DNA from: Candidatus Woesearchaeota archaeon
GTDB taxonomy: Archaea > Nanobdellota > Nanobdellia > Pacearchaeales > GW2011-AR1
Direction: 5' to 3'
Length of the DNA stretch: 32,083 nt
Assembly: GCA_964421685.1 (NCBI GenBank)
Contig: CAYQXU010000002.1
Location: 1 to 32,083, forward strand
Shown: positions 1 to 32,083 of the stretch, piece after piece
How positions within the stretch are numbered: the first letter of the stretch is position 1
Layout of the letters: the number at the start of each line of letters is the position of its first letter
Translations under genes and position numbers: made by a program
The notes under the pieces: generated by a model
The model's input: only the letters and a program-made list of their open reading frames with translations
Database searches by the model: none
Told to the model about the DNA's origin: nothing

Positions 1-72
1 GTATGAATGGAACATTAATCCAAGATTTATGATCTAGGATTTACACATAGCCGTTTGCGGGAATTCAGTAAC

Positions 73-81
73 CTTTAAAAA
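73..81 (+). promoter_or_regulatory. Putative TATA box (CTTTAAAAA) upstream of the ribosomal-protein operon
   Basis: Same CTTTAAAWA motif found upstream of the other transcription units in this window. Here it lies about 70 nt before the rpl3 ATG, which implies a roughly 45-50 nt leader rather than a leaderless mRNA. Confidence 0.3.
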
Positions 82-151
82 CCTATTTTTTCTTCATAAT
101 TCATCCAGGGTAGGAATAAAATGATTTCCGCACTATTGATAAACATAAGAA

Positions 152-1084
152 ATGGCAGCACCAAAAGCACCAAGGAAAGGAAGCCTGCAATATTGGCCGA
201 GAAAGAGAGCTTCTAAGTTCTTACCTAGTGTAAACTGGGATGCAATTGATTCTGGAAAAAATCTTAAAGGTTTTATAGGATATAAGGCAGGTATGGTTTC
301 TATTCATGTTAAGGATAAAACCCCTGATTCTATGACTAAGGAGAAAAAAATTATTATCCCTGCGACAATTGTTGAATGCCCCCCTATGAAAATATTTTCT
401 GTTCGATTCTACAAATATGGAAAGGTGATGACAGAGGTTTTAAATGAAAATCTTGATAAAGACTTAAAGAGAATTGTAAAACTTCCAAAAAATAAAGGCA
501 AAAAAATGGAAGATGCAAAGGATTATGAAGATGTCAGAGTTATTGCCTATTCAGAAGTTAAAAAAACAAATATAAAAAAAACTCCTGATTTAGTTGAGGT
601 CGGGCTATCAGGGAGCCTTGATGAAAAAATTAACTTCATTAAAGATCATTTAAACAAAGAGATTTTAATTTCAGAGGTTTTTGAAAAAGGCCAGCTTATT
701 GATTTAAGGGGGCTCACAAAAGGAAAAGGCCTTCAGGGTCCAATAAAAAGATTCGGAGCTACATTAAGGTCTCACAAGGCGGAAAAAGGGGTTAGAAAGA
801 TAGGGAGTATAGGCCCATGGCATCCGACGAGAGTTACTTTTAGAGTTCCTATGGCTGGGCAGATGGGAATGTTTTCACGAGTTCAATATAATGGAAAAAT
901 AATAGAAATAAAAAAAGAGGCTTTAAACAATATTAAAAATTTTGGGAATTTGAAAACAGACTATGTTCTTGTTTACGGGTCTGTTCAAGGACCTTCGAAA
1001 AGACAAATGTTAATTACTTCTTCCTTGAGGAAAACAAAAAAACAAGCTAAAAAAAACTTTGAATTTATAGAGGTGTTAAGATGA
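152..1084 (+). CDS. rpl3: 50S ribosomal protein uL3
   Basis: N-terminus PRKGSLQYWPRKRA and the body (GYKAGM..., KGKGLQGPIKRFG) are typical of archaeal L3. It is the first gene of the conserved L3-L4-L23-L2 order. Confidence 0.95.
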   Translation: MAAPKAPRKGSLQYWPRKRASKFLPSVNWDAIDSGKNLKGFIGYKAGMVSIHVKDKTPDSMTKEKKIIIPATIVECPPMKIFSVRFYKYGKVMTEVLNENLDKDLKRIVKLPKNKGKKMEDAKDYEDVRVIAYSEVKKTNIKKTPDLVEVGLSGSLDEKINFIKDHLNKEILISEVFEKGQLIDLRGLTKGKGLQGPIKRFGATLRSHKAEKGVRKIGSIGPWHPTRVTFRVPMAGQMGMFSRVQYNGKIIEIKKEALNNIKNFGNLKTDYVLVYGSVQGPSKRQMLITSSLRKTKKQAKKNFEFIEVLR

Positions 1085-1881
1085 AAACATTAGTTTTGGA
1101 TATTAATGGAAAGGAAAAAGGAAAAATAGATCTTCCTAAGATATTCTCTTCTGAAGTAAGAGAAGATATTGTTGCAAAAGCAATTGAAGCAAAAAAAACA
1201 AAACAACCTTACTCTCCTTCTCCTGTTGCTGGAAAGCAGTATTCTGCGATGGGAAAGATGAGACATAGAAGACATGTTTGGCAAACTTCTTATGGAAGAG
1301 GAATGTCTAGGGTTCCTAGAAAAGTTATGTCTAACAGAGGAACTCAATTCAATTGGGTGGGAGCTGAAGCTGCTGGAACAAGAGGCGGGCGAAGAGCGCA
1401 CCCTCCTAAAATAATTGGAATGATAAACACAAAAAAAGTCAATAAAAAAGAGTTGAATATTGCACTAGCTTCTGCAATAAGTGCAACAGCTTCTGATAAG
1501 TTCCTGGTTAAAAGATATGAAAGCCTGAAAAATGAAAAAATTAACAATGTTCCTTTAATTGTTGAGGCAAAAATAACAAGCTTAAAGGCAAAAGACTTAT
1601 TTAGCAGTTTAAAAAAAATCTTAGGAGAAAAATTATTTGATGTCTCTATAAAAAATAAAAGTGTCAGGGCTGGAAAGGGAAAAATGAGGGGGAGAAAGTA
1701 CAAACAAAGCGCTGGGCTACTTCTTGTTATAGGAATAAAAGAAAAATTGAACACTAAACTTATTGAGGTAGCTAGTGTGGCAAAATTGGGAATTAATGAT
1801 CTTGCAAATGGCGGCCTTGGAAGATTGACAATTTACACAGAAAAGGCAGTTGGCGATCTAGGAGAAAAGTATGGAAAATAA
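1081..1881 (+). CDS. rpl4: 50S ribosomal protein uL4
   Basis: ATGA overlap with rpl3. Archaeal L4 features are present (GKMRHRRHVWQTSYGRGMSRVPR, AHPPK). Its position in the operon is conserved. Confidence 0.93.
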   Translation: MKTLVLDINGKEKGKIDLPKIFSSEVREDIVAKAIEAKKTKQPYSPSPVAGKQYSAMGKMRHRRHVWQTSYGRGMSRVPRKVMSNRGTQFNWVGAEAAGTRGGRRAHPPKIIGMINTKKVNKKELNIALASAISATASDKFLVKRYESLKNEKINNVPLIVEAKITSLKAKDLFSSLKKILGEKLFDVSIKNKSVRAGKGKMRGRKYKQSAGLLLVIGIKEKLNTKLIEVASVAKLGINDLANGGLGRLTIYTEKAVGDLGEKYGK

Positions 1882-2218
1882 AAAAGCAATAATAAAGAAA
1901 GAAACAGTTAAAAGCGTGGAGAAAGAAAATAAACCACTTGTAAAACAAAAAGAAAATAGCTCTGTAATAAAAATCATGAAAATAACTCCTTTAGTTACTG
2001 AAAAAGCTGTAATGGCTATAGAAAGAGATAATATATTAACATTTAAAGTAGATAAAAAATTCAACAAACAAAATATTTTAAAAGAAATAGAAGATTTATT
2101 TGACATTAAAGTGGAAAGAGTTAGAACATCAACAAGAGGAAGTGAAAAATTTGCTTATGTTAAATTAAAAAAAGGATTTCTAGCTATTGATTTGGCTACA
2201 AAATTAGGAATAATATAA
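1871..2218 (+). CDS. rpl23: 50S ribosomal protein uL23, with a Lys-rich N-terminal extension
   Basis: The core (ITPLVTEKAVMAIERDNILTFKVD...KFAYVKL) is L23-like. It sits between L4 and L2. About 35 extra N-terminal residues overlap the rpl4 end by 11 nt. Confidence 0.9.
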   Translation: MENKKAIIKKETVKSVEKENKPLVKQKENSSVIKIMKITPLVTEKAVMAIERDNILTFKVDKKFNKQNILKEIEDLFDIKVERVRTSTRGSEKFAYVKLKKGFLAIDLATKLGII

Positions 2219-2916
2219 TGGGAAAACGAATAATTGTTCAAGCTCGAGGGCATGGAAGCAAAACTTACAGGGTTAGAAATAACGCTTATAAGTTTAAGAT
2301 AAAATATCCTAAAAAACTAGAAGGAGAATGTGTTGTTGCAAAATTAATTAATTCAACTGCCCATACTGCGCCTTTAGCTAAAATTAAATCTCAAAACGAT
2401 GTATTTTTTATGCCAGCATTTAAAGGCATGATTGAAGGTCAAAACATAAAATTTGGCGGAAATGAAATAAAAGAAGGAAATGTTCTTTCTTTGAAGCATA
2501 TTCCTGTAAAAACACAGGTATATTGCATAGAATCTAGGCCTGGAGATGGCGGAGTTTTTATAAAAACTGGAGGAAGCTCTGCTACAGTAAGCAGAATTAT
2601 CGGCGAGGAAATTTATGTTCTTATGCCGTCAAAAAAAGAAAAGATATTTAATGCAAATTGCAGGGCAATTGTCGGAGTTATTGCTGGAGGGGGAAGATTA
2701 GACAAACCAATAGTTAAAGCAGGAAAAATGTTTTTTATTAAAAAATCAAGAAATAAATTATGGCCAAGAACTTCTGCTGTAAAGATGAATGCTATAGACC
2801 ATCCATTTGGAAGCGGAAGAGGAAAAAGAATTAAATCTAAGATTGCCAAAAGAAATGCTCCTGCGGGTGCAAGAGTAGGATTGATAAGGCCGAGAAGAAC
2901 TGGTAAAAAGAAATAA
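2218..2916 (+). CDS. rpl2: 50S ribosomal protein uL2
   Basis: C-terminal MNAIDHPFGSGRG...G motif and overall L2 pattern. TAATG junction with rpl23. Confidence 0.95.
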   Translation: MGKRIIVQARGHGSKTYRVRNNAYKFKIKYPKKLEGECVVAKLINSTAHTAPLAKIKSQNDVFFMPAFKGMIEGQNIKFGGNEIKEGNVLSLKHIPVKTQVYCIESRPGDGGVFIKTGGSSATVSRIIGEEIYVLMPSKKEKIFNANCRAIVGVIAGGGRLDKPIVKAGKMFFIKKSRNKLWPRTSAVKMNAIDHPFGSGRGKRIKSKIAKRNAPAGARVGLIRPRRTGKKK

Positions 2917-2918
2917 CT

Positions 2919-3308
2919 ATGGAAAAGAAAGAAATCACATATAGAGGAAAGTCAATAGAAGAATTGAAAAATTTAGATGTTAGAGAATTTGCTAAATATC
3001 TTAAATCAAAGCAAAGGAGAGTTTTACTTAGAAATTTCCAAGAAATTGAAAAATTCGTGACAAGAGCAAAGAAAAAAATATCTAACGGGAAGGCTTTGAA
3101 GACTCATAAGAGAGATCTAATAATTGTACCTAATATGATTGGAATGAAAATACAAATTTACAATGGGAATAGTTTCATTCCACTAGATGTAACAGGAGAA
3201 ATGCTTGGGCATAAATTAGGGGAGTTTGCCCCATCAAGAAAAAGAATCCAGCATGGAAGTGCGGGAGTTGGCGCTACAAAGGGAAGTAAACACAAATCTA
3301 AAAAATAA
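2919..3308 (+). CDS. rps19: 30S ribosomal protein uS19
   Basis: IQIYNGNSFIPLDVTGEMLGHKLGEFAPSRK is the S19 signature region. Operon position is conserved. Confidence 0.95.
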   Translation: MEKKEITYRGKSIEELKNLDVREFAKYLKSKQRRVLLRNFQEIEKFVTRAKKKISNGKALKTHKRDLIIVPNMIGMKIQIYNGNSFIPLDVTGEMLGHKLGEFAPSRKRIQHGSAGVGATKGSKHKSKK

Positions 3309-3310
3309 AA

Positions 3311-3919
3311 ATGGCAGATAAAGAAAACATAAACAATACTGAAAAGAAAGACAGCAAACGTCAAAATGTTTTGGATAAAGACGCTTCTAGCCAAAGTCAG
3401 GATATTGTTGATAACGGCAACAAGTCTGAAAGTAAAGAAACTAAAACAGAAAGCAATAAAGAAAAAGATGTAAAGAAAATAGAAAGGAAAAAGAGAAAGG
3501 AAGAAGCTTTTGTAAGTGCAAATAATATACCTATGTCTGCTAAAGAAGCTGCTTCAATATGCAAATTCATTAAAAAAAAGAAGATAATCAAAGCAATAAA
3601 TGATCTTGAGGATGTGTTAAAATTCAAAAAGGCTGTTCCTATGAAGGGGGAAGTTCCGCACAGACGAGGAAACATAATGGCTGGAAGATATCCTGTAAAA
3701 GCTGTGAAAAATTTTGTAATTTTATTAAAGAGCCTTTCGTCAAATGCTGTTTTCAATGAATTAAATGAACCAATAATCGTTGAAGCTTTTGCAAACATAG
3801 GAGAAAGACCTTATGGAAAGTTTGGAAGTGTCAGAAAGAAAAGAGCAAATATATTTATTAAAGCTGCAGAGAAAGAAAAAATTGAAAAGAATTTAGCAAA
3901 GGGGGTTAAAATAAGATAA
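3311..3919 (+). CDS. rpl22: 50S ribosomal protein uL22, with a roughly 65-70 aa charged N-terminal extension
   Basis: L22 core from about residue 70 (SAKEAASICKFIKKKKI...AVPMKGEVPHRRG...GRYPVKA). It sits between S19 and S3. Confidence 0.88.
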   Translation: MADKENINNTEKKDSKRQNVLDKDASSQSQDIVDNGNKSESKETKTESNKEKDVKKIERKKRKEEAFVSANNIPMSAKEAASICKFIKKKKIIKAINDLEDVLKFKKAVPMKGEVPHRRGNIMAGRYPVKAVKNFVILLKSLSSNAVFNELNEPIIVEAFANIGERPYGKFGSVRKKRANIFIKAAEKEKIEKNLAKGVKIR

Positions 3920-3926
3920 TTTTAAA

Positions 3927-4598
3927 ATGGAAGAGAGAAAAACTGTGGATTTCAAAAAAGCAGAATTTTCAGTAAGAGAGTATATTAAAGAATCACTAGG
4001 AAAGGGAAAAATAAGCAGAGTAAAAATTGAATATACCCCAATAGGTGAAAAAATTATAATTTCTACTAACAAACCAGGATTAGTTATTGGCAGGGGCGGA
4101 GAAAGAATAGATGAGCTAACAAGAGTATTAAAAACAAAATTTAAGCTTGAGAATCCTCATGTAGAAATAGATGAAATCAAGATTGCTGCGTTAGACGCTC
4201 AAATAACTGCAGATGATATTGCTTTAAGTTTGGAGAGATTTGGTCCATTAAAATTTAAAGTTATAGCCTATAAAACTCTTCAAAGCATGATGAATGCTGG
4301 CGCACTTGGAGCTGAAATAAGACTAAGCGGGAAGCTTCCTAGCTCAAGAGCAAAAACTTGGAGATTTACACAAGGGTATTTAAAAAAAACCGGAGACAGC
4401 GCGAAAGTTGTTGATAAAGCACAATCCCGAGCTGAAACAAAGCCTGGGACAGTTGGGATTAAAGTTAGTATTTTGCCTCCAGACGCAATACTAAAAGATA
4501 AAATAAAACTCGACGAGGAGTTCATTGAAAACTTGAAGAGAAGGTCGGAAGAAAAACCAGAGGATAAAGTGAAAAAAACAAAGCGGAGTAAAAAATAG
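3927..4598 (+). CDS. rps3: 30S ribosomal protein uS3
   Basis: KH-domain region (PGLVIGRGGERIDELT) and an S3 C-terminal domain, plus a Lys/Glu-rich tail. Operon position is conserved. Confidence 0.93.
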   Translation: MEERKTVDFKKAEFSVREYIKESLGKGKISRVKIEYTPIGEKIIISTNKPGLVIGRGGERIDELTRVLKTKFKLENPHVEIDEIKIAALDAQITADDIALSLERFGPLKFKVIAYKTLQSMMNAGALGAEIRLSGKLPSSRAKTWRFTQGYLKKTGDSAKVVDKAQSRAETKPGTVGIKVSILPPDAILKDKIKLDEEFIENLKRRSEEKPEDKVKKTKRSKK

Positions 4599-4600
4599 CG

Positions 4601-4804
4601 ATGGTTCAAACAAAATACAAAGACCTAAAAAATTTAGGCAAAGAAGATATTGAGAAAAAAATTAAAGAATTAAAGCTCGAGCTTGTTAAATCAAGAGTTA
4701 GCTCTGCAAAATCTGGGAGCTCAAAAATAAAGAAGACAAAAAGAATGATTGCTAAAATATTAACATTCAATAAATCCGTAAAGGAGAAGTTGAATAACAA
4801 ATAA
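4601..4804 (+). CDS. rpl29: 50S ribosomal protein uL29
   Basis: 67-aa helical protein (LKNLGKEDIEKKIKELKLELVKSR) directly after S3. Confidence 0.88.
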   Translation: MVQTKYKDLKNLGKEDIEKKIKELKLELVKSRVSSAKSGSSKIKKTKRMIAKILTFNKSVKEKLNNK

Positions 4805-4806
4805 CT

Positions 4807-5106
4807 ATGGAAATATGTCCAAAGTGCGGCTTGCCAAAGCAAGCTTGTGTATGCGAGCAGATTGTAAAAAGTTCGCAGAGGATAAAGGTAACGACCGAAA
4901 AAAAAAGATATGGAAAGATCGTTACTATGGTAACAGGGTTCGACAGCGGCATTGATGTAAAGAAAATCGCAAAGGCTTTGAAAAATGAGCTCGCTTGCGG
5001 CGGAACTTATAAAAATGGCGCGATTGAACTACAAGGAGACCACAGCAAAAAGATTAAAGGTTTGCTGGTTGAAATGGGCTTTGATGAAGAATCTGTAAGC
5101 GAATAA
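4807..5106 (+). CDS. sui1: Translation initiation factor aSUI1 (eIF1 homologue)
   Basis: N-terminal zinc knuckle CPKCGLPKQACVCE followed by a SUI1 fold region (KRYGKIVTMVTGF...LKNELACGGTYKNGAIELQGDH). Confidence 0.9.
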   Translation: MEICPKCGLPKQACVCEQIVKSSQRIKVTTEKKRYGKIVTMVTGFDSGIDVKKIAKALKNELACGGTYKNGAIELQGDHSKKIKGLLVEMGFDEESVSE

Positions 5107-5136
5107 ATACACAAAACGGCATTTTGAAAAAATAAA

Positions 5137-5490
5137 ATGGAAAAGAAAGAAAGAAAGCAGAAGGAAGCAGCTAAATCAGCTGAAGCTAGATGCAATGATA
5201 TTGACTGTCAGATCCATGGAAAATTGAAAGTTAGAGGGAAAACATTTGAAGGATCAGTCATTAAAAAGTTTCCAAGAAGGATTACAATAGAATTTCAAAG
5301 AATGGTTTATGTCAGAAAATATGAACGGTACTCAAAATCAAAAACTAAGTTACACGCTAGGCTTCCAGAGTGCATGAAAGATCAAATTAATGTTGGAGAT
5401 TATATAATGATTCAAGAGTGCAGGCCTTTAAGCAAGATAATTCATTTTGCAGTTATCAAGAAAATAAAAGACAAGAGGGATTTGAAATGA
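5137..5490 (+). CDS. rps17: 30S ribosomal protein uS17
   Basis: GKTFEGSVIKKFPRRITIEF...YERYSKSKTKLHAR...GDYIMIQECRPLSK matches the S17 OB-fold pattern. It lies immediately upstream of L14. Confidence 0.9.
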   Translation: MEKKERKQKEAAKSAEARCNDIDCQIHGKLKVRGKTFEGSVIKKFPRRITIEFQRMVYVRKYERYSKSKTKLHARLPECMKDQINVGDYIMIQECRPLSKIIHFAVIKKIKDKRDLK

Positions 5491-5542
5491 AAGTAAATCA
5501 AAGATTTCCAATCATTCGAAATAAAGAAAGGAGAAATTTCAA

Positions 5543-5944
5543 ATGAAAGCTATAAGCGCGAAAGCAACTCAAGCTCTTAATTTAGGGGCAAGAGTAACTG
5601 CTGCAGATAACAGCGGGGCAAAAGTTGTAAGAATAGTTGGAGTTAAAAGAAGTAAGGCAAAAAAGGGAAAGCAGGTGGCTGCTAAAATGGCTGATTGGGT
5701 AAAAGTCAGTGTAAAAAGAGGAATTCCAGATATGAAAGGGAAAGTATTTGATGCTGTAGTTATAAGATTAAAAAAACCCTACAGGAGACTTAATGGGGAG
5801 AGAATCTCATTTGAAGATAATGCTGTAGCAATACTCAAAGACGAAAAGGGGAATCCAAAAGGAACACAAATTAAAGGGCCTGTGGCGAGAGAGGTAATGG
5901 AAAGGTGGCCTCAAGTTGCAAAAATCGCCTCAGTAGTTTATTAA
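5543..5944 (+). CDS. rpl14: 50S ribosomal protein uL14
   Basis: LNLGARVTAADNSGAK...FEDNAVAIL... is a classical L14 pattern. An AGGAG Shine-Dalgarno-like motif lies 8 nt upstream. Confidence 0.95.
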   Translation: MKAISAKATQALNLGARVTAADNSGAKVVRIVGVKRSKAKKGKQVAAKMADWVKVSVKRGIPDMKGKVFDAVVIRLKKPYRRLNGERISFEDNAVAILKDEKGNPKGTQIKGPVAREVMERWPQVAKIASVVY

Positions 5945-5947
5945 AAT

Positions 5948-6352
5948 ATGAAAATTAAATTTAACAAAAAATGGGCAGGGAGTAAAATTCCAAAGAAGCA
6001 AAGAAAGTACTTAGCTAATGCTCCCTTGCATATAAAGAAAAAGCTGATAAGTGTAAATTTATCGAAAGACCTAAGAAAGAAATTTGGGAAGCGAAATGTT
6101 TCAGTTAGAAAAAATGATATTGTAAAGATAATGAGGGGAAAATTCAAAGGGAAGCAGGGTAAGATCATGGGAGTAAACCTTAAAAAACAAATAGTTATTG
6201 TTGAAAACGTGCAGGTAAAAAAAATGGACGGATCAAAGGTAAATGTACCGCTGAAAACTTCAAACCTTCAGATTATAGAATTAAACTTAGATGATAAAAA
6301 GAGATCAGAATCATTACAAATAAAAACAAAATCTAAAATAGAAGGAAAATAA
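5948..6352 (+). CDS. rpl24: 50S ribosomal protein uL24
   Basis: KOW motif region (RKNDIVKIMRGKFKGKQGKI). It sits between L14 and S4e. Confidence 0.9.
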   Translation: MKIKFNKKWAGSKIPKKQRKYLANAPLHIKKKLISVNLSKDLRKKFGKRNVSVRKNDIVKIMRGKFKGKQGKIMGVNLKKQIVIVENVQVKKMDGSKVNVPLKTSNLQIIELNLDDKKRSESLQIKTKSKIEGK

Positions 6353-6353
6353 A

Positions 6354-7001
6354 ATGTATCTAAAAAGACAACAAGTGCCAAAAAATTGGCCAATAACAAG
6401 AAAAGGCACAAAGTATGTAGTCAAACCCAGTTTTGACCTAGAGAAAGGTATACCTTTATTAGTTTTGCTCAGAGATTTTTTAAAGGTTGCAAAAACACGG
6501 GATGAAGTCAAAAAAGCACTGAATGCAAAAAACATAATTTTAAATGGTAAAATTGCAAAAGACGATAAAGAAAGCTTAAGAATATTTGATACAATAAAAA
6601 TTATTCCTTCAAATAAATGCTATCGACTATCTTTATCCAACATCGGGAAATTTTTTTTAAATGAGATAAAAGAAGAAGATTCTAAATATAAAATAAGCAA
6701 AGTTGTTGATAAAAAAACGTTGAAGAATAGAAAGACACAGCTAAATCTGATTGATGGCCGGAACTTTATCACGGATTTTAAATGCGGCACACAAGATTCT
6801 GTTGTGTTTAATTTTAATAGTGGAAAAATAACTAAGCTTTTGCCTCTAAAAGAAAAGGCTGGAATACTTGTTTTTGCCGGCAAGCATTCTGGTAAAACAG
6901 GCACGATAAAAAAAATAAATTTAGAAAAGAAAACTATAGAGATGCAGAATGAAAATGGAACATTCAATGTGTTAATTAAACAATTTATGGTAGTTGAATA
7001 A
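6354..7001 (+). CDS. rps4e: 30S ribosomal protein eS4
   Basis: N-terminus LKRQQVPKNWPITRKGTKYVVKP and a KOW-like C-terminal part. This gene is specific to archaea and eukaryotes. Confidence 0.92.
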   Translation: MYLKRQQVPKNWPITRKGTKYVVKPSFDLEKGIPLLVLLRDFLKVAKTRDEVKKALNAKNIILNGKIAKDDKESLRIFDTIKIIPSNKCYRLSLSNIGKFFLNEIKEEDSKYKISKVVDKKTLKNRKTQLNLIDGRNFITDFKCGTQDSVVFNFNSGKITKLLPLKEKAGILVFAGKHSGKTGTIKKINLEKKTIEMQNENGTFNVLIKQFMVVE

Positions 7002-7504
7002 TGACAAAAAATAATGTTATGAGAAGTGTGGCTATTGAGAAAGTAGTTTTAAGTGTTGGTGGAACAACTGATTATTTGGAAAAGGGGGTTAAACTTTTAA
7101 AGCTAATAACTGGGAAAAATCCTGCAAAAATGATGTCAAGGAAAAGAATTCCAACTTGGAGCGTTAGGCCAAAATTAGAGGTAGGGGCCGTAATCACAGT
7201 GAGGAAAAATTTTGAAGACTTGTTAAAAAGATTTTTAGTTACTAAAGACAATGCGCTTAAAAAAAAGCAGATAAGCGAAAACAACTTTTCATTTGGAGTA
7301 AAGGAATATATAGAAATTCCAGGTATGGAATATCAAAGAGACATTGGAATAATGGGATTTGACGTTACTGTTGTTTTCAAAAGATCTGGAAGAAGGGTGC
7401 AAATAAGAAAGGTAAAGCAGGCAAGAATTCCTAAGAGGCAGGTGATTTCGAAAGAAGAAATAATCAAATTTATGGAGGAAAAGTTTAATACTAAATTCAA
7501 ATGA
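7001..7504 (+). CDS. rpl5: 50S ribosomal protein uL5
   Basis: [10 protein letters not shown]..., [29 protein letters not shown] is L5-like. TAATG junction with rps4e. Confidence 0.93.
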
Positions 7505-7731
7505 CAGCAAGTGATTGGAAAAAAATATTAAAACAATTGAAAAGTAAACCTGCAGTGAGAGAGAAATTCCTGAAACATTGCAAACCAAAAGACAGAAATA
7601 CTGGAATTGCCCTGCAAAAGTGTGAACGGTGTGGAAGATTTGGAGCACATATAAAATCATATGGATTAAATTTATGCCGACACTGCTTCAGAGAGATCGC
7701 TGAAGAAATCGGGTTTAAAAAATATAGCTAG
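7501..7731 (+). CDS. rps14: 30S ribosomal protein uS14 (zinc type)
   Basis: [25 protein letters not shown] zinc-ribbon core. ATGA overlap with rpl5. It looks roughly 20 aa longer at the N-terminus than the typical archaeal S14 as I remember it. Confidence 0.9.
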
Positions 7732-7739
7732 GAGAAAAA

Positions 7740-8120
7740 ATGTCACAAGATATAGTTGCAGATGCATTAAATATGATAAATAATGCGAAGAAATCAGGAA
7801 AGGAAAATGTAATCATTAATAGAATTTCTAATTTATTAATTGAAATTTTAAAAATTATGAAACAGAAAGGCTCAGTTAAAAAATATAAGATTGACAGTAA
7901 GGAAAAAACGGTAGAGATAACAATAGGTAATCTGTTTGAGTGTAAGGCAATAAAACCCAGGTTTACAGTTGACAGGGATCAGATAGAAAAATATAGGAGA
8001 AGGTATCTTCCTTCTAGAAAGATAGGAACAATAATAATTTCAACAAACAAGGGCTTAATGACACACGAAGAAGCGGGACAAGAAAAAATTGGAGGATGCT
8101 TAATTGCTTACTTCTACTAA
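7740..8120 (+). CDS. rps8: 30S ribosomal protein uS8
   Basis: DIVADALNMINNAKKSGK at the N-terminus and GGCLIAYFY at the C-terminus are typical of S8. AGGAG lies upstream. Confidence 0.93.
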   Translation: MSQDIVADALNMINNAKKSGKENVIINRISNLLIEILKIMKQKGSVKKYKIDSKEKTVEITIGNLFECKAIKPRFTVDRDQIEKYRRRYLPSRKIGTIIISTNKGLMTHEEAGQEKIGGCLIAYFY

Positions 8121-8121
8121 A

Positions 8122-8664
8122 ATGAGAAAAAAATTATTCAAGGAAATTGAAATTCCGGAGCAAATTGAAATAAAAATAGAAGACAAGATGGTAGTTGTAA
8201 ATGGGCCAGAAGGAGAAAATAAGAGAGAATTTAAGCTTGGAAAGTTAGAATTTAGAAAAGAGGGAAACAAGATTATTATAGGCTATGAAAAAGCAACTAA
8301 AAAGGAAAAGAAAACGATGAATACCACTATAGCACATATTAAAAATATGATAAACGGCGTTCAGAAAAAGTTTGAATATAAACTTAAAATATGCTTTAGC
8401 CACTTTCCGTTTACTGTTGAAATAAGCGGAAATGAGGTAAAAATTAAGAATTTTTTGGGTGAAAAATCCCCAAGGTTGATGAAAATTCCTGATGGAGTCG
8501 ATGTAAAATCTGATAAGGAGATTGTCGATGTTAGATCTTGTGACAAAGAATTGGCTGGCAAGGTAGCGGCTGATTTTGAAAGAGCGACAAAAATAAGAAA
8601 TAGGGATAGAAGAATCTTCCAAGATGGACTTTATATTATTTCTAAAGCAGGGAGTGAAATCTAA
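8122..8664 (+). CDS. rpl6: 50S ribosomal protein uL6
   Basis: L6 two-domain pattern (IPEQIEIKIEDKMVVVNGPEGE..., FPFTVEISGNEVKIKNFLGEK). I chose the ATG at 8122, which gives the TAA-A-ATG junction seen elsewhere in the operon. The TTG at 8104 in the ORF track would overlap rps8. Confidence 0.92.
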   Translation: MRKKLFKEIEIPEQIEIKIEDKMVVVNGPEGENKREFKLGKLEFRKEGNKIIIGYEKATKKEKKTMNTTIAHIKNMINGVQKKFEYKLKICFSHFPFTVEISGNEVKIKNFLGEKSPRLMKIPDGVDVKSDKEIVDVRSCDKELAGKVAADFERATKIRNRDRRIFQDGLYIISKAGSEI

Positions 8665-8665
8665 A

Positions 8666-9070
8666 ATGCCTAAATTCTTAAGACGAAACTGGAATAGGCA
8701 CTCTAAACTAGGAAAAAGAAGGAAAAAGAAAAAAGTTTGGAGAAGACCTACTGGAAGGGATAATAAAATGAGAGAGAAAAGAAAAGGCTATGCACCAAGT
8801 GTAAGTATTGGATATAAACAAAATAAAGGTCAACGGGGTAAATTAAATGATAAAAAGCCAGTGTTAATTATGAACTTAAAAGATCTTTCTAATTTGAAAA
8901 AAGATCAAGTTGGATTAGTAGGAAATGTTGGGAGGAAGAAGAGAATGGAAATAGTTAAAAGGATTAAGGAAATGAATGCTAATATTTGGAATATAAAAGT
9001 TGAGAAGTTCATAAAGGAAATGAAACTTTTAGAAAAGACTTCTAAAAAAACAATAGGGGGAGAAAAATGA
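8666..9070 (+). CDS. rpl32e: 50S ribosomal protein eL32
   Basis: PKFLRRNWNRHSKLGKRRKKKKVWRRPTGRDNKMR is the L32e signature region. The ATG at 8666 gives a TAA-A-ATG junction with rpl6. The upstream ATG at 8624 would overlap rpl6 by 41 nt. Confidence 0.9.
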   Translation: MPKFLRRNWNRHSKLGKRRKKKKVWRRPTGRDNKMREKRKGYAPSVSIGYKQNKGQRGKLNDKKPVLIMNLKDLSNLKKDQVGLVGNVGRKKRMEIVKRIKEMNANIWNIKVEKFIKEMKLLEKTSKKTIGGEK

Positions 9071-9480
9071 ACTTAAAGAAGAAAAAATTATTGGCAGTTA
9101 GAGTTTTAGGAGCTGGAAAAGAGCGAATTGTATTTGTAAAACCAAGACTTGATGAAATTAAGGAAGCTATAACTAAGCAAGACATAAAAGACCTGCATAA
9201 AAGTGGCGCAATCATAATAAAAAATATTGGGGGCAGGAAAAAATCAGTAAAAAGAAAGAGGAAGAGAAGTGTTGGAAAAGTAAAGAAGATTCCAGACAAT
9301 AGGAAAAGAGTTTATATAATATTGACCAGAAAATTAAGAAACTATATACAAGAAGCAAAGAAAAAAGGAGAACTAAATTATGAAGATGTCAAAAAATTGA
9401 GGAACAATATAAGGAATAGAATGTTTAGGAGTAAAGCACATTTAAAGGAGCAAATAAAGGAAATGAAAAATGAAAAATGA
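9067..9480 (+). CDS. rpl19e: 50S ribosomal protein eL19
   Basis: KKKLLAVRVLGAGKERIVF...ITKQDIKDLHKSGAIIIK matches L19e. ATGA overlap with rpl32e. Confidence 0.92.
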   Translation: MNLKKKKLLAVRVLGAGKERIVFVKPRLDEIKEAITKQDIKDLHKSGAIIIKNIGGRKKSVKRKRKRSVGKVKKIPDNRKRVYIILTRKLRNYIQEAKKKGELNYEDVKKLRNNIRNRMFRSKAHLKEQIKEMKNEK

Positions 9481-9943
9481 AGAAATGATGAAAGAATTGG
9501 AAGATAAATTTTCAAAAATGAAGAAAGAACTTGGCTTAAAAACCAGCCTGGATGACTTAGATAGAAATTTTTATCTAAAGGACTACATACTTAAAGAAGG
9601 ATTTATTAGTGAAAATTTAATCAGGCAGGTAAGCTATAGAATTGTCGAAACATTCATGAGCTGGAACGAATATCTTCATAGTTTAATAATGCCAAACCCC
9701 CAAAACATGTTGAACTTGAGTGAAAGCAAAGTTTTAAGTCAGGAGGACAAAAAAGAGATAACTGAATTGATAAAGAAGGGAATGGAAATAGGCAGCAGAA
9801 ATAGTGTTATAAATTTATCTCGAAATAAAAAACAAGAAACTATGTTAATAGAAGATGCCGTCAAGCTTTGGGAAACTGAATTTAAACCAGAACTAAGCAA
9901 AATCATGACAAAAATAAATAAAGAATGGAAAGAATCTGGATAA
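9470..9943 (+). CDS. Uncharacterised 157-aa protein embedded in the ribosomal-protein operon
   Basis: A 157-codon open frame in AT-rich, stop-rich DNA. It overlaps the rpl19e end by 11 nt and ends 4 nt before rpl18 (TAA TAA A ATG). I recognise no motif. It looks helical and about charge-neutral. Confidence 0.75.
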   Translation: MKNEEMMKELEDKFSKMKKELGLKTSLDDLDRNFYLKDYILKEGFISENLIRQVSYRIVETFMSWNEYLHSLIMPNPQNMLNLSESKVLSQEDKKEITELIKKGMEIGSRNSVINLSRNKKQETMLIEDAVKLWETEFKPELSKIMTKINKEWKESG

Positions 9944-9947
9944 TAAA

Positions 9948-10490
9948 ATGAAAACAATCAAGAGAAGACGAAGGGAAGGGAAAACAGACTACTCAAGGAG
10001 GATTAAAATGCTTAGTGGCGGGACTCCTAGACTTGTTTTCAGAAAAACTAACAGGTATATTGTTGCACAATATTTAATCAGTAAAGAAGCAAAAGATGAA
10101 GTTAAAATTGGAGTCACATCTAAAATTTTATTAAATTATAAATGGCCAAAAGAAGCTGTAGGAAGCTTAAAGTCAGCTACAGCTGCTTATCTTATAGGGC
10201 TTCTAATTGGAAAAAAGATAGTTGCAAATAATTTGGAAAAACCAATTGTTGATTTTGGAATGTATAGGATTCTGCCTAAATCAAAACCGCATGCTTTTAT
10301 TAAAGGAGTTATAGATTCCGGGCTTAAATTAGAAGATAAATCTGAAATGTTTCCTTCAGAAGAACAAATAGGTGGCAAATACTTAAAGAACAAAATAAAT
10401 TTTAAAGAAATTAAGTCAAACATAGAAGCTAATCTTTTAGAAAAGACTTCAAAAAAGTCTAAAGGAAAAACACTAAAACTGGATAAATAA
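9948..10490 (+). CDS. rpl18: 50S ribosomal protein uL18
   Basis: RRRREGKTDYSRRIKMLSGGTPRLVFRKTNRYIVAQ is the archaeal L18 N-terminal signature. Confidence 0.93.
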   Translation: MKTIKRRRREGKTDYSRRIKMLSGGTPRLVFRKTNRYIVAQYLISKEAKDEVKIGVTSKILLNYKWPKEAVGSLKSATAAYLIGLLIGKKIVANNLEKPIVDFGMYRILPKSKPHAFIKGVIDSGLKLEDKSEMFPSEEQIGGKYLKNKINFKEIKSNIEANLLEKTSKKSKGKTLKLDK

Positions 10491-10491
10491 A

Positions 10492-11358
10492 ATGACGAAT
10501 AGTAAAAAACAAGAATTTGAAGACACGAAGAAAACAGTAGAAGCCTACGGCACTTTTTCAGAAGATGAAGTAAAAGATACTGCAAAAAAAAGCGAGGAAG
10601 TTACAGAAGAGCTTCTTGAGAATCAAAACCGCTCTAATGTAAAGAACGCTGAAAACATTGATAAAGAAAAAATAGGAAGAAGGCCATTTGAAATAAAAGC
10701 TAGAGAAGAAACTGTTTTAGGCTGGAAAGTTAAAACCAAGCTTGGGAAGGATGTAAAAAATGGAAAAATAACTAATATAGATCAAATTCTTAACAGCAAG
10801 AAAAAAATTCTTGAGCCAGAAATAGTTGATTTTTTATTAAACCTTAAATCAGATTTAATCTCTATAGGGCAATCAAAGGGAAAGTTTGGAGGAGGAAAAA
10901 GAAGAGCTTGGAGGCAAACACAAAGAAAAACAGAAGAGGGAAATGTCCCAACTTTCTCGACTATGGCAATAGTTGGAGATGAAAGCGGGCACATTGGTTT
11001 TGGGACAGGAAAAGCTAAAGAGACTCTTCCTGCACGAGACAAGGCAATAAGAAAAGCAAAGCTAAATGTAATCCGTGTGGTGAGAGACTGTGCAGGGTTT
11101 GATTGTGCGTGCAGCGAATTGCATACTATTCCTTTTAAAGTAAATGGAAAAGCCGGCAGTGTGAGAATAACATTAATTCCAGCGCCGCAAGGAACAGGGC
11201 TTGTTGTTGGAAATGAATTAAAAAAAGTTTTGAAGCTTGTAGGTATAAAAGATGTGTATAGCAAGACTTTTGGAACTCAAAGAACCAGTTTTAATCTTAT
11301 TAAAGCCTGTATTGATGCATTAAAAAAAACAAATGTTAATTTAGAGGGAGAAAAATGA
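10492..11358 (+). CDS. rps5: 30S ribosomal protein uS5, with a roughly 50-65 aa acidic N-terminal extension
   Basis: S5 dsRBD and C-terminal domains (VGDESGHIGFGTGKAKE...AIRKAK, IPAPQGTGLVVG...). TAA-A-ATG junction with rpl18. Confidence 0.93.
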   Translation: MTNSKKQEFEDTKKTVEAYGTFSEDEVKDTAKKSEEVTEELLENQNRSNVKNAENIDKEKIGRRPFEIKAREETVLGWKVKTKLGKDVKNGKITNIDQILNSKKKILEPEIVDFLLNLKSDLISIGQSKGKFGGGKRRAWRQTQRKTEEGNVPTFSTMAIVGDESGHIGFGTGKAKETLPARDKAIRKAKLNVIRVVRDCAGFDCACSELHTIPFKVNGKAGSVRITLIPAPQGTGLVVGNELKKVLKLVGIKDVYSKTFGTQRTSFNLIKACIDALKKTNVNLEGEK

Positions 11359-11777
11359 TAGCAATAGTTAGAATCAAAGGCTCAGTAAAATTAAGAAGGG
11401 ATATTGAAGAAACTCTGAATAGGTTAAGGCTTAAAAGGAAGCATGTTTGTGTAGTTTTGAATCCTACAAATGAAAATTTAGGAATGTTAAAAAAGGTAAA
11501 GGATTTTGTTGCTTATGGAGAAATAAAAAAAGAAACTTTTGAAAAACTTATAGAAAAAAGGGCGCAATTAATAGACAAAAATAAAAAAGTTGACTTGAAA
11601 AAAGCCTTGGAAGGAATAACTAGTGGTAAAGAATATAAAGAGTTTAACTTAAAACCTTTCTTTAGGCTAAGCCCGCCACGAGGGGGTATTGACATCAAAA
11701 AAGGTTTTGGAGATAAAAAAGGAGTTTTAGGAGACAATAAAGATAAAATAAATACTTTAATCGAGAGGATGCTATAA
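11355..11777 (+). CDS. rpl30: 50S ribosomal protein uL30
   Basis: IAIVRIKGSVKLRRDIEETLNRLRLKRKH is the L30 pattern. ATGA overlap with rps5. Confidence 0.9.
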   Translation: MIAIVRIKGSVKLRRDIEETLNRLRLKRKHVCVVLNPTNENLGMLKKVKDFVAYGEIKKETFEKLIEKRAQLIDKNKKVDLKKALEGITSGKEYKEFNLKPFFRLSPPRGGIDIKKGFGDKKGVLGDNKDKINTLIERML

Positions 11778-12217
11778 TGAAAACGCATAAAAGAAGAAAA
11801 TCATCGAGAATGCATGGGAGAAAAATGGGAAGCCATGGAAGGGGCGCTAGAAAGAAAGGCAAAGGCAGCGGACATAGAGGGGGATTTGGAATGGCAGGAA
11901 CAGGAAAGAGGGCTGATCAGAAAAAAACCTTGATACTAAAGCTCTATGGGCATAAATATTTTGGAAAGCAGGGAATAACAAGTAAAAAAACGCAAAGGGA
12001 CAAAAGAAATAGGATAAACCTTGGGCAAATACAATCAAATCTTAGCCTTTATGGTAAAAAAGTCGGAGAAAAATGGGAATTAAAACTTGATAATTACAAA
12101 ATTTTAGGTGAAGGCGAGATTAAGGAAAAAGTTGTTATTAAAGCAGGAGAAGCTTCATCATCAGCAATTGAAAAAATTAAGAAATTAGGTGGAGAGATAA
12201 TTTTATCTAATAAATAA
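11777..12217 (+). CDS. rpl15: 50S ribosomal protein uL15
   Basis: Gly/Arg-rich N-terminus (GSHGRGARKKGKGSGHRGGFGMAGTGKR) and an L15 C-terminal domain. It lies immediately upstream of secY. Confidence 0.92.
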   Translation: MKTHKRRKSSRMHGRKMGSHGRGARKKGKGSGHRGGFGMAGTGKRADQKKTLILKLYGHKYFGKQGITSKKTQRDKRNRINLGQIQSNLSLYGKKVGEKWELKLDNYKILGEGEIKEKVVIKAGEASSSAIEKIKKLGGEIILSNK

Positions 12218-12218
12218 A

Positions 12219-13655
12219 ATGGGTTTCCAACAAATATTCAGTTTTATTCCTGAAGTTAAAAAACCTGACGAAAAAAAACTTGACTTTAAGACTAAACTAA
12301 AATGGACTCTAATTGTTTTGGGGGCTTTTTTTGTTCTTGCAAATATTCCTTTGTTTGGCTTGTCGGCTAACGCTTTATCTAGATTTGAATATCTTGCTAT
12401 AATTCTTGGTACTGATTTTGGAAGTATAATCTCGTTAGGAATAGGGCCTATAGTAATGGCTTCTATTATTCTGCAACTCTTAAGCGGGTCTGGAATACTC
12501 AATATAGACCAAACAACCCCTGAAGGCAAAAAATTCTTTCAAGGGTTGCAGACCTTGTTAGTATTCTTCTTCATAATTTTTGAATCAGCGATATATGTTT
12601 TAATGCAGGGATTGCAGGCAAATCCAGGATTTACCGGAATCGTCATATTTCAACTAATCTTGGGCGGCTTGGCAATTTTCTATATGGATCAAGTAACGCA
12701 AAAATGGGGCTTTGGTTCTGGAGTGAGCCTGTTCATTGCAGCAGGAGTCTCTTGGAGATTGATAACTAGCGGATTTCAGTTCATAAATCAGCAAGGAAGA
12801 AACTGCTTAGTCGACTTTAGCAATACTGCCTGCTCTGGAAAAGTTCTTGTCTTGATACAGTCAATAATCAATAAGTATCCTATTGAATTTTTATCTGCCC
12901 TAGCTGCAATAATTGCAACAGCAGTTATTTTCATGATTATTGTATGGGCTCAATCGTTAAAGGTTGAAATCCCTCTATCATTTGGAAGGTTAAGAGGCTA
13001 TAGTCTTAAATGGCCATTATCATTTTTCTACGCCTCAAATATTCCTGTTATATTAACTGCAGCACTAGTTGCCAATATACAATTATTCGGTGGACTAATA
13101 CAAAATACAGCGACTCCATGCTTACAAGGTCTAGCTTGTACTGGGACTGCAAAATTTGCATCTTATTTTTCTTTTTTGGGGAACTTTGTTAATGGAAGAG
13201 CTGTATCTGGTTTAGCATTCTGGATGGGATCAACAGACATACTTGATTTATTTATTAGAGGGGGATTCCTACCAAGATATCTTCTTCAAGGAGTTACGCA
13301 TATATTATTTTTTGTATTCTTTTCAGTAATATTCTCTATTTTTTGGGTCAAAACATCTGGAATGGATGCTAAAAAACAGGCACATAATATAGTTTCCTCT
13401 GGCCTTCAAGTATCTGGCTTTAGGCAGGACGAGAGAATAATTGAAAGTATCCTCGATAGATATATTATGCCGCTAACAGTAATGGGCGGGGCTGCAATAG
13501 GGGTTTTAGCTGCAACAACTGACTTGCTTGGAGCATTGGTTGGGGGAACTGCAATCTTGCTTGTAATTATGATTATGTATCAATTTTATCAGAATATTGC
13601 ACAACAGCATCAGATGGATATGAGCCCTGGATTTAGGAAATTTTTTAATAAGTAG
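12219..13655 (+). CDS. secY: Preprotein translocase subunit SecY
   Basis: 478 aa, about 10 hydrophobic segments, and an archaeal SecY/Sec61alpha-like N-terminus (IPEVKKPDEKKLDFKTKLKWT). Conserved position after rpl15. Confidence 0.95.
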   Translation: MGFQQIFSFIPEVKKPDEKKLDFKTKLKWTLIVLGAFFVLANIPLFGLSANALSRFEYLAIILGTDFGSIISLGIGPIVMASIILQLLSGSGILNIDQTTPEGKKFFQGLQTLLVFFFIIFESAIYVLMQGLQANPGFTGIVIFQLILGGLAIFYMDQVTQKWGFGSGVSLFIAAGVSWRLITSGFQFINQQGRNCLVDFSNTACSGKVLVLIQSIINKYPIEFLSALAAIIATAVIFMIIVWAQSLKVEIPLSFGRLRGYSLKWPLSFFYASNIPVILTAALVANIQLFGGLIQNTATPCLQGLACTGTAKFASYFSFLGNFVNGRAVSGLAFWMGSTDILDLFIRGGFLPRYLLQGVTHILFFVFFSVIFSIFWVKTSGMDAKKQAHNIVSSGLQVSGFRQDERIIESILDRYIMPLTVMGGAAIGVLAATTDLLGALVGGTAILLVIMIMYQFYQNIAQQHQMDMSPGFRKFFNK

Positions 13656-13661
13656 TTAAGC

Positions 13662-13669
13662 TTTAAATA
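13662..13669 (+). promoter_or_regulatory. Putative TATA box (TTTAAATA, preceded by C)
   Basis: Lies in the 36-nt secY/DUF106 gap, 22 nt upstream of the ATG at 13692. This spacing implies a leaderless or near-leaderless mRNA. Confidence 0.45.
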
Positions 13670-13691
13670 CAAAGTTCTCTACATAAAGCAT

Positions 13692-14231
13692 ATGGATAAC
13701 AAAAAAGGAAGCTTCAAACTTGTATTCATTGTGTTGATAATTTCTTTAGTAATAGCCTCTCTATGGAATAAAGTTTCTTGGATTAGCAAACCTATACATT
13801 CTGTCCTAGATCCTTCTCTAGGAGCTTTGCTTAATTGGAATCTTTTGATAGGAATGATAATTATTGTCGCGATTCTTAACTTGATAACAACCTTGATACA
13901 AAAATATACTACTGACCAAGAAACATTGAGGTCCATAAAACAAGAGCAAAAAGCGTTACAGGAGGAAATGAAGAGTCATAGGGATAATCCCCAAAAAATG
14001 ATGGAGCTGCAGAAAAAGAGCCTGGAGTTTATACCACAAACCATGAAGTTAAGTATGAGGTCGTTTACTTATACTGCTGTCCCGCTTATATTACTTTTTA
14101 GATGGTTCATTGATACTTTTAATGCTTTAGGCAACCCGAAGTTTTTAGGATTTTTAGGATGGATTTGGTTTTATCTTCTTTCGTCAATAATAATAAGCAG
14201 CATTCTCAGGAAGATTTTAAAAGTAGTTTAA
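13692..14231 (+). CDS. DUF106 / EMC3-TMCO1-like membrane protein (archaeal YidC/Oxa1-like insertase candidate)
   Basis: Three hydrophobic segments, with a charged coiled-coil between TM1 and TM2 (ETLRSIKQEQKALQEEMKSHRDNPQKMMELQKK). It occupies the usual archaeal position downstream of secY. Confidence 0.8.
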   Translation: MDNKKGSFKLVFIVLIISLVIASLWNKVSWISKPIHSVLDPSLGALLNWNLLIGMIIIVAILNLITTLIQKYTTDQETLRSIKQEQKALQEEMKSHRDNPQKMMELQKKSLEFIPQTMKLSMRSFTYTAVPLILLFRWFIDTFNALGNPKFLGFLGWIWFYLLSSIIISSILRKILKVV

Positions 14232-14243
14232 TTTCTCAATTCT

Positions 14244-14681
14244 ATGAAATTAAAAGAAAAAAAACAGCCTGATAAAGATTCTAGGTTAGTTGATGAGCAA
14301 GTTAGCAAGGAGCTTATGTTCAAATTTGCAATTTTTGAGCAGCAAATACAACAAATACAGGAGCAAAATGGAGCTATAGAAAAAGCACTAGCAGACTCAA
14401 AGGCTCTTCTTGAAGGCTTAGAAAATCTAAAAGGATCTAATGGCAAAGAAGTGTTTGCTTCAATTGGAAAAGGTATTTTTTTAAAGGCAAAAATAATTTC
14501 CGAAGATTTAATTGTCGATATTGGAGGGAAAAATTTTGTTAGAAAAAACCTCGATGAAACACAAAAAATTATAGGCTCACAGATAAAAAAACTTGAAGAG
14601 GCAAGAGCTCAGCTGCAAGAAAACTTGGAAAAGATTAATGAAGACGTAGAAAACTTAATCAAAAAATCTCAAGAGAAGTGA
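14244..14681 (+). CDS. pfdA: Prefoldin alpha subunit
   Basis: Coiled-coil, beta-hairpin pair, coiled-coil layout (VFASIGKGIFLKAKI...LIVDIGGKNFVRKNLDET) typical of PfdA/GimC alpha. Confidence 0.75.
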   Translation: MKLKEKKQPDKDSRLVDEQVSKELMFKFAIFEQQIQQIQEQNGAIEKALADSKALLEGLENLKGSNGKEVFASIGKGIFLKAKIISEDLIVDIGGKNFVRKNLDETQKIIGSQIKKLEEARAQLQENLEKINEDVENLIKKSQEK

Positions 14682-15508
14682 CTTGATTTATTTGTAAAAT
14701 CACTATAATTTAAAACTCCAAAATCACTTATTATCTTTGTGATATACTTTTTTGGAACAAACGCAAAGGCAGGATTTTTTATTTTTATGTTTTTTGGAGC
14801 CTTATCCCAAACTTCATTAAGGTCTCTTTGTTCTATTGAAATCTTTTCTTTTGTAAATTTCCAAGAGTCTGCTATTATATAAACTGGTATTTTGTGGTTA
14901 AATGCAATTTCTGCAATCAAACTGCTGCCAACTTTATTTATTATGCCGTCTTTAACTAGCGCATCAGCACCGAGAAAAACTTTTGTTGCATAAATCTTAT
15001 CTTTTTTGCTGTTCTTTTCCAAAGCAGACGCAAGTGCAGAGTCAACGAATTGAGTAACTTTTATTCCAGCCTTTGCTAATTCCTTGGACGTTTTTCTGCC
15101 TTGGAAGAGCGGCCTAGTTTCAGTGTTATAAACTTCGAACTTTTTTCCGTGTTTTTTAGCGTAAATTAATGCGTTTATGACATTAGTTGAATGACAATGG
15201 GTGAATATCTTATCCCTGTTTTTTATTATTTCAAAGACATTCTTATTGATTAAATCTTGGGCTTCATCAAAATGTTTTAAGATTTTTTTATAAGTCTCTT
15301 TTTTTGCCATTTTTATAACTTTTTTCATCATGGGCTCTGTTGGTCTTGAAGAAATAAGCTTAATTTCTGACGATTTGGTTGGAATTAACGAATAAGCATA
15401 CAAGGCTTTTTTAGCGACACTTCTAGCTCCTTGGATCTTAACTTTTTTTATGCCCTCTAATATTTTATTGAAGATCCTACTCTTTTTTTTATGAGAAATT
15501 TCGCCCAT
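14669..15508 (-). CDS. eIF-2B alpha/beta/delta-family protein (aIF-2B-like / candidate ribose-1,5-bisphosphate isomerase)
   Basis: Family motifs are present: GARSVAKKAL, IFTHCHSTNV, TETRPLFQG, VFLGADAL...DGIINKVGS. Confidence 0.8.
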   Translation of the reverse strand: MGEISHKKKSRIFNKILEGIKKVKIQGARSVAKKALYAYSLIPTKSSEIKLISSRPTEPMMKKVIKMAKKETYKKILKHFDEAQDLINKNVFEIIKNRDKIFTHCHSTNVINALIYAKKHGKKFEVYNTETRPLFQGRKTSKELAKAGIKVTQFVDSALASALEKNSKKDKIYATKVFLGADALVKDGIINKVGSSLIAEIAFNHKIPVYIIADSWKFTKEKISIEQRDLNEVWDKAPKNIKIKNPAFAFVPKKYITKIISDFGVLNYSDFTNKSSHFS

Positions 15509-15528
15509 ATTCCTAATAGATTGAGAAC

Positions 15529-15538
15529 ATTTAAAAAA
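15529..15538. promoter_or_regulatory. Shared A/T tract (ATTTAAAAAA) acting as a candidate bidirectional TATA element
   Basis: This is the only TATA-like element in the 50-nt divergent gap. It is about 20-21 nt from the minus-strand ATG (15508) and 21 nt from the plus-strand ATG (15559). Confidence 0.4.
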
Positions 15539-15558
15539 TCTCTTCTTTTATTAATGAC

Positions 15559-16416
15559 ATGCTAGAGTCGCTAATTAATCCTAAAAGAGTTGAGAAAGGG
15601 TCTTGGAAAATGTTGTTTATAGGTTTAGTTTATGGGTCTCTCTCGCTTTTGCTTGTAAAATGGTTTTTTGCTAGTGATGTTGTTCTCTCTAAGTTTTCTG
15701 GGATGATTGTTGTTGCGTTCTGTGTTATGTTTTCTCTCCCTTTTATGTATTTTTTAATAAGACAGGAGGAGGAGGAGGATGAAACTGTGGAAGGGTTTTT
15801 CAGTGTTTGGAGGATGCATAAGAATGCTATTTATGCTTTTATGTGGCTTTTTTTAGGATTTGTTTTATCTTTTGCTGCTTGGTATATGATCCTTCAAGAT
15901 TCTAACTTATTTAATGCTCAAATTGAAACATATTGTATGATAAATAGTCCAGGTAATATAGAAGGATGTGTGCAAAGATATGATATTGAAAATAAAGGAA
16001 CAACAGGAGCTGCAACGAAAGAGCTCAGATTTCTTTCAATTATAGAAAACAATGTATATGTTATGATTTTCACGCTCATTTTTTCACTTATATTTGGTGC
16101 GGGAGCTATATTTGTTTTAGCTTGGAATGCGAGCGTCATTTCAGCTGCGGTAGGAATATTTACTAATTATCAACTTAAAAATATTCCTTTTGGCCTGCTT
16201 AGATACATGATTCATGGATTTCCTGAAATAGCGGCATATTTCATAACAGCTCTTGCTGGTGGAATTTTTGGCATTGGAGTTATCAGAAATGGGGTAAAAA
16301 GCCCTAAATTTTTAAGGATAGTTGAAAATGTTGTTGTTTTATTGTTCATTGCGATAATAATACTCATTGTGGCAGCGATTGTTGAAGTGTACTTCACTCC
16401 TATACTTTTTAGCTAG
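15559..16416 (+). CDS. SpoIIM-like (DUF95) integral membrane protein
   Basis: Multi-pass membrane protein with the family-typical HGFPEIAAYFITALAGG segment and a C-terminal AAIVEVYFTP. Confidence 0.68.
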   Translation: MLESLINPKRVEKGSWKMLFIGLVYGSLSLLLVKWFFASDVVLSKFSGMIVVAFCVMFSLPFMYFLIRQEEEEDETVEGFFSVWRMHKNAIYAFMWLFLGFVLSFAAWYMILQDSNLFNAQIETYCMINSPGNIEGCVQRYDIENKGTTGAATKELRFLSIIENNVYVMIFTLIFSLIFGAGAIFVLAWNASVISAAVGIFTNYQLKNIPFGLLRYMIHGFPEIAAYFITALAGGIFGIGVIRNGVKSPKFLRIVENVVVLLFIAIIILIVAAIVEVYFTPILFS

Positions 16417-16436
16417 TATATTCAAGCTAAGAAATC

Positions 16437-16444
16437 TTTAAATA
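16437..16444 (+). promoter_or_regulatory. Putative TATA box (TTTAAATA, preceded by C)
   Basis: Lies 23 nt upstream of the ATG at 16468. A purine-rich AAGAAA sits just upstream in a BRE-like position. Confidence 0.45.
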
Positions 16445-16467
16445 CAGTATTTTATTAATAAAATGAA

Positions 16468-16605
16468 ATGACAGCATATAGATGTAGAAATTGCAACTAC
16501 AGGTTTGATTCACAAATTGATAGAACAGGAAAAAGCTGCCCTTATTGCGGTAAGAATAGTATCATCGAAGAACCAAATGTAGACCAACTTCTTATGGAAG
16601 AGTAA
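16468..16605 (+). CDS. Small zinc-ribbon protein, 45 aa (not in the supplied ORF track)
   Basis: My translation: MTAYRCRNCNYRFDSQIDRTGKSCPYCGKNSIIEEPNVDQLLMEE. It has CxxC-x14-CxxC. A TATA box sits at leaderless distance. Its stop TAA is followed by A and then the ATG of the next gene. Confidence 0.6.
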   Translation: MTAYRCRNCNYRFDSQIDRTGKSCPYCGKNSIIEEPNVDQLLMEE

Positions 16606-16606
16606 A

Positions 16607-17596
16607 ATGGAGCCTTTGCTAGTTCTAGCACTTTTAGTAAGCTTTCTACTAACTCTTTTTTTCACTCCTGTTTGGATCAAAAAAGCCCATCAAATAGGAC
16701 TTGTTTGGGAAGACATGAATAAGGCAGGACATCCAAAAAATGTTGCAGGATCTGGAGGAGTTGGAGTTATTCTTGGATTTTCACTGGGAGTTTTAGTTTA
16801 TATTGCAATTAAAACATTTTACTTTAAAACTTCTGAAAATTTAATTGGATCATTTACAATATTAACTTCTATACTTATGATTGGGTTTATTGGGTTTATG
16901 GATGATCTTCTTGGCTGGCAGAAAGGAGGCTTGCCAAAAAGATCTAGAGTAATATTATTAATTTGTGCAGCAGTACCGTTAATGGTTATAAATGCAGGAG
17001 AGTCTACAATGCTTGGAATTCACTTTGGAATTCTTTATCCATTAATACTCATACCTTTAGGAGTTGTTGGGGTTTCTGCAACTTACAATTTCCTTGCAGG
17101 ATATAATGGGTTAGAGGCAGGACAGGGTATCATAATTTTATCAGCTTTGGCTTTTGTAACCTGGAAAACTGGAAATTCTTGGATTAGTGTTATTGCTCTA
17201 TGTATGGTTGCTTCATTAATCGCCTTTTACTTTTTTAATAAAAATCCAGCAAAAGTTTTCCCAGGAGATGTAATGACTTATGCAATAGGATCTTTAATAG
17301 CTGCAATAGCTATAATTGGGAACATAGAAAAAATCTCAATTTTTTTCTTCATTCCTTACATTATTGAAGTTGCTCTAAAAGCTAGAGGAAAATTGAAAAA
17401 GCATAGTTTTGCGAAGGTCAATAAAGATGGAAGCCTAGAAATGCCTTATGAAAAGTTCTATGGTTTAGAGCATTTAGCAATTTATATATTAAAAAAGGTA
17501 AAACCTAGTAAGAGAGTATATGAGAGAGACGTTGTTTGGCTAATAAATGGGTTCCAGATATTAGTGGTAATGGTTGGAATTTTATTTGTGCTGTAA
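16607..17596 (+). CDS. aglH: UDP-GlcNAc:dolichyl-phosphate GlcNAc-1-phosphate transferase (AglH/Alg7-like, MraY/WecA superfamily)
   Basis: Polytopic membrane protein with FMDDLLGW (the DDxxD-type Mg site), the archaeal-type NFLAGYNGLEAGQG motif and PGDVMTYAIG. Confidence 0.82.
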   Translation: MEPLLVLALLVSFLLTLFFTPVWIKKAHQIGLVWEDMNKAGHPKNVAGSGGVGVILGFSLGVLVYIAIKTFYFKTSENLIGSFTILTSILMIGFIGFMDDLLGWQKGGLPKRSRVILLICAAVPLMVINAGESTMLGIHFGILYPLILIPLGVVGVSATYNFLAGYNGLEAGQGIIILSALAFVTWKTGNSWISVIALCMVASLIAFYFFNKNPAKVFPGDVMTYAIGSLIAAIAIIGNIEKISIFFFIPYIIEVALKARGKLKKHSFAKVNKDGSLEMPYEKFYGLEHLAIYILKKVKPSKRVYERDVVWLINGFQILVVMVGILFVL

Positions 17597-17607
17597 CTAA
17601 ATAAAAC

Positions 17608-17615
17608 TTTAAAAA
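17608..17615 (+). promoter_or_regulatory. Putative TATA box (TTTAAAAA, preceded by C)
   Basis: Lies in the 40-nt gap before aglB, 21 nt upstream of the ATG at 17637. Confidence 0.45.
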
Positions 17616-17636
17616 GACATTGTCCTTAAGAAAGAA

Positions 17637-20594
17637 ATGGAAAGTTTTGGGCAGGATGTATCTCAAAAAAAAGAAGGTGTTGCTGAGCAAAAACCTAGAA
17701 GCGATGATGTAGATGTAACAAGCCTTGTAAGAGGTTTTAAGAATTTTTTAGTAAAATCTAAAAATAATACCTCAGCTTTTGTTTTTCTTATATTATCATT
17801 TGTTTCTCTAATATTAACTCTTCTTGTTGCCAGCAAAATTAGTTTGGGCACTAATATAATAAGCAGATTCACTCAAATGTTCCCTCTGTGGATTTTGTTT
17901 TTTTTAACTGCAATGCTTTTTTTATCGTATCTTGCTGCTCGTTTCAATAAATATAAATTAATGTTCATTCCTATTATATTATGGATATTAGTCGTGGCTT
18001 GTGCAGTTAGGACAACCAATATTCCTCAATTAAAAGATATAAGTACTGGTGATTGGACTCTGGGTCCGGACTTAGATCCATTTTTATACTTAAGAATTGC
18101 GCAAGAGATTAATCACGGAGAACTACGAAACCCCGATATAATGAGGTACGTTCCTCTAGGTACAGAAAATTACGCTCTAGAGGATTTGATGCCATGGGCT
18201 ATCCTCTTAATATTCAAAATAATAAACTTATTCAACAACATTTCGTTGACTTATGCTGCAATTATAACCCCAGTGATTTTCTTTTTAATATCTACTATCG
18301 GCTTTTTACTTTTTACAAAAACTGCATTTTCATTTAAATTCTCTAACAAAAAAGCTTGGCTAGGAGCCATCATTGCTAGTCTTTTTTATATATCTTCACC
18401 TGCAATGTTACATAGGACAACTGCGGGAATTCCTGAAATTGAGAGCTTAGGACTGCTTTGGTTCTGGTTTATGTTTTTGTTTTTGTGCCTTGCCTGGAAA
18501 AGTGATAGTTCTCGCAGGACAACAATATACAGTGTTTTAGCTGGAATTTTTACAGGATTAATGTCATTGACATGGGGAGGATACAGGTATATCTATATGA
18601 TTATTTGTCTAACAGCTTTAATTATCTTCTTATTTCAAAAAGATGAAAAGAAGAACTTACAAATTTTTATTTCTTGGATTATTCCTGCCCTAATTATGGA
18701 ATTTTACAGGGTTGGAGACATAATAGGAGTATTAACAAGTATAACTACTACGGGATTTGCCTTTTTTACAATGTTCATTTTATTTGTGAATTTAATTATC
18801 TCTAAACCAGGAGTTGAAAGAAAGATAAAAATAGACAAGATAAACATGCCTAAACCAATAAAGAGCCTTTTGTTAGGAATAATATTGCTTATAGTTTTAT
18901 TCACTATAATGAAGAGTGGATTTATCTTAAATGCTTTCAAAGAAATTTCTGAAAGGTTCCTTTACCCATTTGGTAGGGGAAGGGTTGGATTAACTGTTGC
19001 AGAAAATAAAGTGCCTTTCCTTCAAGAGATACTTCAAAATTTTGATTATCTGTTTTGGACCTTTGTCTTTGGAACAATAGCAGTGTTTTATGCTACTACA
19101 AAAAATTTCAACACAAAAAATAAGATCTGGCTAAATTTTGCTTTCCTTTTTATGCTGGCAGGATTTGTTTTTAATAAATACTCTCCTACTAGCCTCCTTA
19201 ATGGGGAAAACTTTATTTCAAAAGCTTTTTATGTTGGCAGCTTTATCATGTTTGCAGTTTCTATAATCTATATCTTAATAAAAGCTTATTTAAGAAAAGA
19301 CGATAAAACACTGAACGATTTTAAAGAAGTTGATTTTTCATATATTTTACTTCTAGTATTTGCTTTTTGGGCGATTGCTTCTATGAGGGGAGCTATAAGA
19401 TTGCTTGTTATAATAGCGCCAATTCTCCCAATACTTTCAGCATTTTTATTCATTAAACTTTTAGATTCTAAAACAAAAAGCAAAGATATGAGAAAAACAG
19501 CAATTATCATAATGCTGATTGTTGTTACAGGATTGTTTTTTGTAACATTTGTACATTATTATGAAATAACAAATTCTTCTACAAAATCAACTATTCCTGG
19601 AGCTTACGAACAGCAATGGCAAAAGGCTATGGCATGGGTTAGAGGGAATACTCCCGAGGGAAGTGTTTTTGTTCATTGGTGGGATTATGGATATTGGGTG
19701 CAAACAATAGGCGAAAGACCAACGGTCACTGATGGAGGACATCCAATATCCTATTGGGATCATTTAATAGGGAGATATGTTCTAACAACCCCTTATCCTG
19801 AAACAGCTCTTAGCTTCATGAAGGCTCACAAAGTCTCATACCTATTAATTGACTCTAGCGATATAGGCAAATATTCTGCTTATTCAAGTATAGGCAGTGA
19901 CACGACAGGCCAAGATAGATTTTCTTGGATTCCAGTGATGATATCTGACCCAAAACAAGTTCAAGAAACTTCAAATGGAACTCTTAAGGTCTATGGGGGA
20001 GGCTTTGGACTTGATAAAGACATAATTTATGATATGGAAGGTAAAAAGATATTTTTACCTTCAGGCAGTGCAGGAATTGGAGCAGTAATTGTGCAAACAA
20101 AAAATAAAAATGACTCTATTTCGTTTGCGCAACCTGAGGGGATATTTGTTTATAATGGAAATCAAATAAGAATCCCTATAAGATATCTTTATTATAATGA
20201 AAGAATGCTTGATTTCAAAAGTGGCCTTAACATTACGATCGATATAATCCCATCTATTTCTTCAACAGGAGGAGGTTATCAAATTGACAAAACAGGGTCC
20301 ATAATATATCTTTCTGAAAAAACCATGAATAGCTTAGTTAGTCAACTATACTTATTAAATGATCCTTTCAAGAGATATCCTACAGTGACTCTTGCTCATT
20401 CGGAGGACGACTCGTTTGTAAGTTTTGTTAATGGACAAGGGGCTAATGTAAAAGACTTTGTTTATTTCAATGGACTCAGAGGTCCAATAAAAATGTGGAA
20501 AGTAGACTACCCAGAGAATATAGCAACGAAAGATGAGTTTTTAAGAACTTCTGGAGGATACGGGGAATTTGATAATTTAACTTTTACAAAATAG
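17637..20594 (+). CDS. aglB: Dolichyl-phosphooligosaccharide-protein glycotransferase AglB (STT3 family oligosaccharyltransferase)
   Basis: 985 aa. About 13 N-terminal TM segments precede a soluble C-terminal domain. WWDYG is at nt 19677-19691. An EL1 acidic motif (GPDLDPFLY) and IPEIESLG are also present. Confidence 0.93.
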   Translation: MESFGQDVSQKKEGVAEQKPRSDDVDVTSLVRGFKNFLVKSKNNTSAFVFLILSFVSLILTLLVASKISLGTNIISRFTQMFPLWILFFLTAMLFLSYLAARFNKYKLMFIPIILWILVVACAVRTTNIPQLKDISTGDWTLGPDLDPFLYLRIAQEINHGELRNPDIMRYVPLGTENYALEDLMPWAILLIFKIINLFNNISLTYAAIITPVIFFLISTIGFLLFTKTAFSFKFSNKKAWLGAIIASLFYISSPAMLHRTTAGIPEIESLGLLWFWFMFLFLCLAWKSDSSRRTTIYSVLAGIFTGLMSLTWGGYRYIYMIICLTALIIFLFQKDEKKNLQIFISWIIPALIMEFYRVGDIIGVLTSITTTGFAFFTMFILFVNLIISKPGVERKIKIDKINMPKPIKSLLLGIILLIVLFTIMKSGFILNAFKEISERFLYPFGRGRVGLTVAENKVPFLQEILQNFDYLFWTFVFGTIAVFYATTKNFNTKNKIWLNFAFLFMLAGFVFNKYSPTSLLNGENFISKAFYVGSFIMFAVSIIYILIKAYLRKDDKTLNDFKEVDFSYILLLVFAFWAIASMRGAIRLLVIIAPILPILSAFLFIKLLDSKTKSKDMRKTAIIIMLIVVTGLFFVTFVHYYEITNSSTKSTIPGAYEQQWQKAMAWVRGNTPEGSVFVHWWDYGYWVQTIGERPTVTDGGHPISYWDHLIGRYVLTTPYPETALSFMKAHKVSYLLIDSSDIGKYSAYSSIGSDTTGQDRFSWIPVMISDPKQVQETSNGTLKVYGGGFGLDKDIIYDMEGKKIFLPSGSAGIGAVIVQTKNKNDSISFAQPEGIFVYNGNQIRIPIRYLYYNERMLDFKSGLNITIDIIPSISSTGGGYQIDKTGSIIYLSEKTMNSLVSQLYLLNDPFKRYPTVTLAHSEDDSFVSFVNGQGANVKDFVYFNGLRGPIKMWKVDYPENIATKDEFLRTSGGYGEFDNLTFTK

Positions 20595-20613
20595 GTTTTT
20601 GAGATACATAAAG

Positions 20614-20622
20614 CTTAAAACA
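20614..20622 (+). promoter_or_regulatory. Putative weak TATA box (CTTAAAACA)
   Basis: Lies about 20 nt upstream of the ATG at 20643, in the 48-nt gap after aglB. A T5 run (20596-20600) directly after the aglB stop could be a terminator. Confidence 0.3.
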
Positions 20623-20642
20623 GACTCACAGTCATAATTTAA

Positions 20643-21752
20643 ATGAGGGGAGAATATCCTATAGCAATAATTATTGGCACAAAGGCAGAGCTGATAAAGT
20701 GCATGCCTATTATGATAGAACTTCAGAATCAAAAAAAGGAGTATTGGTTTTTACATACTGGGCAGCACCCACTTGAAAAATCTTGTGAGGATTTCAACGT
20801 GAAAAAACCGGATTTTATTTTGAGTAAAGAACCTAAGATAAGCACAAAGTTTTGGTCTAAGATAAATAACAGTTCCTTATTTTGGTTTTTTCTAATGATC
20901 TTTAAAATAAAAGCTAAGCTAAAGGAGTTAAGGCCTGTCTATGTGATATATCATGGAGACACCATGAGTACTGCTGCAGCAGCCATTGGATCTAGTAAGA
21001 TACTTAACCCTAGTAAACAATGGAGAAACGTGCATTTAGAGGCTGGACTTAGAAGCGGATCAATATGGGAACCTTTTCCAGAAGAGATATCAAGACGTAT
21101 AAGCGATGGTTTTTCAGATATACTCTTAGCAGTTTCTGATCTTTCAGAAAAAAATCTAAGGAATGAGTATAAAGACAGAAAAATTATATTAAAAATAGGA
21201 AATACTATCATTGACTCTTCATTGAGTATATATAAAAAGGCAGAAAAAAAATTTAAGGCAGAAAGGGAAGAGTATGTTTTAATTAATAGCCATAGGCATG
21301 AGCATTTAAAAAATAAACAAAATTTAATAAAAATTATAAAGATCATTAATTCCATAAAAACAAAAGGTATTTGGCCACTTCATGACAATACAGAATATCA
21401 TTTAAAAAAGTATGGTCTTTTTGATAAGATTAATAGAGAGAAAATTTTGATAACTCCCCTTAAAAGTTATGAAGAATTTATTTTTCTCCTAGCAAATTGC
21501 AAATATCTAATTGCCGATGGTGGATCTATTCAAGAAGAAAGTCTTGTTTTTAAAAAACCTTGTTTAATTCTGAGAAATAGAACTGAAAGGCAAGAAGGAC
21601 TTAAAACAGGACTTAACTTTATTACAATGAATGTAGGACTAGCTAAAAAAATAATAAATAATATGGAAGAAAACAGAATAAATGTTCAAAAATTCAAGAA
21701 TCCTTATGGCGAAGAGGGGCTGAGCAAGAAAATTGTTGATGCACTTAACTAA
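20643..21752 (+). CDS. wecB: UDP-N-acetylglucosamine 2-epimerase (WecB/FnlC-like, non-hydrolysing type)
   Basis: IIIGTKAELIKCMPI, HTGQH, YHGDTMSTAAAAIG, HLEAGLRS, PFPEEISRR and DGGSIQEE are the family motifs. Confidence 0.86.
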   Translation: MRGEYPIAIIIGTKAELIKCMPIMIELQNQKKEYWFLHTGQHPLEKSCEDFNVKKPDFILSKEPKISTKFWSKINNSSLFWFFLMIFKIKAKLKELRPVYVIYHGDTMSTAAAAIGSSKILNPSKQWRNVHLEAGLRSGSIWEPFPEEISRRISDGFSDILLAVSDLSEKNLRNEYKDRKIILKIGNTIIDSSLSIYKKAEKKFKAEREEYVLINSHRHEHLKNKQNLIKIIKIINSIKTKGIWPLHDNTEYHLKKYGLFDKINREKILITPLKSYEEFIFLLANCKYLIADGGSIQEESLVFKKPCLILRNRTERQEGLKTGLNFITMNVGLAKKIINNMEENRINVQKFKNPYGEEGLSKKIVDALN

Positions 21753-22605
21753 ATAATTGTAACTTTTCCTTCAATTTAATCAATCCTTGTTTTAACTGTG
21801 TTAGCTCAAAGCCAAGAGATTCTAATTTAGAAGTATCGAATGTGGAATTATGAGGTATTTTTATTTCGTATCCTTCGCTAACCCCTATGCCTTCAATTAT
21901 AGAATCTTTTCTGACTAATCTCTCTAATTCTTTTAAAAAATCAATTATCATCAGCCTGTCAGATCCTGCAAGATGGAAGATTCCCGACAAGTCTTTTTTA
22001 ATCATATGCTTTATTATTTTTGATACATCTTCGACAAACAAAGGCTGCCTTATTTGATAAGGCTCTCTCAATTTTATAGGATTTCCTGATAGGACCATGT
22101 CAAATACACCGTTTCCATTCAATCCGCCATGATACCCGTACATTATTTCCACTCTCAAAACAACATTTTTTGAATTCTTCAATACCTCTTTTTCTGCCAT
22201 TAATTTAGTCTTTCCATAAACGTTCAGAGGGTTTGGCAAGTCCTCCTCATTATAATTTCCTTTTTTTCCGTCAAAGACATAAGATGATGATATGAAGAAA
22301 AGTTTTGAATTTATCTTTAAGCAAGCCTCTGCAATATTCTTTGCAGTTTGGTAGTTAAGCTGTTCAGCCAGAGAAGGATTTTGCTGGCATTTCGTCGAAC
22401 TTGTTAATGCAATAGTGTCTATTACAACATCTGGATTGTGTTGACTCAAGAATTTTTCAACTTTTTCTTTTTTAGTTGCATCCAATTCAAATAAATTATT
22501 GCGTTTTCTTCCAAAATAAGTTCCAACAACTTCATAGTCTTTAGAAAGATTTGAATAAAGATTTTGCCCCAAAAAACCAGATGCTCCAATTACAGCTATT
22601 TTCAT
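21745..22605 (-). CDS. RmlD-like NAD(P)-dependent sugar reductase (dTDP-4-dehydrorhamnose reductase family)
   Basis: N-terminal Rossmann motif VIGASGFLG, FISSSYVFDG, and YGKTKLMAE (YxxxK). Confidence 0.8.
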   Translation of the reverse strand: MKIAVIGASGFLGQNLYSNLSKDYEVVGTYFGRKRNNLFELDATKKEKVEKFLSQHNPDVVIDTIALTSSTKCQQNPSLAEQLNYQTAKNIAEACLKINSKLFFISSSYVFDGKKGNYNEEDLPNPLNVYGKTKLMAEKEVLKNSKNVVLRVEIMYGYHGGLNGNGVFDMVLSGNPIKLREPYQIRQPLFVEDVSKIIKHMIKKDLSGIFHLAGSDRLMIIDFLKELERLVRKDSIIEGIGVSEGYEIKIPHNSTFDTSKLESLGFELTQLKQGLIKLKEKLQLFS

Positions 22606-23714
22606 TCTAACGATTCGTAAACTTTTTTATATTTTTTGGCAACTTCAAACCAATTGTTCTCCGCAAAGTATTTTTCGCATCCTCTTAGCATTTTAGCATA
22701 GTTTTTTGGCTTTAAAGATTCTTTTATTATCTTTGGGAATTCGTCATCGGTTTTAGCTATCCTAATACAATCATAACTTTTTGATATCTCTAAAAAAAAT
22801 GGAGCATTACTCGCGATTACAGGAGTTTTTGTTGCCATAGCATGAGTAAAAATGGCGCTGCCTACACCTCCTCTATAAGCCTGGAGGACAAAATCTGCTG
22901 CTGAAAAATACTCCCACCATATAGGCATTTGGTCACTAATCTCTTTTATATCAAATCTCACATATTTTGAGAGTTGGTGTTCTTTTACATAGTTTTGCAG
23001 AAAATCGAGGTGTTCTTTCAGGGCTTTTGCGTTTCTCGTATTTACTGCTATAGGGCTTGAAACAACTAAAATTGTTTTGCCAATTTCAGCGGCTTTTTTT
23101 ACAGGCCTATCCGCTCCGTTGTCATAGTGTAAATTACCTATTATCAAATAAACATGGCCTTTCAAGCCTAGTTTTCTCTTCGCTTCATTTTTAGGGGTTA
23201 TTTTGGCTCCTCTAATAATTCCCAAGGGCAAGGCAACTATTTTTTTTCTTGGAATCGCATAATCTCTCATTAAAACAGGGACAAAAAAATTAGAGTGAAC
23301 AAAAATTTTATCAGAGGCTTTATTTATTAATTTATTTGCTAAATAATAAAGAGATTTTCTCAAAAAGTTTTTTAAAATTCCTCCTTTAAATTTTTCATTA
23401 AGTGGAAGGGCTGTGTGCATTGTTGTAACTAATTTATATTTTTTAAAGAATAAGAAGTAAAAATAAGCCAAGAACAAAGGAATTCCGTAATATCCACAAA
23501 GATTGTATTCATGCTGTATGTGAACTATGTCAAACTCCTTTAATTTAGGAAAAAGGCTGAAAAAAGATTTAGGGCTTCCTGCAGTGTAGGTCACTTTTTC
23601 TATGTCTACTTTGTTTTCAACTAAATTATCAACAAGACTAGCAGAATAACCAGAAATTGCCTTTTCAGATTCTCTGGTTGGAAAAACCATAGCTACTTTC
23701 ATTTTCTTCAGCAC
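22602..23714 (-). CDS. GT-B glycosyltransferase (GT4-like)
   Basis: Two-domain GT-B pattern. The C-terminal half reads GGVGSAIFTHAMATKTPVIASN. ATGA overlap with the downstream reductase. The start may instead be the internal MKVAMVF at 23702. Confidence 0.8.
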   Translation of the reverse strand: MLKKMKVAMVFPTRESEKAISGYSASLVDNLVENKVDIEKVTYTAGSPKSFFSLFPKLKEFDIVHIQHEYNLCGYYGIPLFLAYFYFLFFKKYKLVTTMHTALPLNEKFKGGILKNFLRKSLYYLANKLINKASDKIFVHSNFFVPVLMRDYAIPRKKIVALPLGIIRGAKITPKNEAKRKLGLKGHVYLIIGNLHYDNGADRPVKKAAEIGKTILVVSSPIAVNTRNAKALKEHLDFLQNYVKEHQLSKYVRFDIKEISDQMPIWWEYFSAADFVLQAYRGGVGSAIFTHAMATKTPVIASNAPFFLEISKSYDCIRIAKTDDEFPKIIKESLKPKNYAKMLRGCEKYFAENNWFEVAKKYKKVYESLE

Positions 23715-24738
23715 TTCTTAATAATTCTTTTATTTTTTTAATTGTTTGTTCTGATTCTGCTCCCTTCTTAGAATTCGCGATTTTATTTTTCCACCAAGAA
23801 ATAGTTTTTCGCAAACCTTCTTCTAAGGGGGTTCCTTGAGCCCATCCTAAAATTCTTTTTGCCTTTGAGCTATCTAAAACTAAGAAAGGCTGATCTGATT
23901 TTATAGGTCTTGATGGATACTCTGGAGGGTATTGTCCAAAATGAATTTTTGTTTGAGAAAATCCTAAAACTTCTGCAATTTTCAAAGTCCATTCGCGATT
24001 AGTATATCCTTTTCCTCCTGCAATGTTAAAGGTCTGGCCCTTTGCTTCAGGAGTCTTCATTGCAAGAAGATATGAATTTATATGATCATCTACATACATG
24101 TAATCTCTAATTGAGTCTGGCGCGCCGATATAAATTTCCCTGCCTTCAAGCATTTCTGTTATTAAGTATTCTGTAAAAAAACTATTGTCGTATTTTCTTC
24201 CAAAAGTGTTTGAGTTTCTTAAGATAACAACATTAAAACCATAAACTTGATGCATCATTCTCAAATACATGTCCATAGCTGCTTTTGAAACAGCGTAAGG
24301 GCTTGACGGCTCTAAACTTAAGTCTTCAGTTAAAGAGCTTTCTTTTTTTATACCATAAACTTCTGCAGTAGACGCTGCAACCATTCTCACTTTATCTGGG
24401 CCGTAAAGATCTAAAATAGCTTCTGCAAGATTTATTGTTCCAAAAAGATTAGTTATTTGATATTCAAATGGATGCTCAAAGCTAAGCCTTACTGGGGAGA
24501 GAGCTGCTAAATGCAAAACAATATCAGGATTTATTTTTTTTATAGAATTTCTTACTACAAAATAATCAGTTATATCACAAGAAATAAGCTTAATTTTATT
24601 TTTTATTTCATCAGCATACCCTAGGTCTCTTCCAACAGTATATCTTTCAAATCCAAAAACCTCGTGTCCTTCTTTTAATAGTCTGTGAGCAAGTTCACCG
24701 CCAATAAAGCCCGTTATCCCAGTTATGATTACTCTCAT
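23665..24738 (-). CDS. Extended-SDR NAD-dependent sugar epimerase/dehydratase
   Basis: GITGFIGGEL (GxxGxxG), ASTAEVYG and YAVSKAAMD (YxxxK). The 3' end overlaps the next gene by up to 50 nt. Confidence 0.88.
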   Translation of the reverse strand: MRVIITGITGFIGGELAHRLLKEGHEVFGFERYTVGRDLGYADEIKNKIKLISCDITDYFVVRNSIKKINPDIVLHLAALSPVRLSFEHPFEYQITNLFGTINLAEAILDLYGPDKVRMVAASTAEVYGIKKESSLTEDLSLEPSSPYAVSKAAMDMYLRMMHQVYGFNVVILRNSNTFGRKYDNSFFTEYLITEMLEGREIYIGAPDSIRDYMYVDDHINSYLLAMKTPEAKGQTFNIAGGKGYTNREWTLKIAEVLGFSQTKIHFGQYPPEYPSRPIKSDQPFLVLDSSKAKRILGWAQGTPLEEGLRKTISWWKNKIANSKKGAESEQTIKKIKELLRSAEENESSYGFSNQRI

Positions 24739-24759
24739 AAAGTCTGAATAAAAAACCAG

Positions 24760-24767
24760 TTTATAAG
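24760..24767 (-). promoter_or_regulatory. Putative TATA box (CTTATAAA on the minus strand)
   Basis: Lies 21 nt upstream of the minus-strand ATG at 24738, in the 48-nt gap after the cupin gene. Confidence 0.4.
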
Positions 24768-24786
24768 TTTTATTGAGGTAAAGTCA

Positions 24787-25263
24787 TCATTTTAACATTT
24801 TTTCCAAACCTTGTAAATAAACTCTTGCTTTTTCTTCATCTTCCGGCTTTTCTGAAGGAGCCCATGAAGCAAATTCTTTGTAAGTATTAGGATCATATGG
24901 ACCTTGAGTGATTTCTAGAATTACTGCCGGTTCATCAACAACTACCAAAGTATGGTATTCACTCTGTGGAAGATAGGTTAAAGGAAGGCTGTCTTTTGAG
25001 GAAACAATTCTATAATCTTTTACATCGCCTTCTTCAGTGAATGAAAAAGAAGCAATTTTTCCTTGTAAAGTAAACCAATACTCATCAGCATTTTCAAGAG
25101 GGTGTAAATGAGGCTGTATATATGTTCCTGGAAGCATAGCATTTAACAAAGGCCTTACTCCAATATAATCTCCTGGTTTTAAGGCTCTAGCTTTTCTTCT
25201 TCTAGGGTCAGCCATAGCTTGGGCTAACAAGTCATCAACATCTCTTGAACTAAAAACATTCAT
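24787..25263 (-). CDS. WbuC-like cupin-fold metalloprotein
   Basis: RRRKARALKP...LLNAMLPGTYIQPHLHP...EYWFTLQGK resembles the WbuC cupin family found in bacterial O-antigen clusters. Confidence 0.65.
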   Translation of the reverse strand: MNVFSSRDVDDLLAQAMADPRRRKARALKPGDYIGVRPLLNAMLPGTYIQPHLHPLENADEYWFTLQGKIASFSFTEEGDVKDYRIVSSKDSLPLTYLPQSEYHTLVVVDEPAVILEITQGPYDPNTYKEFASWAPSEKPEDEEKARVYLQGLEKMLK

Positions 25264-25284
25264 AAAAGAATCTAAATTAAAGAG

Positions 25285-25292
25285 TTTTTAAA
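25285..25292 (-). promoter_or_regulatory. Putative TATA box (CTTTAAAAA on the minus strand)
   Basis: Lies 21 nt upstream of the minus-strand ATG at 25263. Confidence 0.45.
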
Positions 25293-25330
25293 GATTTAGG
25301 TAATTATCTTTGTAGTCAAGCTACATTATA

Positions 25331-25338
25331 TTTTTAAA
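25331..25338 (+). promoter_or_regulatory. Putative TATA box (TTTTTAAA)
   Basis: Lies 21 nt upstream of the ATG at 25360. It is the second of two back-to-back boxes in the 96-nt divergent gap. Confidence 0.45.
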
Positions 25339-25359
25339 CCGTAATGAAATTTCTAATTC

Positions 25360-26070
25360 ATGATCTTAAAAACCGCTGTGATTATTGCTGGAGGAAGAGG
25401 AACTAGACTTGAAGAACATACTGAAGACTTGCCTAAACCACTTATTCCTATTGCTGGAAAGCCCTTGTTAGAAAGAGTTATTGAATGGCTTAAGAAAAAT
25501 GGTGTTACAAACGTCGTCATCGGTGTTGCTTATAAAAAAGAGATGATTAAAAATTATTTTGGAAATGGTGAAGATTTAGGGATTAATATAATATATACGG
25601 AACACGATGAAAATGGGGGCACCGAAGATGCATTTAAGGCAGCAATAGAACAATCTGGAATTGAAGATGAAAATTTTTATGCAATGAATGGGGATCAAAT
25701 AACTGACTTGCAGCTTGAAGGAATGACTAATTTCCATATAAGAAACAATTCAATTGCTACTATTCTAACAGTTGATCTTAGAACCAATTTTGGGATTATT
25801 AATAAAGATGATCAGCATAGGATTATAAAATTCAAAGAGAAAGGAGAAATGCCAGGGGTTCCTATTAATGGGGGAATTTATATATTTAGCAGAGAAATAA
25901 GAAAATTTCTTGAAGGGGGAAACATTGAAGAAAAGGCATTTAGGAAACTTATTGATGAAAAAAAAATTCATGCTTTTCACTATGGCGGGATTTGGACAAC
26001 TGTCAATGACAAAAAAGAGTTGGAAAAACTTGAGGAATTTTTAAATAGATATGAAGAGTTGATTAAATAA
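25360..26070 (+). CDS. Sugar-1-phosphate nucleotidyltransferase (RmlA/GlmU N-domain-like)
   Basis: AVIIAGGRGTRLEEHTEDLPKPLIPIAGKPLLE is the canonical NTP-transferase P-loop-like motif. Confidence 0.88.
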   Translation: MILKTAVIIAGGRGTRLEEHTEDLPKPLIPIAGKPLLERVIEWLKKNGVTNVVIGVAYKKEMIKNYFGNGEDLGINIIYTEHDENGGTEDAFKAAIEQSGIEDENFYAMNGDQITDLQLEGMTNFHIRNNSIATILTVDLRTNFGIINKDDQHRIIKFKEKGEMPGVPINGGIYIFSREIRKFLEGGNIEEKAFRKLIDEKKIHAFHYGGIWTTVNDKKELEKLEEFLNRYEELIK

Positions 26071-26071
26071 A

Positions 26072-26521
26072 ATGAAAATACTTATGATATGCAGAACAAA
26101 GGAAGATGAGGTTGGACAATTTATGCCTGGATTAAAAAAAGAGTTGGAAAAAGAAGGTCATTTTGTGGATCTTATTTTCAGAAATGAGGATCTTCACATG
26201 TCTACACTCTCAAGCTCAATGGAAGGACTTAAAGAATTTACAAATAATGAAGATAAAAAAAATAAGTATGATCTAATTTATACGCATGACTGGAGCATAG
26301 CTTTTCCCTTGCTATTCCCCTATAAAACACTCTATGAGAAGCATTGGTGTCTCTTCCATAACCTTCAAGAAGATGGGGATGCTAAATCAAAAATATTGAG
26401 CAAGATAACAGCTAATCTTCTTGGAAGCCATTTTTTAGTAAGAACTGAAGAATTAAAAAGAACTTTTCCAAAATCGACGCTTTCACAAAACGGTCTTAAA
26501 ATAAAAGAATTGATTAAATGA
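26072..26521 (+). CDS. Uncharacterised protein resembling only the N-terminal Rossmann half of a GT-B (GT4-like) glycosyltransferase
   Basis: MKILMI...EKEGHFVDLI...YDLIYTHDWS...LFHN...SHFLVRTEEL follows the GT4 N-domain pattern. It stops at 149 aa, with no C-terminal donor-binding domain. Confidence 0.6.
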   Translation: MKILMICRTKEDEVGQFMPGLKKELEKEGHFVDLIFRNEDLHMSTLSSSMEGLKEFTNNEDKKNKYDLIYTHDWSIAFPLLFPYKTLYEKHWCLFHNLQEDGDAKSKILSKITANLLGSHFLVRTEELKRTFPKSTLSQNGLKIKELIK

Positions 26522-26536
26522 AAATTAATTAACAAA

Positions 26537-27085
26537 ATGATAAAAAAAATTAAACTGGCAGAAAGAGATAAAGCAAAAGATATCTTAGAGGTATACCGAT
26601 CTGGGGGAGTTTGGCTGCCATATACTGACGTGGAAGAGATAAATAAATCAATAAAGGAAAATGAAAAAGGGAAAGTTTCAATCATAGTTGTGGAAATGGA
26701 TGGAAAAATTGTTGGTGCGCTTAAACTTCACAGACCCCAATCGCATATAGGTAAAGGCGGTAAGGTAGCTGTTCTCCCTGAATATAGAGGCCATGGAATA
26801 GGAAAACTGATGTACAAGTCTGCAATAAAAATATTTGACATGGAAGGAAGGAGAAAGGTTGTTGATTCTTTGGTTGGGGATAACCCTTCTGTTTCTGCAC
26901 TGTTTGAAAAATTAGGCTTTGAAGTAGAAGCTAAAATGAGAAAGCATACTCCTGGAGGACACACTTTATACCAGTTTGCATATCATATTGACGAATTAGG
27001 AGTTCCTGAATTAGGAAAAGATGTCATTTTTGATATTCCATTAACACAATATATGAAGGAGCTAAAGCAGAAAAATTTAGAATAG
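26537..27085 (+). CDS. GNAT-family N-acyltransferase
   Basis: The acyl-CoA binding motif A is present: VAVLPEYRGHGIGKLMYKSAI. Confidence 0.85.
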   Translation: MIKKIKLAERDKAKDILEVYRSGGVWLPYTDVEEINKSIKENEKGKVSIIVVEMDGKIVGALKLHRPQSHIGKGGKVAVLPEYRGHGIGKLMYKSAIKIFDMEGRRKVVDSLVGDNPSVSALFEKLGFEVEAKMRKHTPGGHTLYQFAYHIDELGVPELGKDVIFDIPLTQYMKELKQKNLE

Positions 27086-27086
27086 G

Positions 27087-27818
27087 ATGGAGATAATAGA
27101 ACTTTGTAAAATCAAAGACATAATAAAATCAGGTTCTCTTATAGCAATTGGAGGATTTACTATAAATAGAAAGCCAATGTCAGTGATCAAGGAGATTTGC
27201 AAAAGCCAAATATCAAAATTACATCTATACTTTCTTGCTGGTTCCATAGACGCAGATATGTTAATTAAAGAATCAAAAGTGTCTAAAATTTCAGCAGCAT
27301 ATGTTGGCTATGAAGGCTTAGGTTTATCGCACATCACACGCAAGGCCGTTGAGTCAGGTGAAGTTTTATTTGAAGACTTGACAGAGATTTTGTATTATTA
27401 TAGTTTAAAAGTAGGAGCTGAGAAACTTCCCTATTTGATGACAGATTCTATAAAGAACACAGATATAATGAATGTAAACTCTGGCTGTGAGAGAATAATT
27501 AACGGGGAAAATGATGTAAGATGTAAGATTAACGCAATAAATCCAGACTACTGCATAATTCATGCACAAAAGGCAGATAAAGAAGGGAATATAATGATAA
27601 GTGAACCGGATTTTTGTGAGAAGGAAATGGCGCGGGCTTCAAAAATAACAATATTCAGTGTTGAAAAAATAGGAAAAATAGAGCCTGAAGAGATTACCAT
27701 CCCAAAAAAGCATGTCAATTATATTGTAGTTTCAAAAAGAGGTGCGCTTCCAACAGGATGTAAAGATCATTATCTTCCAGACATCAAACAAATTGTTGGA
27801 AATTTAGAAAATGAGTAA
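27087..27818 (+). CDS. CoA-transferase family I, subunit A (GctA/AtoD-like)
   Basis: N-terminal SGSLIAIGGFTINRKPMSVIKEI and the overall layout fit subunit A. It is translationally coupled to subunit B through an 8-nt overlap. Confidence 0.78.
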   Translation: MEIIELCKIKDIIKSGSLIAIGGFTINRKPMSVIKEICKSQISKLHLYFLAGSIDADMLIKESKVSKISAAYVGYEGLGLSHITRKAVESGEVLFEDLTEILYYYSLKVGAEKLPYLMTDSIKNTDIMNVNSGCERIINGENDVRCKINAINPDYCIIHAQKADKEGNIMISEPDFCEKEMARASKITIFSVEKIGKIEPEEITIPKKHVNYIVVSKRGALPTGCKDHYLPDIKQIVGNLENE

Positions 27819-28590
27819 AATATCAGATTTTTTAGCTGTTAACTTAGCAGAAGAAATTTTTGAAGGAGAAACAATAGTGCAGGGAACTTCTACTTTTATC
27901 CCTATGATAGCAACTCTGTTAGCTATGAAAAAAAAGAGAATTAATCTTCTTGGGGGTTTTTATTGGAATCCAGAAGTTTTTCCAAAAGTGCCATCTACTT
28001 TTTGCTTTGAAAACTACAAAAATGGAAAAAGTATAGGGCTGTCTGGATTTTTAGATATGCTTGTGCAGGGAAAAATAGATTTAGAATTTTTGAGGCCAGC
28101 CCAGATTGATAAATATGGTAATGTAAACAATACGGTTATTGGCAGTCATGATAAGCCAAAAATTCGTCTTCCTGGCGGGATGGGGATAGATGATGTAGTG
28201 CATTACTCAAAAAAAGCAATACTTTACGTACCAAATCACAGCAAGAGGGTTTTTGTTGACAAAGTTGATTTTATCACTGCAAGCGGGTGGGATAAAGGAA
28301 AGGGCCCTCACAAAATTATAACGAATATGTGTATATTTGAGTTCATAAATAAGGAAATAACACTTACTAAAATAAATCCTGATTATACAATAGAAGATGT
28401 AAAAAACAAAACTGGGTTTGAGTTTAATATCGCCTTTAGTGTTGAAAAAATGCTTGAAGTAAGCCAGGATATTTCAAATAGAATAATGGAATTGGATCCG
28501 TTAGGAATGAGGGATTTGGAAATTAAAGAAGAAAGACCAATAATATTGGAGAATTTATTAAAAGCGAGATTTAAGATCTCCAAAGGTTAG
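27811..28590 (+). CDS. CoA-transferase family I, subunit B (GctB/AtoA-like)
   Basis: AQIDKYGNVNNTVIGSHDKPKIRLPGGMGIDDV closely resembles, from my memory of that sequence, the glutaconate CoA-transferase B core. Confidence 0.78.
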   Translation: MSKISDFLAVNLAEEIFEGETIVQGTSTFIPMIATLLAMKKKRINLLGGFYWNPEVFPKVPSTFCFENYKNGKSIGLSGFLDMLVQGKIDLEFLRPAQIDKYGNVNNTVIGSHDKPKIRLPGGMGIDDVVHYSKKAILYVPNHSKRVFVDKVDFITASGWDKGKGPHKIITNMCIFEFINKEITLTKINPDYTIEDVKNKTGFEFNIAFSVEKMLEVSQDISNRIMELDPLGMRDLEIKEERPIILENLLKARFKISKG

Positions 28591-29082
28591 ATCTCTAGCC
28601 TCATCATAATCTTTAATCGGCTTAGCGGGAATTCCAACAGCTATGACTCTATCTGGAATATCTTTATTCACTACTGCTGAAGTTCCTATAATAGAATTTT
28701 CTCCAATAGTCACTCCATCTAGTACAATGGCGTTTGGAGCTAACTGGGCTCTTTTTTTAATTCTTACAGGAGCTATAATAATAGGATCATTAGGATTTAC
28801 ATCCTGAAAAACAGAATTATGGGCAAATATCTTTACGCCTACAGAAAGTTTCACGCCATCTTCAATAGTGACCATAGAAGGCACTGCTGTGTCTATGTGG
28901 ACAAACGCGTCTATAAACACATTTTTCCCTATTTTAACTCCACGAGCCCTATTTGCAGCAACTCTTATAGTATTTCCAGGGCCAAAATAGCCAAGAAGAT
29001 ACCAAAACCTGTTCATAATTTTTTTGAAAAAACCTATTTTTATTTCTTTTACAAATCGTTTTCTTTGATCTGTTATTGCCAT
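28558..29082 (-). CDS. Left-handed beta-helix (hexapeptide-repeat) O-/N-acetyltransferase
   Basis: Repeated [LIV]-G-x4 hexapeptides (IGKNVFIDAFVHI..., VTIGENSIIGTSAVV) and a C-terminal VGIPAKPIK. Confidence 0.85.
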   Translation of the reverse strand: MAITDQRKRFVKEIKIGFFKKIMNRFWYLLGYFGPGNTIRVAANRARGVKIGKNVFIDAFVHIDTAVPSMVTIEDGVKLSVGVKIFAHNSVFQDVNPNDPIIIAPVRIKKRAQLAPNAIVLDGVTIGENSIIGTSAVVNKDIPDRVIAVGIPAKPIKDYDEARDLTFGDLKSRF

Positions 29083-29094
29083 ATTCTAGTTTGG

Positions 29095-29113
29095 GAACCT
29101 TTCTAAAAGGTTC
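29095..29113. repeat. Perfect 8-bp inverted repeat with a 3-nt spacer (GAACCTTT-cta-AAAGGTTC)
   Basis: Read directly from the sequence. It lies 13 nt upstream of the minus-strand ATG at 29082 and overlaps the only TATA-like tract for that gene. Confidence 0.5.
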
Positions 29114-29205
29114 ATTGTCATTTATGTGAATTTTATTGGAGTTATTTATATCTTTCGTATAATTGATACTGTGAAATAATGATTATTGAGGTTGATTTCA
29201 TAATC

Positions 29206-29213
29206 TTTATAAA
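29206..29213 (+). promoter_or_regulatory. Putative TATA box (TTTATAAA, preceded by C)
   Basis: Lies 22 nt upstream of the ATG at 29236. Confidence 0.45.
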
Positions 29214-29235
29214 TAAAACCTTGATTTAGTTCTTG

Positions 29236-30327
29236 ATGAAGAAAATAAAAGTATATCTACAACATCCTTGGAGATTCCCGGATTCTCCTTATTATAAATA
29301 CTTAATTGGATATCCACCAAGAAATGTTGAATATTTTAACACTGAAAATCAAAAAGGAGCAATAACAAAGAAAAGCAAGTTTATTTTGTCTAGCTATCTA
29401 AAAAGGGCAAGGCACTACGCTAACAAGTTGAGATTGCCTTTTCCAAATATGCGATTAACTAAAGAAGGGGATTATAATCTAATTCACTGTACTCATTGTT
29501 TAAGCCGAAATAAGAATATGCCCTGGGTAGCTGATTTTGAAAGTTACTGGCAGTTTTGGCTTTCTGGCAGAAAAACCAAATTAGGTGAGAAATGGACAGG
29601 CAAAATATTGTCAAGGAAAAACTGCAAAAAGATTATTGCCTGGACAAATCTAGTTAGAGATGACATTATAAAAATATTCCCAAACCTTCAAAATAAAATT
29701 GAGGTGGTTTATCCAGCAGTACCTACTCAAAAAAGTAAAAAGAAACATAAAGGAATAAATTTGTTGTTTATTGGAAGATACTTTTACGGCAAAGGAGGGC
29801 TACATGCAATTGAAGCTATAGATAGAATAACGAAAAAAAGAAAAAATACTGCAGCGTGCATTGTTTCAGACACACCTGATGAAATATTCCGAAAATACTC
29901 GGGAAACAAAAAAATAAAATTCCTTGAGATAGTTCCTCAAAAAAAACTCTTTGAAGAAATTTACCCTTCATCAGATATATTTGTTTATCCGGGTTATAGC
30001 GATACTTTTGGCTTTTCTATGCTTGAAGCAATGTCTTTTGGAATTCCTACAATAACTGTTGAAGGAGATGTTAAAGAAGAAATTATAGATGAGAGAAAAA
30101 CAGGATTTATAGTATCATCTGGAAACGCTTCATATAGAGAAAATATAAAAAATTACAATAAAGAAGTAGTTGAAGAGATGGTAGAAAAAGCTCTTAAGTT
30201 AATAGACAATAGAAAATTATTAAGAGAAATGGCAAAAAACTGCATAAAAACAATTAAAGACGGCAAATTTTCCATAAAACAAAGAAATGAAAAATTAGAG
30301 AAAGTGTATCAAGAGGCGCTAAGATGA
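29236..30327 (+). CDS. GT-B glycosyltransferase (GT4 family)
   Basis: C-terminal domain with FVYPGYSDTFGFSMLEAMSFGIPTI...E (EX7E-type region). The ATG at 29236 is preferred to the TTG at 29233 because of the TATA spacing. Confidence 0.85.
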   Translation: MKKIKVYLQHPWRFPDSPYYKYLIGYPPRNVEYFNTENQKGAITKKSKFILSSYLKRARHYANKLRLPFPNMRLTKEGDYNLIHCTHCLSRNKNMPWVADFESYWQFWLSGRKTKLGEKWTGKILSRKNCKKIIAWTNLVRDDIIKIFPNLQNKIEVVYPAVPTQKSKKKHKGINLLFIGRYFYGKGGLHAIEAIDRITKKRKNTAACIVSDTPDEIFRKYSGNKKIKFLEIVPQKKLFEEIYPSSDIFVYPGYSDTFGFSMLEAMSFGIPTITVEGDVKEEIIDERKTGFIVSSGNASYRENIKNYNKEVVEEMVEKALKLIDNRKLLREMAKNCIKTIKDGKFSIKQRNEKLEKVYQEALR

Positions 30328-31103
30328 CGAAAACATTCACGCTGCGTGTTGACCTAGAGTCAGAAAAAGGAATAAAACTAGGATTGCCAAGACTATTGGA
30401 TTTATTGAAAAGATATAACATAAAGGCTTCTTTTTATCTGGTTATGGGGGGGGAATCAAATATAATTGAAATTCTTAAGTACAGAAATAAACTCAAAAGC
30501 TCTGGAGAGAGATCTATTAAGGTGTGGTCTATAAAAGACAAGATTAGGATGACTTTATTTCCAAAAGATTTTGTTAAGAACAATATTCATATTTTAAGAA
30601 GAGTTATCGCTGATGGTCATGAACTAGGAATACACGGCTGGAAGCACAGAGAATGGACCAGGGGATTGGATAAAATAAATACCAGAGAGAGAATTATTAT
30701 GGCAAAGAAAAAATATTTTTACTTTTTTGGGAAAAAACCGGTAAGCTTTTGCTCTCCAGGATTTAACACAAATGAAAAAGTTTTAAGGGTTTTAGATGAC
30801 GAGGGAATCAAGTTTATAAGTGATTTTCAGGATAAAAAAGTAAAGGAATATTTTAAAATTAAGAATGTTCCAATAACAATCCTTGGTGAAGAGAGGACAC
30901 CGATAATAGAGTTTTTAGTGGGAAAGGGAAAGAGTGATGAAGAAATACTAAGCATAATAAAAGAAATGATGCAAAAAGAAGAAATTTGCTCATTTTATAT
31001 GCATGATTTATTTGAAGCTAGGTTTAAATTACCTCTTCTCGAAGAAATTTTCAAATATGTTAAGAAAAATAAAATTCTAAATAAAAGGATTATAGATTAT
31101 TAA
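30324..31103 (+). CDS. Polysaccharide deacetylase (CE4 / ArnD-like)
   Basis: FTLRVDLES...ASFYLVMGG and GHELGIHGWKH are NodB-homology-type motifs. ATGA overlap with the upstream GT. Confidence 0.8.
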   Translation: MTKTFTLRVDLESEKGIKLGLPRLLDLLKRYNIKASFYLVMGGESNIIEILKYRNKLKSSGERSIKVWSIKDKIRMTLFPKDFVKNNIHILRRVIADGHELGIHGWKHREWTRGLDKINTRERIIMAKKKYFYFFGKKPVSFCSPGFNTNEKVLRVLDDEGIKFISDFQDKKVKEYFKIKNVPITILGEERTPIIEFLVGKGKSDEEILSIIKEMMQKEEICSFYMHDLFEARFKLPLLEEIFKYVKKNKILNKRIIDY

Positions 31104-31105
31104 CT

Positions 31106-32017
31106 ATGAAATTGAATAAACAGCCTAAAGTATCTATAGTATTTGTCAACTGGAATGGGAAAAAATATACCTTTGATCTTGCTGAATCACTAAAAAAGAT
31201 TAATTACAATAATTATGACATTATAATTGTCGATAACGCCTCAACTGATGGTTCTCAAAAAGAAATAAAAAGAAAATATGGGAAAAACGTCACATTAATA
31301 GAAAATAAAGAAAATACTGGCTTAGCGGAAGGAACAAATATTGGGCTGAGAGAGGGGCTAAAAAGAGGCAGTAAATACATTTTAACAATGAATAATGATA
31401 TGATTGTAAAACCTAATTTTTTAGATATTCTAGTAAATAGTATGGAAGAGCATCCAGAAGTTGCAGTTTCAGCTCCCTTGATATACTATATGTATCCAAA
31501 GAACTTGATATGGTGTGCAGGATGTAAATACACAATAAGAGGGTTTAAGCCACTCTATCAAGGAAAAAAAGATACTGGAAACCTTGAAGAAAAATATGTT
31601 GACGGGTGCGATTGTGTTTTAATGATGAGATCTAAAATTTTGGAAAAAGACTGTTTGTTGGACAAAGATTTTTTTGTAATACATGAGTTTACTGAATGGT
31701 GTCTGAGAATCACAAACAAGGGATACAAGTGTCTTTTTGTTCCAGAATCAAAAGTTTGGCATAAAGTGGAAGCCTCATTAAAAGGGAATAATAAAGAAAG
31801 TGAGATCTCAGCATATTATAATATAAGAAATTGGCTTCTGACTGTTAAAAAAAATAAAAGCTTTTTTTATTTTGTTTCCGTTTTGATGCTTGAATCTACA
31901 ATACTTGCATTCTTTCGTTTAATAAAATGGAGGCAAGTAAAGTTAATCAAAACATATTTTACAGCAGTCTGGCATGCAATAATAAATAAAACTCCAATGA
32001 AATTATATCCTTATTAA
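31106..32017 (+). CDS. GT-A glycosyltransferase (GT2 family)
   Basis: VSIVFVNWNG...IIIVDNASTDGS and TMNNDMIV are GT2 motifs. A C-terminal hydrophobic segment is present. Confidence 0.88.
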   Translation: MKLNKQPKVSIVFVNWNGKKYTFDLAESLKKINYNNYDIIIVDNASTDGSQKEIKRKYGKNVTLIENKENTGLAEGTNIGLREGLKRGSKYILTMNNDMIVKPNFLDILVNSMEEHPEVAVSAPLIYYMYPKNLIWCAGCKYTIRGFKPLYQGKKDTGNLEEKYVDGCDCVLMMRSKILEKDCLLDKDFFVIHEFTEWCLRITNKGYKCLFVPESKVWHKVEASLKGNNKESEISAYYNIRNWLLTVKKNKSFFYFVSVLMLESTILAFFRLIKWRQVKLIKTYFTAVWHAIINKTPMKLYPY

Positions 32018-32083
32018 AATTACCTTTCTTCTGATACTGTCAAATTATAGTGATATAATTATGCCTGACAAATCTAATTAAGT

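Follow-up and report, generated by a model that had tools for sequence, protein, structure and literature searches.

Introduction

Two kinds of gene already described resemble the one reported here: lineage-specific accessory genes within ribosomal operons, such as those for SUI1, Rpp29 and Hsp20, and genes for lineage-specific ribosomal proteins, such as aS36. Ribosomal proteins specific to one archaeal lineage are still being found; aS36, which corresponds to DUF5350, occurs in the Halobacteriota (PMC13454478). The accessory genes embedded in S10-spc operons (aIF1/SUI1, RNase P Rpp29/RNP1, SecY, adenylate kinase and Hsp20) belong to recognised families and occupy fixed positions. The Hsp20 gene is inserted in this cluster in Thor- and Odinarchaeota (PMC10833476). 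According to the same study, L32e, L19e and L18 follow one another without a break in archaea both inside and outside the Asgard group; the complete DPANN genome AR10 is among those with this order.

Two groups of non-ribosomal proteins also bear comparison. Eukaryotes have dedicated ribosomal-protein chaperones such as Tsr2, Acl4 and Syo1 (PMC6131548, PMC4598080, PMC6648895). In archaea, the hibernation factors described so far are built on CBS and/or HPF domains: HibA/AHA combines HPF/RaiA with CBS, and Sri/Dri consists of tandem CBS domains (PMC13454478; PMC13324472).

Here we describe gene X, which lies between rpl19e and rpl18 in a 32,083-nt stretch of DNA from a Candidatus Woesearchaeota archaeon (contig CAYQXU010000002.1, positions 1 to 32,083; assembly GCA_964421685.1). 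This stretch is referred to below as the window.

The ribosomal super-operon and gene X

The + strand of the window carries an S10-spc ribosomal super-operon of the archaeal type. The operon comprises, in order, L3, L4, L23, L2, S19, L22, S3, L29, SUI1/aIF1, S17, L14, L24, S4e, L5, S14, S8, L6, L32e, L19e, X, L18, S5, L30, L15, SecY, an EMC3/YidC-like protein and prefoldin alpha. The genes for L29 (4601-4804, + strand) and L15 (11777-12217, + strand) were identified by where they lie, how long they are and how Pfam annotates their counterparts in relatives. All of the others, X apart, were Pfam matches. A non-ribosomal translation factor, SUI1/aIF1, is already present in the operon, and in one relative a GNAT acetyltransferase gene lies between L30 and L15. 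Since SecY, EMC3/YidC-like protein, prefoldin alpha and Hsp20 genes also occur in such operons, operon membership alone does not define function.

Gene X occupies positions 9470..9943 of the + strand, stop codon included, and encodes a protein of 157 aa from an ATG start. Its 5' neighbour, rpl19e (eL19; 9067..9480, + strand; Pfam Ribosomal_L19e, E 1.4e-12), has its TGA stop codon at 9478-9480, and the end of rpl19e overlaps the start of X by 11 nt (9470..9480, + strand). Overlaps of this stop-start kind are typical of coupled translation. At its 3' end, X runs into rpl18 (uL18; 9948..10490, + strand; Pfam Ribosomal_L5e, E 3.3e-12) through the sequence TAA TAA A ATG (9941..9950, + strand), which is preceded by GGA. 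By Pfam, the flanks of X are L32e and L19e upstream and L18 (L5e/L18p) and S5 downstream. Both junctions are as given in a preliminary description of this DNA, and its hand count of charged residues, 27 K+R against 28 D+E, was exact: X is near neutral, with a pI of 6.02, versus 9.6-11.1 in 11 neighbouring ribosomal proteins. Its premise that L32e-L19e-L18-S5 is normally uninterrupted in archaea agrees with published gene orders (PMC10833476). The published unbroken L32e-L19e-L18 order therefore makes the insertion of X specific to this lineage.

A scan of positions 8500-10800 of the + strand found no terminator-like site. A promoter scan with a bacterial-type model, which is ill-suited to archaea, yielded no matches above chance, and neither Rfam nor tRNA scans found anything in the window.

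Conservation of X between L19e and L18

The gene order L32e-L19e-X-L18-S5 was found at ∼15 distinct loci of relatives, drawn from public metagenomes and GTDB species representatives; this number corresponds to 17 fetched loci less a few repeat copies of one sequence. The locus scans yielded 12 genome loci and seven metagenome loci. X was present in one copy per locus, and its position between L19e and L18 was kept down to 46% identity. In the clade that includes the window, X is fixed between rpl19e and rpl18; the absence from close relatives that the preliminary description had named as telling against its proposal was not seen. Other small ORFs are inserted in the operons of relatives, but none was homologous to X.

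The junctions were likewise kept. Relatives had L19e-X spacings of -4 to +4 nt in their called genes, against -11 in the window, and their X and L18 genes overlapped or were separated by a few nt. Together with the lack of a + strand terminator-like site in the scanned region, these tight junctions make the co-transcription and translational coupling of X well-supported inferences.

X is a conserved gene under purifying selection

When 5.8 billion proteins were searched, X had 38 homologs, which were 140-164 aa long and 46-68% identical to it. All were unannotated or labelled 'hypothetical', and the few that carried an organism name came from Pacearchaeota, Nanoarchaeota and unclassified archaeal genomes. 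A profile search of a library of 1.84 billion representative sequences recovered 585 clusters, formed at 50% identity, with E<=1e-3, of which 99 reached E<=1e-30. The best 150 of the 585 matches were all <=200 aa, so none of these 150 is a domain fusion. The few organism-named family members were from Pacearchaeota, Woesearchaeota or Nanoarchaeota; so far, the family has been seen only in DPANN archaea of the Pacearchaeota/Woesearchaeota type. Alignment across homologs includes the N-terminus and so supports the ATG at 9470 as the start codon.

One pair of relatives (L012 and L016, in which X is 87% identical) was close enough for dN/dS to be estimated; with dS near saturation, the values are approximate. 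In this pair, the dN/dS of X was 0.039, as compared with 0.028-0.095 for seven flanking ribosomal-protein genes. Purifying selection on X is therefore as strong as on ribosomal proteins, and far from the neutral value near 1 that the preliminary description had named among the findings that would tell against its proposal. Consistent with this, X was 46-61% identical to the window protein at the syntenic loci, a range similar to that of L19e (54-64%) and L18 (51-59%).

The preliminary description had also drawn on the length of the frame. Naively, 157 open codons in a row have a chance of only ∼1e-6, but the same window contains a 160-aa ORF antisense to S5 (10782..11264), which indicates that long spurious frames arise opposite lysine- and glutamate-rich genes. 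The proof of gene X is its conservation and not its ORF length. That X might itself, like the antisense ORF, have stayed open by chance in AT-rich DNA is effectively refuted by the hundreds of homologs of the same length and the dN/dS of 0.039 in the X frame; the conserved N-terminus and gene junctions and the confident structural model described below also speak against it. X is a real, conserved, syntenic gene under selection, and it is essential-looking.

Predicted structure and conserved residues

The AlphaFold2 model of X, computed from a 39-sequence alignment, had a pLDDT of 92.9 and a pTM of 0.88. It contains seven helices, at residues 2-21, 27-34, 36-43, 50-73, 80-87, 91-117 and 120-156, and bears out the early impression that the protein is all-helical. 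A family member 26% identical to X (P0180) was predicted to have the same helix pattern (pLDDT 93.1), followed by a low-confidence C-terminal tail. By inspection, X has no transmembrane or signal segment. Overall, X is predicted to be a compact, soluble, acidic seven-helix bundle.

The most conserved segment of X, W-NEYLHSLIMPNPQNMLNLSES (residues 65-86; 9662..9727, + strand), covers the end of helix 4, a P-N-P loop and helix 5. The conserved pattern is W65-x2-Y-L-H70-x-L-I-M-P75-N-P-Q-N...E85-S, in which W65, Y68, H70, M74, P75, Q78, N79, N82 and E85 are invariant in close relatives. Across 129 diverse members of the family, P75 is kept in 98%, W153 in 95%, E85 in 92%, W65 in 89% and H70 in 80%; these members have a median pI of 5.8, and the family as a whole is acidic. 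The window protein lacks Cys and has a single conserved His, and inspection revealed no obvious catalytic or metal site. The loop formed by W65, H70, P75-N-P77 and E85 is likely to be a functional or binding surface.

Our definition of the X family comprises single-domain proteins of ∼150-175 aa that show the seven-helix pattern, have a C-terminal W and carry the motif W..[YF].H...[MLIV]P[NS]P......E. The window protein has W65, H70, P75, E85 and W153, and it matched the family profile with an E-value of 5.4e-66, a figure to be read with the window protein being one of the profile's own 129 sequences.

Searches against known families and folds

X gave no match above threshold in Pfam, where the sole match was to DUF1947 (PF09183; E 0.073; 13.7 bits, cut-off 22.5), and none above cut-off in NCBIfam, where PRK14560 matched with an E-value of 0.0029 (17.4 bits, cut-off 217). 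Both matches fell on residues 87-147, and no other named model matched X. DUF1947 and PRK14560 are related models that represent the N-terminal domain of archaeal PUA proteins; these proteins are related to Tma20/MCT-1. Among the 129 family members, four matched DUF1947 and 10 matched PRK14560 at E<1. The scores were far below the curated cut-offs, few members matched, no PDB chain of this type was found with the family profile, and the matched region corresponds to two long helices in the model; we therefore judged the matches to be due to chance. EF-hand_EFHB_C matched 14 of the 129 members, below its cut-off. Overall, Pfam and NCBIfam scans of the 129 members revealed no family that was consistent across them, and no ribosomal-protein model in either collection matched X or any member. 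The same scans recognised all flanking genes. Two further leads were judged to be noise: a homolog (P0205) labelled 'gas vesicle protein' in one source, and a match of GvpQ to one family member (E 0.011).

A PDB sequence search with X returned nothing above threshold, and PDB profile searches built on 39 and 129 sequences gave chance-level matches only (S20, E 0.09; a designed protein, E 0.009). In Foldseek searches of the PDB with two independent models, the best E-values were 0.53 and 0.58, with TM <=0.46 and generic helical bundles as matches; a search of BFVD with one model gave no match with E<=0.001. X had no sequence or PDB-fold similarity to known chaperones or ribosomal-protein escorts (prefoldin, Hsp20, Tsr2, Acl4, Syo1 and others), and neither X nor its family had a Pfam match to a CBS or HPF domain. 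The preliminary description had recognised no family in X and had looked to profile and fold searches for a housekeeping identity; these searches yielded no confident match. The X family thus corresponds to none yet described: its members are 'hypothetical proteins' in databases, no model in the searched copies of Pfam-A and NCBIfam covers it, and it has no relative of solved structure. The literature gave only a general lead: Castelle et al. 2021 (PMC8204110) report 51 families, most of them without a known function, that form a module common to Pacearchaeota and Woesearchaeota, and X may be one of these.

Genomic contexts of distant family members

Family members that are 24-52% identical to the window protein occur outside the L19e|L18 junction. 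In a Woesearchaeota locus (L017), X lies between L3 and L4, a second junction of the same super-operon. Elsewhere, X is found between the genes for LeuRS and a protein-L-isoaspartate methyltransferase (PCMT), with AlaRS opposite (L018), directly after GatD (L019), and in the order L44e-S27e-eIF2alpha-Nop10-X (L020). Two divergent members lie directly 5' of a gene for a HIT-family hydrolase (L021, L026). In two other loci, X overlaps the end of MsrB (L022) or, by 4 nt, the 3' end of a thermosome gene with an FKBP gene nearby (L024). The remaining copies (L023, L027-L030 and L032) stand alone or adjoin unannotated ORFs. The contexts without translation genes also include RuBisCO/GGDEF, metallo-beta-lactamase with Lhr helicase, MacB/FtsX, and TatD with HIT. 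About half of the independent contexts beyond the main clade are of the non-translation type, namely MsrB, thermosome, HIT, unannotated small ORFs or stand-alone. Since these distant members lie away from L18, a tie to uL18 is not general. The initial suggestion that X is a partner of the 5S RNP or uL18 is thereby weakened, the neighbours in question being L3/L4, LeuRS, GatD, HIT, thermosome and others.

By a rough estimate, the chance that two of ∼12 independent contexts would fall inside the ∼27-gene cluster is ∼0.04. Outside the ribosomal operon, the enrichment of translation genes among the neighbours of X was estimated at P ∼0.03-0.3, depending on the assumed background, and is not compelling; it is only suggestive because translation genes make up a large share of such small genomes. 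One alternative is that X is a housekeeping protein unrelated to translation that hitch-hikes in the strongly expressed, packed operons of a streamlined genome. DPANN genomes are gene-dense, which renders adjacency less informative, and the position of X is highly variable across the family, with several contexts that have no link to translation; the 51-family module noted above is also in keeping with such a protein. Against this, X is present at two independent S10-spc junctions (L19e|L18 and L3|L4), the first of these sites is retained to 46% identity with tight junctions, and several further neighbours are translation genes. We regard hitch-hiking as unlikely, while according it real weight.

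A more specific role, in which X is a tRNA- or aminoacylation-linked factor such as an adaptor for aminoacyl-tRNA synthetases or an amidotransferase, would account for the copies directly after GatD, directly after LeuRS with AlaRS opposite, and after eIF2alpha, as well as for the two divergent members directly before a HIT-family hydrolase gene. However, each such context was seen only once or twice, the acidity of X is unexpected in a tRNA binder, and the predicted fold is unlike the GatB/YqeY-type or anticodon-binding helical domains in the PDB. This role is accordingly improbable.

The overlaps with the thermosome gene (near FKBP) and with MsrB, and the copy followed by protein-L-isoaspartate methyltransferase, raise another possibility. 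X could be a general proteostasis factor (a co-chaperone, a holdase or a protein-repair adaptor) that works with thermosome/prefoldin or nascent chains and not with the ribosome itself; its site within the ribosomal operon would then serve only to keep expression high and constitutive. The continuation of the window operon into SecY, EMC3/YidC-like protein and prefoldin alpha fits this explanation, as does the Hsp20 gene inserted in the same cluster of some Asgard archaea (PMC10833476), and an acidic helical bundle would suit basic or unfolded clients. Nevertheless, only three of ∼12 contexts are of this kind, X has no likeness to known chaperones in sequence or predicted fold, and the site that it has kept most deeply and stably is flanked by two ribosomal-protein genes. 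A proteostasis function is a credible alternative, albeit one that we consider rather unlikely.

A possible role as a translation accessory

The explanation that we tentatively prefer is that X serves the translation machinery as a lineage-specific accessory, made together with the ribosomal proteins and acting through protein-protein contacts. Its presence at two S10-spc junctions supports this explanation, as do its other neighbours (LeuRS with AlaRS opposite, GatD, and L44e-S27e-eIF2alpha-Nop10). Precedents are provided by SUI1/aIF1 in the operon, the GNAT acetyltransferase in that of a relative, and aS36. On the other hand, the non-translation half of the contexts beyond the main clade, the rarity of acidic proteins among core ribosomal proteins, and the other functions that share such operons (SecY, EMC3/YidC-like protein, prefoldin alpha and Hsp20) all argue for caution.

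In the mechanism that we infer, X would be transcribed within the S10-spc operon and would probably be translationally coupled to its neighbours. Because of this co-transcription and probable coupling, the output of X would be similar in amount to that of the ribosomal proteins. X could then sit on the ribosome as a peripheral bound protein, or it could serve very basic ribosomal proteins as an escort or assembly factor. Its acidity suggests that it makes protein-protein contacts rather than binding rRNA, and the likely contact surface is the W65/H70/P75-N-P77/E85 loop. The stronger proposal that X is a new ribosome component in Pacearchaeota and Woesearchaeota, either as a stoichiometric peripheral protein or as an obligatory assembly factor, with a fold new to solved structures, seems unlikely at present.

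The preliminary description had proposed a lineage-specific ribosome-associated factor, with a uL18/5S role among the options. The lineage-specific part stands, and so do the non-basic and all-helical character of X and the lack of a match to any described family. The uL18/5S role does not fare as well, for the reason given above.

Comparison with known systems

Proteins of the aS36 type resemble X in that they are small, single-domain proteins of one archaeal lineage, and they too were unannotated until ribosomes were examined. The resemblance is strengthened by the location of X in a ribosomal-protein operon and by its conservation, which is as strong as that of ribosomal proteins. By contrast, X has no sequence or fold relation to aS36-type proteins and is acidic where they are basic. 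With the other genes embedded in S10-spc operons, X shares the status of an accessory gene among ribosomal-protein genes, but it belongs to an orphan family and its position varies by lineage.

Tsr2, Acl4 and Syo1 are acidic or helical proteins. X, being acidic and helical, could similarly shield very basic ribosomal proteins, and it is made beside possible clients. It nonetheless has no sequence homology to these chaperones, its predicted fold has no PDB match, and archaea do not have a nuclear import problem.

Like HibA/AHA and Sri/Dri, X is a candidate for a ribosome-binding archaeal protein that is not itself ribosomal. Unlike them, X is all-helical and without CBS or HPF domains, which excludes the known types from the earlier suggestion of a hibernation-type factor. 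Constitutive expression from a ribosomal operon, of the kind that X would have, would also be unexpected for a stress-induced hibernation factor.

Among uncultured archaea, Pacearchaeota and Woesearchaeota rank with the most abundant; they have extremely reduced genomes, and many conserved orphan families are found in DPANN genomes. As X has been kept in hundreds of lineages with such reduced genomes, under selection at the level of ribosomal proteins, it is probably important to the cell. Should X bind the ribosome or escort ribosomal proteins, no lineage-specific ribosome component would have been described for DPANN archaea before it, and it would represent a gain, not a loss, in a streamlined translation system. 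As a ribosome component, X would mean that ultra-small archaea added lineage-specific ribosomal proteins while shedding other genes. Even otherwise, a family of 585 clusters with a confident predicted fold and no solved match merits a name. X is also a useful marker gene for Pacearchaeota and Woesearchaeota lineages, and it gives work on structure and interactions a defined target.

C-terminal sequences

The window protein ends in ...EWKESG, without an extension and without the aP1-type stalk tail (...LFG). Among the 129 family members, 24, all of them distant, end in an aromatic-Gly motif that follows a basic linker.

Features of divergent members of the orphan family

Alignment A3 comprised 129 diverse members of the orphan family, which is represented in the window by the 157-aa all-helical protein encoded between rpl19e and rpl18. 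A basic linker followed by a terminal aromatic-Gly motif was present in 24 of the 129 members, all of them distant ones, including P0103, P0135, P0159, P0180 and P0189. The tails ended in ...SYSG, ...FFG, ...MYG or ...YGGVS and were absent from the protein of the window (9470-9943). In the AlphaFold prediction, made for P0180, the tail was flexible (pLDDT 53-73). In the archaeal stalk protein aP1, a C-terminal ...LFG recruits translational GTPases; the tail of the orphan family resembles this terminus in form only.

In two divergent members of the family, the gene was directly followed, on the same strand, by one encoding a HIT-family (HINT-like) hydrolase. This pairing recurs at loci L021 (2301-3157) and L026 (3001-3918).

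Organization of the ribosomal operon

Lineage-specific inserts other than the orphan were also present in the ribosomal operons of related DPANN genomes, represented here by three loci. L001 carried a 73-aa ORF between S8 and L6 (2482-2703), and L003 carried both a 98-aa ORF between L30 and L15 (6244-6540) and a 169-aa ORF between L15 and SecY (7023-7532). In L033, a 70-aa ORF was located between L14 and L24 (268-480) and a 155-aa GNAT acetyltransferase, which might be RimI-like, between L30 and L15 (6097-6564; Pfam E-value 6e-18). None of these five inserts was homologous to the orphan.

In the operon of the window, SUI1/aIF1 was encoded between L29 and S17 (4807-5490), and the gene for the RNase P protein Rpp29/RNP1 was absent from this interval. 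Adenylate kinase was likewise missing downstream of SecY, where the next gene was EMC3/TMCO1 (YidC)-like and the one after it encoded prefoldin alpha (12219-14231). With respect to Rpp29/RNP1, adenylate kinase and the genes downstream of SecY, this order is unlike that quoted for the complete DPANN genome AR10 (PMC10833476).

Coding potential and start sites

A 160-aa ORF was detected antisense to the S5 gene (10782-11264, − strand), and further antisense ORFs in the window spanned 100-136 aa. These are probably artefacts of the lysine- and glutamate-rich coding of the + strand, and ORF length alone is therefore unreliable in this DNA. For L6 (8104-8664; TTG at 8104, overlapping S8) and L32e (8624-9070; ATG at 8624, overlapping L6), the mechanically listed starts probably lie upstream of the codons actually used. 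The lengths of the proteins in relatives (~180 aa for L6 and 117-135 aa for L32e), together with the onset of the L32e Pfam match at residue 16, suggest that the true starts would be internal ATGs.

Finally, uS5 of the window (10492-11358) comprised 288 aa, a length similar to that in most relatives (248-290 aa); typical archaeal uS5 is shorter. The Pfam match began at residue 141, leaving ~130-140 residues N-terminal to the S5 N-domain, and the first part of this extension was markedly acidic.

Follow-up and report, generated by a model that had tools for sequence, protein, structure and literature searches.

A conserved GNAT–CtA–CtB cassette with a CoA-transferase-like pair lacking the canonical catalytic glutamate in a predicted archaeal N-glycosylation island

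The DNA analyzed here, 32,083 nucleotides of a Candidatus Woesearchaeota archaeon (contig CAYQXU010000002.1; hereinafter, the window), encodes a GNAT acyltransferase and, immediately downstream, the two subunits of a heterodimer of the GctAB superfamily (CtA and CtB), within a predicted N-glycosylation island. Since the catalytic glutamate typical of such enzymes is missing from CtA/CtB, it is probably not a ping-pong CoA-transferase that swaps CoA between acids, but rather remodels the acyl-CoA that serves as donor in sugar modification. Below we describe the gene order, domain identities, synteny, active-site residue pattern and covariation of this cassette.

Gene order and conserved neighborhood

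The relevant features of the window are as follows:

16607..17596, plus strand: aglH-like GlcNAc-1-P transferase (by homology)
17637..20594, plus strand: AglB/STT3 oligosaccharyltransferase (by homology)
20643..21752, plus strand: WecB-like non-hydrolyzing UDP-GlcNAc 2-epimerase (by homology and by synteny in relatives)
25331..25338, plus strand: TATA-box-like TTTTTAAA, 22-29 nt upstream of the ATG at 25360, putative promoter of a leaderless unit
25360..26070, plus strand: ORF1, sugar-1-phosphate nucleotidylyltransferase (PF00483 NTP_transferase, 3e-32)
26072..26521, plus strand: ORF2, 149-aa putative "half GT-B" protein resembling a GT4 N-terminal domain (from a relative with Pfam domains and the AF2 fold)
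26537..27085, plus strand: GNAT acyltransferase (Pfam GNAT, 2e-12)
27087..27818, plus strand: CtA, alpha subunit of the GctAB-superfamily heterodimer (PF01144 CoA_trans, 3e-21)
27811..28590, plus strand: CtB, beta subunit (PF01144 CoA_trans, 2e-18)
28558..29082, minus strand: LbH (hexapeptide) acyltransferase (Hexapep), convergent with CtB, 33-nt overlap
29233..30327, plus strand: GT4-family glycosyltransferase, with its own TATA box at -27; conserved 3' partner
30324..31103, plus strand: CE4 deacetylase (PF01522 Polysacc_deac_1, 2e-12)
31106..32017, plus strand: GT2 glycosyltransferase

The five genes from ORF1 to CtB are intact and full length relative to their homologs and, as read directly from the sequence, are joined by TAA-A-ATG, TGA followed by 15 nt and ATG, TAG-G-ATG, and the 8-nt overlap ATGAGTAA. 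These junctions and the TATA box match the original prediction exactly, and its domain calls (NTP-transferase, half GT-B, GNAT, GctA/GctB-like pair) hold, by Pfam or, for ORF2, by a relative and an AlphaFold2 model. A TATA-like hexamer starts at -30 to -26 from the ATG in 10 of the 17 unit-leading genes of the window (chance expectation, about 2.5%; binomial P about 1.5e-12); on this basis, the leaderless layout is a genome-wide habit of this archaeon. No such box was found at this spacing before ORF2, GNAT, CtA or CtB, all four of which were checked. Given that this spacing occurs only before the first gene, the five genes are best read as one leaderless transcript.

The GNAT–CtA–CtB cassette is conserved in about 25 Woese-/Pacearchaeota-type loci (L001-L005, L086, L088-L091, L093-L109 and the window), in all of which it is accompanied by the minus-strand LbH gene and by GT4 and CE4 genes. 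In the loci with called genes, the junctions between the three cassette genes vary between +1 and -38 nt. The cassette is followed by the convergent LbH gene (71-93% identity across loci) and then by GT4/CE4/GT2, and usually lies 3' of the WecB-like epimerase and aglH-aglB. The latter two genes (16607..20594 in the window) are kept in L001-L003, L088, L094, L103 and L107 and, by homology, mark the island as an N-glycosylation locus. The association of CtA/CtB with glycan genes, which the original prediction considered unexpected and which is indeed odd, is thus a real synteny. The prediction would have failed had no relative shown this synteny, but about 25 loci do. The CE4 and LbH genes that it assigned to this island are constant partners of the cassette. 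Among the island genes, there is no obvious maker of a non-acetyl acyl-CoA.

The five genes do not form a single conserved unit. ORF1 is similar to archaeal GlmU over the N-terminal half of the latter, and has no LbH domain (TIGR03992 Arch_glmU, profile positions 2-216 of 393, 2.5e-38, under the curated cut-off). A Pfam search of ORF2 yielded no match; its family consists of about 17 clusters with lengths of 135-155 aa and a longer relative of 258 aa (36% identity). The "half GT-B" assignment is supported by the presence of PF13439 and PF00534 in this relative and by the AlphaFold2 model of ORF2 (pLDDT 92.5), for which the best Foldseek matches are the N-domains of MshA, GlgM and sucrose-phosphate synthase (TM about 0.6). 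ORF1 and ORF2 travel as a pair, with an ORF2 homolog adjoining the NTP-transferase gene in L089, L091 and L110, and are adjacent to GNAT only in the closest relatives; this separate module is 8 kb distant in L091 and fused to the epimerase in L088, and most loci lack it. In the window and its closest relatives, it would have been placed before the cassette under one leaderless promoter.

The loci all belong to a single, rather narrow lineage (about 60-90% identity), so that shared ancestry, and not selection, may account for some of the synteny. Taken to its end, this view makes the cassette a small metabolic or protein-acetylation unit unrelated to glycans, its position reflecting the inherited gene order of a narrow DPANN lineage. 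Such an account, which appears quite unlikely to us, draws on the shared backbone of 60-90% identity, including the r-protein operon-SecY-prefoldin-SpoIIM-aglH-aglB order, on the fold neighbors of the GNAT (RimI, RimL, Ard1, SpeG) and on the catabolic roles of distant CtAB relatives. However, the genes around the cassette are reshuffled, with 0-6 genes between epimerase and GNAT, a variable order of CE4 and GT4, and a dehydratase block that moves, whereas GNAT-CtA-CtB-LbH stays intact and is always flanked by glycan genes. In the window, a four-gene minus-strand block stands between the epimerase and the cassette; in relatives, the epimerase gene lies directly 5' of GNAT, overlapping it by 4 nt in L090, and in L088 and L105, an NTP_transferase::2-epimerase fusion, the N-domain of which is 57% identical to ORF1 (compared for L088), overlaps the GNAT start codon. 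The overlaps in L088 and L090 argue against an unrelated cassette, as does the divergent GNAT of L087 (55% identity), which again adjoins an LbH gene, in a glycan cluster that also encodes DegT aminotransferases and a 4,6-dehydratase, and so links the GNAT to sugars.

Active-site residues of CtA and CtB

Among solved structures, GctA/GctB of Acidaminococcus fermentans (PDB 1poi) ranks first or joint first as a match to each subunit: the CtA profile matches GctA (2e-60), AibA (6e-52) and IpdA (2e-48), and that of CtB matches GctB and AibB equally well (7e-36 each). The two systems share the two-gene alpha/beta organization, the GGF motif in alpha, and QxDxxGN with a glycine-rich loop in beta, but GctA/GctB belongs to glutamate fermentation whereas CtA/CtB is surrounded by glycan genes. 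Ping-pong CoA transfer requires a beta-subunit glutamate; in GctB, this is Glu54, the covalent nucleophile that forms the enzyme-CoA intermediate. Glu54 has no counterpart in CtB: there is no Asp or Glu at or near this position in residues 44-54 (INLLGGFYWNP, 27940-27972), and the family consensus at this site is INLIGGFxxNP, with Glu absent family-wide. GctB Glu54 and AibB Cys56 are aligned in a single profile column, where CtB has the variable Y51; another alignment register puts the Glu54 position at L46. The absence of the canonical signature from subunit B, pointed out in the original prediction, is therefore borne out by alignment to GctB and AibB. The residues that it offered instead, E55 in WNPE and E67 in CFENY, were rejected as catalytic candidates, both varying within the family.

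Other glutamates are conserved. CtA Glu100 (codon 27384-27386, motif FEDLTEILYY; Gln in GctA) is invariant and occupies the column in which PDB 6co6_A has E and 6coj_A has A (profile match; column confirmed with MAFFT). This column is taken, solely from the 6co6-6coj difference, as the position of IpdA Glu105, which reportedly is the catalytic base. In CtB, EFLRPAQ (28084-28104), which contains the candidate E92, replaces FLGGAQ (FIGGAQ in GctB). The two sites covary: alpha-E100 occurs with beta-EFxRP(AQ) in 32/32 pairs, and alpha-Cys/Asn with beta-GG/GA in 30/30. Identity across the lineage is 56-89% for CtA and CtB, and their putative catalytic residues do not vary.

CtA retains GGF, and CtB retains QxDxxGN and the PGGMG thioester-binding loop (28171-28185). 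The fold is common to NagB, RpiA and CoA-transferases, so that the pair might have been re-purposed to bind something other than CoA, for instance a sugar phosphate or a nucleotide sugar. The loss of the nucleophile and a context of nucleotide-sugar enzymes only would fit, but with all three CoA/thioester-binding motifs kept and the closest relatives all acting on CoA esters, we consider this highly improbable. Distant relatives of CtAB are found among acyl-CoA enzymes, which links the pair to acyl-CoA chemistry.

The two nearest solved relatives without this Glu likewise have another residue in place of the beta nucleophile. In IpdA/IpdB, the ring-opening hydrolase of COCHEA-CoA in steroid catabolism (PDB 6co6, 6con), Gly57 of IpdB replaces Glu, and the enzyme opens the ring hydrolytically and has no CoA-transferase activity (PMC5380842). 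The similarity to CtAB is only about 25-30% and, unlike IpdAB, CtAB has no steroid or beta-oxidation genes nearby, its partner being the GNAT. In AibA/AibB of Myxococcus xanthus (PDB 5mzw), a 3-methylglutaconyl-CoA decarboxylase and not a transferase, Cys replaces Glu, and the thioester contact Gly134B corresponds to CtB G125 (PMC7756340). AibB Cys56, however, is a variable hydrophobic residue in CtB, AibB Glu72B is variable (E/K/Y/S/N), AibA has Gly at the CtA E100 column, and LiuC-/AibC-type partners are missing from the island.

The original prediction had CtA/CtB as an intermolecular CoA-transferase that makes a non-acetyl acyl-CoA from acetyl-CoA and a free acid, with the GNAT then acylating an amino sugar de-N-acetylated by CE4. 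In its favor, CtA and CtB are both genuine members of PF01144 that carry CoA-binding motifs, and they keep the GNAT, CE4 and LbH genes as neighbors across loci. Alpha E100, in the active-site region, or beta E92 could serve as a relocated nucleophile, and ThnP, a family-I enzyme, moves CoA without the canonical Glu (PMC11659651). Nevertheless, ThnP belongs to the single-chain Cat1 subgroup, functions in aromatic catabolism and transfers CoA only within one dicarboxylate molecule. With the canonical Glu missing family-wide, both glutamates proposed earlier unconserved and the Glu-less AibAB and IpdAB devoid of CoA-transferase chemistry (PMC5380842, PMC7756340), the transferase version is unlikely.

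The GNAT, the deacetylase and a possible role of the cassette

The GNAT family is tight (65-90% identity, hardly any outliers). The protein has a CoA-binding motif, R-G-H-G-I-G (codons 26783-26800), a basic loop specific to the lineage, HRPQSHIGKGGK (26729-26764), and a conserved C-terminal extension of 45 aa. The closest folds to its AlphaFold2 model (pLDDT 88.7) are SpeG, PA1377, ArsN and RimL; these neighbors, which also include RimI and Ard1, are polyamine, amino-acid and protein N-acetyltransferases rather than sugar enzymes, which counts against the reading we prefer. A search for specific similarity to GNA1 found none. In two loci, L087 and L092, the GNAT occurs without CtAB and thus is not strictly dependent on the pair.

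The CE4 protein, in which the motifs RVDLE and HELGIHGWKH are conserved, has ArnD as its best curated match over the full length (NF011923, 2.3e-16), at 59.9 bits versus a cut-off of 382. ArnC and ArnD are involved in the synthesis and deformylation of lipid-linked Ara4FN, ArnD being the deformylase of lipid-linked 4-formamido-arabinose. A GT2 gene adjoins CE4 on the 3' side in about ten loci, but here CE4 comes first, the score is far under the cut-off, and the island has no ArnA/ArnB-type formyltransferase or aminotransferase. The island recalls the deacetylation and re-acylation logic of NodB/NodA and LpxC/LpxD in that glycosyltransferase genes occur together with those for acyltransferases and for a deacetylase of the CE4 (NodB) family; those systems, however, use acyl-ACP donors and have no CoA-transferase-like partner, and the order of steps in the island is a proposal.

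These genes could also serve nucleotide-sugar supply or an Arn-like logic, with CtAB as an accessory, non-catalytic or regulatory binder of CoA or acyl-CoA. For supply, the GNAT would acetylate GlcN-1-P or GlcN-6-P, like eukaryotic GNA1, and the nucleotidylyltransferase and epimerase would produce UDP-GlcNAc and UDP-ManNAc; in the Arn-like form, the GNAT would add a transient N-acyl that CE4 strips after transfer to the lipid carrier. The GlmU-half match of ORF1, the epimerase overlaps with the GNAT gene, the ArnD-like CE4 with GT2 next to it, as arnC-arnD would be, and the GNAT genes without CtAB are all compatible with this scheme. Yet the identity and invariant residues of CtA/CtB favor an enzyme over a passive partner, the GNAT does not specifically resemble GNA1, and the ArnD score is low; we hold an accessory role to be rather improbable.

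The explanation that we tentatively prefer is an IpdAB/AibAB-style CtAB that supplies the GNAT with a modified acyl-CoA. In this DPANN N-glycosylation island (aglH, aglB, 2-epimerase, GT4/GT2, CE4, LbH), the lineage-specific cassette of abutting or overlapping genes encodes a pair that keeps the acyl-CoA-binding architecture (GGF in alpha, PGGMG in beta); the beta Glu for covalent enzyme-CoA has been lost, with an alpha Glu at the IpdAB general-base position and beta EFxRPAQ in its stead, hence the probable departure from ping-pong transfer. CtAB would bind one acyl-CoA, use general-base chemistry to alter its acyl moiety (by hydration, retro-Claisen cleavage, decarboxylation or enolization) and hand the product to the adjacent GNAT, with which we infer a physical complex, as we do the acyl-group identity, the acceptor sugar and whether deacetylation or acylation comes first. 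Deacetylation may plausibly precede re-acylation; with ArnD as the best curated match of CE4, the opposite, Arn-like order would fit equally well. In the former case, the ArnD-like deacetylase, acting on lipid-linked HexNAc, would provide the free amine, and the GNAT would N-acylate this amino sugar of the glycan precursor.

The glycosylation island and its five-gene unit

In this archaeal window, EMC3/TMCO1-like, prefoldin, IF-2B-family and SpoIIM genes come after a ribosomal-protein operon (L3 to S5) and SecY and lead into a glycosylation island; scans of the window for tRNAs and Rfam families produced no matches. The island comprises:

16607-17596: aglH-like GlcNAc-1-P transferase
17637-20594: AglB/STT3
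20643-21752: WecB-like 2-epimerase
21745-25263, minus strand: four-gene block (RmlD-like reductase, GT4, 4,6-dehydratase, WbuC-family cupin)
25331-25338: TTTTTAAA, TATA-box-like element of the five-gene unit
25360-28590, plus strand: five-gene unit (nucleotidylyltransferase, ORF2, GNAT, CtA, CtB)
28558-29082, minus strand: LbH acyltransferase, convergent with the unit
29233-30327, plus strand: GT4
30324-31103, plus strand: CE4
31106-32017, plus strand: GT2

CtA and CtB are the alpha and beta subunits of a GctA/GctB-like pair of the CoA-transferase superfamily. The five open reading frames and their junctions (TAA-A-ATG, a 15-nt gap, TAG-G-ATG and an 8-nt overlap) are as originally predicted. 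A TATA-like hexamer starting at -30 to -26 from the ATG precedes 10 of the 17 unit-leading genes (chance expectation 2.5%, P about 1.5e-12), and none occurs at that spacing before ORF2, GNAT, CtA or CtB. The unit has the features of a leaderless archaeal transcription unit, namely, a TATA box about 25-30 nt 5' of the start codon and internal genes lacking one. This spacing pattern and the absence of internal boxes make leaderless transcription of all five genes from one predicted promoter well supported at the sequence level.

Several other features of the window were observed. Compared with most related loci, the window has an insertion between the epimerase and the GNAT-CtA-CtB genes, namely the minus-strand block at 21745-25263; together with the 2-epimerase, this block resembles the FnlA/B/C-type route to 6-deoxy-L-HexNAc. 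Its cupin matches TIGR04366 at 3e-30, with a score that exceeds the family cut-off. The C-terminus of CtB is 9 aa longer than those of its homologues (28558-28590), and because of this extension, the 3' ends of its gene and of the convergent LbH gene share 33 nt. The ORF for ribosomal protein S5 (10492-11358) encodes 288 aa, with the S5 domains beginning only at residue 141, which implies either that the protein is extended by about 140 aa at its N-terminus or that the start codon is mis-set.

Conservation and spread of the GNAT-CtA-CtB cassette

About 50 clusters of CtB homologues, labelled Nanoarchaeia, Woesearchaeota or Pacearchaeota, group tightly at 58-86% identity, and relatives beyond this group show 39% identity or less; the GNAT family is tighter still (65-90% identity), with almost nothing beyond. 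Gene neighbourhoods and BLAST surveys revealed the arrangement GNAT-CtA-CtB followed by a minus-strand LbH gene in about 25 loci, bearing out the predicted synteny of the CoA-transferase pair with glycan genes: GT4 and CE4 genes, often together with GT2, lie 3' of this arrangement wherever the contig is long enough, and the 2-epimerase and aglH-aglB precede the cassette where sequence is available. Where genes were called, the junctions between GNAT, CtA and CtB range from +1 to -38 nt. The surroundings are shuffled, with zero to six genes between the epimerase and GNAT and a variable order of CE4 and GT4; no rearrangement interrupts the cassette itself. In two exceptional loci, GNAT occurs without CtAB: in one (L092), GNAT is followed by a surface-protein ORF, and in the other (L087), a 55%-identical GNAT adjoins an LbH gene within a glycan cluster that includes DegT aminotransferases and radical-SAM genes. 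Every locus with the cassette belongs to a single lineage, and part of the synteny therefore reflects inherited gene order. In species-representative genomes, of the 80 best among at least 580 matches, only 2, one from Woesearchaeota and one from Pacearchaeota, have a glycan context; the rest are bacterial, Asgard and other archaeal pairs with 30-38% identity and no glycan context.

The original prediction treated the five genes as one unit, and in this respect the comparison does not bear it out. The nucleotidylyltransferase and ORF2 form a module separate from the cassette that adjoins GNAT only in the window and two other loci (L089 and L110); in L091, this module lies 8 kb away from GNAT. 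In two further loci, the nucleotidylyltransferase is fused to the epimerase:

L088, 8169-10004 (also in L105): 611-aa nucleotidylyltransferase::WecB-like 2-epimerase fusion, the stop codon of which overlaps the GNAT start codon

The first gene of the unit encodes a sugar-1-phosphate nucleotidylyltransferase whose similarity to archaeal GlmU is confined to the N-terminal half of that protein. ORF2 (149 aa) has no match in a Pfam search; its small family numbers about 17 clusters with lengths of 135-155 aa, and one 258-aa relative contains GT4 domains. In its AlphaFold2 model (pLDDT 92.5), ORF2 resembles the N-domains of GT-B enzymes such as MshA, GlgM and SPS. The designation 'half GT-B' is therefore fair: ORF2 has the N-terminal domain only and lacks the C-terminal donor-binding domain of a two-domain GT-B enzyme. 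We also considered the possibility that ORF2 is a remnant of the GT1 gene found at the same place in L001 and L086, and rejected it: BLASTP detects no similarity, and ORF2 has a family of its own.

Additional observations pertain to individual loci. In the closest relative (84% CtB identity; L089, 11867-17904), the island runs on past GT2, beyond the point where the present window ends, with NeuB, CTP_transf_3, a GFO/IDH/MocA oxidoreductase, a methyltransferase and a radical-SAM/SPASM protein, a nonulosonic-acid-type set. A conserved ORF of about 193-195 aa without a Pfam match lies 5' of the nucleotidylyltransferase-ORF2 module in L089 (4088-4669) and L091 (8638-9225); it is absent from the window, where the gap between the WbuC and nucleotidylyltransferase genes is only 96 nt. 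The contig carrying the L088 fusion is abundant (58 blocks of the collection list it). Outside the tight family, the nearest relative (39% identity; L084, 218-3397) has its genes in the order HAD hydrolase, CtA, CtB and, on the other strand, radical-SAM; this pair lies near a PGF-CTERM surface protein, with no GNAT. Two proteins (P0044 and P0092 from L086, contig k141_191095) carry the NCBI label 'Candidatus Omnitrophota bacterium'; given the archaeal aglB-type synteny, this label is probably a binning error.

Candidate catalytic residues of CtA and CtB

CtA and CtB both match PF01144 (3e-21 and 2e-18, respectively), and GctAB, AibAB and IpdAB are their best matches among solved structures. 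With canonical family I CoA-transferases, the pair shares the fold, the adjacent position of the genes, the glycine-rich beta loop that contacts the thioester (PGGMG within RLPGGMGIDD, where G125 corresponds to Gly134B of AibB) and the GGF motif of the alpha subunit (AIGGFTINRKP), whereas the nucleophilic glutamate of the beta subunit, (S)ENG or ESG in motif form and Glu54 in GctB, has no counterpart in CtB. In the profile alignment, in which the CtB family aligns full length with GctB and AibB, GctB Glu54 (IIVESG) and AibB Cys56 share one column that corresponds to the variable Y51 of CtB; in a MAFFT alignment with Glu-retaining Asgard relatives (IIFEAGG), the glutamate column corresponds to L46. 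In either register, there is no Asp or Glu among CtB residues 44-54 (INLLGGFYWNP; family consensus INLIGGFxxNP). The two glutamates previously proposed as catalytic candidates are not conserved in the CtB family: the column of E55 (WNPE) varies among E, K, S and L, and that of E67 (CFENY) coincides with AibB Glu72B but varies among E, K, Y, S, N and F. The canonical CoA-transferase step included in the original prediction thus lacks its canonical nucleophile.

The alpha subunit contains a candidate residue. CtA E100 (FEDLTEILYY) is invariant in the DPANN CtA sequences and aligns with the only position at which the IpdA entries 6co6_A (E) and 6coj_A (A) of the PDB disagree, in agreement with an independent MAFFT alignment. 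We take this residue to be IpdA Glu105, reportedly identified by Crowe et al. in 2018 as the essential catalytic base of IpdAB, the position of which CtA would then share. At the same column, GctA has Gln and AibA has Gly. In IpdAB, the Gct glutamate corresponds to Gly57 of the beta subunit, and CoA-transferase activity was not found (PMC5380842); G48-G49 of CtB lie within 3 residues of the position aligned with the Gct glutamate. AibAB is a decarboxylase in which this glutamate has given way to Cys (PMC7756340); unlike this enzyme, the DPANN family does not keep the Cys56B and Glu72B proton relay, both columns being variable (Y/F/M/W among others, and E/K/Y/S/N). The contexts differ as well. 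The steroid-ring catabolic genes that accompany IpdAB (echA20, ipdC, fadA6) are absent, CtAB having only glycan genes as neighbours, and neither the hydratase (LiuC) nor the reductase (AibC) adjacent to AibAB is found in any DPANN locus, an ECH neighbour being present only in the distant Helarchaeota locus L022.

In place of the canonical F-L-G-G/A-A-Q, CtB contains E-F-L/F-R-P-A-Q. Among 62 alpha/beta pairs, alpha-Glu occurs with beta-EFxRP (32 of 32) and alpha-Cys/Asn with the beta-GG/GA type (30 of 30). Judged by sequence, this covariation places the DPANN pair in a coherent, widespread, uncharacterised subfamily that spans DPANN, Asgard and other archaea, Chloroflexi and a few other bacteria. 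All beta subunits of this subfamily lack the canonical glutamate. The pairs of the GTDB genomes (L006-L083) fall into these two perfectly covarying classes, and the canonical beta Glu is likewise missing from many pairs of the second class (Firmicutes, 'LNIPGGVNP').

The gene contexts of the distant homologues are diverse. In Paenibacillus and Clostridium (L040, 7785-10711; L048, 5702-10711), a Glu-less pair lies directly 3' of a 443-446-aa pyridine-nucleotide disulfide oxidoreductase, the size of a CoA-disulfide reductase; the Clostridium malenominatum locus has, just upstream, a gene for the phosphotransacylase PduL along with several small ORFs, which hints at a microcompartment locus. In Helarchaeota (L022, 6640-12930), the genes flanking an EFxRPAQ-type pair encode an enoyl-CoA hydratase, a CrtI-like amine oxidase and two proteins annotated as 'carotenoid biosynthesis protein', an arrangement that recalls LiuC and AibAB in an isoprenoid setting. 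Apart from the Firmicutes oxidoreductase (with PduL in one case), the contexts include ACAD/MCM/ECH genes or AbfD-like and carboxyltransferase genes; those of the Chloroflexi loci are uninformative. These contexts support CoA-ester chemistry in general and are not transferable to the DPANN clade.

A putative role in glycan acylation

The CtAB pair almost certainly still binds acyl-CoA, and it probably does not use the textbook ping-pong mechanism. The nucleophile may have been relocated, to alpha-E100 or beta-E92: ThnP, a Glu-less intramolecular transferase, moves CoA without the canonical glutamate (PMC11659651). In the best-supported reading, the pair would perform general-base chemistry on the acyl moiety of a CoA thioester, as IpdAB or AibAB do, in coupling with the adjacent GNAT, and the ArnD-like CE4 would provide or remove the N-acyl group on a lipid-linked sugar.

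GNAT matches PF13508 and PF00583, retains R84-G-H-G-I-G89 (the R/Q-x-x-G-x-G/A motif that binds the acyl-CoA pyrophosphate) and resembles known GNAT structures in its AF2 model (E about 1e-9). With respect to the acceptor, the PDB sequence search and Foldseek were not discriminating, yielding only generic small-amine N-acetyltransferases; the fold neighbours (SpeG, PA1377, ArsN, RimL) are not sugar enzymes. The context suggests a putative sugar or nucleotide-sugar acceptor. CE4 matches PF01522 (2e-12) and conserves the Asp/His metal-binding motifs (RVDLE, HELGIHGWKH); its score of 59.9 bits falls short of the ArnD equivalog cut-off of 382.

The original prediction, in which the CoA-transferase makes a non-acetyl acyl-CoA with which GNAT re-acylates a deacetylated amino sugar, is thus retained for the glycan linkage, on synteny, and not for the canonical transferase step or the unity of the five genes. 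A literature search for glutaconate CoA-transferase in Woesearchaeota returned no papers, and no description of the GNAT-CtAB arrangement in a glycan island was found in the searchable literature.

The covariation of alpha-Glu with beta-EFxRPAQ delimits, within the CoA-transferase superfamily, a large uncharacterised subfamily without the textbook nucleophile, and the automatic annotation 'glutaconate CoA-transferase' is probably wrong for these proteins. We further propose, tentatively and with considerable doubt, that this subfamily (32 pairs seen, in DPANN, Asgard, other archaeal, Chloroflexi and other bacterial genomes) might be a mechanistically distinct branch, the DPANN members of which were recruited to N-glycan biosynthesis as an obligate partner of GNAT, making an unusual acyl donor or acylating the sugar amine directly. 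DPANN archaea depend on cell-cell contact with their hosts, and, to our knowledge, their surface glycans are almost unstudied. The cassette is conserved about as well as its housekeeping neighbours and lies inside the aglB locus, and therefore marks a lineage-defining glycan modification. Should the proposed recruitment prove true, CtAB would be the first CoA-transferase-superfamily enzyme known in glycan decoration, which would be an indication that the surfaces of DPANN cells carry a non-acetyl N-acyl sugar.
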